DNA from: Epithemia pelagica | Taxonomy: Eukaryota > Protista > Bacillariophyta | Reading direction: 5' to 3' | DNA: 64,000 nucleotides | Assembly: GCA_946965045.2 (NCBI GenBank) | Contig: OX337231.1 | Location: 1,984,001-2,048,000, forward strand | Shown: one piece after another, positions 1 through 64,000 of the stretch | Layout of the letters: the number at the start of each line of letters is the position of its first letter | How positions within the stretch are numbered: the first letter of the stretch is position 1 | The notes under the pieces: model-generated | Database searches by the model: none | What the model saw: the letters and a program-made list of their open reading frames with translations, nothing else | Told to the model about the DNA's origin: nothing | Made by a program: the position numbers and the translations under genes

Positions 1-335
1 AACATAAACACGGTTTTTTCTCGAACTCGCCCTTGTCGAAGTAGGTAGATTGGGAAATGGAGAATCAGTGCTATTCTCTTGAACCATTTCTGTTCACGAC
101 GAGTTGGTCTTGTTCCTTTTCATTCTTCTTTCCTTTTTGATGTTTTCTCCACCATGGTCGGGGGACCTTGTCTGTAGAATCTTTGTGCGTCTGAACAGCG
201 ACGTCTGCTCTCGCCCGTCCGCGGATCAAAAGCGACCGTTCTGATGGCCACATGATTCCAGTGGGATGGCATCAAAATCACAGCGATTGACATCTAACCT
301 CGCCACCATACAAAGAGCAAGGAGTACAGCAAAAG

Positions 336-1913
336 ATGGCGCTAAGATGGAAGCGTCATAGACGAAGTGGCGGGCGAGTGTTGTTGTTGTTGGTTTCGGC
401 GTTCCTGGTCACCTGGGTCTCGGTTGATGTGATGGCATATACGACCCTCGTCTGTGGACGACACAATCGTTGCGCAAGGAAGATTCTCAACCATCGCCCA
501 CTTTTCATGTACATGGATGATAATGGGAGATATGATCCTCCTGATTTCACGATTTTCGAGGACGACAATGACGATTCTTCTGTTGGCCAAGAAGATAGTC
601 TCGCAGATTCGCAGACTGAAGCTTGGCAGAATTCTCCTTCCTTTGATGACGAATACGAGAACGATGGAGACGAGACATCGTACGATCAATATGAAAAATC
701 TGAAGTAGAACGAGGGAATCCTGTCTCCTCACAATCGGCACAGTTTCCATCGGAACGGGGAGCATCATGGATGCAACGAAATGCAATGTTCCCTTCTGCT
801 CAGGGAGATGTAGAAACCAGCAATCGTCGGACGGATTATGATCGACCTCGTCAGCAACAAGGACAACATTATTCCTCACAACGTGACAAAGATACGACTC
901 GACCAAGCAAGTCTTTTCGTCAAGATTTTCGAGGAACGCGCGTGTTTGTACAGGGTATTCCATCCGACGCATCGTGGCAGGACCTTAAGGATCACTTTCG
1001 AGTGGCCGGGAATGTTGTATTTGCTTCGGTCAGTCGAGATCCAAGGACAGGAGAATCCAAAGGCCATGGTGTTGTCCAGTATGAAAATACTGAAATGGCT
1101 CAAACAGCCATTGCTATCATGAGAAATCACCCATTGAACGGTAGCTCTCTGTTTGTGCGAGAGGACGTCCAAGAAGAAAGGGAGGGTGCAACTCTCCGAA
1201 ACCGAAACTACAACAACAGCAACAACAACAATCGGCGGCAAGACAGCACTCGCATGTGGTCCTGTGCTGATGAGGAAAATAGTATGAGTTTGTTGTCAGA
1301 TTCCGACCAAACCGAGGTTCTTTCCTTGATTCGTGCGCGCGACGATGCCCGTCGTCGTCGTAATTACGAAGTTTCCGACAATATCCGAGATGAGCTCAAG
1401 TTTAAGTTTGGAGTTTATCTCGACGATCGTCTCAAGCTATGGTGGGTATCTATAGACGGAAAACACGTTCCAACAATGATTCAAGAAATTAAGGGCGATG
1501 GAGGATGGCGAAGTGGAAAGGAAAAGAAGCAGGCATGGCGACAAATACCAACAACGCCCGAGAATGATGCCTGCGTGAATCCCGACCTTGTGTATGGATT
1601 ATTAACTCAACGGGATATCGCTCGAAGGGAAAAAGATTTCTCGACAGCCGATATGTTGTTGGAACAAGCTCGCAATGCACCCGACGGGGACTTGACGTTG
1701 CGGATACACGACGAATCTCGCACATGGCGAATTTGGACCGACGAACCACCACCCAAACCCTTTAGCCCTCATATGAGTCCCGCAGAACGATGCATTGCAA
1801 TTGTACAAGAACATGCACCCGAAAAGGTGGAGGATGTACGAATGTTATTGGACAAGTTCGTCGGCCGAGAGTACAGCATCTTGAAGCGACTGAAACAAAA
1901 GTACCTCAACTAA
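336..1913 (+). CDS. RRM RNA-binding protein with N-terminal signal peptide and two repeats resembling the CysRS C-terminal (anticodon-binding) helical motif
   Basis: 525-aa ORF. RRM: RVFVQGIP..SWQDLKDHFRVAG..SKGHGVVQY. Repeats RDDARRRRNYEVSDNIRDEL..GVYLDD and RDIARREKDFSTADML..LRIHD. Hydrophobic N-terminus. Confidence 0.75.
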   Translation: MALRWKRHRRSGGRVLLLLVSAFLVTWVSVDVMAYTTLVCGRHNRCARKILNHRPLFMYMDDNGRYDPPDFTIFEDDNDDSSVGQEDSLADSQTEAWQNSPSFDDEYENDGDETSYDQYEKSEVERGNPVSSQSAQFPSERGASWMQRNAMFPSAQGDVETSNRRTDYDRPRQQQGQHYSSQRDKDTTRPSKSFRQDFRGTRVFVQGIPSDASWQDLKDHFRVAGNVVFASVSRDPRTGESKGHGVVQYENTEMAQTAIAIMRNHPLNGSSLFVREDVQEEREGATLRNRNYNNSNNNNRRQDSTRMWSCADEENSMSLLSDSDQTEVLSLIRARDDARRRRNYEVSDNIRDELKFKFGVYLDDRLKLWWVSIDGKHVPTMIQEIKGDGGWRSGKEKKQAWRQIPTTPENDACVNPDLVYGLLTQRDIARREKDFSTADMLLEQARNAPDGDLTLRIHDESRTWRIWTDEPPPKPFSPHMSPAERCIAIVQEHAPEKVEDVRMLLDKFVGREYSILKRLKQKYLN

Positions 1914-2035
1914 TTTACCCTAGGTAGATCCAGCAATTCGAAGCTGCATGTACATGTGACAACAATGTCGTGTTCTAGTGAGTTTTATGAGTGATTCTTC
2001 TGCAAAAATGTTCTAGCTCTATACCATCGTTGGTG

Positions 2036-4031
2036 TTACAGTCCTCGTAGCGTATTGAAAGAATTGGAACTCCGTTTGCCTCTACCACTACCAGGAAGTG
2101 CTGAATCAAGGTAGGGATGGCTGCTGGACGGTGGTAGTTCTTCCTCCTCCTCTGCATAAGGGTAACAGCAACCGCGGCCACTGCAACATACACAGAGTTC
2201 TAGAGCTGTTGACCTTATCGACGCCTTGCGCTCTAATGGTCGGAAGCTCACTTCTCCAAACATTGGGATTGCAGTAACACCCTTTCCCTGGACACATGTC
2301 CAGCCATCTTGCGGAATCCAACGAAGCTTTTTGGGATGCACGGCGGATTGTCCACCGAACAGCAGCAGTCGACTGAATTCATCGCGACTCACAACCCAGG
2401 CTCCCATGCCAGTCAAGCTGACAACTAATGGCGCCAAAACAACGACAATGAGTTTGGATTGCACTTCCACAGGACGTGACAAGGGCATGACTTCTCCAAT
2501 TATGAACAGAAGAACAATACATATCAAGGCTGCCACCCCATAAAGAGTACCCGCCGTGTACTGGCTATCTGTCAGTCTGTAATACCGGATTTGATGGCCG
2601 TAGACAATGTATATCAAGCTTCCAGAAGCAATGCTCAGCACAGCAACAACCGGCCAAACAATAATTCTCCATCGAATTTCATCGTAGCCGTAGTCGACCT
2701 TGAGTACAACAAGAGTCATGGCAGTAAAACAGAGGATCCAGCATAAAACTCTCAAAAAGTGTTGGGTCTTACAAACAAGCCCATCGAATATTCCTCCAGC
2801 GACCAAAACCCACAATGGAACGAAAGCTGCTGTGAGTGTGATTGAGCCTCGCGACAATCTTATGAAGATAAGAATTTCAAAGATAAAAACAAAGAAAGAC
2901 AGAATGCCAGTCTTGAGACCGAACTTGAGAGATCTCTGAAGTAATGGAAGGTATTCTGTCCTATTCAGATGATCTCTCGAATCTGGTCTCTGTCTTCCAT
3001 CATTAGCCTCGGCAATAAAATTGGACAGTGCTTTGGCAGACAATATATGTAGCCAAACAAGGCCAACGTGTGATGACCAACAGGGGAGAAGAATGAACCA
3101 ATAGGGAACAGTTGGAAGTAACAGAGTCCATCTTGCTGCTCCAAAGAGAGCAGTCAGCGAAAATCCTACTGATATGACAATCTGAATAAAAGAAAAGACA
3201 ACACAAAGATTGGAAAGAGCCTCGCAATCAGCTGGGAACAGCATACATGATACTTACCCATGTTTTGGTCAACGGTTTCATGACTTTCAACGCAGCCTTT
3301 CTGACAGCGTATATCTCTTCTGGGATTTCTGTTTGCGGTTGCTCTTCATCAGATCCACTGCTTCCTGTTGATCTCGCGTCTGTTCTCCCTTCATCCGGGG
3401 ATGGAGGCCGATACGGAGGTGGTTCGTATGGAGGAATTCCCGAGTTGTGCAATACACCTGGTTGAAGGTGAGATTGTTGCGCCGAGGTGGGTGAACGACG
3501 GGGAATTGATGACGGCAAGAGATGATGCCGGTGTTGACTTATTTCATCACTTTGAGCTGTGCCGGAGGCCAACGAATTGTGAGGAGGACCACCGGCCTGA
3601 CCTTCCGAGGTCATCTCGATGAAATCAATATACCTCTTAGATTGATCAACGTTATTATTTGCAGCTGATGATTCAGCAGTAGCAGCATAGAAAATTGCGG
3701 AGGATGTTGTCGATGAATCATCATCGGCGTTGACCATTTGAGAATTGGCCAAGTGTTCTCTTTTGTTGGTGGTAGTAGTCTTGGGTGAAATGGATGTCAA
3801 CTGAGATGTAGTTGATCCACCCGCTTTTTGAACGTGTGAAGGGGAACGCGACGATCTTCGGGCACGCAAGTTACTGCTTCCTCTGTGCGCTGCGTTGCTA
3901 TCGACGAACGGTGAAGCGGTGGAGTCCGGCCTTGTTCCTCGACCACCGGCAGGTAACAGCGGATCTCCTTCCCTCGCTGGTAACTCCTCCTCGTCCTTTT
4001 TCACCTCAGAGCGATGCAAGGGAAAACTCAT
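2036..4031 (-). CDS. Multi-pass membrane protein, TMEM185-like, with long low-complexity N-terminus; 2 exons
   Basis: ORFs 3228-4100 and 2036-3244 join in frame (W|IVIS) via a GTAAGT..TCAG intron at 3257-3182. First ATG at 4031. Several TM helices with PxW motifs. Confidence 0.6.
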
Positions 4032-4692
4032 ATCATGCCCACAGAGAGTGGGAACCTTCCAATAGTCTTTCGCTTCCTCAAGACCGCGAAGCAAAAACAA
4101 AACAGCAATCGATCACTGCAACAACAACTTCTCTTCCAAGTTTCAAGAGCCAATGGCCAAAGCGTATTGTTGACGGTGTGTGTGGTCTGTGGTCGTACAA
4201 TAGGGTGCGGCTGCCCAACCGTGATAAACACGCGGGCACACAAGCCATGTATGTCTCGACTCGGCATCATTTAAATCATTAATATTCCAATGCCACGCTT
4301 CAAGAAATACAACGCATGTCTCTGTTTAACTAGCGCGCGTACCGGCTATCCGTGGTAGGCCTTCCTCTCCTCACATTCACGTGCGGTGGCGCCAGCCATA
4401 CCTACAAGCACGATCAATCCACAATCCACAATCCACATCGTCCTTCTGAGAACAAACTAGCAGGATATTTAGACATTCTTACTACTAACCAGAAACAAGA
4501 CACCACCGTCCTTCCTTCTGTCCGTCAATCCAAGGGGTCGGATCGACATCGTCGAATGACGAGTTATGACGGCCCATCCCAGAAGATCTCGGCATCCGAG
4601 ACATCACAATCCCTCAGATATCTGACAAAAGCGGATGTCATCGGTGCATTCTTATTGAAAGAAGAAAGTTCTACAACAACCCTATCATCGAA

Positions 4693-6133
4693 ATGAAGGT
4701 TTTCCAATTCGTTTCTATCGCACTGTTTCCGTTTGCTGCGGCATTTTCGCCATCGGCTCCCACCACCGTATGTCATTGTGGGGTTCGTTTGTTGTCCTAT
4801 ACCTCCACGAAGTAGCTCGCACTCACACTTTATCGTTCTGAACCTGCCTCTCATCAATTCGGTCCAACGATCTTTTGATCAAGAATGTGCTTTCACGCAG
4901 TATTGTTGCTGAGAAGGCTTTGGTCGTGCCGACACAGTTTTCGCGAAAGCTCACTGTTGCCTTTTCGGAGGCTCTCGCGGTACGTGTTGTTACGGATTCT
5001 AGTGTATCAGATTTGAAAAGCCCCCTCTCACCCTTTGTTTATGCGAAATGAAGGAGGCACCAGGGGATGAACCTGAAAAAGAGAAGACGCTCGGCCAAAA
5101 GATTTTTGACGCTTACACAACAACTGCGAACGTCGCCACTACTCTCTTTCCGGTTTGGACTGTGTTGTTTACGGGTATTGCGCTCAAAAGTCCTCAGTCA
5201 TTTGCATGGTTCACTACCGAATACTTCACTGCAGGGCTTGCAGCGTTGATGCTTTCGATGGGAATCACTCTGACGCCCGACGATTTTGTCCAGGTGGCGC
5301 AACGTCCAACTCCCACAATTATGCAGTTCGTCATGTGTTACGCCATGATGCCCCTTCTTGCACTTGGCCTTGGAAACGCCTTCGCCTTGGACAAGGCCTT
5401 GATTGCCGGTATGGTGTTGGTGGGAAGCATCAATGGTGGACAGGCCTCAAACTTATGCACTTACATTGCCAAGGGCAATGTCGCCTTGTCGGTGCTCATG
5501 ACCACAGCCACAACCATTGGAGCAATTTTCATGACACCTCTTCTTTGCAAAGGTTTGCTAGGAGCTGTTGTACCTGTTGACGCGGCTGGTATCGCCAAAT
5601 CGACCATTCAGGTGAGTCAAATGGTCGGAAAGGGAAAAGGTCACTCGTCCATGAATACATTCTGATCCTGATGTTGTATTTCGCAGGTTGTATTGGCTCC
5701 CATTGCCATTGGAATGACCGCTAATCGTTTCCTTCCCAAATTTGTGGAAACGATCCTCCCCTTTGCTCCAGTTGTTGGTGTTGTGTCCACATGCTTGTTG
5801 GTTGCCAGTGCCGTGGCCCAGGTCGCGGAACCCATCCTAAGTGCCGGATTGTCGTTGCAGCTCCCCTTGTTGCTTCTTCATTTGGTTGGCGGTTTGGTTG
5901 GATACATTCTGCCGAAAATAACCGGATTCACCGAAACGACGTGCCGCACCATCGCGATTGAAACCAGTATGAAGAGTTCGGCATTTGGTTTTCTCCTGGC
6001 GAAACTCCATTTTGGCGACTACGCAGCGCGTATTCCCTCTGCCGTATCCGTTGTGTGGATGGCCTTGACAGGAAGTTTGCTGGCTGTCGTTTGGCGATAC
6101 ATCCCTGTCGGTGATGAAAAGGACGAGGACTAA
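4693..6133 (+). CDS. Bile acid:sodium symporter (BASS/SBF family), predicted plastid-targeted; 4 exons
   Basis: Motifs LMLSMGITL, GGQASN, ALSVLMT, AIETSMKSS. Phase-0 introns 4768-4883, 4980-5053 and 5612-5686. N-terminus MKVFQFVSIALFPFAAAF resembles a signal peptide plus ASAF-type motif. Confidence 0.85.
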
Positions 6134-6623
6134 GGACCTTTTCCGGGATCTTTCGTTGGGAACTGACCACTCTGGTTACTTTTAGGTCTAATTTAATAGT
6201 ACTGATGCCAATCCAACGTTCTTGAAAAGTTGAATGTCATCACCGGTTCACTGCTTGTATCTCATCGTCGCGTTCAGCTCCTCGTTGCTACCGCACACTG
6301 CAAATATCGTAGTCATCGGCGCACACCACAGCCACAGCATTAGTTCGATGGATGGACAGGATTTGAACAGTACAGGTAATGGACCACGAGAGTCGATCGT
6401 TCCTAGACTACGGGAAGGCCGTGGATATATATTTTTCTCACTAGTGACTAAGATTGTTTGTCAACAAATTTAAAGGCCATCAGACAGGGGTCTACGAAGA
6501 AAGACGGCCTCAAGCTGAATGAAATTCATTCATCTGCTCACCGCAATGTGCCAATGGAGGGACAGTCTTGCTAAAGTCAAATGTGAAAAGGCTTGATAAC
6601 GGAACGTTTCGACTGACGTGAGT

Positions 6624-7366
6624 CTACGAACTTCCTTGAGATTTGAGGTATCGAGTGAATTCAGTGTAAGCAGAATCTAAGTCATGAAGGAGCTGCCTTG
6701 CATCACTTTCTTCAATCTGATCTACAGCTCGGAGGGAATTCAACTTCCGTAGCCAGTGTTGAACCTTACGATTTGGCTCAAAGTCATTTGGTGTTTGTGG
6801 AAGTCGGGTTAGACTATCCATAAGGTCCGACAGCAAAGGTTGCAATTCGTCCACGTATCGTTGTTCCAAACGAACGGCGTCCATAGTAGTAATAAAATAT
6901 TGTACAGTCTCTGCGCGAAATCTTGTGAGATGACTCAAGTTCATATAGGCATACTCTCTGAGACGTCTGAATACTTACCTGCAACCGTGGCTGCATTATA
7001 GGCATCTTTATCTGAGCTTTTGATGGCTAGCGGGACACCCTCAACAAGAAGTCGTTCTACTGCCCGAGGACAATCCATCTGGTAAATTTTCATGAATGTT
7101 TCGGTTGTCATTTGGCCCCTTATAGCGTGCTCTGCAACGCCGAACTGAGAAATGAGTCTGTTGCACTGTTCCAAGTACGTTTTCTCGTCGATTGCATCAA
7201 GCGCGTACGAACGTTCCAAATGTTCCGTAGCCATGATAATTGCGTAGAGATTTGCCATTTCGTCGTAACTCTGTCGTTGACGGCTGTTCTCGTAGAGCGG
7301 AACCTCTGGTTCATCCGTGCTCATGTCAGAAGTGTATCTGTCGCCAAGCCCCGATCGATCCACCAT
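6624..7366 (-). CDS. VPS28: ESCRT-I subunit Vps28; 2 exons
   Basis: LYAIIMATEHLERSY..CNRLISQF..MDCPRAVERL, intron 6978-6911, then TVQYFITTMDAVRL..DELQPLLSDL..LLHDLDSAYTEF. Confidence 0.92.
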
Positions 7367-7613
7367 GGTCTCGTGTATGTTTCTCTTGTTCTTGTCGCTC
7401 TAACGGCAACGAGTTCACTAACCTTGCCCAAGGAGATGGGGTAATCCTGAGCAGGTCGCTACCTTACCAGTCAGATACTGACTGTGACCTATAGGAGTTA
7501 CCGAACGCTTTTTCTGAATAAAGAACACTCTAGCGACAAAAGATGATATACTGACTGCTAGTACTATTAAAACCCACCACCACCCGGTTCATAACCGCTA
7601 CATATTTGTACTG

Positions 7614-8552
7614 CTAGTCATCTTCCACTTCGATCTGAAACACTTTCGCCTCACCATTTTCAATCTTCATCTGAACCAGATTCACCACTGCTCCAAACAC
7701 CTTGTGATGCCCATCCAGATCTCCTCTATATTTCTCCTTTAAGATATTGTAATGTTTCAGTAAATTGTTGACAGTTTCATGTCTCGCCCTGGCATCAGCC
7801 ATCATCTTGTCTTGATAGTCATTTCTTCCAGTAGGTGTGACAAAGTAGCATCCAGAATCGTTGTAACCACCATCAGCAATCACTTTCTCGTTCGGTAGTA
7901 GCTCTTGAACAAGCCAGTCTCTGGCAATCCGTAGGTCTGGCCAAGCGCCACAAGGGAATGCACCATTCCACCACACTATCCAGCCAGTTTTCAGGCAGAT
8001 TCCCACCTCATACCTCACACCTGCTCCCTTAAACTTGTGCGAGTACCATTTTGGATCAAAAGGTGACGGCTCCAAAATCCTGAAGTCAGTACCATCCAAA
8101 CTAATGAAACAGACCTGTCCAGGTACACAACAATCAAACCTATTGTCCCATACAACCTGTTATAAGAACAACAGCAATGGTCAGATATGAGGAGGACGAC
8201 TTCATGGCAAATTCATGTAGGGCCATGTACTTACATAATTAAGACCACTATACAACAAATTTACAAACACTTTGACCCACTTCCTGTAGGTCTTCCTCGT
8301 TGTTTTGGCTATTGAGACCATAACATCCTCTGTAGCATAGACTTTCAGAAAAGCCAGTGTCCACAACAAATGACGAGGCGATGCACCTTTGGGCAATGAA
8401 CTGTCCAATTCATCCCACACATGAACACAGAGCAAAGGAGACATTCCAAAGTAAGAACGAAAAGCACGTGAGAAATCAAGTGAGTGTGAGTGTCTTGCTC
8501 TACCAAGCATTGGCAGAGCCAAGTTGATGAATGTTTGTTGTGTCACCAACAT
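7614..8552 (-). CDS. Harbinger-type DDE transposase (DDE_Tnp_4-like), ~286 aa; 2 exons
   Basis: ISLDGTDF, YSHKFK, WWNGAFPCG, IADGGY, RARHETVN. GTAAGT..ACAG intron 8234-8157 restores one frame. Confidence 0.88.
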
Positions 8553-8894
8553 GGTGGGAGAAAACCGCTTTGGAAAATTTATGTTTGCTCAGTGTGTGTC
8601 GCGATGCTGACCACACCTTTACTTTGATCTCGGTCTGTCTGTGTGTAGTACTGTCAGTTCATTGGAACAGGTTTTTTGGAATTTCATCACGTTCATTTGA
8701 TTGGCTGGTCAGTTGAGCAGCGACACTAAACTTTGTACTGTTCTACATATAGTGACCAATTCGAATTCGTGTCCGGTCATTGGAACCGGCCTGGAACGGT
8801 GCAGAAATCGATTCAAAAATCGTTTTCATTCAAAAACTGGAATTTCTGAATGGCCCTACCTCGCCAACATCCTATTACTTTCTACATCTTAAGC

Positions 8895-9114
8895 GACCCA
8901 CATATTGCCCTTATCTTGGGTTAACTGTGGGTCGCTTGATTATATCATTTGAACCACTAGAAAGTGTCCTGGGTCGGTTTTGAAAAAACGACCTGGCTCG
9001 AAAAAATCGACCCAGCTCGTTTTTTAAAACCGACCCAGGACACCTTATAAGTGCCCAATTCACTTGGACGAACGACCCACGGTTGACCCAAGGTAAGGGC
9101 AATACGTGGGTCGC
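8895..9114. repeat. Nested imperfect palindrome between the two Harbinger genes
   Basis: 27/28-bp stem 8964-8991 vs 9017-9043. Outer 41-bp arms 8895-8935 vs 9074-9114 with 4 mismatches. Confidence 0.85.
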
Positions 9115-9309
9115 ACTACTTTCAGAATTGGAGCCAAATTGGGCATGGCCTCCTCGATTGAAAAATGGAGTCCATGATGAAAACCGACCCAGTCCGGATT
9201 TTGGTGAACTGTTTTTAGGGTCATAAAATTAGTTTTCGTGCGAACAGACCAGTCTGGTTTTGCACTCCCTCGCGCTTCTGTTTTACGTACTAATAGTACC
9301 TATACTCCG

Positions 9310-10354
9310 ATGACCAGGTCTGGCCGCAACAGTTTGGGCGAGGGTGCCCTACTTTCGTGGAATTCAAAGTCAACAGATGCCGAATTCCTTGACAAAATCG
9401 TGTCAGAAGGCTTGATTCTGGAGAGCGCCACACCCAAATCTGTGTGGTTGGAACACGCTGTTTTCCAAAAGTACAAATTGGAATCATTCAGGTCGGCACT
9501 CAACAAAGCCAAAAGAAAATACCAAGTCCACTTGAAGGATCAACATGAGAGAGAGACTGGTCATGAGTTGTTGGGTCGTGGTGAGACGGCCCCATCTATG
9601 GATGGAAAGGTAAGGAACCCCAATGATGGAGATCTCAAACCAGCTCCTTCTTTGTTTGGGTCGTCCAAAGGACAAGGTAAGTGCCAGTGTACACAGTTTG
9701 TTTGATTGTTGAGTCACTGTCCTTACCTGTTGTGGTTCCAAGGTCGCTCCTGAGTCTGTTGTCAGTGACGAGGCTATGGTGAAGAAAAGGGCGGCAGGAT
9801 CCATGCCATTACAGGAGACACTACAGGTACAACTACAACAAAAGAGGAAAAAGACAAATGAAGAAGACAGTGGTAATGACATGATGAGGAATTGGGAGCC
9901 TCCTCATGTCTTGACACAGTGGGTCGACGACAAGAAACAGCGTCATTTGGTGATTTTGGTGGTGTTGCCTACAGGTATTGCACATGAAGACACAACAAAT
10001 TGCTTGATTGAAGTGGATCCGAGCCAGCTACAGGTACATGTGAAGGTAATTTGGCCTGACAACGCAACTCATATCCATTATCTAACCCAACACATGCACA
10101 GAGAGTGGCATGTCGAGGAGAAAAACCTACGAATGAAACTTGCTTTGGAAGACGCCATGAATCAGATGCGAAAAAGAGAAACAGACTTTGTCAGGTCAAA
10201 GTTTTCTCTTTCTCTTCCTTTCATGGTGCAAAGCAGGTTCGACTACGAATTTATGTACGACACAACAAACGGATTCAGAGCGTTGTTGATTTCCCTACAT
10301 GAGCCGGACGCACAATTTGAAGGCGGCATGAAGCACAAGATGGTGCGTCTGTAA
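9310..10354 (+). CDS. Harbinger accessory protein (ORF2), probable DNA-binding partner; probably 2 exons
   Basis: ORFs 9238-9705 and 9776-10354 join in frame with intron 9610-9742 (GTAAGG..CAAG, DGK|VAPE). Lies inside the TIRs, divergent from the transposase. Confidence 0.65.
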
Positions 10355-10913
10355 ATTAATGTAGTATGATTTGGGGCGGTTGCAAAAACCGGGTGGTGGT
10401 GGGCCTAAATCTTTCTATTAGTTCTCTATTTGTCCATGTTCATAGTTTATGCTATAGTACATCGATTAAGCGTTCTGGTCGTGTTCCGCTTTGTAGTCAG
10501 ACTTTGCCTGGAATGACAGCGAGCTGCTCAGGATTACCCCAGCTCCCAAGTCGTGTCGCCAAAACGTGACTGAACATAATTCCTACTTCTGCTACCTCAT
10601 CATCCAGCTTTCTGGGGCCCTCGTTAGGCTAAAGTCCCTACTCATTCGGTCGACTGATCTGAATAAGAGGATTGTAGAAGAAATGAGTTGCAGGAGGGAG
10701 TACGAAAATCAATGATTGCAACTTCTTTGAGCTAGGTACATTCAGTCTTAGGAGTAGGACTTATGGTTGATTCTTTCCCTTCTGCAGTGGACAACAATGA
10801 GCAAGTGATTGGCAATGCCGCCTAAGAATGTGAAGTGATGTGAGCCGCTAGATCGACGTGGATCATGTCTTCTTCATCTCCAGGGTGTTGGATTTGTTGG
10901 GTGCTTAGTGCTC

Positions 10914-12545
10914 TTAACTCTGAGAAAGAGAGTGCACAAACGAGCTCTCGGTCACCAACTTTTCCCAATCGGTCAGTTCCTGCAGTATCAAATCTTTGTT
11001 TCTCTTGAGGTCCGAACAACAAGGTAATAATTGTTCAACCATTAAGGTACGTTGATGATCTACCGTGTACCGCAAAGTAGAGACAACAAACTCACAACGA
11101 AACAAAGGGATTTCGTCGGCCAAGGCTTTGGCAACTCGCGGTTGATCAAAGCCAAGCTGAACTCGACTGACAACCTTGCCAAATTGACTTGGAGTCATCT
11201 GTTGCCACACTTGACTCCAGTCCGAGTCTCTAATTTTTCTTTCAATCATATCCAAATGAGAAACCGTGCCTTTCATTTCTCTCAACAAGACATCAAAAGT
11301 GGGTACTTCTGCAGATGGCGGAACGTTCACATCCGATTCAATTTCTTCCACAGGAGCCGATGCCACAGGAAGGACACTGGAACTCGGAATTTGAATTACA
11401 GGATAAATATCAGAATCAGGGACAACAATTGCCGGAGCTTGGACAATTCCCGGCGCACAGGGAGGAGGAGGTGTGTACACTTCATGTCCTTGTGAGGAGG
11501 GTTGTCCAATCCAGATTGGGATATAGAGGGAAGGATTCGAGATGCAACATCCAGTTTTTACCTCGACTTCGATCCTGTGGCTAACCGTTATCAGGTGTCC
11601 CGTGTAGGTATCTAGCACATTTGGTGGAATGATGAGTGTTCCTGGATGCGATCCATCGTTAATTTCACGGAACATGTCATGGATTTCATCCTGAATCAAC
11701 ATCGCATAGGACGAAGCTCTTGAGCGACGTTGGATATTACCCAATACGCTTGGGAATTCCACTGTAACAACATTCTTCTTGCATGTTTTAGATCGTCCAG
11801 AAGCCCGCCACTTTATTTCCTGACGCAATCTGGCTTCGATGCGATTGATATCGGAAGTCGAATAGTTCCGACAAGACAACGAAACAAAGCATTGCGATCC
11901 CGGAGAAAGTCGTGTATCTTCAACTTTTCCACCAAGCGATATACTTCCTTCATTGAAGCAACAGCAAAAATTCACGCGTTCATTCACAGGAGATGCAACA
12001 TGAGGAGACGGAGGAAGCTCGTCCATGGGCTTGGATAGGACATGGATCGGAATAGATTTATTGTAGTTCCACAACACCCCTGACCCTTTGAGAACCGCCT
12101 CTAGCTCATACGATATCATGCATTGGGATCCACAAGACGAGTGAAACTCCATGGATCCCGGAATATACTTCGGAATCTCGACCTCAAACGGAATCTGGTA
12201 CTGGCCGGGTAGTACGTTCCCTGTGTTGTCAATGAAAGAATTTTCTCCAAATGCTCCGGAACCAACTGGAAGATTTACATCAATGAGACATCTCTTTGAA
12301 CTCTCCGTAAGATTTAGTGTCCTCGTTCCGAGATCATCGCGGTCATTATCTCGATCGTCCTCGTCCGTCTCTTGGTAGACAATCTCCGTGTGTTCATGCC
12401 CTCGAAACCTTAGCTCCAGACTATTGGCTCGCACACTTCCTCGTTCGATAGACAGCAGGACATAACCCTTCATCCACGACCCTGCTTGGACATGGAAACT
12501 TCCTTTTTGCTGCTGGAGCACAATTTCGATCGTTGCTTGTCCCAT
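10914..12545 (-). CDS. Arrestin-domain (alpha-arrestin-like) protein
   Basis: LELRFRGHEHT, PGQYQIPFEVEIP..PGS, ISYELEA, ITVSHRIEV match Arrestin_N and Arrestin_C patterns. 543 aa. Confidence 0.8.
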   Translation of the reverse strand: MGQATIEIVLQQQKGSFHVQAGSWMKGYVLLSIERGSVRANSLELRFRGHEHTEIVYQETDEDDRDNDRDDLGTRTLNLTESSKRCLIDVNLPVGSGAFGENSFIDNTGNVLPGQYQIPFEVEIPKYIPGSMEFHSSCGSQCMISYELEAVLKGSGVLWNYNKSIPIHVLSKPMDELPPSPHVASPVNERVNFCCCFNEGSISLGGKVEDTRLSPGSQCFVSLSCRNYSTSDINRIEARLRQEIKWRASGRSKTCKKNVVTVEFPSVLGNIQRRSRASSYAMLIQDEIHDMFREINDGSHPGTLIIPPNVLDTYTGHLITVSHRIEVEVKTGCCISNPSLYIPIWIGQPSSQGHEVYTPPPPCAPGIVQAPAIVVPDSDIYPVIQIPSSSVLPVASAPVEEIESDVNVPPSAEVPTFDVLLREMKGTVSHLDMIERKIRDSDWSQVWQQMTPSQFGKVVSRVQLGFDQPRVAKALADEIPLFRCEFVVSTLRYTVDHQRTLMVEQLLPCCSDLKRNKDLILQELTDWEKLVTESSFVHSLSQS

Positions 12546-13077
12546 GGTGAATCAGCGAGCTTATTCTGCTCTTGTTGGAATCTTTTGTGGTACCTTTCTT
12601 TGCCAAATCGTGGGGGGGAAGGAGCAAAAAAGGGGATGAACACCCCAAACCCCAAACTCTGGTCGTCATCGATTCTCCCCCCCCCAAACCCAAGACCCAA
12701 CAAAACCATAACCCTACTAGAGTAGAGACTGTCAAGTCGACCATCTCTGCTCTATCGATTCTCTTGATGACCCCGGCATCTGGAATGTGAGAGAGAACGA
12801 CTTGACAATATAAGAAGACAAGGACCTAAATAGTCGACACCACAATCAGAAACAACAAGGAACAAAGTTTGATTTTTCTCGGGGGGACTGAACCATCTCG
12901 CTATCTTTTTCTCGTTTCTGTAGTCTTACACCCTCATGACTCGTGTTGTTGTGGTGGCGCTATCAGTCATTTGACATCTTGGTTGTTGGTTATTTTTCTG
13001 CCGGTAAACACAAAAATCATAACTTTTCCGAGGACAAGGATCTTCGACGAGGGAAGAACTCCTTGTCAGAAGCAGCG

Positions 13078-14556
13078 ATGCCTGAACGATTTGTTGCCCC
13101 GATGACAACAAGGAGTTGCCGCCGATGTCGTTTGTCGTCGTCCTACTATTTCATGGGTCTGGCCACAACCTTGGTACTGGGTATTTATCTTTCGACTTCA
13201 GTTAAATTATGGGTCGTGTGGAGGCACCAGTTGCCTCTGTTGGAGTCGGCATCATCATCATCATCATCGCTTGCGTCCTTGATGCAGAAACAAGAAAATC
13301 TTCGTCCTTTGACGAAGAAGCCCACTCTTCAACACAAGGAGAACCATGATCGTCTACAAGAAAGTGCTGACATGACGAGAACAGGAAACGGTGCGGAGGT
13401 GCCAGATGACGAGTCGTCGTCATATTATTTGGATTCGCCATGGCAAAATGCCAGTGACTATCGGTATCGTCGCCAAACCTTGACAGGCGGCGGCGCCTTT
13501 GTCCACTTGGGCAAAACGGGTGGCAGTTCCTTGTCGGTATTGCTTCGTAATGGCTGCCATTCCTGGTTACCCCATCCCTGTCGTACTGCTATTGTCAACG
13601 AATCAGCCGCCAGTCATTGGATTGTGTCCTATTATCATGTCGCCGATATGGGTTTGTTACCACGATCACAACATGCAACCTACGTTATTTCGATTCGTGA
13701 TCCACTTCTACGCACACTATCAGCCTTACAGTATCATCATGCCCTTAATGTCCAAGCCCGAAACGAATGGGATACCATTCACCACAAATATCGACGACGA
13801 TATCAGACGGTTTGTCAAACATGTTTTCCGACACTGGAACACTTTGTCCGACACTTGGGGGATGACATTGATAAGAGCAATGACGTGAGTTTGGATTTTA
13901 CCTATCCCTTCGGAAAAAACGAAATGGAATTTCAACCTCCCCGCTCGTCTTGTACCGATTTTGTCCGTGCCCTTTTTCATGGCCGCGTCCGTCCCTTTAT
14001 ACACTTATACTTTAATTATCAACGCCTCCTAGAACTGTTGCCGTCACCGCAACAAGAAACCACCACCGCACTGTCGTCGTCCTCAGATGTGGTCTGGTTG
14101 GTGACGCGTCTGGAACATTTGTGGGAGGATTGGAAGGTCGTCAATCACTTTGTGGAAGAACACTATCCAGCAGTAACAACACAACAAGCTTACGATTCAT
14201 TTAGACAACAAGAAGACGATCCACAGGCTGCAACGGTCCATCATCATCATCATCATTCCAATCCGGACGAGAATCAAAATGACACAACGGCAGAGAACAA
14301 TGGCATTCACATTCGCAATACAGCACACTTGAACTTGCCAGTATCGCGAACGTTGTCGCCCTCGGCTCAAGCAATCTTGTGTCGAGCATTACAATCCGAA
14401 TACAATGCCTATTTTCAAATCCTCGGACAGGCACAAAATATCAATCGCGCAGATTTGATCCAAGCCTTGGTTACGGCACGACAAGCGTGTCCGCATGTGA
14501 CGGTAGATTTACAATTCTTGGCCCAGGCCGCGAAACACAAGCAAAACAAAGGTTAA
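13078..14556 (+). CDS. Type II membrane sulfotransferase-family protein
   Basis: 5'-PSB-like FVHLGKTGGSSL and 3'-PB-like RDPLLRTLS. N-terminal TM anchor. First ATG at 13078 (track start is GTG). Confidence 0.72.
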   Translation: MPERFVAPMTTRSCRRCRLSSSYYFMGLATTLVLGIYLSTSVKLWVVWRHQLPLLESASSSSSSLASLMQKQENLRPLTKKPTLQHKENHDRLQESADMTRTGNGAEVPDDESSSYYLDSPWQNASDYRYRRQTLTGGGAFVHLGKTGGSSLSVLLRNGCHSWLPHPCRTAIVNESAASHWIVSYYHVADMGLLPRSQHATYVISIRDPLLRTLSALQYHHALNVQARNEWDTIHHKYRRRYQTVCQTCFPTLEHFVRHLGDDIDKSNDVSLDFTYPFGKNEMEFQPPRSSCTDFVRALFHGRVRPFIHLYFNYQRLLELLPSPQQETTTALSSSSDVVWLVTRLEHLWEDWKVVNHFVEEHYPAVTTQQAYDSFRQQEDDPQAATVHHHHHHSNPDENQNDTTAENNGIHIRNTAHLNLPVSRTLSPSAQAILCRALQSEYNAYFQILGQAQNINRADLIQALVTARQACPHVTVDLQFLAQAAKHKQNKG

Positions 14557-15133
14557 TGTCATGAGAACGGCAGGAACAAAATGACGAAAGAGACTGCATG
14601 GGAATGGAAAAAGGTGGTTGCTATACCTTTTCCCATTCAAAAACAGAAGTTACATGATTGGATGCAACAGTCGTCTACTCTTTCCTGGCAAGTTACCATT
14701 GGGATACTCATGGCAGAAGAACGGCAGAGAAGTGGAACTTTCTCTGTCCATTCACCCATGTTTGGTTTAGATGAAATGTCAGTTGTGTAAAAAGAGGCAG
14801 TGCGCTTGGTAGGATTCTAGGTTATGATGTCATGCCCTGAAATGGACGATGTAAGTTTTCTAGGTAGATACATGGGCTGAAGAAGCAGAGACCACCACTT
14901 TTCTGTCATGAACTTGCAATACCAAGAAACATGTAATTTTCATAGGAATATGTAGAGTAGGTAGCTCTTTGCAGGATTAAATCGACCCGGAGGTGGTACA
15001 GGCTGCCATGCTATTCATTGATGATGATGTCATTCATGAATCAGTCTCTCCCTACACTTTTTTACGAACGTCAACTTCCAAACTTGCTTTCGACTCATTC
15101 ATTCCCACAATAATCGATCAAGTGAAAAGAACC

Positions 15134-15832
15134 ATGAGAAACATACGAAGAACAATCCTATTCGTGGCCTTAGCCGCTCTCATTTCCATCGAAGAGCGAA
15201 GACACATGGGTGGACTATTCACAAGTGTTGAGGCTTTCGTAGTACAGCCATTTCGCGGTCGTCATCAAAGACCCGTCTTCGCCGAAACATCAACGGATCT
15301 ACCTGACATCGTTGACATGAAAGCTGGGCAAATGCGAAAAGAACTTGAATCGTACGGGATATCTACAAAGTCTTTCCTGGAGAAAAGTGAATTGATGGAA
15401 GCCGTGAAAAAGGCACGAGCAGAAGGAAAGACTCCAGTCAACGGAAGTGGAACGTCATCTTCGCCGTCGACGTCGACGACCACTCCCAAAAAGGAGCCTG
15501 TCAATGGAGAAACACAAGATTCATCGCAATCACGAACTGAAAAGATTGAAAAAGAAATGGAAAAGGCCAGGGGAATGAGTGTCGCAGATTTGAGAAAAGA
15601 GCTGACTAGCCGTGGAGTCTCGACCAAGTCGTTTTTTGAAAAGAGTGAATTTGTCAAGGCCTACGCAGAAGCTGTCGTAGACGGAACGAAAACGCAACAA
15701 TCCAGCCCTCCCAAAGAAGAGGAAGTGTTTGATCCAGCGTACCTAGATGTGACAGTGCAGAAGATGGGCCGACAGGACCAGCAACGATTGTTGCAGGGTG
15801 GTCGCGTCATCGATATCAAGTTGAAGAAGTAA
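15134..15832 (+). CDS. Hypothetical protein with signal/transit peptide and two short helical (SAP/LEM-like) repeats
   Basis: Repeats MRKELESYGISTKSFLEKSELMEA and LRKELTSRGVSTKSFFEKSEFVKA. Hydrophobic N-terminus followed by EAF. Confidence 0.6.
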   Translation: MRNIRRTILFVALAALISIEERRHMGGLFTSVEAFVVQPFRGRHQRPVFAETSTDLPDIVDMKAGQMRKELESYGISTKSFLEKSELMEAVKKARAEGKTPVNGSGTSSSPSTSTTTPKKEPVNGETQDSSQSRTEKIEKEMEKARGMSVADLRKELTSRGVSTKSFFEKSEFVKAYAEAVVDGTKTQQSSPPKEEEVFDPAYLDVTVQKMGRQDQQRLLQGGRVIDIKLKK

Positions 15833-15972
15833 CTCGGGTCAGCGTAACGACCCCTCCGTTATGATGGCGTGCCCTGTACACTAGTGAATATGAGAGAAAA
15901 GTATAACTTAAATTGATTTGTTGGTGAAACCATCCATGACATGGCTTGACGCATGTATGTGTTCAAGTTTGG

Positions 15973-17022
15973 TTACCGAAAGGCGATGACCATGGCTCGT
16001 AGTTCACAGTTACTGTAATCCGCACGGAGGCTGGCGGCGAAATCGTCGTCTCCCATATACCTAACCACAGGGACATTTTCTTTGACATCTTCTGCTCGTT
16101 TATCGAGAACCTGTTGGACATTAGTGGAATAACCAATTCCAAAGTTCCACAAAACTCGAGAAAAGGCTCGATGAGAACACAAACAAATGTGATTCTCGGG
16201 ACGTGCTGCCAAGAAATCGACAAAGAAAGACCGAGCCCGTTGTGCCACCACGTGGACTTCTGCCGATTCTCGGTGTGCTGTATAGTCGGTGTCCGAACCA
16301 AGAGATGATTCGTATCGATGCCAGATTGAATCGTGCTCATCGTCGACAAAGGAGAAGTCCACCATGTCACCGAACTCCTTCTCGAGTTCAGACACACTTC
16401 TCCGTCGATCACAGTTGTAGTTGACAGTTTCTCGAATACCATCATGCGCCACAACAGGAGGAACAGACGGTTTGTCATCACCCAATACAGGTTCCAGCGA
16501 CATGAGGGCTGTCTGCATGCATCTCGTCAACGGTGATGTTACTACAAGTTCGACGTTCTCGCGCAATTGTGATAGGGCAAGATCCTCGTCCTGACTCGCT
16601 AGACGGATTCTGTCGGCGAGCTCACGGCATTGGGCCTGTCCTTTTTCTGTCAAGCGAGCATCAAAGTTGACAATGTCTTGATATTGCATGTTCACATTAT
16701 GGGTTCCTTCTGCATGGCGAATATAGTATATGGTCTTGACAGCAGAGTAGTCTTTGGACAAGGCAGAGAGATCTGACTCCAAGGGATAAATGTCGACGGT
16801 ATGCCGGGGGGAAGATTCGGCATTCGATGACGGAATATTTTCAGAGTTGGTGGAAGTGCTGCTCAGTCGTGCCACCATTTTGGACGAGAGCGACGAGAAA
16901 GATGGCGAAAGCCTGCAATGATTTGAAAAGATATTCCTCACAGCCGAACTATCGCAGAGTGCACAAGACGACAATCTAGCTTGTAAAGCAGCTGCACAGA
17001 AGACGAATGCTTGGTTTCTCAT
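15973..17022 (-). CDS. Histidine phosphatase / phosphoglycerate mutase-like protein
   Basis: YYIRHAEGTHN, DARLTEKG, VTSPLTRCMQTA, CDRRRS, CSH motifs. Confidence 0.85.
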   Translation of the reverse strand: MRNQAFVFCAAALQARLSSCALCDSSAVRNIFSNHCRLSPSFSSLSSKMVARLSSTSTNSENIPSSNAESSPRHTVDIYPLESDLSALSKDYSAVKTIYYIRHAEGTHNVNMQYQDIVNFDARLTEKGQAQCRELADRIRLASQDEDLALSQLRENVELVVTSPLTRCMQTALMSLEPVLGDDKPSVPPVVAHDGIRETVNYNCDRRRSVSELEKEFGDMVDFSFVDDEHDSIWHRYESSLGSDTDYTAHRESAEVHVVAQRARSFFVDFLAARPENHICLCSHRAFSRVLWNFGIGYSTNVQQVLDKRAEDVKENVPVVRYMGDDDFAASLRADYSNCELRAMVIAFR

Positions 17023-17300
17023 GGCATTACGAGTGCTATTGCACCCCAGCTCAAGAAAAAAACTGACGACACAGGAGAAGCCAATGAACGGGACTAACTG
17101 CTCTGAATCACGGACAAAATTCAGCTAAGTTAAAAGAGGGGTAGATCGTTTCATCGAGGGGCAATCTTCTGAAAATCTGCTACTAATTAGGGGCCACCCC
17201 TACATTAGTTTCATCATGGTTGCTGCCCGTTCGATGGGATGGTCGGTTGTCGATGCCGACGGATGAAACTGTAACCTGTAGAACTCTATTGGGGTATAGG

Positions 17301-19154
17301 ATGGTATTTGTTCGGATCTCAACGGCATCCACCGTCGCGGCGCTGTTGCTCTTCCATCTGACTGGGGCTGGGGCAGAATCACCGCATATTCCAACGCAAG
17401 GTCGACGTCAACGTAGACGATATCTATCCGGGGGACGACGAGGGGAAGCGGCTCTACTCGCATCGAACAGACCCCATCATTTCATTACTCCGGAATTTGC
17501 CATTTCAGATGACTTTCTCAAAGCTTTGGTTCCAGGGGAGCAAATCGAAAGAGACAAAGAGCCCCCAGCAGATGGTGATGGCGAGGAGGGGATTTCGGAC
17601 GAAGAAGAAATAAGGTTGTTAGATGGTATGGACGCGTCGTGGAAGGACTCTTTCTTCAAATCGATGAGACCAGCTGTACCAGAAGCTACGTCTGAAGAAG
17701 CGTCTTCTCCTGCAAAGGATGACACTACAACTACAGAAGTCCCTTCCACCTCTTCTGAGTTAGAAAGTCAACCACAATCTACCGATGCTGGTACGAATCA
17801 GACGAGTTTGAACCCAATTCGCACAAGGAAAATAGTCAAGCTATCTAGCGCCAATGCAACAAAACCAGCTTTAGAAGGAACATCTACACATGCAACAGAC
17901 AAGCGCTCTCGAATGGCTTCTTTCGCGAGCGCTATCACTGCAGTAATTCGTGAAGTGCGTCCTATCTTTCGATTCAGCGGTGCAAAACCATCGACTGTAA
18001 AGATTCAAGTTAGTTCGGATGAATCGGGCACCCCATCTCAAGTTGGATCACAGTCTGCAGATTGGCGACAAAGCTCGTTGTGGAGAGAATTCTATGAAAC
18101 TCAATTCACTAGCTCAAGAACCCACATCGATGACAACTTGGCTGAGGCTGTTGTGGATCCCAAATCGCTGTTTTTCGTCACCGGGGCGGTTGCAAAAGCA
18201 GTGACATCGTTGTCGTTGGCTTTTTCAGGAACTTTAATGTTGTTGCCTCCAATGATTTTTGCAAGACGAGTCTTGGCCTACCTTGCATATGGCATGTCGG
18301 ATTGGTACACCGGCAGGTACCTTCGAACCACGTACCGTCAACTGGAGAGCCAATATTGGAGATACTACCAAATCCCTGCGACGTTGCGATCCGTTGCGAG
18401 ATCATTGATTCTTTGGATGACCATGTGGACCATTGGACATAGTCTCGAGGTACTCCTCTATGACCTGTGCTCGGTTGAATCAGGAGGTTGCAAAGTGTGG
18501 TGTGCAATGATATGGATAGCTGCCGTAGTTGGTGTTGGAGAAATATTTGGGCGATACATTGGAAAATGTGAAACGCCTTTGATGATTCAAATATCACCTT
18601 GTGAAAAGAGGGAACGAAGAGTCCCACCCCATCGCCAATTCTTCCGTCCTCGTTTCTTACTGAAACTACTCCGAGATCCAGACTCTCTCATTCGTGACAT
18701 TGCGTCAAAAGAAGACGCGTTACGGCCGTTCGACCCAAATCCGTTGCTCTTTCCATCGACGTGGCAATTCTTTAGATTCCTACAGATGATTGCCGTAGCG
18801 AAAGAAATGGCTGTGAGCAGCGACGCAATGCATTCCATGATGCGTCAGGTGCTGATCCAGGAGGTCTTGCGAGAGGAATGGTATCGAGTTCTCATGCTCG
18901 AAAAACGCGTTGCATTGGGGATTGCAGTTGTAACACTCTATGGGCTGTCCACTTTGGCTCTATTTTTCACAGTTGGGGAAGTGAGTGGACCGTCTGTTAT
19001 TTTTATTTTGCCTTCTTTGCTCGGTGCTCTGGTGTCTGGATGGATGAACGTTTTTGTGTACTTTGAAAGAAGAGCGAAAAACTCAACAAGAAAGTCTGAT
19101 AACAAAGGTGTTAACGATAGAGTTCATCGAAGAAACGTTAAAAGGATTGAATGA
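17301..19154 (+). CDS. Hypothetical membrane protein (signal peptide, several C-terminal TM helices)
   Basis: Long open frame with hydrophobic segments. No family recognised. Confidence 0.6.
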   Translation: MVFVRISTASTVAALLLFHLTGAGAESPHIPTQGRRQRRRYLSGGRRGEAALLASNRPHHFITPEFAISDDFLKALVPGEQIERDKEPPADGDGEEGISDEEEIRLLDGMDASWKDSFFKSMRPAVPEATSEEASSPAKDDTTTTEVPSTSSELESQPQSTDAGTNQTSLNPIRTRKIVKLSSANATKPALEGTSTHATDKRSRMASFASAITAVIREVRPIFRFSGAKPSTVKIQVSSDESGTPSQVGSQSADWRQSSLWREFYETQFTSSRTHIDDNLAEAVVDPKSLFFVTGAVAKAVTSLSLAFSGTLMLLPPMIFARRVLAYLAYGMSDWYTGRYLRTTYRQLESQYWRYYQIPATLRSVARSLILWMTMWTIGHSLEVLLYDLCSVESGGCKVWCAMIWIAAVVGVGEIFGRYIGKCETPLMIQISPCEKRERRVPPHRQFFRPRFLLKLLRDPDSLIRDIASKEDALRPFDPNPLLFPSTWQFFRFLQMIAVAKEMAVSSDAMHSMMRQVLIQEVLREEWYRVLMLEKRVALGIAVVTLYGLSTLALFFTVGEVSGPSVIFILPSLLGALVSGWMNVFVYFERRAKNSTRKSDNKGVNDRVHRRNVKRIE

Positions 19155-19155
19155 T

Positions 19156-20649
19156 TCAATCATACTTCACTTTTTTGTTCCGATAAATGTACAACAACGC
19201 AAAAATCGGTGTGAGAAACGGTGCCATACCAATCGCTGCTCCGAAAACTGCGGCGCTAACAGTTCCAAAGAGCTTAACGGGTGCAGGCATTGGTCCTTGA
19301 TTGGGGAGACAAATCCAATCGTCTTCTTTTGGGACATTACTGTGCCTGTTGATGGTATCAAAGCGACGCTGGAAGTCCCCTGATTGGAGTTTCCCAGTTG
19401 GTTTCGAAGCCGTCGAGAGCGTGTCAAAGTCCCAACGCATGCTCAATAGAGGAGGTTGCCCAATGTCAGGTCCAAGAATTCGAATGGTCACTTGTTCTGC
19501 CTCCCAATCAAATTCAAACTCGCCAAAATTCAATCCCAGACTGTATTGGGTTCGTCGTTTGGCTCCTTCGAACCTTGGCCCAGTGTAATCAATGAGATCT
19601 CTCCATCCGTGATTAATGTGTGCCAAGTGCATGGCTATGGAAGACACCCACTGCAGGTAGGGTGATCTGCAAGCAATGGAATTCGCCACAAACGGGCAAT
19701 TTACCGTGCCCCACGAGTGTGTCATTCCACTAGAAGTGACTTCCACCAGAGACCGAAGTGGTCCGTCTACGTCATTGGGACGTTTGCAGTCACGCCTAAG
19801 GAACTCCGCCATGTGAACATCTCCGGAAACAAGAATGGGCGCTTTCACATGGGACTGCAACAGATTTTGATAGAGGCGGTGTTGCGACATTGGAAAACCA
19901 CCCCAATCTTCAATGATGTTACCGTCAAACCATCTATCATGATGAACTTGAAGTCCGTTCACAATTATATTTACGCGAGCAGTGGATCTCCCCAAAGCTC
20001 CCTCAAACCATTGCCATTGCTCCTCTCCTAAGAAATCACCTCCAAAGTCTCCATCATAGTTCTGAAATCCAGGTGACCACGGAGTTTTATTGTATCGAAC
20101 GTCAAGCAGAAAGATTGCAACAGACTTGTCAGAGAGGTTCGGTTGTGCGTTTGACGCCGACACAACGTCGGGGTCAAGGCCGGCTTCTTCGTCTGAAAGC
20201 AGAGGCTCATCTTTTGTAAAATCGAATACAACAACTCCATACACTCCCTTGCCTTCTCTTGCACGCTTGGCCATGAGCGTCCATTGAATGTGGGAGGACC
20301 GTTCCAGAAAGTCCACAAAGAAACCAGCAGATTCTTTCTTGTGGGGGTACTCTCTGTCGCCATTATTCAATCCGTAGTCGTGATCATCCCAAACGCCCAC
20401 TACTGTTATATTTTGCTCCAAGAACTGTTGATAGCCTTTGTTTTTGAGCTGATCTTGATAGGATTTCTCGAGAATCTCGGGCGTGGCGGCAATTTCTTTG
20501 CCATGAATCTTCCGATCGGAATAGACAGCATCACCACCCCAAATCCAGGCTGTGGCATTTCTGGAAATTATCGCTGGCCATAATGGCTGGTCCCTATGTT
20601 GACTGTTGCAGGAGCCAAATACGATACGAGGACGATCCTTGTCCTCCAT
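19156..20649 (-). CDS. PhoD-like alkaline phosphatase (metallophosphoesterase); 5' end uncertain
   Basis: FGSCN, WGGDAVYSD, WDDHDYG, LLDVRY, LGEEQWQWF, SGDVH motifs. C-terminal TM helix. Confidence 0.88.
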   Translation of the reverse strand: MEDKDRPRIVFGSCNSQHRDQPLWPAIISRNATAWIWGGDAVYSDRKIHGKEIAATPEILEKSYQDQLKNKGYQQFLEQNITVVGVWDDHDYGLNNGDREYPHKKESAGFFVDFLERSSHIQWTLMAKRAREGKGVYGVVVFDFTKDEPLLSDEEAGLDPDVVSASNAQPNLSDKSVAIFLLDVRYNKTPWSPGFQNYDGDFGGDFLGEEQWQWFEGALGRSTARVNIIVNGLQVHHDRWFDGNIIEDWGGFPMSQHRLYQNLLQSHVKAPILVSGDVHMAEFLRRDCKRPNDVDGPLRSLVEVTSSGMTHSWGTVNCPFVANSIACRSPYLQWVSSIAMHLAHINHGWRDLIDYTGPRFEGAKRRTQYSLGLNFGEFEFDWEAEQVTIRILGPDIGQPPLLSMRWDFDTLSTASKPTGKLQSGDFQRRFDTINRHSNVPKEDDWICLPNQGPMPAPVKLFGTVSAAVFGAAIGMAPFLTPIFALLYIYRNKKVKYD

Positions 20650-20877
20650 CTTGGTCGATGGCCTCGGCGCACCTGTTTTGTGGAGATTCGTTGAATGGAA
20701 AATAAATGCGGCGATTCAGACCGATACTCCTCATCGCTCGCCATTTCTCTTTCCATCCGTTTTGTGTATGGTCAGTTCGTTGTCAGTTGTCATTTTCCTG
20801 ACATGTCAACAGCAACTTTCAGTGGTCCCCATTCTCCTTCTCCCTGAAGCAAGGACGGAGGAGTTTATGCTCAAGCC

Positions 20878-22390
20878 ATGCCGAGGGGTGGTACAATGGG
20901 AGATGTTCGGGAGACAGAAGGCTTGATCAGTCGATCCAAGCCGGCGATGGGACGAAGAATCAAAGGAAAACCTCGAAGTCGGACGTTTGCGATCGGGAAC
21001 TGGACGTTCCGTTGTTTACACACTCGTGTTTGGGATGTTGTTTTGGATGGAGTCCAGTCATTTTTTGAGGGAGTTGTTCTCCTGTTGGGGCCTGTTTTGA
21101 TCATGCTTGCTCTGGGTATCACAACGATGCTCTCCTACACTTTCTTTGACATTTTGGTTCCAATGATGCTTGAGAAACATCAAGATTGGAACTTTAAATG
21201 GAGTTGGATTGGAGTTCATGGCACTTGGGTTGTCTTTTTGCTCATCAATATTCTATTCAACTATTTCATGTGCGTTGTCACGCGGAACTCGGGTCCCAAA
21301 TACGATCGTGTGGTCCGAGAAATGGCTGCCGTGACGGGCTTTCGGTTTCCCGAGACACAAGCAGAGGTCGATGAATATCGGCTGGAGTATGAGGATCGAA
21401 TGTCATTGCGGGTACGCCGTCGAAGGGAACGAGAAATAGAAAGACGGGAGGGACAGCATGCGTCTTCAAACAACGGCCTTGTGCCATCTACTGTTTCCGA
21501 CGAGGACAGCAAGGATGTGTCGCTGAATGCGTCGACGACAGACTCAGGATCCTCAGTGACTCATCGGAAGCAATCTCAACCTAGTCAAAACCCGGGGGAA
21601 GCTCAGAAAGCAGCACCAACGCCGTCAACAACCGTTCGTCGATGGATGTTGATGGGACCATTCGAATGGGGGTTTTGCCACAACTCAAAGCAACCCAAAC
21701 CACCACGGTCACACTACGACCATGTGACCAAACGATTGGTTCTAAATCTGGACCACTAGTAAGTACAACTTGTGATGAAAGAGCATCATGTATTGCATTT
21801 CCTCTCATCTTGTTCTGAAAAGCTGTCCATGGATGTTTAACTCGATTGGATATTTCAACTACAGATATTTTGTCAATTTTTTAATGTATGTGTTCCTGGC
21901 CATGTTTTATGGTGCCATATTGACGCTCGAACCCTTTCTGCTGTTGCAGTCAGGTGAGTTTTCGAGCTTCAGCAGAGAGGAACGGGTAGCGAGACATCAC
22001 CTGCCAAGACCAGGTCCCATGTTCCCTCATAGAAATGAGAAAATGCTAATTTCATTGGCGTTTATGATATGTGCTGCAATTGGCTTTGCCATCCTCATAC
22101 TGGGTGGCTTCCATATTTTCCTTGTGTTGACGGCGCAAACAACAATCGAGTTCCACGGCAATTGGAGTAAGTGGCGCAGACTTGGGAACAAGTATCGAAA
22201 TCCCTACAGTGAAGGTTACCGGAAGAACTGGCGGAGAGTGTACGGCGATCTACCGTGGTTCTTGTCTATTCTACCAAGTGCACGGGAGCCACAATATCTG
22301 CCGTTTCCATATCCAGGCCATGATACTCGCAGGTCGGCTTCTGGGCTAAAGAAAGAAAGCTCGGAAGTCGTTCCTGGGGATAATGTGTAA
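20878..22390 (+). CDS. DHHC-family palmitoyltransferase with DHYC variant motif; 2 exons
   Basis: KPPRSHYDHVTKRLVLNLDH, intron 21759-21822, then (Y)CPWMFNSIGYFNYRYF and QTTIE. The split codon TA|C gives DHYC. Confidence 0.88.
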
Positions 22391-22430
22391 AGGCATAGTT
22401 CATTCTTATACTCTATGAAGGTTCGTGATT

Positions 22431-23195
22431 CTAAATGGATTCGCAGACACGCATGGCAGCTCCTTGACGACAAAGTTCGAGGGTGTATTCCGTAATAAGG
22501 TCCTGGATACGTGCATGGAGTCCATGTCGCAACCCTGCAAACCAAATGCCCTCATAGAAAGCAAACAATGGAGCTGCAATCAATGCTCCTCCAAGATTTG
22601 CCATTACAGCTGGGCTAGCGCCTTCAATTATTTTGTGTCCTGGATGGATTTGCACGTACCATGATAGAACATGTAGCATGCATGACCAGCCCAAAAGCTT
22701 ACCAGTGCCCATCCAGGAGGGCATCTTTTCCTTACTTTCCATCATAAAAGCTTCTTGGTCCTTCGCAGTCCATCTTACAGCCGTAGCATAGTATGTGTAT
22801 AGTAGGGGTGCATGGAGCATGGCACCAACGCCGTCAATGTAGGGATAGAAAACAGCATACATGAGCATCCAGCACGTCCCCATACTTAGATAGTGAGGAG
22901 GAATACCGGGTAACTTCAAGATTACTGACCCAGGCAGAACAATGTGTGAATTAACAATAATCAAGGTCCATAAAATGATTGGGACACCCACAAAATGAAT
23001 CATTTGATTGAGAGGCTCTCGATGAAAAGTGCCATAAAACGCAAGAGCAGTTTCTACATTGCCGAAATCTACAAAACATGTCTTCAAACAAGTCGCCAGC
23101 AACCCAACAGACACAAGATTGGCTAGCACAAACCCCACTGTGACCTTCTGAGGGAAAACGGGGAGGATAGCGTTGTCCGAGGTTTTGCTCGTCAT
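22431..23195 (-). CDS. Mpo1/DUF962-like membrane protein (2-hydroxy fatty acid dioxygenase family)
   Basis: YGTFHREPLNQMIHFVGVP, QIHPGHKIIEGASPA, APLFAFYE. Confidence 0.8.
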   Translation of the reverse strand: MTSKTSDNAILPVFPQKVTVGFVLANLVSVGLLATCLKTCFVDFGNVETALAFYGTFHREPLNQMIHFVGVPIILWTLIIVNSHIVLPGSVILKLPGIPPHYLSMGTCWMLMYAVFYPYIDGVGAMLHAPLLYTYYATAVRWTAKDQEAFMMESKEKMPSWMGTGKLLGWSCMLHVLSWYVQIHPGHKIIEGASPAVMANLGGALIAAPLFAFYEGIWFAGLRHGLHARIQDLITEYTLELCRQGAAMRVCESI

Positions 23196-23396
23196 GGTGA
23201 TATCAAAGGCTGTAGAAGTAGAAAGACGACTCTTCTCCGCTTGATGTGTCAACGTCAATTGAAATGCACAGAAGATTTCGCAGGGTCCACTTTTGAAGTG
23301 AGGATGTCTGACTGATGTCTGAGTCGGGTAGCTCTCTATCTACTACTCTAGAGAGGAAGGTACCTCTAGAGTTAGCTCCTAGGAGTACTTTCTGCG

Positions 23397-23577
23397 TGCG
23401 GTACCCCTATATGGATCCCGCCATACGTGTCGCCACGTTCCATTCCCGGTTCGCGTTCTTGACACTGCGACATGAATCTTCCGCCATCTGGCTGTTCCTC
23501 CTCCAGTCATTTCTCGTCGCACGTGGCACTGTGGATTCCTCATTCCCCCTAATTCCTCGTAATTCCTAAAGATCACA
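23397..23577 (+). repeat. Gypsy 5' LTR (right boundary tentative)
   Basis: Matches 37208-37367 apart from one substitution and a 10-bp indel. First plausible CA end at ..gatcaca 23577. Confidence 0.75.
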
Positions 23578-23740
23578 ATTTTTATACCGTGCTATTTTAC
23601 ATGGGTATGGCACTCTGATCAGAAGCTCGAAAACTTCCCCCAACACTCTTTCACCATAACCACCTGCCGTTCTTTGGCCGATCCTCGTTGATCTCATCAT
23701 CCTTTGATTCCTTTCCTTTCCTTTCTTTTTCAGTCTCATC

Positions 23741-26384
23741 ATGAGCACAGGATCTTCCCTCGTCTCCCTTGCGGATGTTCAACGCTTCCAAAAGCGCTTT
23801 GATCAAGCCTCATCTTCAGATTCTTCCTCTGCTCTTTCCACCCTCAAGATGAAAGACGACGACAATGACAAGTACTACGTCTGTCTCTTGCCATTCCGCG
23901 ATGGCGTGGACAAAAAGCCCTCGAATCTCTTCCTGTGGGTCCTCCATTTTGTTGACAAGGTCAAGATCTCCGGTCATCCAGAGCCCTTTGCTGCCTGTTG
24001 CACCTACTTTCCCCGTGTTACCACAAGTCTCGTAGCGGACAAGTTTCATGATGCATTCCAGGCCTTGCCTGATGGCGCCGACCTCGATGAGGCGTGTTTC
24101 AAACGGTTGATTGCTACGATCTTCGAACCCAAGTTGACTGTTTCCGAAGTCAATGCCTTTCGGGCACACCTTCTTAGCCGTCCTCGCAAGCCACCTGATA
24201 TGACCGTGGATATCCATTATCACACCCTCCAGAAGATTTCTAACGGTCTCTGTTACTTGTCTAACGACAACGCTGTCCAAGCCCTCACTGACAATGAGTT
24301 GAAGCAAGCCTTCTATCTCGGCTCCCCTGTTGCTTGGCGCAACGAGTTCAAGACGGCCAATCCCTTGGTTGCAGATTTGGTGAACCATTTCAACGTCACC
24401 GACCTCCTTCATGCGATGCGTGGCTATCAACGGGCCTCCCAAGAGAAGATGGCTGCCAATGCACAGTCCCAGGCCAAGTCCCGCAATCCTCGCGATGACT
24501 CCACTTCTCGTGGTTCTACTAAGCGTTTTCGCTCCTCTAATGGTGGCCGTGGCGGTCTCCGCGGCGGCAATCGCCAGTCCAATGGTGGACGTCAAGCGTC
24601 CGGTGATCGTCCCGTCAATGACGGCGATGCCTGTCCGTACAAGGACGCAATTCCTTCGCACGCCAATCATACTTGGGCCAACTGCATCTACAACCCGCAG
24701 TCCTCCAATTTTAACCAAGAGCGTTTCAACGCCTTTCTTGCCCGTACCGGGTCTGGTCTTCGTACCCCTACTGGGTCTCACCCCAACAATGGTTCTCAGA
24801 ACCAAGGCCGTAACGGCCAAGGCTCTCGTAGCCAGGGAACTCCCTCATCTGGAGGATCTCGCCCTACTGGTTCCAGTTGGGGCGCTGTTCCCCGTCGTTC
24901 TGGATCTGGCTCAGACCAGCATGCCTCTGAAGGCACCAACACAGGTGACAATCCACCGGTTGATCCGTCGTTGGCCGAGCCGTTGCCTTCTGTGCAAGAC
25001 GCGGCTTATCGTGCTCGTCAACGTCCTCTCGATGATACTCGTGATTGGTCGAGTCTCCGCAATGCCGATCGAACGGTCCCCGGGATGTGCTCTTCTTCCT
25101 TTTTTACCTCATCCTCTCCGGATATTTCTCATCATCTTGATGTTCTTTTTGCTCAGCAATGTCACATCCAGACTGGCCCTCCACAGGCTATGCCGGCCGA
25201 GAATGCCATCCTCAGGCCCCAATTCTCGAGGTCCGACGCGAACAATTGTTCAAGATCTACGGGCGTAACATGGATATCGCCCACATCTACGACTTGTCCT
25301 CCCCTGGAGGCAACGACGAATACCGTCGCTTCCCCTTGTCTTAAAAACTGTCCCAATCCTACGGATGCTGTCATCGCTGACATCATTGATCCCAATAATG
25401 GTTTTTTATCTAACCTAGATCACTATGAAGATGTCTACTCATCTAGTTCTGTCTCTGACGCTCCTATTTTATCTAGTCCCCTTTCGATCGCTCCCTCTGA
25501 GCCTCCGTCTGTTCCCCTTACCATTTTGATGGCTCGGTCCATTGGTGGAGTCGAGAACACCGTCCCGTTGCGTGCCCTGCTCGATTCAGGCGCTGACAAG
25601 ACGATCCTGCACGCACGCTGTCTTCAGCCCGGCATGCATCCACGTGTAACCAATCGGTCTGTCAATACCACTATGGGTACGCGCGACCACGTCTCCGAAA
25701 TTCTTCTCGAAGATTTGGTTCTCCCCGAGTTTTCTCGGACCAAACACATTTCATACCCCCTTTGGGCCGACATCTTTGATGCCCCCAATTGTCGTTATGA
25801 CATCATTATTGGCCGCGATCTCTTGCGTCGCTTGGGCATTGTGCTCAATTTCAACACGGGTCTCACAACTTGGGACTCAGTTGATGTCGCTATGCGCCAC
25901 CGCGATTCATTCGCCACAGACCAGACATTCATGTCTCATTTCATCGACATCTTTGCCGACGATCCCATTATTGGTGACCAATTCCTCTTGGATTCGAACT
26001 ACGTTCCTACGGATCTACAAGAGCTGATTGTCAAACAGAATCATCTTACCGATGCCCAAAAGCAAGATCTTCTTGCTATTTGGCAAGACCGTGGCAAAAT
26101 CTTTGATGGCGAGCTCCGTGAATATCCGGACCGAACGCTCCATCTCCATCTCAAGCCTGATGCCCAGCCTGTCCATCATCGCCACTTTTCAGTGCCCCGC
26201 AATATACATGATACCTTCACGAAGGAGCTGTGGCGCTTCGTCGACATCGGTATCCTTGAGCGCGTCGGTTCCACCGAATGGGCTGCTCCTCACTTCGCCA
26301 TTCCCAAAAAGGATGGTCGAATCTGAATGATTTCGGACTTTCGTTCTCTGAACGCCCAACTTTATCGTCGGGTCTATCCGTTCC
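23741..26384 (+). pseudogene. Gypsy gag-protease-RT N-terminal part, with in-frame TGA at 26324-26326
   Basis: Protease ALLDSGA. RT start WAAPHFAIPKKDGRI*MISDFRSLN. Ends at the Copia TSD. Confidence 0.88.
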
Positions 26385-27167
26385 TGTTAGAATTCTCACC
26401 GTCTATGGTGGTTAGATTCTACATCTCATCGATTCCCCATGTCACATAGCCTCGTGCTATCGCATCATGCCATCTAGCTTCGAGCTATGTTCCCTAGCTT
26501 CGCGCTATATCGACCTATATTTCTTCGCAAATCATGAAAAGTGAGAATAGATTGACAAACTCACTCTCAAGACTAAACTGGGTCGTGCGGTATTACAACA
26601 GACGTAAATTTGGCCGTTGCTCGGACATTATACTAACGCCCTAAGCGTACGCGCCCGAAATCATCGAGCGCGCCCAAGCGACATCCGAGCGCTGTCGGCA
26701 TCTATCCGACCCAACGGTCTAAGTATCCCAGGCACGACACACGATCACGCGAGACCATATTTCCATTCCCACAATCTCCAAATTGTCAACAAGCTGCGCG
26801 CCATGAAAACAACTATGCCAACCCAAAGCAAGAGCTGTTGACCCTGTATATGTTATCCGTCCACATATACATGTCATATACATCACATGAATCGACTCCA
26901 ACTATTCCAAACCTGTTGCCGCCAAGAACCTATGACACATGACCCTTGGCAGGACCGAACATTTCACGTAGACCTATTGTAGTAATCAACACACAATCTA
27001 ACAATATCACCATTTATCATATCTTCTTTTGTGTCCGGACTATCCTTCTGATAGACTTCGACTTGCTTGCTTCTCTGACCCTGAGAAGCTTGTATCGGTT
27101 GGTGACCTACCTGATTGTCTGCTCTACCGAGCATCAATGCCTCTGCAATTCCAAGAGAATTGTAACA
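26385..27167 (+). repeat. Copia 5' LTR
   Basis: TGTTAG..GTAACA. About 6 substitutions versus the 3' LTR by eye. Confidence 0.95.
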
Positions 27168-27203
27168 GATTAACAGTCTCAAAGCTTATTTCCTTGTGGT
27201 TTC

Positions 27204-27983
27204 ATGGATACTAACAAGCTTATCACTCCTGTACGACAGATCTATCGAGCCAACCTGCATCCCGGGCAGCCCAATACCCTGGTGCAGCAGGAACTGGTGC
27301 CGACGCCGAAGGCAGCCAACACATCGGTCAACATCTCCGTCGACAGTTCCAACAGCAACCCATTCGAGACTCCAACCCAGCCTCACGCTCCGATCCCTGC
27401 GCCCTTGCTTCGGCCCCCGAGTCCGCCTCGTCGGCTCGTCCCTTCTCGATCCCGTCGTACCACCCGGTTGATTGCTGATCATATCAAGTACTTCCGTCAA
27501 CCAACTTGTTCGACCTTCGATCCCGAGATCATCCGTGGGGAGACCCAGATCGAACGCCAGTTCCAATCGGTGACCCACGTCGTCGACCAAGAAGACATTG
27601 ACCGTCTGAACGACCAACTTCATCGTTCTCCGAGGCGTCGCCTCATCTTGGCCGCCCTCTCGGGCAACCCCATCCGTACTGTCCACCTCCGCTTCCTAAC
27701 CTTCGAGCGCCCAACTGGATACTACAATACCATCTACGTCGTGAACGCGACGACTTGCCCTCTGCCTCCTAACGTTGTACGCCTAGATAACTACGTTGCC
27801 TACATCCACGAGGTCCATACCATCGAGGACCATCGTGCAACTATCTTCCCTTTGCGTACCGAGGTCGAGAACCACTTGGCTGAAGGTGATACCCCTTCTT
27901 CTGTTGCTTGTGCTGCCCCATCTGAGCCTGGAAACGACTCTGATTATTCGGAAGAGAGTGGAGATTCGGAGACCGAAGCTTAA
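27204..27983 (+). CDS. Extra 259-aa ORF upstream of gag inside the Copia element; unknown function
   Basis: ATG-started, Pro/Arg-rich, between the 5' LTR and gag-pol. Confidence 0.55.
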   Translation: MDTNKLITPVRQIYRANLHPGQPNTLVQQELVPTPKAANTSVNISVDSSNSNPFETPTQPHAPIPAPLLRPPSPPRRLVPSRSRRTTRLIADHIKYFRQPTCSTFDPEIIRGETQIERQFQSVTHVVDQEDIDRLNDQLHRSPRRRLILAALSGNPIRTVHLRFLTFERPTGYYNTIYVVNATTCPLPPNVVRLDNYVAYIHEVHTIEDHRATIFPLRTEVENHLAEGDTPSSVACAAPSEPGNDSDYSEESGDSETEA

Positions 27984-28216
27984 TTACTCATAGTTAACTC
28001 CCGTCCTCTCAAAACCTTTCCAAGACTTAAACTCAACGCACATCCGGGTACCCTTGGTCGCACAACACGCCACACATTCCCGTCAAATCGCGAAAATATC
28101 ACATACGTGGTACATACGTGGCACACGTGGTACATCCGGGTTCACATCACATCACACATTAAATAAACCACATCACACCGCACATTAAATAAACATCGAA
28201 CCAACCAAATAACACC

Positions 28217-31200
28217 ATGGATCCTCAATCACCCAAGACACCTACGACTCCTAAGGGAGAAGATAACCAAGACAATGTCTCGAACACAGACCTATTCGAC
28301 CACATCATATTTACTGTCTGCCAATTCTTTACCAAAGAAAGGGCCGACTACTTAACGAAGTGGATGAAATACCATGGTTTTGAGAACATTACCCATGTTA
28401 TCTCGTATATGCAAACTAATACCGAGGAATCCATGAACGAACTGACACAATACAAGGTCAACAAACAGACACATGATCTACAAGGCCCCACAAGACAGCA
28501 GATCAAGCTCTTGGCTTATTGGGCCATATACAAGACCAGTGAAATTCAAGACGAGCTATCCAATAGCGACTGGATGAACCTAACGAGGAAAGAGTTCAAC
28601 ACTTGGAGGATCAACACAGATTTCTCTAAGGGACCACCTAGCCAAGTTCCAGTCTCGCCAATGAAGTCACCGTCATCTGTGAAATCTGTCAGCACAGTTA
28701 CTGCCGCATCCCAATCTCAACAAGACCTTACAGCATTCAGAAAGGGAACTAAGCGCGACGCAACTGCATATGAGGTATTCAAGGATGAACGATACTACGA
28801 TTCATTCTGGCGTGTATTCAAGACTACAGCTAAGGCTCAAGGCCTATCCAACGTTCTGAATTTCAAATACACACCACCCCATGATGATGAGTATGCCGAA
28901 GAACTTTTTCAAGAGCAACAAGTATTTCTTTACTCCGTTCTTGTCCGTATCATTCAGACTGACCAAGGTCGAGCCTATGTACGTGAACATGAACATGATG
29001 AAGATGCGCGTGCTGTATTGCAGAAGTTACACTCTTTGCATAGCGAATCCGACCTAGCAAAACGAGAAGTCCTCCGTTTAACCAACTACATTTCCAATCT
29101 ACGTCTTGACGACACATGGCGCGGAACAACACGTCAATTTCTTCTACACTTTCAAGAGCAGCTACGTTTGCTAGACAATCTAGTGACATTGTCTGATCGC
29201 ATCCCTGATCATACCAGGATGACCTTCCTCATGCAAGCTGTAGAAAAGGTACCTGATCTCCGCCGAGTCAAGATCTTGGATAATGTGGTGAACACAAAAT
29301 CCGGTGCAAAATCCCTTTGCTATCAATCATACTTCCGTCTCCTTCTAGACGCAGCTTATGACCATGATCAAGCAACCCAGTCATCTGTTCATAGTCGTCG
29401 TCGACATGTCAAACAACATGAATCACTATATGGCCAAGATACAGATGCTGACATAACCTCACAAGATGATATGGAGTATCATGTCCACAACACCAAAGCG
29501 ACATCTGAATCTCCATCCTCTTCGTCCAAGGTTAGTCTACCGCGTGACCTATGGTTCAAACTTTCTGAAGAAGATTGCAAGTTGATCATTGAGTATAACA
29601 AGATGATTCAAGCACCTTCATCAACAACACCGAGGAAAGTGCAAACACATGCCCTCGACATTGATCCGGAACCTGATCCTGACCCCAACCAAGTTGCATC
29701 TGATGACGACTCACCTGGCGTAGTCCCTGAGCATCCAGATGATTCAGATCCGGTTACACAATTTATCAACCAAGCCATGACGACTGATATCAATCACCCG
29801 GCAACTGACCTGACTAGTGTTCTTTCTAACGCCAAGTCCAAGACGAGCAAGAAGGTTACTTTCAAAGCCAACATGCATAAACAAGCAGGACATGTTCCAC
29901 GCTATTTGTTTTCCAGGAAATCTACTTTACCAGGAAATCAATTGATTGACCGTGGTGCTAATGGAGGACTTGCTGGTTCTGACATGCGCATCCTTTCTAA
30001 GACTGGCCGCCATATCACTATTGTGGGTATTGATAACCATGAACTTACTGGACTTCCTGTCGTCACATGTGCTGCAAAGTTTGAGACCAATGATGGACCT
30101 ATTGTCGGCATCTTCAATGAATATGCTTATTATGGAAAGGGCTTATCTATCCATGCTCCTGGTCAATTCGAGCATTTTGGACTTGCTGTTGATGAACGAT
30201 CTGTTAAAGTTGATGGTAAACAACGCATCACTACACTTGATGGTCGTGCTATACCCCTTCACATCAAGGATGGGTTAGCCTACATCCACTCCTTGGGTAT
30301 CCCCAGCGACGATGACATGAATACCTTACCTCAGATCATCTTCACGTCACCCGACACGTGGGATCCTGGTGTTCTGGACCATTCGTATTCTCTCACATCC
30401 TCTGACAATGATCCTGATTGGAAACACGTCAAGACTGATGGTAGTATGTCGAACCATCCATATGACAACTATGGGGAGTACACTGATCGTGTTGTTTGTA
30501 ACCTCAATCTCCTTTTGGATCTCCCATACGATCATGGACCTGACGACGCACCCTTCTTTTCTATCTATGCTGACGCAGAAGGTAATGATCCTACACTTCA
30601 TGCCTCTGTCCACCGTCGTTACCAGGAAGCGCATGACTGGAAGAAGTTCCGTCCATTCTTTGGTTGGCAATCTGAAGATGTTATTGCCGATACGTTCAAG
30701 CACACTACACGTAATGGTAGCATTACTTTTGACCACGACACCCTCAAGAAACATTTCAAGGCTCGCAATCCGGTCCTTAATATACCTCAACGTCATGAAC
30801 CCGTTGCTACTGACTCGGTTTTCTCCGACACCCCTGCTGTTGACCATGGCGGTAAAGTCGCACAAATCTTTGTTGGTCGAGATACTCTGGTTACTGATAT
30901 CTATGGGATCAAGTCAACCAAACAGTTTGTCAATACTCTTCAGGACAACATCCGGTTTCGTGGTGCCATGGAGACTCTTATCAGTGATGGTGGTTCATCT
31001 CTCATCTCTCAAAAGGTCAAAGACATTCTTCGCACTTTGCTTATTGGGGAGTATCGATCCGAACCTTATCATCAACACCAGAATAAGGCTGAAAACCGTT
31101 ACCAGACCGTCAAACGTATGACCAACGCTCTCATGAATGCCACTGGTTGCCCTGCCAACACCTGGCTTCTTTGCCTTGAGTATGTCTGTGACTTATTGAA

Positions 31201-33904
31201 CCATACATCATCACCCACCCATTCCGGTCGCACTCCTCTTGAGGCTCTCTCCGGACGCCCACCCGACATTACTCATCTCTTGTTCTTTCCTTTCTGGGAT
31301 GAGGTTTACTACCGTGTCGACCCCGCTGAACCCAATTCCGGTTCATATCCATCTTCTTCTGATGAGAAACTTGGCCACTGGGTTGGTTTTGCTCACAACG
31401 TTGGTGATTCTTTTACTTGGAAGATTCTCACCCAGGATAACCAGATAATCTACCGTTCTGCCGTTCGCCGTGTTGAATCCACTACACCTAACCTACGTGT
31501 GGATCGACCTTCAGGGGAGGATTCATCTGAGAAGGATGACAATGATAAGCAAGCTGACACTGTCTTCATTCGCAGTGATAGTGAAGATCCATTCAAACCA
31601 ATGCCCACGATCGATTTTGACGACATGATAGGACGCACATTCCTATGCGACACAGAAGAAAATGGGGAGCGACACCGTGCACGTGTCATCAAACGAGTCA
31701 TTGATCTTAATGAAGAAGCAACGAAACAGGAAGAACGTGTCAAGTACATCTACCGAAAGACAAATTCTGATGTTGATGAGATGATATCCTATAATCAACT
31801 CATGGAGTGTATCGAACGAGATAACCAAGCTCAAACCTCTGGAGATAATCTTTTCAGGTTCAGGGACGTCATTGCCCATCAAGGCCCACTGAACACAACT
31901 GATCCAGATTACAAGGGGAGCAAATATAATTTGCTTGTTGATTGGGAAACTGGGGAGACTACCTATGAACCTTTATCACTCATCGCCAATGATGATCCGA
32001 TCACTGTAGCAATTTATGGAAAGAAACATGGTTTACTCAACGAACCTGGATGGAAGCATTTGAAACGTTATGTCAAAACAAGCAAACGTCTCATTCGAGC
32101 AGCCAAACAGTCAAGGATTAAACAAGTTCACCATTCCGTCAAGTATAAGTTTGGATTCCAAGTACCACGCAATTATGAGGAAGCTGTCGCTCTTGATAAA
32201 CAACATGGCAACACAAAGTGGCAGGATGCAACAGAATTAGAATTGTCACAGATCCAGTCCTACAAGACATTCAAGGATTTTGGGAAAGCCATCTTCATTA
32301 AAGGGAAAGTATCCAATGCACCTGAAGGATATCATAATATACGTGTACATCTTGTCTTTGACGTAAAACATGATGGACGACATAAAGCAAGACTTGTCGC
32401 AGATGGACATCTCACAAAAGAACCTGTTGAGACAATCTATTCAGGTGTTGTTTCCATTCGCAACCTCCGCATTGCCTTATTCCTGGGTACTTTGAATGAC
32501 TTGGAAATATGGGGAGCAGATATTGGAAACGCATACCTGGAAGCCTTGACAGGGGAGAAAATTTTCATTGTCGCAGGACCTGAATTCAAGGAATTAGAAG
32601 GTCACATCCTGATTATATACAAGGCACTTTATGGATTGAAGTCATCAGGCGCACGCTGGCATGATGTCTTATTCGATGTTTTGACAGACATGGGATTTTC
32701 ACCAAGCAAAGCAGATCCGGATATCTGGATGAGGAAAGCACCTGGAGAAGACTGTTACGAATACATTGTCGTATACGTTGATGACTTAGCCATTATTTCT
32801 ACCGATCCTGGGAATATCTGTAAGATCCTGAAGGAGAAATACAACTTCAAACTCAAAGGAGATGGACCTATTGATTTCCACTTGGGATGTTGTTACACCA
32901 AGGATTCTGATGGAACATTAGTAGCAGATCCAAGACGCTACATTGGTAAGATGATGGACACTTTCGAACGAATCGTTAAGGAGAAACCCAAGAAAGCCAA
33001 AACACCTCTTATTGGTGGAGACCATCCTGAATTGGATGATTCTGAGCTCCTTGGTGAAGAAGGTACTAGCCATTTCCAAACTCTGATTGGACAACTCCAA
33101 TGGGTGATCACTATTGGTCGTTTTGACGTCTTCACCGCTACAATGACGTTATCACGCTTTCGTGCTGCTCCGAGGAAAGGACATCTTGATAGAGCCAAGC
33201 GTATCTATGGATACCTTGCACATCTCCCAGAAGGCGCAATCAGATTTAGGATTGGAGAGCCTGATTATTCAAGTCTTCCTACCCAAGAATTTGATTGGAC
33301 TCGCACTGTCTATTCGAATGCAAGTGAACGTATTCCTGAAGACTGCCCAACACCTCTTGGCCGCTATGTTACCACAACTCATTATGTTGATGCCAATCTC
33401 ATGCATGACATAGTCACTGGTAAATCCGTCACTGCTGTTCTACATTTGTTGAACGGAACACCTATTGACTGGTACAGCAAGAGACAGAGCACGGTGGAAA
33501 CTGCTACCTATGGATCCGAGTTTGTGGCTGCAAGGACAGCAATAGATCAGATTACAGAATTACGACATTCTCTCCGCTACCTTGGAGTACCTATCCGAGA
33601 GCAAAGTTACATGTACGGAGATAACAGATCTGTTGTGCTCAATGCAACCGTTCCTCATTCCATACTATCCAAGAGACACCATCTTCTGTCATACCACCGA
33701 GTTCGTGAAGCCATCGCAGCAAAGTATGTTGCATTCTACTGGAAAGATGGAAAGACCAACCCTGCCGATATCCTTAGCAAACATTGGGATTTCGTATCTA
33801 TTTGGCCCATGCTCAAGCCATTGTTGTTTTGGAAAGGAGAAGTTCAAGACCTCAACAAATCCAATGATGACAAGGCTGAAACGACGAGTTGTGGGGAGTG
33901 TTAG
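28217..33904 (+). CDS. Copia gag-pol polyprotein (gag, protease, integrase, chromo-like domain, RT, RNase H)
   Basis: IDRGANGG, SDTPAVD..SDGG..SEPYHQHQNKAE, ADIGNAYL, LYGLKSSG, YVDD, YVDAN..EFVAA..ADILSK. 1895 aa, uninterrupted. Confidence 0.96.
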   Translation: MDPQSPKTPTTPKGEDNQDNVSNTDLFDHIIFTVCQFFTKERADYLTKWMKYHGFENITHVISYMQTNTEESMNELTQYKVNKQTHDLQGPTRQQIKLLAYWAIYKTSEIQDELSNSDWMNLTRKEFNTWRINTDFSKGPPSQVPVSPMKSPSSVKSVSTVTAASQSQQDLTAFRKGTKRDATAYEVFKDERYYDSFWRVFKTTAKAQGLSNVLNFKYTPPHDDEYAEELFQEQQVFLYSVLVRIIQTDQGRAYVREHEHDEDARAVLQKLHSLHSESDLAKREVLRLTNYISNLRLDDTWRGTTRQFLLHFQEQLRLLDNLVTLSDRIPDHTRMTFLMQAVEKVPDLRRVKILDNVVNTKSGAKSLCYQSYFRLLLDAAYDHDQATQSSVHSRRRHVKQHESLYGQDTDADITSQDDMEYHVHNTKATSESPSSSSKVSLPRDLWFKLSEEDCKLIIEYNKMIQAPSSTTPRKVQTHALDIDPEPDPDPNQVASDDDSPGVVPEHPDDSDPVTQFINQAMTTDINHPATDLTSVLSNAKSKTSKKVTFKANMHKQAGHVPRYLFSRKSTLPGNQLIDRGANGGLAGSDMRILSKTGRHITIVGIDNHELTGLPVVTCAAKFETNDGPIVGIFNEYAYYGKGLSIHAPGQFEHFGLAVDERSVKVDGKQRITTLDGRAIPLHIKDGLAYIHSLGIPSDDDMNTLPQIIFTSPDTWDPGVLDHSYSLTSSDNDPDWKHVKTDGSMSNHPYDNYGEYTDRVVCNLNLLLDLPYDHGPDDAPFFSIYADAEGNDPTLHASVHRRYQEAHDWKKFRPFFGWQSEDVIADTFKHTTRNGSITFDHDTLKKHFKARNPVLNIPQRHEPVATDSVFSDTPAVDHGGKVAQIFVGRDTLVTDIYGIKSTKQFVNTLQDNIRFRGAMETLISDGGSSLISQKVKDILRTLLIGEYRSEPYHQHQNKAENRYQTVKRMTNALMNATGCPANTWLLCLEYVCDLLNHTSSPTHSGRTPLEALSGRPPDITHLLFFPFWDEVYYRVDPAEPNSGSYPSSSDEKLGHWVGFAHNVGDSFTWKILTQDNQIIYRSAVRRVESTTPNLRVDRPSGEDSSEKDDNDKQADTVFIRSDSEDPFKPMPTIDFDDMIGRTFLCDTEENGERHRARVIKRVIDLNEEATKQEERVKYIYRKTNSDVDEMISYNQLMECIERDNQAQTSGDNLFRFRDVIAHQGPLNTTDPDYKGSKYNLLVDWETGETTYEPLSLIANDDPITVAIYGKKHGLLNEPGWKHLKRYVKTSKRLIRAAKQSRIKQVHHSVKYKFGFQVPRNYEEAVALDKQHGNTKWQDATELELSQIQSYKTFKDFGKAIFIKGKVSNAPEGYHNIRVHLVFDVKHDGRHKARLVADGHLTKEPVETIYSGVVSIRNLRIALFLGTLNDLEIWGADIGNAYLEALTGEKIFIVAGPEFKELEGHILIIYKALYGLKSSGARWHDVLFDVLTDMGFSPSKADPDIWMRKAPGEDCYEYIVVYVDDLAIISTDPGNICKILKEKYNFKLKGDGPIDFHLGCCYTKDSDGTLVADPRRYIGKMMDTFERIVKEKPKKAKTPLIGGDHPELDDSELLGEEGTSHFQTLIGQLQWVITIGRFDVFTATMTLSRFRAAPRKGHLDRAKRIYGYLAHLPEGAIRFRIGEPDYSSLPTQEFDWTRTVYSNASERIPEDCPTPLGRYVTTTHYVDANLMHDIVTGKSVTAVLHLLNGTPIDWYSKRQSTVETATYGSEFVAARTAIDQITELRHSLRYLGVPIREQSYMYGDNRSVVLNATVPHSILSKRHHLLSYHRVREAIAAKYVAFYWKDGKTNPADILSKHWDFVSIWPMLKPLLFWKGEVQDLNKSNDDKAETTSCGEC

Positions 33905-34681
33905 AATTCTCACCGTCTATGGTGGTTAGATTCTACATCTCATCGATTCCCCATGTCACATAGCCTCGTGCTATCGCATCATGCCATCTAGCTTCGAGCT
34001 ATGTTCCCTAGCTTCGCGCTATATCGACCTATATTTCTTCGCAAATCATGAAAAGTGAGAATAGATTGACAAACTCACTCTCAAGACTAAACTGGGTCGT
34101 GCGGTATTACAACGGACGTAAATTTGGCCGTTGCTCGGACATTATACTAACGCCCTAAGCGTACGCGCCCGAAATCATCGAGCGCGCCCAAGCGACATCC
34201 GAGCGCTGTCGGCATCTATCCGACCCAACGGTCTAAGTATCCCAGGCACGACACACGATCACGCGAGACCATATTTCCATTCCCACAATCTCCAAATTGT
34301 CAACAAGCTGCGCGCCATGAAAACAACTATGCCAACCCAAAGCAAGAGCTGTTGACCCTGTATATGTTATCCGTCCACATATACATGTCATATACATCAC
34401 ATGAATCGACTCCAACTATTCCAAACCTGTTGCCGCCAAGAACCTATGACACATGACCCTTGGCAGGACCGAACATTTCACGTAGACCTATCGTAGTAAT
34501 CAACACACAATCTAACAATATCACCATTTATCACATCTTCTTTTGTGTCCCAACTATCCTTCTGATAGACTTCGACTTGCTTGCTTCTCTGACCCTGAGA
34601 AGCTTGTATCGGTTGGTGACCTACCTGATTGTCTGCTCTTCCGAGCATCAATGCCTCTGCAATTCCAAGAGAATTGTAACA
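33899..34681 (+). repeat. Copia 3' LTR
   Basis: Direct repeat of 26385-27167, preceded by purine tract ggggag. Confidence 0.95.
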
Positions 34682-34686
34682 GTTCC

Positions 34687-37127
34687 CTCGTATCGAGGAT
34701 ATGCTCCGCAAACGGAAAGGCTACAAGTATTTTACGAAACTTGACATTTCTATGTGTTTCTATACGTTCAAGCTCGATGAAGAGTCAAGCAATCTTTGCG
34801 TCATTACCACGCCTTTTGGCAAATTTTGTTACCGTCGTTTGCCGATGGGTGTTAAACAGTCTCCTGACTTCTGTCAAGAGATCATGGAAGAAGTCCTCAA
34901 GGACTTTAGCGACCATGTCGAAGTCTATATCGACGACATTGGCATCTTCTCCAATTCTTGGGAAGAACATGTGGACATCCTGTCCAAAGTTCTCCAACGT
35001 CTTCAAGACAAGAACTTCTCCATCAACCCTTCCAAATGTGAATGGGCCGTTAAAGAAACGGAATGGCTCGGCCATTGGCTTACGTCCACTGGGATCAAAC
35101 CCTGGAAAAAGAAGATCTCAGCCATCCTGGCATTGGCTCCGCCAAAAACCATGAAAGAACTTTGTTCCTTCATTGGCATGATCAATTTCTATCGCCACAT
35201 GTATCCGCAACGATCTCATATTCTTGCTCCCCTCACATCCATTACGGGTAACAAGACCCTCGTTTGGTCCCCGCAATGTCAACGTGCTTTCGAACAAACC
35301 AAGTCCATGCTCGCACATGATGCCTTCCTTCGGTATCCCGACCATAACCTTCCCTTCCATGTCTATGTGGACGCCTCTGATTACCAGCTTGGTGCTGTAA
35401 TCATGCAACAAGACGTTCCCGTCGCTTATTACTCTCGCAAGTTAAACCCTGCTCAACGCAACTACACTACTATGGAAAAGGAGTTACTCTCCATTGTCGA
35501 AACCCTTAAGGAGTTCCGCTCCATGCTTCTCGGCTGCGCCGAACTGCACGTCCATACGGACCATAAAAATCTTACCTACGCTACTCTCAACTCGCAACGG
35601 GTCCTCCGTTGGCGGTTGTTCCTCGAGGAGTATAACCCTATCTTTCATTATGTCCCTGGCCAGGACAATGTCATCGCCGACGCCTTGTCGCGTCTCCCTC
35701 TCTCTGAAGAGGAGGAGAAGAGTGTCTCTCCGTCGTCAACCTCCTCTACGGATGCCTCGCCGCATCCACGATCGCTCTATGATCATAGCGGACAACACTC
35801 AGTGTTGCAAGTGCCTCATGGCCCTAATGATGACCCCCGCTCTCATCACTCGCGTGATCCCGACGCTTTTGAATCTCCCATCTTCATGGATGAAGATTTG
35901 ATCGATGTCTACCTCAATCATCCTCCCATCAACGCAAATCAACCATTGCCCGTCGATTACGCGACGATCCATCAACACCAACAGAACGATGCCGCTCTTG
36001 TGGCCAAGTTGACCGAACAACCACAGAGATTCCATCTCCAACCCTTCCCTACGGAAAACCCACAATACAACTTGATTTGTTATCGTCAGAATCCTAATGC
36101 CGCATGGCGTATTCGTATCCCAAACAGCCTCTTGGCCCATACCGTCAATTGGTATCACCTGTCCCTCAATCACTTGGGGTCTACACGTCTTCGTGAGACG
36201 ATCTCTATGCACATGAGTCATCCTAATTTGGGTTTGTATTGTGAACAAGCCGTGGCTAGTTGTGCTACATGCCAACGCTCTAAAGTCATACATCGCCATT
36301 ACGGTGAACTCCCTCCTCGCGAGGTCCGAGGCAATCCATGGGCTGACATCTCTGTCGACCTCATTGGACCGTGGAACGTTACCGTTCATGGGCAGAAATT
36401 AACATTTCAAGCCTTGACTATTATCGATAATGTCACTAACTTCTGCGAACTCATTCGCATCCATGACAAGACGGCACGTCACGTGGGTCTTCAATTGGAA
36501 AACGCGTGGCTCTCGCGCTATCCACGTCCCGTTCGTTGCCTTTTTGATCAAGGCGGTGAATTTATCGGACATACGTTCACGCAAGTGCTTCGAAACCATG
36601 GCATTAAGCCAGTGCCGTTGACGGCCAAGAATCCTCAATCAAATGCTCTTTGCGAGCGATTACATTTGACTGTTGGCAACACTCTTCGTGTGATCACCAA
36701 CTATGAACCACCACAAGATGCGCACAATGCTGCACTTGCCGTGGATACTGCTCTGCAGACCGCTGCGTATTCCACTCGCACTGCCATTCACGGCGCCTTG
36801 AAATATTCTCCCGGCAGCCTTGCGTTCCATCGCGACATGCTGTTTGACATTCCTATTATTGCGGACATGGAAACAGTCCGTCTGAAACGACAACAGATTG
36901 TCGATGAACGCGCTCGTCTCGCAAATCGTTCTCGTGTCTTTCATGACTACGCTGTCAATGATCGTGTGCTCCTTCGCGCCACGAATCCGGACAAGCTTGA
37001 GCTCCGCACAAGCCCCAATCCCTTTCGGATTACACAAGTCCATTCCAATGGCACTGTGACTATCCAACGTGGTCCCCACGTCACTGAACGAATCAACATT
37101 CGTCGCCTTGTTCCATTTCGTGAATAA
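34687..37127 (+). pseudogene. Gypsy RT-RNase H-integrase, continuation of the split pol
   Basis: Removing the Copia and one TSD restores YPFPRIEDMLRK in frame. KLDISMCFY, YIDDI, DASDYQLG, HHCC, DLIGP, DQGGEF, ERLH. Confidence 0.92.
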
Positions 37128-37207
37128 ATGGGTTTTAATGCTGGTCTCCAAGCTTTCCCATTCTTGTCCCGCTCGAACTCCCTAGGTCCGACCAGGGAGA
37201 GGTAGAG

Positions 37208-37367
37208 TGCGGTACCCCTATATGGATCCCGCCATACGTGTCGCCACGCTCCATTCCCGGTTCGCGTTCTTGACACTGCGACATGAATCTTCCGCCATCT
37301 CCTCCAGTCATTTCTCGTCGCACGTGGCACTGTGGATTCCTCATTCCCCCTAATTCCTCGTAATTCC
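37208..37367 (+). repeat. Gypsy 3' LTR, truncated
   Basis: Matches the 5' LTR up to ..aattcc, then TTAA and the piggyBac end. Confidence 0.9.
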
Positions 37368-37596
37368 TTAACCCTTTCAGCCCGGCATACCCCATTTTCT
37401 GACAAATATGTCAGTCATTTTCATTTTAAGATGACCGTACCACTCACTTAACATAAATCTTGCGTATCTCTATGGGTATATCAAACCACGTCATTCCACG
37501 TTAGTATAATCTATAGGGACAAACAACCCAAGACTCGTCCCCTTTTTGTTCGTTTGCATTCATCCACCTCGTCCTCATCCCTTGCCTCTGGACACC

Positions 37597-38382
37597 ATGG
37601 AGTCCCCTACAGAGCGGCAACCGTCCAAGCGCTTTAAACACAACACACCACAATCTGAAGCAAAATGTTTGTTCATAGAAGATGAAGACGAACAAGTTTT
37701 CAAGAAGGAATGCAAGGCGGCCTCTTCTCCGTTGTTCCTTAGCCCTCTGGGCAACAAATTGGTTATTGCTGCAGAAGCGAAAGGAGAACCAATTGATTTG
37801 CTCGAAATCAACAAGAAAGTTATTGAACACGACGTTCAAGAAATGATTGATGAAGACAACAAGGTGCTCGATCTGGATTCCAGCAAGACTACCACTCAAG
37901 AAAGCGATGCCAAACCGACTGCTGCAGGCCAGACTATTACCGCACAGAAGAAGAAAAAAGACAAAAAAACAGAGAAGAAAGGTGATGTGAAGACCGAGAT
38001 CGAAGCAACTCCATTTATTCCGCACAATGCAGACGAGATCTGTGACGAATGTGGACTCAGTCCCTGCGAAGCAGAAACATACAAGGTTCTCCTACAGAAG
38101 GCAGGGGATGAAATGTCAAAGAAAAACAACCACCATAACAGGGCTACTCGCCACCACTTGTACAAGCTATACACCGCTACCAAGTATGGCAAACTCGGGC
38201 GATCACATCGCGTTCGGATTCCAGAATGCGTGGAAGAATCTATTCATGATATGTTCCCCGATCCAAACAACGAGTATACTGGATTTCGACATTCTATTGG
38301 AGAATTGCAAGGCGACGACTACGACCGCTTGATGGTAGATGAACAACCAGCCAACTACTCTGATTCTTCAGACGACGAATAA
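37597..38382 (+). CDS. piggyBac passenger protein with Cys motif and P2X7-ballast/KolX-like domain (copy 1)
   Basis: CDECGLSPC..RHHLYKLY..YGKLG..RVRIPECV..I..MFPDP..YTGF. ATG at 37597. Confidence 0.7.
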   Translation: MESPTERQPSKRFKHNTPQSEAKCLFIEDEDEQVFKKECKAASSPLFLSPLGNKLVIAAEAKGEPIDLLEINKKVIEHDVQEMIDEDNKVLDLDSSKTTTQESDAKPTAAGQTITAQKKKKDKKTEKKGDVKTEIEATPFIPHNADEICDECGLSPCEAETYKVLLQKAGDEMSKKNNHHNRATRHHLYKLYTATKYGKLGRSHRVRIPECVEESIHDMFPDPNNEYTGFRHSIGELQGDDYDRLMVDEQPANYSDSSDDE

Positions 38383-38538
38383 GGTAAACATATTTACTAT
38401 AGAATGACTTCTCATCTTCTTTTTAGATGTAAAAACTCGTACGACATGGATTTTTTTGTAGAACTTGCTGCAATACATGAATGTAGTGCTCATTGGTGCT
38501 GATGTAGTGCTCGTGGATGCTTTTGCAGCTTTGGTCAT

Positions 38539-40896
38539 CTATCCGAATTTTCGGACTTGGTTTTCCTTGGCACAAATTCCCTTCTGGGCTTTCTCCTTCT
38601 GTTTCTCGGTTGGAGTGTCATATCCTTCCACATTCCAGTCCAAGACGTGGGGGTTTTCCGAATGGTACTCGTCCAAGCGATCATGAATCTTCTTACATTC
38701 ATCATTGTAGTTCTTTATATTGTAATAGTTGTGATACAGGCTGAAACACTCCGGATGGAAACATTTCTGGCACTGCACACAACCATAAACTGTCAACGGG
38801 TTGGCCGTTGCAGTATCGCCCATGATCCGGCAAAGGTGACAGACGCCACGATGTTTGGATCCCTTCTTACTGTTCTTGTCAGGATTGACCGTGAAAATGT
38901 GATGATGCAATGCAGACTCGTACTTGATGAGGTTTTTGGTTGGGATTGCTGTCTCATCATCGTCCTCTTCAACAGATCCCAAACTTGATCCACCTGCCCT
39001 TGACCGGACAGCGGAAGCCGGCACAGAGCCACTACTCGGTGGCGTTCCCTTCTTACGACCTGATTTCGGTGTTCTTTTGCCCTGTTGGTATAGTTCTGCA
39101 TAGGGAGAGCAAAGAGCGCAGGCAAGTTGGCGCTTGAACTCGCAAAGTTTCATTACATTTGACTGTTTCCCATCGTTATCCTCCTCGACTTCAATGAGCT
39201 TCATTTGGTGCAGCTTGAGATATACTTGAAAGGCATTCAGGATACAGAGATCCTGAAGGAAGTGCCATACTTGGAGCGATAACTGATATTCTTTTCTACG
39301 ACATGCATTGGTGGCTCTCATTTGATCTGCACGATCTACACCGTTCATGAACAGGTTGTAGGCCACAACCGGTGCTGGTGCTTTGAATGCATGTCGGATG
39401 TGCATTGAATGACCAATCCATCGCCAAAGGGTTGCCAACCCATGCACCTTCTCCACAGCTTCCTCATCATTGTCATACAGCAACGTTTTGGACGGAGTTC
39501 CAAAAAGATCGTTGGTGTAGAAGACAACTGGTTTTTTGTCTAAGTAGACAATATATCCACAACAGTCTGCCGCTATGGCATATTCCTTCTCGATCTCCAC
39601 TATATCTGACACCTCAAAGCCAACTTTCATGCGTGGCAATGTCTTGGAGTACTCTTTTTGTTTTTCCTTTTGCTTTTGCTTTTCCTTTTCAGGATGCACA
39701 ACGGCGTTGAATGCCTTCACTAACACCCAGGAACCACGAGGCTTTCCATCCAGATACTTCATTGCCTTCGTCACATTCGTTTTGTTGATCTTGTCCACCA
39801 GATTTAGGCGTACAGTGCCTGTAATCTTGATGTTCCCATCGGTAAACTCATCAATCGCTCGTCCCAAAGAGTGCCTTGTGTAAAAATTGTCCATGTACAC
39901 AATGGTAGGTGGGATCTTCTCTCTGGGACGAGTGGACTTGGCAGAGACGAGTGCACGATACAATAAGCCAAGCATGAGAACCCACAACATACTTGCAGAA
40001 TCAACTGCCACAGGACAAGCATTTCTGATACGAGATTTTGTTGCTTGACAAAGTTGGTTGAAGGAACAAGTCAGTTCGCCAAACAACTTCAAAAACTGTT
40101 CTGCAGGCGTTTGATTGACTGTGTTGCCGGAACCATTGTCCCAAAGGCCAAAGGTGTAGGTATAAGTCCATCCCACCACAGCGTAATATCGAATGGCAAA
40201 CTTGTCGGGCTTCGAAGGGATGTATGTCGAAGCCCTGGTCCTGGCTTTGGTCGGGCAACTTGCTTCGTCGAGAGCAATAGGACCAATGGGTTGAGCAACT
40301 GAAGCAAAGTTGCGAAGAATATGGCTCTTTGCAGCTCTCATTGACCACAGAGGGTCGTCAGGATTCTTTGCCATCGACTGAGAGTATATGCGAAGAGAAC
40401 CACGAATGGCTACAAAGGTATCTCTCGACATGGTAGAAGAGAAAGCAGAAGAGCCCAAGAACATCTTTTGACTCCACAACTCCTTCATTTGTGTAGAGTT
40501 ACAGAGCGACATTGCAATGTCCAATCCCAACACACACCGAAGAGCTTTTGTGGTGAGTACAATTTTGGCTCTCTGTCCACTCTGCTTCTCTTCCAAGGCC
40601 TGTTTCGTTGCTTTGAACATGAAGCGATCAATGAACCGAGGAGGGATAAAGAGGAGGAATAGTCCTAATGGACCAGACTCCAAGAAGGCTTGTTGGCATG
40701 CCTTTGGATCATGTAGGTGAAGATCTGAGGAGGCGATTTGGTTGTCGATGTATTGGTTCTCGCTTCGGTTCTTGGAAATATCCCCCAACTTGACCTTGCC
40801 ATCACGGTGCAGACTTGTAATTACGTCATCGTCCTCTTCATTAGCATCGTCATTGTCATAGTTGAGCAGGACAGCGGCGTCAGAGGTACTTTCCAT
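38539..40896 (-). CDS. piggyBac transposase (DDE_Tnp_1_7-like) with C-terminal Cys-rich domain (copy 1)
   Basis: IALDEA, KPDKFAIR, YMDNFYT, YNLFMNGVDRADQ, CHLC..CVQCQKCFHPECFSLYH. Confidence 0.93.
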   Translation of the reverse strand: MESTSDAAVLLNYDNDDANEEDDDVITSLHRDGKVKLGDISKNRSENQYIDNQIASSDLHLHDPKACQQAFLESGPLGLFLLFIPPRFIDRFMFKATKQALEEKQSGQRAKIVLTTKALRCVLGLDIAMSLCNSTQMKELWSQKMFLGSSAFSSTMSRDTFVAIRGSLRIYSQSMAKNPDDPLWSMRAAKSHILRNFASVAQPIGPIALDEASCPTKARTRASTYIPSKPDKFAIRYYAVVGWTYTYTFGLWDNGSGNTVNQTPAEQFLKLFGELTCSFNQLCQATKSRIRNACPVAVDSASMLWVLMLGLLYRALVSAKSTRPREKIPPTIVYMDNFYTRHSLGRAIDEFTDGNIKITGTVRLNLVDKINKTNVTKAMKYLDGKPRGSWVLVKAFNAVVHPEKEKQKQKEKQKEYSKTLPRMKVGFEVSDIVEIEKEYAIAADCCGYIVYLDKKPVVFYTNDLFGTPSKTLLYDNDEEAVEKVHGLATLWRWIGHSMHIRHAFKAPAPVVAYNLFMNGVDRADQMRATNACRRKEYQLSLQVWHFLQDLCILNAFQVYLKLHQMKLIEVEEDNDGKQSNVMKLCEFKRQLACALCSPYAELYQQGKRTPKSGRKKGTPPSSGSVPASAVRSRAGGSSLGSVEEDDDETAIPTKNLIKYESALHHHIFTVNPDKNSKKGSKHRGVCHLCRIMGDTATANPLTVYGCVQCQKCFHPECFSLYHNYYNIKNYNDECKKIHDRLDEYHSENPHVLDWNVEGYDTPTEKQKEKAQKGICAKENQVRKFG

Positions 40897-41398
40897 GGTT
40901 GAAAGAGACGATGGAGGTGCCTGGGTACAAAAATGAGTGGTGTGAAATTTCAGAAAAAACAGCAAAACTCAACAAGTAACTGGCAGATCATGATGGTCCG
41001 ACCACCCATCGATAGAACACACTAAGACGCATCTATGGTAACAAACAGTACTCCGATAACAGAGAAGTCATTGACATATGATCGTTGCAAAATCTCAATT
41101 TTGGCAATTGATGATATTGTCATCATTTTTTGAATCACGAGTTGTTGGTCATAACTCACGTGGTGTTTTGTTAAATGGATTGCAATTTTGTTAACTATTT
41201 TTGATGACAAATTTGTCAGTGACCGGTACCCCCAAGCAGGGGTGAGTCCAGTCCCGCGTGTCTGAAAGCACGATGTGCTTTCTCCTTCTCACCCCCTTGG
41301 CTCGACCTGGCCGCTCTCGACATTGATACAAATTTCATTCTACCTCCACACATCCATCACGGTGGTGGAGGTGCAGTGGTATCCAAACGACCTACAAC

Positions 41399-44300
41399 AT
41401 GTCTTCTTCTTCCCACAAACGTCAGAAGCTGTCTCAGAAGCAAGCCCGAGAATCCTTTGATGCTCAAATGGGATCCTTACAATCGGTTGCATCTGCAGGC
41501 ATCGCCAAAACAAACAGCACCCCTGCGTCCCATGCCCGTTCGTCCTCTACACCCGGTATTCAGTCCTTTCGCCATGCTTCCTCCGTTGCCATTGGTGCCA
41601 ACGTTCCCTACGAAACCCCCTTGGCCAGTCGGCAGCCACAACAACAACAATCATCCAATGTTGGCAGGTCGGAACCATCTACCTTTCTTGACAGCGCTGC
41701 GGCCAGTTCCTTATCCACTCTTGCCTCTGACCGAACTCAGCCTCCTCGCCGTGTCGAAATGGTTGCCTTCCCTCCCTTGGCCTCTAACGATTCTGGTCAT
41801 CGTCCGTCAGGAAACGAAGTCGATGAAGAAGCACAGACTCACAACCCAACTACAAGGGGTGTCTCATCTCTTTCGTTCCAATTGTGGCACAGGAAAAATT
41901 CGTTTGGCGAGATGGAATTTGGGACTCAATCGTCCCCTCCCAAGCCTCTCTCCACTCTACAACTGTCGGCACAATCGCCAGGTGTAGAACAACCAGAGGA
42001 TGCCCCAAATACCGAGTATACTGTCCCTACTGCCGTCGCTCCATCGGCCTCAACCCAGGAGCCGACGACAGCACCTACTACTAACGATCCATCTCCAACC
42101 CCAATCCAAGCACCTACCGCTACAAAGCCTTCTCCAACCTATGCCCATCTCACCGGACGAGTGAAGAATGTGAAAGAAGGAGCCTATCTCCTTCCTTTGC
42201 GACGCCAACCTCCCTTTGCATGTGCCAATCCTGGCAACTCCGCCATGCTACATCCTCCTCTGATTGTTGTTTCTCCAACCGCTACTACAACTCGGTCAAA
42301 ACTTACCCTTGCCTCCAACAACTGCTCACAGCTCATGAGGAAGGCCAAAAACTACACATCTGGTGTCACTAGATCCTCAAACGGCAAATCCAAACAACAA
42401 CGATACCAACCTCAATCCAAAAAGCGGAAATCAATCAGCGAACAATCAGCGGTATCGTCCACTCTTTCCGATGCCACGCCTATACCCTCACCGTCGTCAC
42501 CTACCGGAACCCACGCCATTCATGTTGTTACATCATTTGCTCTCAGGACTCTTCTGTTGGAAGATGTATGGTTTCTGAAACCCAACACCCCTGTCGTACT
42601 CTTTTTTGACGAGACCATCCTTCCGCCGCGATACGGAAAGCGTTGGTTGAAAGTTTGGCGGGACACATTGCAATCGGAATTCATCCCGACTGTTTTGTGT
42701 CAAGGAAAACCATATAAACAGCTCGTCGGCTGGGTCCATCAAAATCCACACAGAGACAAGGTTGAGGGAGAGCATCCGATGAAGCAGCTAGCTGAAACTC
42801 TTGTGGAACGAACCCAAATTGGTATTGAAATGAAATTTCCTATCTTTTCAGCGATAGATTGCAACCTTGCATTCCCTCCTCAACAGTGTATTCAACAGTT
42901 ACTGTCATGGTTCGAGGTTTTTCACTACCCTGAGGGGCTTTTCATGCAAGCAGACTACCACCCAGAAAGGAGTTGGTTGGAAGTTTTTAAGCGTCTAAAG
43001 ACAAGTGGAGACGACCGACTTACCTTGTTCCATCGTGCTATTCAAGAAAGTCACGGAGATAGATTCATGATGGCGGAGATGAAAAGTGTATGGGAGCGCC
43101 TTGAGAACAAACAGTGTGCGGAAGAAAAAGCTGCAGAATCCAAAGAGGCACTAGCTGTGGCCGTCAAAGATGCTCAAAGACAACCTCTGATTCCCCCCCC
43201 TATTGTTGATGTTCCGGTTGTGAAGAAGTTCTGCAAACGCGTCGATTCGCGGATTCAGGAGAGGCTCGAAGATTGTTTCGGTAGATTTAACAACATCTTC
43301 GAGAAATTCCTCTCTGAATCCGAAACACGACATCTTGCTGCTGAATTTGAGCGTGTCTTACCACGTCAATTCAATGCATTAATGGGGTTCAGTGGCTATG
43401 ACAAGAAACTTGAATTGGCTCCAAAGAAACAACGAGGATTTCTACGACTTCGTTATTCTCTTGACGTGTTTTTCCAATTTGTCGCAAGAGCACGAAAGCA
43501 CAATAATCACATGTTCGTGCCATTCGCCATGATCTTTGCATTGGCTCAATATGCGTGTGGGCATTCAATGCTGGCCACACAACTCCCTGTTTGGTTCGGT
43601 ATATCCGTCTCCAAGCGGACGATGGAGCGTAGAGTTGAGGAATGGATCATGACCTACGATGCCAAAGTTAAAAGATCAATTCGGAAAGTCAGCAACTTGC
43701 TTTGTGTCTTTGACAACCTCCAAGACGGTAGACGCCTACAATTCCAGAGCGGTCAAAGCTGCATCTTTACACGGGTAACAGCGCGATTTGTCATGGCTAT
43801 GTATATAGCCAAGTTTCCAGAGTGGGTATACTCATATTTGGAACGGCCTAAACTCACGTTCCTAAGGCAAGCTATTCCGGCACCTTACCAAATGCCCGCG
43901 TTTGAGAAGTCCAAGTCTTTCAGTTTCATCAGTGATATTGTTTCTGTCTTCCGTGGTACCTATGACACCGACTTAGAGAAGAATGGCAACCCCTTTGACC
44001 TTTCTGGCCAACGAGTCTCTGTTTTTGTGAACATGGTTGCATGTTGCAATACATTACACAATCTTAAACGGTTCTTGTCAGTGAAACGGCGTAAAGGTCT
44101 TGATGTGGATTACACTCTACAGCCCAAGGCCTTCTCTAATTGCCGTTCGAGACGACGCATCAACGCCGCTTTCAACGGGCTCAGAAAAAACAAGGACAGC
44201 AACATATTCGAAATTGCCCGACAATTCCAATCTCGTGTTGTCCGTACATGGCGTTATGTCCCTCCGGTTGCAGAACTCTTGATTCTGCCTGTGTCGGTGC

Positions 44301-46597
44301 TGGATGAAACTACCAAAGTCGGCGCAACCGGAATCATCATGGACTTCATGGTCCTACATGGTTTGTTACGATACGACGAACACACGGAGAGTTTTTGTCC
44401 AGGTGATTCCTGGGAATCCAAATGGCTGTTCATTGTGGGGGATGGATTATCGGTTGAGAGAATGTTCCAATTTTTTGATAACATTCTCTCCATTGTGGAC
44501 TCCAAGACAGCGTCTTTCCGGCAAGCGTATCGTCAGGCAATGGCGATTTCTCGTGTGATCCATCGTGTCGTCCCCATCAACGGCGACCTACATGTCCGAT
44601 TCCATATGCTGGAGGCAATCTACCGTCTTTTTTATGGCGGCTTCCTTCAGTGCGTGCAGCACAGACTGAAATGGAAGCGCCTGGATCCCTACGAGGTTTC
44701 GAAGAGCTACCGACTCTGTCATCGGTTGGTAGTTCTGGTGTATGAGGAACTGGAGCGCATGATGCTTGATGTTTTTATTTTAGAAACGGTGAAAGAAGAA
44801 CAAGCCGACAGGTTTGTCCATCGCCAAGAGGAAGAAGACTTGGCAGTCTTTATTGCCAATAAGTATATGTCCTTCCTCAATGAACAGGCAAAGGAAAGTA
44901 AAGATTGGCTACGTCGTTTTCTGTGTAACTTCCTCCTTATCGTCAAAAAATATCTCGCCTTCTTGCAAGCGGAGCAAAGTGGCGACGCCGTGTCTATGGA
45001 GGCATTGGTAATTGACTATCTCCCCATCTTCTTTGTAACCAAAAAGAGCAACTCTTTCAGTATCCAGCTGCGACTGATCGAATTGTATTACCATGGATTA
45101 CCAATTTCCATTCTGCAGTTGATCAGGATGAATCGGACGAAACGACAGAAGACAAGCAACAACCCAAATCCTGCGTATCAAAAAGAAAGCGCGTTAGACC
45201 AAATCATGGAGCGGCTCATGCCTTTCTTCAAAGGCATGAGCCACAATGGAACCGAGGCCGCATTTGTGCGAGTCTCCCAAATGCTCACTGCATGCCAACG
45301 AGCAAAGCATTTTGTTGAGTTCTATACTCGTACCAGGTCTGATGGTGAGGCGGAACTTGCCGAAAGGAAGAAGGAGATGAAGGAAATGCAAAATGACGAC
45401 GCAACGAACGACACAGGTAATGACACAAGGAACGACGCAAGTCAAGATAATGCAACAGCGAATACCAAGAGTACAGAAGATAAACTTGCTGATCCAGGGG
45501 ATCGACACAAGAAAACCACGCATCCCAAGTCGAAGGTTAACCGCATTCTGGTAACGGAAGTCCTTGTTCTCGCCAGATGCCACGAAACGAGAAAAGAAGC
45601 GACCTTGGTTATTGATGGCAACCATTTTTGGAGGGCACTCGATGGAACCTCCCTTGAAGTGAAGAAGAAGATCCGAAATCGCGGAGACGGCAAAGTGGAA
45701 ACCGACATAACGCACCAATATGTTGTTGTACAGGCACAACAGATGATGAAGTCGTTCAAAAGCCAGAAAGATACAATGGAAAATGAACAGACGGAAAAGG
45801 AACACACGGAAGGAGATAACAGCGACAATGAGTCTATGGAAACAAACGCAAATTCGGCAATTGATCTCGAAGAGGCCATAAAAGAGCAAGATAACGAGGG
45901 CTCTGCTGATGGGCTTGCGTATTTTAGTGATGACGAGTCTGCCGTGGTGGAAGTTGAGGGAGACACGTCTTTTTTTGGGACACAAACAAGTGATTTGCTG
46001 GTCTCGGATGATGAGGACGACAATGATGGAATGGATGGAGATGAAGAAGAAGCACGTCTTCCAGAGAAAGACATGGAGGGGACCGAGATAGCAGAAACAC
46101 AGTTGCAAGACATGATAGCTGACGAAGAGACAGAACTGATGGATGGTACCGAAAATGAGTACGACGCTACAAGTGTCGGCTCAGCAGAAGACAACGACGC
46201 TGAAGATGACGAGAACAGGAGCGTGGACGACCAACGGGGAGATGAAGGGGATGGTGGTACAGAAGGACATAAAGAGGAAGAACCACTTATTGAGAAAGGG
46301 AAAGTAACAGGGATGAAGGTCGCTCCAATGAATGCAGTAGCGGCAAAAGATGTTATGGCCCATGCGGTACAAGAAATAGAGAAGAAGAATGTAATGGCTT
46401 TACGACAATGGGAAGCAGCAAGGAAAGAGCGGGAAGACCATTTCCTACGGCTGCAGTTGTTCCAAAGACTTGAAAAAATGGAGGATGATGGAAACGCTCT
46501 TTCACTCACAACGAGGAACGATGTTGGTACCCCCTTAGGTGATAAATTGGATAGAGGGTTGGATCTCTTCGAGCTATACAAGAAATCGTTACATTAA
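41399..46597 (+). CDS. Large putative Academ-type (DUF6589-like) transposase, 1732 aa
   Basis: VFDNLQ, FIVGDGLSVER, PINGDLHVRFHMLEAIY..FYGGFLQ, DQIMER. S/P/T-rich N-terminus and acidic C-terminus. Confidence 0.68.
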   Translation: MSSSSHKRQKLSQKQARESFDAQMGSLQSVASAGIAKTNSTPASHARSSSTPGIQSFRHASSVAIGANVPYETPLASRQPQQQQSSNVGRSEPSTFLDSAAASSLSTLASDRTQPPRRVEMVAFPPLASNDSGHRPSGNEVDEEAQTHNPTTRGVSSLSFQLWHRKNSFGEMEFGTQSSPPKPLSTLQLSAQSPGVEQPEDAPNTEYTVPTAVAPSASTQEPTTAPTTNDPSPTPIQAPTATKPSPTYAHLTGRVKNVKEGAYLLPLRRQPPFACANPGNSAMLHPPLIVVSPTATTTRSKLTLASNNCSQLMRKAKNYTSGVTRSSNGKSKQQRYQPQSKKRKSISEQSAVSSTLSDATPIPSPSSPTGTHAIHVVTSFALRTLLLEDVWFLKPNTPVVLFFDETILPPRYGKRWLKVWRDTLQSEFIPTVLCQGKPYKQLVGWVHQNPHRDKVEGEHPMKQLAETLVERTQIGIEMKFPIFSAIDCNLAFPPQQCIQQLLSWFEVFHYPEGLFMQADYHPERSWLEVFKRLKTSGDDRLTLFHRAIQESHGDRFMMAEMKSVWERLENKQCAEEKAAESKEALAVAVKDAQRQPLIPPPIVDVPVVKKFCKRVDSRIQERLEDCFGRFNNIFEKFLSESETRHLAAEFERVLPRQFNALMGFSGYDKKLELAPKKQRGFLRLRYSLDVFFQFVARARKHNNHMFVPFAMIFALAQYACGHSMLATQLPVWFGISVSKRTMERRVEEWIMTYDAKVKRSIRKVSNLLCVFDNLQDGRRLQFQSGQSCIFTRVTARFVMAMYIAKFPEWVYSYLERPKLTFLRQAIPAPYQMPAFEKSKSFSFISDIVSVFRGTYDTDLEKNGNPFDLSGQRVSVFVNMVACCNTLHNLKRFLSVKRRKGLDVDYTLQPKAFSNCRSRRRINAAFNGLRKNKDSNIFEIARQFQSRVVRTWRYVPPVAELLILPVSVLDETTKVGATGIIMDFMVLHGLLRYDEHTESFCPGDSWESKWLFIVGDGLSVERMFQFFDNILSIVDSKTASFRQAYRQAMAISRVIHRVVPINGDLHVRFHMLEAIYRLFYGGFLQCVQHRLKWKRLDPYEVSKSYRLCHRLVVLVYEELERMMLDVFILETVKEEQADRFVHRQEEEDLAVFIANKYMSFLNEQAKESKDWLRRFLCNFLLIVKKYLAFLQAEQSGDAVSMEALVIDYLPIFFVTKKSNSFSIQLRLIELYYHGLPISILQLIRMNRTKRQKTSNNPNPAYQKESALDQIMERLMPFFKGMSHNGTEAAFVRVSQMLTACQRAKHFVEFYTRTRSDGEAELAERKKEMKEMQNDDATNDTGNDTRNDASQDNATANTKSTEDKLADPGDRHKKTTHPKSKVNRILVTEVLVLARCHETRKEATLVIDGNHFWRALDGTSLEVKKKIRNRGDGKVETDITHQYVVVQAQQMMKSFKSQKDTMENEQTEKEHTEGDNSDNESMETNANSAIDLEEAIKEQDNEGSADGLAYFSDDESAVVEVEGDTSFFGTQTSDLLVSDDEDDNDGMDGDEEEARLPEKDMEGTEIAETQLQDMIADEETELMDGTENEYDATSVGSAEDNDAEDDENRSVDDQRGDEGDGGTEGHKEEEPLIEKGKVTGMKVAPMNAVAAKDVMAHAVQEIEKKNVMALRQWEAARKEREDHFLRLQLFQRLEKMEDDGNALSLTTRNDVGTPLGDKLDRGLDLFELYKKSLH

Positions 46598-46659
46598 ACA
46601 TACTTTATAGTTATTTCATTGAATACACGAATTGAGAGTTCCTATCAGTATAGGAACCA

Positions 46660-48756
46660 TTACGAGTCTTTAGAAGGAAAGATGGCAAAGCCATCCCATG
46701 CCCCAGGTAGATTCATACGTGGATTGCCGTTGGTATCGTACCCCAATTTAACTCGAAGCTGAAAGCCATCAACATCCGGCTCCAGAATGCGACTGGCGAA
46801 GCATTTCATGATGGTAGCCTTAGCCCGTTGTCTTATGGTTGCCTTGGTTTTAATCCGAAAAACTCGGCGGCCAAATGCCTTCTTCTTCTTGCCCTCTCGG
46901 TCCTCAGTTTCGAAATCAACAAGTGTGTTAAGGAACACGTCCTTGTGAAGGGATAGCTGGGAGGGACGAACTTTGTCAGTGATGAAGATACGAACGAAGT
47001 ATTGCTTCAATGCTTCGATATCAACGCGACAGTCCAATGCCGTAGATATGGGCTTCTCACGACAGCGCCAGCAGGCACCATTGCAACGAAGTGGAATATC
47101 ACAAACGGATGGGTGGTGTGGATTGAGCATCATGGACTCTAATTGCGAATGGATGCACTTGCCATTATCAAGACATAGCAACGACAGGACACTCAAGAGA
47201 TTCTGCCATTGGCGCTCAGCAAGGACATGAGCAGGCATTGTAGTAGCAGCAGAGACCTTTGTTCCTGGACTGCTTGTGGCGTTGTCCGTGGTTGTTGCGG
47301 TTTGTGACGCCTTTTTGGATTCTTCATATTTGGGTATAATGAAGATACGGGTCATGATAGATACAAGGCTGTTGAGGGACATGACGATTGTGAAGGAAGA
47401 GTTAGCAGGTGTTGCACGCTGACTTCGGCCACATCGGCCGGAACACTGAAGCAGGTCTTGTAAGCTTGCAGGTATTCCATGGAAAATAACCTTATCAACC
47501 TCGCCACAGTCGATACCTGAACTTGCCGTGCCGGCAGTAGCAAAGTACGCAACAGGGTCAAATTGTAGAGCCCGTCCAGTCGTTGGGCATTCGTCAAGGA
47601 GAGGCTTGCCGACAAATATGTCCGTATGGTGGAACTTTTGTTCCCGGAACATATTGCCGTGTACAAGCAGAACATCTTTTTGAATTCCATCACGGTGATT
47701 CAAATGGTTAAGCTTCACACGAGACTTCTCGTGTAAGTTGGTGATAGCCTTCCGCGAGTTTGAATACACCATCAATTTCCTACCACCCGGCAGCCGGCAG
47801 GTCTTCCTTAACTCGGATTTGATGCGGGTAGTAGGAGAATCCTTGAATGAAAGGTCAAGGAGCACATTTCGTCGCTCTACTCCTGAATGATGGAAAGGCC
47901 AAACTAGATCGTTGGAGAAGTCGAAGGAGATTCCGGTGAGACTGGACAAGTCTTGCAACATAGGTGGGGAGGCTGTGGCAGTCATGAAAATGACTGGGAT
48001 GGGGACCTTGGTTTTTTTTTGTAGGACTTTGAAAAAACACTTTCTCAATGCTCCGAATTCTTCACGGAATTCCATTCCGTGAGTGGCGAACAGATGGCAT
48101 TCGTCGATGGCCACAAGACGTAAGGTTCCATTGGAACAACATTGGGCAATGGTCGCTTGCCAAGAGGGATCGTTGCTGATTTTTTGGGGTGACGTAAATA
48201 TAAAGATCCTCTTCTTTGCTGGATCGTCGTTAGGTAAATTCTCCAAATGACGACGGAGAATGTTATTGAGTCGACCGGAACGAAGAACATCAAGATTAAA
48301 GACTTGGAGGCGGTTGGAAAGATGGTTGGCCAACGATATGTGCTTCAATTTGGACGTTTGGTCGGCTGCCAAACTCAGTAAGGGGACAATTGTTACTGTG
48401 ATCCCTCCACACAGAATACCACCGATGTCACGGACGGCCGATTTGCCGCCGCCGGTCGAACGAACAAGGAGGAGAGGACGTAGCATGGACGGTGGTGTAG
48501 AAGGGCCAATGTGGCGCAGGAGAACTTGCTTTGTGGCGTCGATCTGCCACGGACGGGCGGTCTTCCCATGCCAATCTGTGAAGACGGCTTCTATGGCCTG
48601 TTGCAGAAGGTCCGGACCATGGGAAGGACGGTCGGTAGGGTTGTGGACCGAATGGAACGACGGAAGCAATGTACTAGAGCCGGTTGCGGATGCGGTCGAT
48701 GGATCTCCGCCTTCGTTGTTGTTGTTCCGAAATGGGGTGTTTTGCTGGCTGTCCAT
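46660..48756 (-). CDS. RecQ-like superfamily 2 helicase, 698 aa
   Basis: STGGGKS, VPLLSLAADQ, IDECH, MTATA, SGID, QCSGRCGR and C-terminal CIH..CNGACWRC. Confidence 0.9.
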   Translation of the reverse strand: MDSQQNTPFRNNNNEGGDPSTASATGSSTLLPSFHSVHNPTDRPSHGPDLLQQAIEAVFTDWHGKTARPWQIDATKQVLLRHIGPSTPPSMLRPLLLVRSTGGGKSAVRDIGGILCGGITVTIVPLLSLAADQTSKLKHISLANHLSNRLQVFNLDVLRSGRLNNILRRHLENLPNDDPAKKRIFIFTSPQKISNDPSWQATIAQCCSNGTLRLVAIDECHLFATHGMEFREEFGALRKCFFKVLQKKTKVPIPVIFMTATASPPMLQDLSSLTGISFDFSNDLVWPFHHSGVERRNVLLDLSFKDSPTTRIKSELRKTCRLPGGRKLMVYSNSRKAITNLHEKSRVKLNHLNHRDGIQKDVLLVHGNMFREQKFHHTDIFVGKPLLDECPTTGRALQFDPVAYFATAGTASSGIDCGEVDKVIFHGIPASLQDLLQCSGRCGRSQRATPANSSFTIVMSLNSLVSIMTRIFIIPKYEESKKASQTATTTDNATSSPGTKVSAATTMPAHVLAERQWQNLLSVLSLLCLDNGKCIHSQLESMMLNPHHPSVCDIPLRCNGACWRCREKPISTALDCRVDIEALKQYFVRIFITDKVRPSQLSLHKDVFLNTLVDFETEDREGKKKKAFGRRVFRIKTKATIRQRAKATIMKCFASRILEPDVDGFQLRVKLGYDTNGNPRMNLPGAWDGFAIFPSKDS

Positions 48757-49201
48757 GCTTGTGGATGGACAATTGAATACAACACCAAGTAAGCAGAAGT
48801 GTCGTTGGTAGTATGGTAAAGCTTAGAGGGGCTTGGGTGTGGTTGGAAAACCTGCAATGCGGATGAAATCGACCTCACTTGTTTGGCACCGTGGTGGATG
48901 CGTTGAGGTGAAATGCGATTTGTATCAATGTCGTAAAATCGCCAAATTTGGGTGGTCGAGCCAAGGGGGTGAGAAAGAGAATGTACCTTTAGGTACGACT
49001 TATATGCGACCTGGACTCACCCCTGCTTGGGGGTAAATGGAGCGGGGGGACAGCCCGCTTTGTGAGAAGGGGCCACATGCGTTTCGGGCCCCACCACATC
49101 GAGTTTTAGAGCCCTCCACGTGAAAGGTGAGAGTGCGACTGACTTTGGTTAACAGATTTCACAGAAAAATCTAGCCACCCTCATAACCTATCCTAGACAC
49201 A

Positions 49202-49228
49202 CAACAACAACAACAACAACAACAACAA
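49202..49228 (+). repeat. (CAA)9 microsatellite upstream of LRR-like copy 1
   Basis: Direct reading. Absent upstream of copies 2 and 3. Confidence 0.95.
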
Positions 49229-49243
49229 ACGACTCTGGCGACC

Positions 49244-50758
49244 ATGAATTCCAACGAGGTCGAAGGTTCCATCATCAAAAAAACCCTACGCGGGAAACAG
49301 GTCATTGATATTGATAGATTTGATGCGAAACATTCGCTGGATGACCTGGCAAGAGTCCTGTCGCAACACGAGTCCCTGGACACGTTGTGCATTCGGGAGG
49401 ATGAATTGGACAGGAGACCCATCAGCCACGACGAGATTGGTCGCTTGCTGGAGGCCATTGAAGGACATTCCAACTTGACGCTCATTTCCCTCCCGCGTTG
49501 TTGGGCCTCAACCGAAACGGACACGAGAATGATCCGGCATTTCTCGGATAGCCCCAAATTGGTGATCCTGAACCTAAGACTAGGGTTTATTTTGTCTAGA
49601 TCCTGCATGCCCTCTCCTGGCATCCGTTTGGATTTGTATGACAATGTCAACATTCGGTTGGAGGTGTACCAAGAACTTGCAAAAATGCCCAATCTCATTT
49701 CCTTAAAAATACCCACTCCTCCCATGTCCTCAGAGGGACACCGTAATACCCTTCGCACATTGATCAATTTGACGAACGACCCACTGTGCAATATTTCGCA
49801 AATGTCCTTTGCCACGAAACTGAGCCACCAAGATCTTAAAAATGTGAGCAACTACGCAAAGTTGACGGAACTATCCATGGCATATGTCAATGCTGATCAA
49901 TTACGTTGGTTGTTTCCCTTGAGTCAGCTGGAGAAAGTAACATTTCATTGTATCACTTCTACGGGTATTGTTCCCAGTGACCAGTCATCCCACATCTTGA
50001 ATGGATTGGCAGAGTTCTTGATTGCACAACCAAAGTTAAAAAACTTATGGCTCGCGGAATATGTGGTCAATTCTGACGGGGACACATTTGCACTCCACGA
50101 GTCTACCGAGTCCGCAATCCCTCACCTCACCCAAGCGGTGAAAACCCATAAATCCTTGCATTCGCTGAGGTTGCATCCCCCATTTGGACATGGAGAGCAA
50201 GTGTCGCATGCAATTTATTTGGCATTGTCAGCGGCATTACCTTACAATAGCAGGATCAAGAAACTGGACCTTAGTCATTGTCCTTGGGATTTTAAGGCGC
50301 GGCGTGGTCTGTTACCAGCAGCAGTACACCTCCAGGAGTTGTTGCTTGATCTGGATCGCATGGACATAGACCAGGTGAAAGATATCGCATCATGGGTGGA
50401 CAAAAATATGAATATAATCAGAATTACGCGCAATGATTTGCGGTGGTCTCTTTGGCGCCGCCCTCGTTTGCCTAAAGATTTGACTAAAGTGTACCATCAA
50501 ATTCGCAAGGCCCTGGCCCGAAACAAGCTAGCGCAACATGCCAACAATGCAGCTTATGCACATCCGGCCATCTCCATTACTGTTTGGCCACAGCTGTTGG
50601 CCAAACTTGGATCTAATGGACACGAGGGCACTCCTCTGCTTGTGTTCCTCCGCAAGAACACGCAGCCGATCATGTCATTGCAGGGGCCGAATTTGAAACG
50701 AAATTCAACGAACAGATTATTCAAGCAACGTGGCAAAAAGATCGCTTCCCATTTATGA
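49244..50758 (+). CDS. LRR/RNI-like protein, copy 1
   Basis: LxxLxL repeats (SLDTLCI, NLTLISL, LVILNL, QLEKVTF, KLKNLWL, SLHSLRL, RIKKLDL) and C-terminal VWPQLLAKL..VFLR. Confidence 0.7.
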   Translation: MNSNEVEGSIIKKTLRGKQVIDIDRFDAKHSLDDLARVLSQHESLDTLCIREDELDRRPISHDEIGRLLEAIEGHSNLTLISLPRCWASTETDTRMIRHFSDSPKLVILNLRLGFILSRSCMPSPGIRLDLYDNVNIRLEVYQELAKMPNLISLKIPTPPMSSEGHRNTLRTLINLTNDPLCNISQMSFATKLSHQDLKNVSNYAKLTELSMAYVNADQLRWLFPLSQLEKVTFHCITSTGIVPSDQSSHILNGLAEFLIAQPKLKNLWLAEYVVNSDGDTFALHESTESAIPHLTQAVKTHKSLHSLRLHPPFGHGEQVSHAIYLALSAALPYNSRIKKLDLSHCPWDFKARRGLLPAAVHLQELLLDLDRMDIDQVKDIASWVDKNMNIIRITRNDLRWSLWRRPRLPKDLTKVYHQIRKALARNKLAQHANNAAYAHPAISITVWPQLLAKLGSNGHEGTPLLVFLRKNTQPIMSLQGPNLKRNSTNRLFKQRGKKIASHL

Positions 50759-52426
50759 GACAGCGTGTACAAGAAGCCAACAAGGACAACAAGACGGCCA
50801 AACTTGACAAAGAGGAGAACAACGTCGCACGGATGAGGGTCTTGTCTGAATTGTGAATTCCGACCACTCCTTGACGATTACCAGACAGAAGGCTTCAGGA
50901 CTGTGCTCAAACAGATAACAGTTCTATATTATTTGTTGGTCTAGGCCAACTTACTCCTACCATAGTGTTCATCCATCAATGCTTTCCTACTCCTATGTAC
51001 TCCATTTGGTGGAATGTTCTTTCTTTTCGTGAAGGGTGTGGATAAAGGAAAGTCACGGCCATACTTTCCATGGCGTCTGTGTAGCACGACTTGTTTTGGT
51101 GGTTACTGGAATGGGCATTGGCAACACCGAAAATAATGATATTCGAGAATCTGTTGAAAACCGGATTGTTGCTTCTTTTTCAAGAAAACAATGAATCTCT
51201 CTTCAACGTAGCAGAAAGTATTACACAATTGCAATAGTGGATCCAATTACTTACAAGTACTGTTTAAGCAGAAACGACAAAGCTGGCCCTGAATCGATAG
51301 CAAAGTCCTCCCCACTGGAGGTGGATGAAAAAATGTGGAAGCTCGAAAAGTCAGCGAGTCGCACACAACCTGCACCCAGCATGGTCAACAACCAAGACAA
51401 AGGAGTAGAGGAGCAATCCAGTGCCCAATTTATCACCTCAAGTATGACCATGGCTGGTGGATCTGACGACAGCGACAGTATTTCCGATGAAATGGGAACG
51501 TCATGGTCGCATCGAATGCTCCAAGTCTGACCAAGAGCGAAGTCGCGCCCATGACGAGGTTCCCAGTAGTAAAGATCGAAGTTCGGAACACAGTTCCACT
51601 CCCTGCGCATGCGATTGGAGTAGTGAAGAATTGATCATCGGAAAGGGTAGTATCGCCCTTCCAAGTCTTTGCCCAAGGATTTCAAAGAAGGAGCCCGCAT
51701 GCACGTACTGGAAAAAGCCATCCTGTCCGTTGAGTGTTGTGGAGTCTCGACAGAGACGTTTCTGTCTGCCAATGACACCATTGTGGCTGCTCCCCGATCC
51801 TGTTGCTGATTGCCATCCCGTTCTTGCAACGACGACAACAAGAAGTCCTCCATCGGCATCGACCAATTGCCGTTGCACCATTATCAATCACAACACGACC
51901 CGAAAACTCTCTTGTCACAACAAGAATCGAACGGATTGATGCCAACGATTTGCTGCAATCCTCTTTAACAACAAGAAGTACCCAGAAGAGCCATTGGACT
52001 CATTGGTCTGTCGATACTGATGGAGGATTGTCGTCCCGAGAAAGAAAAGTTGATTGCGAAGCATGTAATCCTCAAAGGGTGTTTCTTACATTGTATCTCC
52101 GATTGCAGCTCGAGGTACGATTTACAGCTTGTTGCGATGGAAGTTGTCGTTGAGTGTACTGTTGTTTTGTCCAGTGTGACAACGACAAAAGCGGTTTGGT
52201 TCTTGTAATTGTTCCGTTGTTCCATCGACTTGATTTCGTTGCGGGTCATCTTATGGCCATTTGATGATAGGCTGCAGTGACCAGCATTGAGTAGTTGAAC
52301 ATATAGGGAAGAAGGAGTACTTCCCGTCTAACGCGCCGTGCGCGGTGCATCGTCTAATCCGGTTGCGTAGGTCCAAACAAGCAATATCCTGAAAGTACCC
52401 GATTCTTTTTGCACCTGAAAAGTGAT

Positions 52427-54064
52427 CTAAAGTACAGTCTCTGGCCTATGGAGGCTTTTTGGTGCGGAACGTGGCCTCTTCTTCGAGCTCATTGAACGTG
52501 TTGGCACGCTTCGGTAGTCTTCAAGGTCAGTCACTACCAGTCGTTCCGGCTTCGCAATCTCTCCCGTCGGGACATAAAGCCAGTTTCGAAGGACTTCAGC
52601 ATCGAGGTGTTCAAAGCCATATTTATGGTAAAGTTTCTGTATAACCTTGCGACTATCGGCCGCAAAAGATGCACTGTCACACTCGATAGCAGTCGGTGCT
52701 CGTCCGAGTTGAAGCCCAAGGAACTTAATCGTGGCGTCGCCAAGCTCGGAAAGGAACACGGGCTTTGGCACGAGAACGCCCCATACATCTTGCAACAAGG
52801 CGTAGGCTTGGCTTTCTCGGATGAAACTTCTAAGTCCAATTGCGGTGGCCGTATCGAACTGCTTCAATGCATATTCCTGGCCTTCCCATCGAACACGAAA
52901 CACGGCTCCATTTCTTCCATACCCAATTGGGTCCATTATAACTAGGTCACCAACAGAAACAAATGGCAACCAGGAAGCAAGACGAAGGGTCTGACTACTG
53001 GTCGCTTCCGAAGGGACGTAATCTGATTCGTTGTCATTATGCTCATCAATTTCATTCACTGCCCGAGGCGGAGTTGAGGCGAGACCCCAATTTTCGGGGC
53101 ACGTGAATTGTCCATCTGTCGCTTTTTTCGCGAGACGCGCAAAATGGGCCCACGCCCGCAAATAGTTCTGTTCGCCAAGCAGATACGACCTGCTGACATA
53201 AACACGAGGCGTTGTATCAGTACGACTTGTATCGCAGACCCTTACAAAGTAGGTTCGTGTAGCACTGGTCAGTACTCCGAATCGAATGCTGTTGTTCTTC
53301 ATTTGCCGAAAAAGCTGTGCCAAAGGGTGGCATACGTGACACCATGTTGCACTCCGGAACCTTTGTGTCGTCATGGTCATGTATCCTTCGTTGTATGCAT
53401 CCGCAATTTCGGTGGCACCCAGGGGAAGCAGAAGATTCTGCGTAGATTTGCATTCGACAGGTGCAATCAAATTGCGCCGAACTGCACCATCAGCATCTGT
53501 ACCATTAATGTAGGAAAGGGCCCGATCCATGTCACCAATGGCATTCGTACTGGTGCGATGTTCCAAGTGAACATCCAAGTTATGCAAATAACGAAGCACA
53601 AGTACAAGGTACTGCATTTCGTCGGATTCAGTTATCACACGCTCAAATCCATTCAGAAGAAAAAAGGGCAACGGGGGGACCCTTGAAGGGGTCAAGCGCA
53701 AATCTCGATCTACTTGAAAGTTCTCGACGCCCGTTTCGAAATCAGCCCACGCGCTCAGCTGCGGAAAATAATAGCGGTTCCTCTGTCCACTCGCCGCGGT
53801 TCTCTGAGACGCACCATCAATTCCCATCAACGGAGGAGGCACTCGATGGTTCAAAACTTGGTCAACTGTTGTGCACTTTGGTGCGGCCATAGCCTCAAAC
53901 GTCGGCATTAGACTTGAGCGCAAATTATTCCAGGCTCTTCGCTCTTTTATTTCCTCCCTCGTCAGAGTCAGACGACTGGTCTCAATTGTCCTCGATCGGT
54001 CTTCATTCAAGACCTTTCCATTATTGGTGGCTGTGATAAATGCCGTTTCTGAGTATTCAGCCAT
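52427..54064 (-). CDS. Restriction-endonuclease-like plus protein-kinase-like fusion, copy 1
   Basis: ESD..GDMD..VECK..AQLFRQM..FGVLTS, then GYGRNG, ALK, HLDAEVLRN, TDLE. ATG at 54064. Confidence 0.75.
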   Translation of the reverse strand: MAEYSETAFITATNNGKVLNEDRSRTIETSRLTLTREEIKERRAWNNLRSSLMPTFEAMAAPKCTTVDQVLNHRVPPPLMGIDGASQRTAASGQRNRYYFPQLSAWADFETGVENFQVDRDLRLTPSRVPPLPFFLLNGFERVITESDEMQYLVLVLRYLHNLDVHLEHRTSTNAIGDMDRALSYINGTDADGAVRRNLIAPVECKSTQNLLLPLGATEIADAYNEGYMTMTTQRFRSATWCHVCHPLAQLFRQMKNNSIRFGVLTSATRTYFVRVCDTSRTDTTPRVYVSRSYLLGEQNYLRAWAHFARLAKKATDGQFTCPENWGLASTPPRAVNEIDEHNDNESDYVPSEATSSQTLRLASWLPFVSVGDLVIMDPIGYGRNGAVFRVRWEGQEYALKQFDTATAIGLRSFIRESQAYALLQDVWGVLVPKPVFLSELGDATIKFLGLQLGRAPTAIECDSASFAADSRKVIQKLYHKYGFEHLDAEVLRNWLYVPTGEIAKPERLVVTDLEDYRSVPTRSMSSKKRPRSAPKSLHRPETVL

Positions 54065-54422
54065 GGTGGTAGCAGCCTCCTCGTTGCAATTGTACCTATG
54101 AAGACCTAGCGAGTCAAGTACTATTCTCTCCTTAGTTATTAAGCAAAAAGTCGACACTCTAAACGGCCACCCTGCTGTTCAGCTCCGCTACTACTCCCCA
54201 GTGGGGGTGGCTTTGAGGGTGTGATTTCGATTTCGTTGAAACACCCCCGCTGGGGACTAGTACGCTGCTGGGAGAAAAGTGCCTTATCCCCAGCGCGGGC
54301 GAGTATTTTACGGCAAATTGATAATTCCTCCACGAAATTTCCACCTCCGCTGGGACGTAATACGTGTCTGTGCCTTTTCTTTTTAACTTTCACAGAAAAA
54401 TTGGAACAGGCGAACAGCGACC

Positions 54423-55931
54423 ATGAATTCCAACGAGGTCGAAGGTTCAATCATTAGAAGCATAGAAGGGAAACAAGTCATTGATATAAATAAATTTGAT
54501 GCGGAACATTCGCTGGATGACCTGGCAAGAGTCCTGTCGGAACACGAGTCCCTGGACAAGTTGTGCATCATGGGGGATGAATTGGACAGGAGACCCATCA
54601 GCCACGCCGAGATTGGTCGTTTGATGGAGGCCATTGAAGGACATTCAAACTTGACGAAAATGTCCCTCCCGCGTTGTTGGGCCTCAACCGAAACGGACAC
54701 GAGAATGATCCGGCATTTCTCGGATAGCCCCAAATTGGTGCTCCTGAACCTACAACTAGGGTTTATTTTGTCGAGATCCGGCATGCCCTCTCCTGGCATC
54801 CGTTTGGATTTGTATGAACGAGACAATGTCACCATTCGGTTGGAGGTGTTCCAAGAACTTACGAAAATGCCCAATCTCATGTCCTTAAAAATACCCACTC
54901 CTCTCATGTCCTCAGAGGGACACCGCACTACCCTTCGCACATTGATCAATTTAACGAACGACCCAATGTGCAATATTTCGCAGATGTCCTTTGCCACAAA
55001 ACTGAGTCGCCAAGATCTTGAAAATTTGAGCAACTACGAGAAGTTGACGGAACTATCCATGGCATATGTCAATGCTGATCAATTACGTTTCTTGTTCCCC
55101 TTGAGTCAGCTGGAGAAAGTAACATTTCATTGTATCACTTCAACGGGTATTGTTCCCAGGGATCAGACATCCCACATCTTGAATGGATTGGCAGACTTTT
55201 TGATTGCACAACCAAAGTTAAAAATCTTACGGCTCGCGGAATATGTCGTTAATTCTGACGAGGACCCATTTGCACTGCACGAGTCTACTGAATCCGCAAT
55301 CCCTCACCTCACCCAAGCGGTGAAAACCCATGAATCCTTGCATTCGCTGAAGTTGCATCCCCCATTTGAAATTGGAAAGCAAGTGTCGCATGCAATTTAT
55401 GTGGCATTATCAGCGGCATTGCCTCACAATAGCAGGGTCAAGAAACTGGACCTTAGTCTTCGTCCCTGGGATTTGAAGGCGCGGCCTGATCTGTTACCAG
55501 CAGGCGTACACCTCCAGGAGTTGTTGCTTGATCTGAATCGCATGGACATGGACCAGGTGAAAGATATCGCATCATGGGTGGACAAAAATATGAGTATAAT
55601 CAGAATTACGCGCAATGATTTAGAGTGTTCTCTTTTGCACCGCCCTCCTCGTACGCGCCGCTATCCTCGTCCTTTGACTGAAGCTTTGACTAAAGAGTAC
55701 AATCAAATTCGCAAGGTCCTGACCCGAAACAAGCTTGCGCAACATGTCAACAATGCAACTTATGCACATCCGGCCATCTCCATCACTGTTTGGCCACAGT
55801 TGTTGGCCAAACTTGGATCGAATGGACACGAGGGCACTCCTGTCTTTGTGTTCCTCCGAAACAACACGACGCCCATCGGGACATTCAGGGGGCCGAATTT
55901 GAGAAGAGATTCCACTAGCAGATTTAAGTAA
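54423..55931 (+). CDS. LRR/RNI-like protein, copy 2
   Basis: Paralog of 49244-50758. 502 aa. Confidence 0.7.
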   Translation: MNSNEVEGSIIRSIEGKQVIDINKFDAEHSLDDLARVLSEHESLDKLCIMGDELDRRPISHAEIGRLMEAIEGHSNLTKMSLPRCWASTETDTRMIRHFSDSPKLVLLNLQLGFILSRSGMPSPGIRLDLYERDNVTIRLEVFQELTKMPNLMSLKIPTPLMSSEGHRTTLRTLINLTNDPMCNISQMSFATKLSRQDLENLSNYEKLTELSMAYVNADQLRFLFPLSQLEKVTFHCITSTGIVPRDQTSHILNGLADFLIAQPKLKILRLAEYVVNSDEDPFALHESTESAIPHLTQAVKTHESLHSLKLHPPFEIGKQVSHAIYVALSAALPHNSRVKKLDLSLRPWDLKARPDLLPAGVHLQELLLDLNRMDMDQVKDIASWVDKNMSIIRITRNDLECSLLHRPPRTRRYPRPLTEALTKEYNQIRKVLTRNKLAQHVNNATYAHPAISITVWPQLLAKLGSNGHEGTPVFVFLRNNTTPIGTFRGPNLRRDSTSRFK

Positions 55932-57367
55932 CGTGCCAAGAACATCGCTTCCCATTTATGAGACAGCGTGTACAAGAAGCCAACAAGGACAACAAGACGT
56001 CCAAACTTGACAAAGAGGAGAACAACGTCGTACGGATGAAGGTTTTGTTTGAATTGTGAATTCCGACCACTCCTTGACGATTACCAGACAGAAGGCTTCA
56101 GGACTGTGCTCAAACAGATAACAGTTCTATATTATTTGTTGTTCTAGGCCAACTTACTCCTACCATAGTGTTCATCCATCAATGCTTTTGGGTCCTTTGG
56201 AGCTATGGCTGTAGCTATGACACAGCATGAAAAAATGTGGAAGCTTGAAAAAGGACCCAACACTTCAGCGAATCCGACACAACTTGCACCCAGCATGGTC
56301 AACAACCAAGACAAAGGAGTAGAGGAGCAATCCAGTGCCCAATTTATCACCTCAAGTATGACCATGGCTGGTGGATCTGACGACAGCGACAATATTTCCG
56401 ATGAAATGGGAACGTCATGGTCGCATCGAATGCTCCAAGTCTGACCAAGAGCGAAGTCGCGCCCATGACGAGGAGCGCAGCAGTCAAGATCGAAGTTCGG
56501 AACACAGTTCTACTCCTTTGCGCATGCGATTGGAGTAGTGAAGAATTGATCATCGGAAAGGGTCGTATCGCCCTTCCAAGTCTTTGCCCAAGGATTTCAA
56601 AGAAGGAGCCCGCTTGCACGTACTGGAAAAAAGCCATCCTGTCTGTTGAGTGTTGTGGAGTCTCGACAGAGACATTTCTGTCTGCCAATGACACCATTGT
56701 GGCTGCTCCCCGATCCTGCTGCTGATTGCCATCCCTCTCTTGAAACGACGACAACAAGAAGTCCTCCACCGGCATCGACCAATTGCCGTTGCACCATTAT
56801 CAATCAAAAAACGACCCGAAAACTCTCTTGTCACAGCAAGAATCGAACGGATTGATGCGAACTATTTGCTGCAATCCTCTTTAACAACAAGAAGCACCCA
56901 GAAGAGCCATTGGACTCATTGGTCTGTCGATACTGATGGAGGATTGTCGTCCCGAGAAAGAAAAGTTGATTGCGAAGCATGTAATCCTCGAAGGGTGTTT
57001 CTTACATTGTATCTCCGATTGCAGCTCGAGGTACGATTTACAGCTTGTTGCGATGGAAGTTGTCGTTGAGTGTACTGTTGTTTTGTCCAGTGTGACAACG
57101 ACAAAAGCGGTTTGGTTCTTGTAATTGTTCCGTTGTTCCATCGACTTGATTTCGTTGCGGGTCATCTTATGGCCATTTGATGATAGGCTGCAGTGACCAG
57201 CATTGAGTAGTCGAACATATAGGGAAGAAGGAGTACTTCCCGTCTAACGCGCCGTGCGCGGTGCATCACCAGCTTTTCTCTCGAACTGAGTGGTCTAATC
57301 CGGTTGCGTAGGTCCAAACAAGCAATATCCTGAAAGTACCCGATTCTTTTTGCACCTGAAAAGTGAT

Positions 57368-59059
57368 CTAAAGTACAGTCTCTGGCCTATGGAGGCTTTT
57401 TGGTGCGGAACGTGGCCTCTTCTTCGAGCTCATTGAACGTGTTGGCACGCTTCGGTAGTCTTCAAGGTCAGTCACTACCAGTCGTTCCGGCTTCGCAATC
57501 TCTCCCGTCGGGACATAAAGCCAGTTTCGAAGGACTTCAGCATCGAGGTGTTCAAAGCCATATTTATGGTAAAGTTTCTGTATAACCTTGCGACTATCGG
57601 CCGCAAAAGATGTACTGTCACACTCGATAGCAGTCGGTGCTCGTCCGAGCTGAAGCCCAAGAAACTTAATCGTGGCGTCGCCAAGCTCGGAAAGGAACAT
57701 GGGCTTTGGCACGAGAACGCCCCATACATCTTGCAACAAGGCGTAGGCTTGGCTTTCTCGGATGAAACTTCTAAGTCCAATTGCGGTGGCCGTATCGAAC
57801 TGCTTCAATGCATATTCCTGGCCTTTCCATCGGACACGAAACACGGCTCCATTTCTTCCATACCCGATTGGGTCCATTATAACTAGGTCACCAACAGAAA
57901 CAAATGGCAACCAGGAAGCAAGACGAAGGGTCTGACTACTGGTCGCTTCCGAAGGGACGTAATCTGATTCACTGGTATTTGCATCTTGACTGTCCCCATT
58001 GGAAGTCTCGTTTTCGTTATTCTCGTTGTCATTATGCTCATCAATTTCATTCACTGCCCGAGGCGGAGTTGAGGCGAGACCCCAATTTTCGGGGCACGTG
58101 AATTGTCCATCTGCCGCAGTTCTCGCGAGATGCGCAAAATGGGCCCACGCCCGCAAATAGTTCTGTTCGCCAAGCAGATACGACCTGCTGACATAAACAC
58201 GAGGCGTTGTATCAGTACGACTTGTATCGCAGACCCTTACAAAGTAGGTTCGTGTAGCACTGGTCAGTACTCCGAATCGAATGCTGTTGTTCTTCATTTG
58301 CCGAAAAAGCTGTGCCAAAGGGTGGCATACGTGACACCATGTTGCACTCCGGAACCTTTGTGTCGTCATGGTCATGTATCCTTCGTTGTATGCATCCGCA
58401 ATTTCGGTGGCACCCAGGGGAAGCAGAAGATTCTGCGTAGATTTGCATTCGACAGGTGCAATCAAATTGCGCCGAACTGCACCATCAGCATCTGTACCAT
58501 TAATGTAGGAAAGGGCCCGATCCATGTCACCAATGGCATTCGTACTGGTGCGATGTTCCAAGTGAACATCCAAGTTATGCAAATAACGAAGCACAAGTAC
58601 AAGGTACTGCATTTCGTCGGATTCAGTTATCACACGCTCAAATCCATTCAGAAGAAAAAAGGGCAACGGGGGGACCCTTGAAGGGGTCAAGCGCAAATCT
58701 CGATCTACTTGAAAGTTCTCGACGCCCGTTTCGAAATCAGCCCACGCGCTCAGCTGCGGAAAATAATAGCGGTTCCTTTGTCCACTCGCCGCGGTTCTCT
58801 GAGACGCATCGTCAATTCCCATCAAAGGAGGAGGCACCCGATAATTCAAAACTTGGTCAACTGTTGTGCACTTTGGTGCGGCCATAGCCTCAAACGTCGG
58901 CATTAGACTTGAGCGCAAATTATTCCAGGCTCTTCGCTCTTCTATTTCCTCCCTCGTCAGAGTCAGACGACTGGTCTCAATTGTCCTCGATCGGTCTTCA
59001 TTCAAGACCTTTCCATTATTGGTGGCTGTGATAAATGCCGTTTCTGAGTATTCAGCCAT
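57368..59059 (-). CDS. Restriction-endonuclease-like plus kinase-like fusion, copy 2
   Basis: Paralog of copy 1 with an extra 18-aa linker (ENNENETSNGDSQDANTS). Confidence 0.75.
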   Translation of the reverse strand: MAEYSETAFITATNNGKVLNEDRSRTIETSRLTLTREEIEERRAWNNLRSSLMPTFEAMAAPKCTTVDQVLNYRVPPPLMGIDDASQRTAASGQRNRYYFPQLSAWADFETGVENFQVDRDLRLTPSRVPPLPFFLLNGFERVITESDEMQYLVLVLRYLHNLDVHLEHRTSTNAIGDMDRALSYINGTDADGAVRRNLIAPVECKSTQNLLLPLGATEIADAYNEGYMTMTTQRFRSATWCHVCHPLAQLFRQMKNNSIRFGVLTSATRTYFVRVCDTSRTDTTPRVYVSRSYLLGEQNYLRAWAHFAHLARTAADGQFTCPENWGLASTPPRAVNEIDEHNDNENNENETSNGDSQDANTSESDYVPSEATSSQTLRLASWLPFVSVGDLVIMDPIGYGRNGAVFRVRWKGQEYALKQFDTATAIGLRSFIRESQAYALLQDVWGVLVPKPMFLSELGDATIKFLGLQLGRAPTAIECDSTSFAADSRKVIQKLYHKYGFEHLDAEVLRNWLYVPTGEIAKPERLVVTDLEDYRSVPTRSMSSKKRPRSAPKSLHRPETVL

Positions 59060-59362
59060 GGTGGTAGCAGCCTCCTCGTTGCAATTGTACCTTTGAAGAC
59101 CTAGCGAGTCAAGTACTATTCTCTCCTTAGTTATTAACCCTTTCAGCCCGGCATACCCCATTTTCTGACAAATATGTCAGTCATTTTGATTTTAAGATGA
59201 CCGTACCACTCACTTAACATAAATCTTGCGTATCTCTATGGGTATATCAAACCACGTCATTCCACGTTGGTATAATCTATAGGGACAAACAACCCAAGAC
59301 TCGTCCCCTTTTTGTTCGTTTGCATTCATCCACCTCGTCCTCATCCCTTGCCTCTGGACACC

Positions 59363-60148
59363 ATGGAGTCCCCTACAGAGCGGCAACCGTCCAAGCGCTT
59401 TAAACACAACACACCACAATCTGAAGCAAAATGTTTGTTCATAGAAGATGAAGACGAACAAGTTTTCAAGAAGGAATGCAAGGCGGCCTCTTCTCCGTTG
59501 TTCCTTAGCCCTCTGGGCAACAAATTGGTTATTGCTGCAGAAGCGAAAGGAGAACCAATTGATTTGCTCGAAATCAACAAGAAAGTTATTGAACACGACG
59601 TTCAACAAATGATTGATGAAGACAACAAGGTGCTCGATGTGGATTCCAGCAAGACTACCACTCAAGAAAGCGATGCCAAACCGGCTTCTGCAGGCCAGAC
59701 TATTACCGCACAGAAGAAGAAGAAAGACAAAAAAGCAGAGAAGAAAGGTGATGTGAAGACCGAGATCGAAGCAGCTCCATTTATTCCGCACAATGCAGAC
59801 GAGATCTGTGACGAATGTGGACTCAGTCCCTGCGAAGCAGAAACATACAAGGTTCTCCTACAGAAGGCAGGGGATGAAATGTCAAAGAAAAACAACCATC
59901 ATAACAGGGCTACTCGCCACCACTTGTACAAGCTATACACCGCTACCAAGTATGGCAAACTCGGGCGATCACATCGCGTTCGGATTCCAGAATGCGTGGA
60001 AGAATCTATTCATGATATGTTCCCTGATCCAAACAACGAGTATACTGGATTTCGACATTCTATTGGAGAATTGCAAGGCGACGACTACGACCGCTTGATG
60101 GTAGATGAACAACCAGCCAACTACTCTGATTCTTCAGACGACGAATAA
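59363..60148 (+). CDS. piggyBac passenger protein, P2X7-ballast/KolX-like (copy 2)
   Basis: About 6 aa differences from copy 1. Frame intact. Confidence 0.7.
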   Translation: MESPTERQPSKRFKHNTPQSEAKCLFIEDEDEQVFKKECKAASSPLFLSPLGNKLVIAAEAKGEPIDLLEINKKVIEHDVQQMIDEDNKVLDVDSSKTTTQESDAKPASAGQTITAQKKKKDKKAEKKGDVKTEIEAAPFIPHNADEICDECGLSPCEAETYKVLLQKAGDEMSKKNNHHNRATRHHLYKLYTATKYGKLGRSHRVRIPECVEESIHDMFPDPNNEYTGFRHSIGELQGDDYDRLMVDEQPANYSDSSDDE

Positions 60149-60303
60149 GGTAACCATATTTACTATAAAATGACTTCTCATCTTCTTTTTAGATGTAAAA
60201 ACTCGTACGACATGGATTTTTTTTAGAACTTGCTGCAATACATGAATGTAGTGCTCATTGGTGCTGATGTAGTGCTCGTGGATGCTTTTGCAGCTTTGGT
60301 CAT

Positions 60304-62661
60304 CTATCCGAATTTTCGGACTTGGTTTTCCTTGGCACAAATTCCCTTCTGTGCTTTCTCCTTCTGTTTCTCGGTTGGAGTGTCATATCCTTCCACATTC
60401 CAGTCTAAGACGTGGGGGTTTTCCGAATGGTACTCGTCCAAGCGATCATGAATCTTCTTACATTCATCATTGTAGTTCTTTATATTGTAATAGTTGTGAT
60501 ACAGGCTGAAACACTCCGGATGGAAGCATTTCTGGCACTGCACACAACCATAAACTGTCAACGGGTTGGCCGTTGCAGTATCGCCCATGATCCGGCAAAG
60601 GTGACAGACGCCACGATGTTTGGATCCCTTCTTACTGTTCTTGTCAGGATTGACCGTGAAAATGTGATGATGCAATGCAGACTCGTACTTGATGAGGTTT
60701 TTTGCTGCGTTTGCTGTCTCATCATCGTCCCCTTCAACAGATCCCAAACTTGATCCACCTGCCCTTGACCGGACAGCGGAAGCCGGCACAGAGCCACTAC
60801 TCGGTGGCGTTCCCTTCTTACGACCTGATTTCGGTGTTCTTTTGCCCTGTTGGTATAGTTCTGCATAGGGAGAGCAAAGAGCGCAGGCAAGTTGGCGCTT
60901 GAACTCGCGAAGTTTCATTACATTTGACTGTTTCCCATCGTTACCCTCCTCGACTTCAATGAGCTTCATTTGGTGCAGCTTGAGATATACTTGAAAGGCA
61001 TTCAGGATACAGAGATCCTGAAGGAAGTGCCATACTTGGAGCGATAACTGATATTCTTTTCTGCGACATGCATTGGTGGCTCTCATTTGATCTGCACGAT
61101 CTACACCGTTCATGAACAGGTTGTAGGCCACAACCGGTGCTGGTGCTTTGAATGCATGTCGGATGTGCATTGAATGACCAATCCATCGCCAGAGGGTTGC
61201 CAACCCATGCACCTTCTCCACAGCTTCCTCATCATTGTCATACAGCAACGTTTTGGACGGAGTTCCAAAAAGATCGTTTGTGTAGAAGACAACTGGTTTT
61301 TTGTCTAAGTAGACAATGTATCCACAACAATCTGCCGCTATGGCATATTCCTTCTCGATCTCCACTATATCTGACACCTCAAAGCCAACTTTCATGCGTG
61401 GCAATGTCTTGGAGTACTCTTTTTGTTTTTCCTTTTGCTTTTGCTTTTCCTTTTCAGGATGCACAACGGCGTTGAATGCCTTCACTAACACCCAGGAACC
61501 ACGAGGCTTTCCATCCAGATACTTCATTGCCTTCGTCACATTCGTTTTGTTGATCTTGTCAACCAGATTTAGGCGTACAGTGCCTGTAATCTTGATGTTC
61601 CCATCGGTAAACTCATCAATCGCTTGTCCCAAAGAGTGCCTTGTGTAAAAATTATCCATGTACACAATGGTAGGTGGGATCTTCTCTCTGGGACGAGTGG
61701 ACTTGGCAGAGACGAGTGCACGATACAATAAGCCAAGCATGAGAACCCACAACATACTTGCAGAATCAACTGCCACAGGACAAGCATTTCTGATACGAGA
61801 TTTTGTTGCTTGACAAAGTTGGTTGAAGGAACAAGTCAGTTCGCCAAACAACTTCAAAAACTGTTCTGCAGGCGTTTGATTGACTGTGTTGCCGGAACCA
61901 TTGTCCCAAAGGCCAAAGGTGTAGGTATAAGTCCATCCCACCACAGCGTAATATCGAATGGCAAACTTGTCGGGCTTCGAAGGGATGTATGTCGAAGCCC
62001 TGGTCCTGGCTTTGGTCGGGCAACTTGCTTCGTCGAGAGCAATAGGACCAATGGGTTGAGCAACTGAAGCAAAGTTACGAAGAATATGGCTCTTTGCAGC
62101 TCTCATTGACCACAGAGGGTCGTCAGGATTCTTTGCCATCGACTGAGAGTATATGCGAAGAGAACCACGAATGGCTACAAAGGTATCTCTCGACATGGTA
62201 GAAGAGAAAGCAGAAGAGCCCAAGAACATCTTTTGACTCCACAACTCCTTCATTTGTGTAGAGTTACAGAGCGACATTGCAATGTCCAATCCCAACACAC
62301 ACCGAAGAGCTTTTGTGGTGAGTACAATTTTGGCTCTCTGTCCACTCTGCTTCTCTTCCAAGGCCTGTTTCGTTGCTTTGAAGATGAACCGATCGATGAA
62401 CCGAGGAGGGATAAAGAGGAGGAATAGTCCCAATGGACCAGACTCCAAGAAGGCTTGTTGGCATGCCTTTGGATCATGTAGGTGAAGATCTGAGGAGGCG
62501 ATTTGGTTGTCGATGTATTGGTTCTCGCTTCGGTTCTTGGAAATATCCCCCAATTTGACCTTGCCATCACGGTGCAGACTTGTAATTTCGTCATCGTCCT
62601 CTTCATTAGCATCGTCATTGTCATAGTTGAGCCGGACAGCGGCGTCAGAGGTACTTTCCAT
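60304..62661 (-). CDS. piggyBac transposase (copy 2)
   Basis: About 10 aa differences from copy 1. DDD triad and Cys-rich domain intact. Confidence 0.93.
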   Translation of the reverse strand: MESTSDAAVRLNYDNDDANEEDDDEITSLHRDGKVKLGDISKNRSENQYIDNQIASSDLHLHDPKACQQAFLESGPLGLFLLFIPPRFIDRFIFKATKQALEEKQSGQRAKIVLTTKALRCVLGLDIAMSLCNSTQMKELWSQKMFLGSSAFSSTMSRDTFVAIRGSLRIYSQSMAKNPDDPLWSMRAAKSHILRNFASVAQPIGPIALDEASCPTKARTRASTYIPSKPDKFAIRYYAVVGWTYTYTFGLWDNGSGNTVNQTPAEQFLKLFGELTCSFNQLCQATKSRIRNACPVAVDSASMLWVLMLGLLYRALVSAKSTRPREKIPPTIVYMDNFYTRHSLGQAIDEFTDGNIKITGTVRLNLVDKINKTNVTKAMKYLDGKPRGSWVLVKAFNAVVHPEKEKQKQKEKQKEYSKTLPRMKVGFEVSDIVEIEKEYAIAADCCGYIVYLDKKPVVFYTNDLFGTPSKTLLYDNDEEAVEKVHGLATLWRWIGHSMHIRHAFKAPAPVVAYNLFMNGVDRADQMRATNACRRKEYQLSLQVWHFLQDLCILNAFQVYLKLHQMKLIEVEEGNDGKQSNVMKLREFKRQLACALCSPYAELYQQGKRTPKSGRKKGTPPSSGSVPASAVRSRAGGSSLGSVEGDDDETANAAKNLIKYESALHHHIFTVNPDKNSKKGSKHRGVCHLCRIMGDTATANPLTVYGCVQCQKCFHPECFSLYHNYYNIKNYNDECKKIHDRLDEYHSENPHVLDWNVEGYDTPTEKQKEKAQKGICAKENQVRKFG

Positions 62662-63308
62662 GGTTGAAAGAGACGATGGAGGTGCCTGGGTACAAAAATG
62701 AGTGGTGTGAAATTTCAGAAAAAACAGCAAAACTCAACAAGTAACTGGCAGATCATGATGGTCCGACCACCCATCGATAGAACACACTAAGACGCATCTA
62801 TGGTAACAAACAGTACTCCGATAACAGAGAAGTCATTGACATATGATCGTTGCAAAATCTCAATTTTGGCAATTGATGATATTGTCATCATTTTTTGAAT
62901 CACGAGTTGTTGGTCATAACTCACGTGGTGTTTTGTTAAATGGATTGCAATTTTGTTAACTATTTTTGATGACAAATTTGTCAGTGACCGGGCCAAAAAA
63001 AGTGCCGGGCAGTTTTGCTTTTTATTAAGCAAAAAGTCGACACTCTAAACGGCCACCCTGCTGTTCAGCTCCTCTACTACTCCCCAGTGGGGGTGGCTTT
63101 GAGGGTGTGATTTCGATTTCGTTGAAACACCCCCGCTGGGGACTAGTACGCTGCTGGGAGAAAAGTGCCTTATCCCCAGCGCGGGCGAGTATTTTACGGC
63201 AAATTGATAATTCCTCCACGAAATTTCCACCTCCGCTGGGACGTAATACTTGTCTGTGCCTTTTCTTTTTAACTTTCACAGAAAAATTGGAACAGGCGAA
63301 CAGCGACC

Positions 63309-64000
63309 ATGAATTCCAACGAGGTCGAAGGTTCAATCATTAGAAGCATAGAAGGGAAACAAGTCATTGATATAAATAAATTTGATGCGGAACATTCGCT
63401 GGATGACCTGGCAAGAGTCCTGTCGGAACACGAGTCCCTGGACAAGTTGTGCATCATGGGGGATGAATTGGACAGGAGACCCATCAGCCACGCCGAGATT
63501 GGTCGTTTGATGGAGGCCATTGAAGGACATTCAAACTTGACGAAAATGTCCCTCCCGCGTTGTTGGGCCTCAACCGAAACGGACACGAGAATGATCCGGC
63601 ATTTCTCGGATAGCCCCAAATTGGTGCTCCTGAACCTACAACTAGGGTTTATTTTGTCGAGATCCGGCATGCCCTCTCCTGGCATCCGTTTGGATTTGTA
63701 TGACAATGTCACCATTCGGTTGGAGGTGTTCCAAGAACTTACGAAAATGCCCAATCTCATGTCCTTAAAAATACCCACTCCTCTCATGTCCTCAGAGGGA
63801 CACCGCACTACCCTTCGCACATTGATCAATTTAACGAACGACCCAATGTGCAATATTTCGCAAATGTCCTTTGCCACAAAACTGAGTCGCCAAGATCTTG
63901 AAAATTTGAGCAACTACGAGAAGTTGACGGAACTATCCATGGCATATGTCAATGCTGATCAATTACGTTTCTTGTTCCCCTTGAGTCAGCTGGAGAAAGT
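63309..64000 (+). CDS. LRR/RNI-like protein, copy 3 (runs off window end)
   Basis: ATG 63309, MNSNEVEGSIIRSIEGK. Nearly identical to copy 2 but without its 6-bp insertion. Confidence 0.75.
   Translation, partial: MNSNEVEGSIIRSIEGKQVIDINKFDAEHSLDDLARVLSEHESLDKLCIMGDELDRRPISHAEIGRLMEAIEGHSNLTKMSLPRCWASTETDTRMIRHFSDSPKLVLLNLQLGFILSRSGMPSPGIRLDLYDNVTIRLEVFQELTKMPNLMSLKIPTPLMSSEGHRTTLRTLINLTNDPMCNISQMSFATKLSRQDLENLSNYEKLTELSMAYVNADQLRFLFPLSQLEK

Follow-up and report, generated by a model that had tools for sequence, protein, structure and literature searches.

Organization of the Element

A complete cut-and-paste DNA transposon bounded by terminal inverted repeats (TIRs) lies at positions 41227-49035 (7,809 bp, ~7.8 kb) of the window, which is the whole stretch of 64,000 nucleotides that was analysed. 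The left TIR (41227-41251, forward strand, TACCCCCAAGCAGGGGTGAGTCCAG) starts with TACCCCC, spans 25 bp and is 100% complementary over this length to the right TIR (49011-49035, reverse strand, 25 bp). Perfect 25-bp TIRs had been claimed in the preliminary description of this DNA, and the claim is further borne out by the 21-nucleotide terminal motif, which occurs twice in the window, both times at an end of the element (0 occurrences expected). Imperfect subterminal inverted repeats widen the symmetry of the ends to ~140 bp, and the left and right ends align over 149 bp at 73%. The left subterminal region and the 5′ leader of ORF1 occupy 41227-41398 on the forward strand. This region is imperfectly mirrored over ~140 bp at the right end, where the subterminal region and the 5′ leader of ORF2 occupy 48757-49010 on the reverse strand. 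The left region probably holds predicted transposase binding sites and a promoter. The termini of the element are 5′-TA..TA-3′. As had been proposed, this TA is part of the element, because an uninterrupted piggyBac copy in the window has no TA at the insertion point.

Two uninterrupted open reading frames lie between the ends. ORF1 (41399-46597, forward strand) encodes a putative DDE transposase of 1732 aa, and ORF2 (46660-48756, reverse strand) encodes a RecQ-like superfamily 2 (SF2) helicase of 698 aa. Their coordinates confirm the tail-to-tail arrangement described earlier, with a spacer of 62 bp between the convergent stops (46598-46659).

Target Site Duplications and a Second Copy

The element was inserted into the end of a piggyBac copy. 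A second piggyBac copy (59138-63024) is uninterrupted and provides the reference empty site. It contains a single AGTGACCGG (62983-62991) in the context GTC AGTGACCGG GCC. In the window, the element is preceded by AGTGACCGG (41218-41226) and followed by a different 9-bp sequence, AATGGAGCG (49036-49044). Another copy of the element was found on ctg1227l of the same assembly. It agrees with the window copy at every one of the 7,809 bp and has identical end bases, which answers the question of whether the TIRs bound other copies. On ctg1227l, AATGGAGCG precedes the element and AGTGACCGG comes after it, and next to AGTGACCGG lie the 33 bp of the piggyBac end that the interrupted copy lacks, with its TTAA. 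The two copies thus have reciprocal flanks, and it follows that there were two insertions, each with a 9-bp target duplication (AGTGACCGG in the piggyBac end and AATGGAGCG at the other site). The right halves of the two copies were exchanged afterwards, through recombination or through a switch in the assembly. Alternative transposition was considered as a cause of the swapped flanks and is not required, because the old duplications stay intact. The earlier use of the piggyBac copy as an empty site holds for the left junction only, as the right flank does not continue piggyBac, the continuation of which is on ctg1227l. A search for an allelic empty site or for the unswapped arrangement, made via the neighbouring ADH and 504-aa proteins, returned only the same two contigs. 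Whether taken as a demonstration or as a warning, the swapped flanks mean that identical copies of 7.8 kb can cause rearrangements in the genome or in its assembly.

The Putative Transposase

ORF1 starts with a disordered N-terminus rich in Ser, Pro and Thr, continues with a conserved region (~aa 430-1400) and ends in an acidic tail. It matches the Pfam family DUF6589 (aa 958-1230, E 4e-7), and no second transposase family was found in it by Pfam at E ≤ 10. The AlphaFold model of the transposase has a pLDDT of 92.8, and its catalytic core (aa 760-1300; 43676-45298, forward strand) is predicted to fold like RNase H, with an insertion domain made up entirely of helices. The solved structures that best match the model are the P-element transposase (6p5a, Z 8.6, 342 residues aligned), Hermes (8edg, Z 8.2) and ISCth4 (6xg8, Z 8.1), where VIA Z scores of 8-9 are barely above the range that the tool calls common. 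Integrases, Tn5, RAG1 and Transib come next, and every one of the top matches is a DDE recombinase. Foldseek returned no PDB match for the transposase. After the clusters of DUF6589 itself, the predicted structures closest in shape are those of bacterial IS66 transposases. As modelled, the fold of ORF1 is that of an RNase H-like DDE transposase similar to those of the P-element and hAT.

The conserved residues of the catalytic core are D772 (43712-43714), E970, D1015 (44441-44443), H1065, D1267 and E1271 (45209-45211). Among aligned relatives, D772 is conserved in 66 of 67, D1015 in 107 of 109 and E1271 in 66 of 68. Model topology (predicted secondary structure) and conservation together make D772, D1015 and E1271 the likely metal-binding triad, with predicted positions on strand 1, after strand 4 and in a later helix, respectively. 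A motif string D..GD..GDLH..E had been noted previously in this protein. Its D772, GD1015 and G-D1063-L-H1065 are conserved, but its last Glu (E1072) is not, and the conserved Glu is E1271. Within G-D1063-L-H1065, the Asp is kept in 75 of 111 relatives and replaced by Pro or Gln in about a quarter (28 of 111), while H1065 is present in 105 of 111. On the confident model, DUF6589, a Pfam family without an assigned function, has a DDE transposase fold like that of the P-element and hAT, with candidate catalytic residues.

The RecQ-Like Helicase

The preliminary assignment of the second protein to the RecQ-like helicases agrees with both sequence and fold comparisons. The SF2 motifs of ORF2 are intact and nearly invariant (GGGKS at 102-106, DECH at 218-221, TAT at 259-261 and QxxGRxGR at 437-444), and its sequence matches RecQ1, BLM and RecQ in the PDB at E ~1e-9. 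The best 50 fold matches of its model all belong to the RecQ family (RecQ1, RECQL5, BLM, RecQ and WRN), with E ~1e-17 and TM by target of at most 0.75, and the alignments cover 630-660 columns of RecQ cores of 512-531 residues. RecQ zinc-binding, RQC and HRDC domains were not found at the sequence level, where Pfam gives DEAD and Helicase_C only.

Related Families and Distant Relatives

The terminus motif TACCCCC(A/T)AGC is common to five diverged families of the same genome. Four other families have the same termini and duplications of TGGAGCTCTC (10 bp), TTGGTTGCT (9 bp), TGAGTCCAT (9 bp) and CTAGGTGGTG (10 bp). The length of the duplication in other copies, which had been put forward as a check, is therefore 9 or 10 bp in six insertions of five families (9 bp in four and 10 bp in two), and the duplicated sequences are unrelated and contain no TTAA. 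No target duplication was seen in family L011, which has the same ends. TIRs were sought at two further loci (L014 and L015) and were not found there. An 8-bp duplication is seen in one distant relative, and CA..TG ends in the distant relative L007.

The transposase/helicase gene pair is found in six families of the genome, with the helicase gene of L013 broken into two ORFs. Comparison of the diatom families with one another gives a dN of 0.31-0.42 and a saturated dS. The tail-to-tail pair is also retained in four distant environmental lineages at ~20-25% identity. The divergence of the transposase correlates with that of the helicase, and since this correlation is driven by two groups of kin it is counted only as consistent with the pairing. 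ORF1 has 769 relatives at E ≤ 1e-3. Most of them are environmental, which suggests that the group is much broader than catalogued. A word search with a diverse alignment returned paralogues of the same genome only, and cluster look-ups for 20 of the distant relatives yielded neither a name nor a taxon.

Proposed Mechanism

The modelled fold of ORF1, the conservation of its residues and the target duplications provide the starting points for a working model of transposition. ORF1 would act as a DDE transposase in which a helical domain is inserted into the RNase H-like core, an arrangement also known from the P-element, hAT and RAG1/Transib enzymes. It may bind the conserved TACCCCC(A/T)AGC...GGGGTGAGT ends and excise the element, after which the 3′ ends would be joined to target DNA with a stagger of 9 or 10 bp; a preference for a target sequence is not evident. 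ORF2 is predicted to be a RecQ-type 3′-5′ DNA helicase, and its partnership with the transposase may predate the deepest branches observed. The helicase would most likely unwind or remodel either the ends of the element or the target DNA. Its possible roles include opening of the long 9-10-bp stagger, disassembly of the transpososome or aid to gap repair. Both genes appear to be transcribed inward from the mirror-image subterminal regions, which are probable promoters and binding sites.

Relation to Academ Transposons

Within the Academ superfamily, AcademH is the lineage that encodes a helicase (Kojima 2020, as cited in passages of PMC10045372 and PMC10799480). The title of that report places it in animals (Mob DNA 11:15), a passage of PMC10799480 adds Basidiomycota, Ascomycota and Mucoromycota, and a passage of PMC10045372 gives target duplications of 9-10 bp. 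Like AcademH, the element is a DNA transposon with TIRs that encodes a large transposase and, in a gene of its own, a RecQ-like helicase; its target duplications are of 9 or 10 bp, and it is one of several diverged families of low copy number in one genome. In addition, clusters of DUF6589 are commonest in Basidiomycota, Cnidaria and Mucoromycota, taxa that overlap the known AcademH hosts. It differs from AcademH in that its host is a probable diatom and its relatives are from environmental protists, whereas AcademH is reported from animals and fungi, and in that one of its distant relatives has an 8-bp duplication. In the Atlas, a host SDHB gene is labelled 'eukaryote' with nothing more specific. 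The element fits the AcademH kind because the helicase gene, the length of the duplication and the distribution of the family agree. Read in this way, it carries AcademH into a probable diatom and is no new kind of its own. The putative link between DUF6589 and Academ is drawn from architecture, duplication length and taxon distribution; a literature search found no report linking DUF6589 (PF20231) to Academ and none of Academ in diatoms.

We are thus confident, short of certainty, that the element is an autonomous TIR DNA transposon which was mobile very recently and which belongs to AcademH or to an immediate sister lineage. The preliminary description had read it as AcademH-like and potentially active. 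The first point is supported by the pairing of a DDE-type transposase with a RecQ-like helicase, by the duplications and by the TIRs that bound the second copy. Potential activity is supported at the level of sequence by two 100% identical copies at different sites, with both ORFs intact and perfect TIRs.

It is quite unlikely that the DUF6589-plus-helicase elements lie outside Academ, as a sister or separate superfamily that is widespread in marine protists and works in the same way. XPG nuclease domains, by which the DUF6589 family would be linked with AcademX, were found in 0 of 41 long relatives, the nearest relatives are all environmental sequences, and the IS66 transposases are the nearest predicted shapes after the DUF6589 clusters, all of which favours such a separate position. 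On the other hand, the combination of helicase gene, 9-10-bp duplications and TIRs is exactly the set published for AcademH, and the DUF6589 clusters of Basidiomycota, Mucoromycota and Cnidaria overlap its fungal phyla and animals. It is hardly credible that there is no live transposon here and that an immobile or domesticated gene pair was copied by assembly or segmental duplication, because, although the swapped flanks could mean assembly trouble inside a repeat and no allelic empty site was found among the two contigs returned, identity ends exactly at the TIR ends while the surroundings differ, each flank pair has its own 9-bp duplication, an uninterrupted target is present, and five diverged families have the same ends, four of them with 9-10-bp duplications (L011 has none).

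As an AcademH-type element, it would widen the range of hosts past animals and fungi, and its intact, identical copies in a culturable alga would offer an experimental handle. To our knowledge, AcademH is among the least studied groups of DNA transposons and no member has been shown to move. A broader proposal, which we regard as unlikely, is that DUF6589-plus-RecQ elements form a deep lineage which spans the eukaryotes, is best represented in marine protists and is basal to or outside the catalogued Academ, with the diatom copies still jumping. If true, this would provide the first tractable system for studying the role of a transposon-encoded RecQ helicase in DDE transposition, and one could ask whether the helicase sets the unusually long stagger of 9-10 bp.

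Comparison with Other Known Systems

Kolobok transposons are similar in that some of these DDE elements carry a RecQ helicase. Kolobok is known from the diatom Fragilariopsis cylindrus, KolobokH has a RecQ gene, and Kolobok-1_CCri has RecQ on the complementary strand (PMC9587614). That the present element is a Kolobok of either the KolobokH or the Kolobok-1_CCri-like form is nevertheless extremely improbable. Kolobok is excluded because it makes TTAA-specific duplications of 4 bp and has 5′-RR..YY-3′ ends (PMC9587614), as against unrelated duplications of 9-10 bp and TA..TA termini in the element. The C/DxxH signature of Kolobok, hAT, P, MuDR and Dada (PMC9587614) is likewise absent as such, the motif G-D1063-L-H1065 having a spacing of one residue, so that none of the three Kolobok features is seen in the element. 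The conserved motifs of the DUF6589 family do not occur anywhere in the 1.1 million characters of supplementary text on Kolobok that were searched.

In structure, the model of ORF1 comes closest to the transposases of the P-element, hAT (Hermes) and IS256-type (ISCth4) families, which likewise have an RNase H-like core and a helical insertion before the catalytic Glu. Sequence comparison and Pfam revealed no similarity of ORF1 to these three types. P-element, hAT and IS256-type families make duplications of 8 bp. They differ from the present element in having no helicase gene.

In Helitrons, an HUH nuclease and a Pif1-type SF1 helicase are fused into one protein, and there are neither TIRs nor target duplications. 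Their likeness to the present element is that of a transposon with its own helicase (a Helitron helicase is named in a passage of PMC12730594). The element described here differs from them in its DDE enzyme, its separate SF2 helicase of RecQ type, its TIRs and its target duplications.

Ends, genes and second copy of the element

The 7,809-bp DNA transposon at 41227-49035 has a perfect 25-bp inverted repeat, TACCCCCAAGCAGGGGTGAGTCCAG, at its ends, and their symmetry extends inward for ~140 bp as imperfect inverted repeats. Its 21-nt terminal motif is absent elsewhere in the window, where shuffles lead one to expect 0 matches. ORF1 (41399-46597, + strand, 1732 aa), the transposase gene, and ORF2 (46660-48756, - strand, 698 aa), the RecQ-like helicase gene, are uninterrupted and convergent, with 62 bp between their stops. 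The repeats, reading frames and spacing given in the preliminary description were all reproduced in the window. Judged by its sequence, the element is real, intact and very recently mobile.

The left flank of the element is the end of a two-gene piggyBac element (copy 1; body 37372-41226, TTAA 37368-37371), whose continuation was not found in the right flank within the window. The body of copy 1 is 99% identical to 59134-62991, which belongs to a second, uninterrupted two-gene piggyBac (copy 2; 59138-63024) and includes its own TTAA. Clean TTAA duplications flank copy 2, for which 54139-54142 provides an empty site. At the insertion point copy 2 reads GTC-AGTGACCGG-GCC; hence the terminal TA is part of the element, as had been proposed from the sequence.

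An exact-protein look-up (assembly ENA ERZ21939226) located identical 1732-aa and 698-aa proteins on contig ctg1227l of the same assembly. This second copy shows 0 differences from the window copy over 7,809 bp and its termini fall at exactly the same bases, so that the inverted repeats do bound another copy. In the window, AGTGACCGG precedes the element (41218-41226) and AATGGAGCG follows it (49036-49044). On ctg1227l (locus L003), AATGGAGCG precedes it (6820-6828) and AGTGACCGG follows (14638-14646), beyond which lie the 33 bp lacking from the piggyBac end in the window, the piggyBac TTAA and sequence matching a paralogue of the left flank of the piggyBac (window 23569-23614). The flanks of the two copies are reciprocal partners, which shows that insertion happened twice, each time with a 9-bp duplication, and that the right halves were exchanged afterwards; demonstration of the 9-bp duplications through swapped flanks is new here. 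Either the identical 7.8-kb copies recombined (giving a reciprocal translocation or an inversion), or the assembler switched from one to the other within the repeat.

Other features surround the element. At its right end, piggyBac copy 2 departs from the ...GCCGGGCTGAAAGGG terminus that is proper to copy 1 and sits on L003. Copy 2 is inserted at a junction of units in a tandem array (49238-64000) of ~5-kb units that are 90-99% identical and carry one 504-aa gene (+) and one 576-597-aa gene (-) apiece. An LTR retroelement at 26385-34682, with 784-bp LTRs 99.2% identical around a 1895-aa ORF, is probably a recent insertion.

The helicase and the transposase

The assignment of ORF2 as a RecQ-like helicase is borne out by sequence, motifs and fold. 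ORF2 matches RecQ1, BLM, E. coli RecQ, RECQL5 and WRN (E ~1e-9) and retains GGGKS, DECH, TAT and QxxGRxGR. The top 50 fold matches of its model (pLDDT 88.5) are RecQ-family chains only (E ~1e-17), with alignments covering nearly the whole RecQ catalytic core.

The sole Pfam match of ORF1 is DUF6589 (aa 958-1230, E 4e-7), and a PDB sequence search with ORF1 gave no match. An exhaustive profile search returned 769 relatives at E<=1e-3; among 41 long sequences scanned (40 hits and the query), 25 matched DUF6589 and none matched an XPG domain. For aa 700-1340, AlphaFold gave a confident model from 146 sequences (pLDDT 92.8, pTM 0.91). Foldseek found nothing with this model. In a full structural alignment search, the best match was P-element transposase (Z 8.6 over 342 aligned residues); Hermes (Z 8.2) came second and ISCth4 (Z 8.1) third, ahead of retroviral integrase cores, Tn5, RAG1 and Transib. 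According to the model, the core is RNase H-like and split by a helical insertion domain. The predicted catalytic triad, its geometry inferred from topology and conservation, consists of D772 (strand 1), D1015 (after strand 4) and E1271 (helix past the insertion domain), which are conserved in 66/67, 107/109 and 66/68 relatives, respectively. E970, H1065 and D1267 are likewise nearly invariant. The motif string D..GD..GDLH..E of the preliminary description stands in part: D772, D1015 and H1065 are conserved, but its last residue, E1072, is not. This structural assignment of DUF6589 is added here.

In the ESM Atlas, the nearest shapes to the aa 700-1340 model after DUF6589 clusters were bacterial IS66 transposases (TM 0.53-0.58 by the match), and there may be a deep link.

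What this analysis shows is the fold of the transposase and the conservation of its residues, the target duplications, and the retention of the gene pair. The element would presumably move by cut-and-paste, and its helicase may take a role in transposition.

Related elements

A word search returned 11 ORF1 relatives (54-68% identity) and 17 helicase relatives (54-62%), all in this assembly. Five further loci were examined (L001, L002, L011, L012 and L013). In all five, the transposase and helicase genes lie tail-to-tail (the helicase gene as two ORFs in L013), and the element starts with TACCCCC(A/T)AG and closes with the complement of that sequence. Target duplications, whose length in other copies the preliminary description proposed to measure, are 10 bp in L001 (TGGAGCTCTC) and L013 (CTAGGTGGTG) and 9 bp in L002 (TTGGTTGCT) and L012 (TGAGTCCAT). 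Comparisons between families give a dN of 0.31-0.42 and a saturated dS for both genes, both of which selection has therefore retained. The L011 element (4348-11614, P0006 family) has proper termini, a shortened helicase gene and no matching target duplication at its ends; it may represent another exchange or a deletion.

The tail-to-tail pair is also kept in four environmental lineages at ~20-25% identity (L007/L008, L010, L014 and L015), and the pairing is therefore ancient; the breadth of these relatives is a further addition. In the L007 relative (7636-14998; JGI metagenome 3300021915, and at the same locus in 3300006505), the 25-bp TIRs are perfect (CACACTGTAG...; CACACTG...) and the duplication, ACTTACTC, is 8 bp long. 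Its neighbours are genes for a chitin synthase and a cNMP-dependent kinase of a eukaryote.

Comparison with Kolobok and Academ

The serious rival is Kolobok, which is known from a diatom and includes RecQ-carrying members, KolobokH and Kolobok-1_CCri (PMC9587614). Kolobok features are TTAA 4-bp duplications, RR..YY ends and a C/DxxH signature (PMC9587614); the element has none of these and Kolobok is excluded, a result added here. Motifs of the ORF1 family were absent from the Kolobok supplementary files that are in text form.

Published duplications are 9 or 10 bp for AcademH, the helicase-encoding lineage, and 3-4 bp for AcademX (PMC10045372). The 9-bp duplications of the element, and the 9-10 bp of four related families in this assembly, match those of AcademH. 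AcademH is recorded in animals, by the title of Kojima 2020, and in Basidiomycota, Ascomycota and Mucoromycota (PMC10799480); Basidiomycota, Cnidaria and Mucoromycota are the most frequent sources of the DUF6589 clusters nearest ORF1. The element fits AcademH, with Academ compared by published descriptions, and it is thus a new host record, from a probable diatom, rather than a new kind of transposon.
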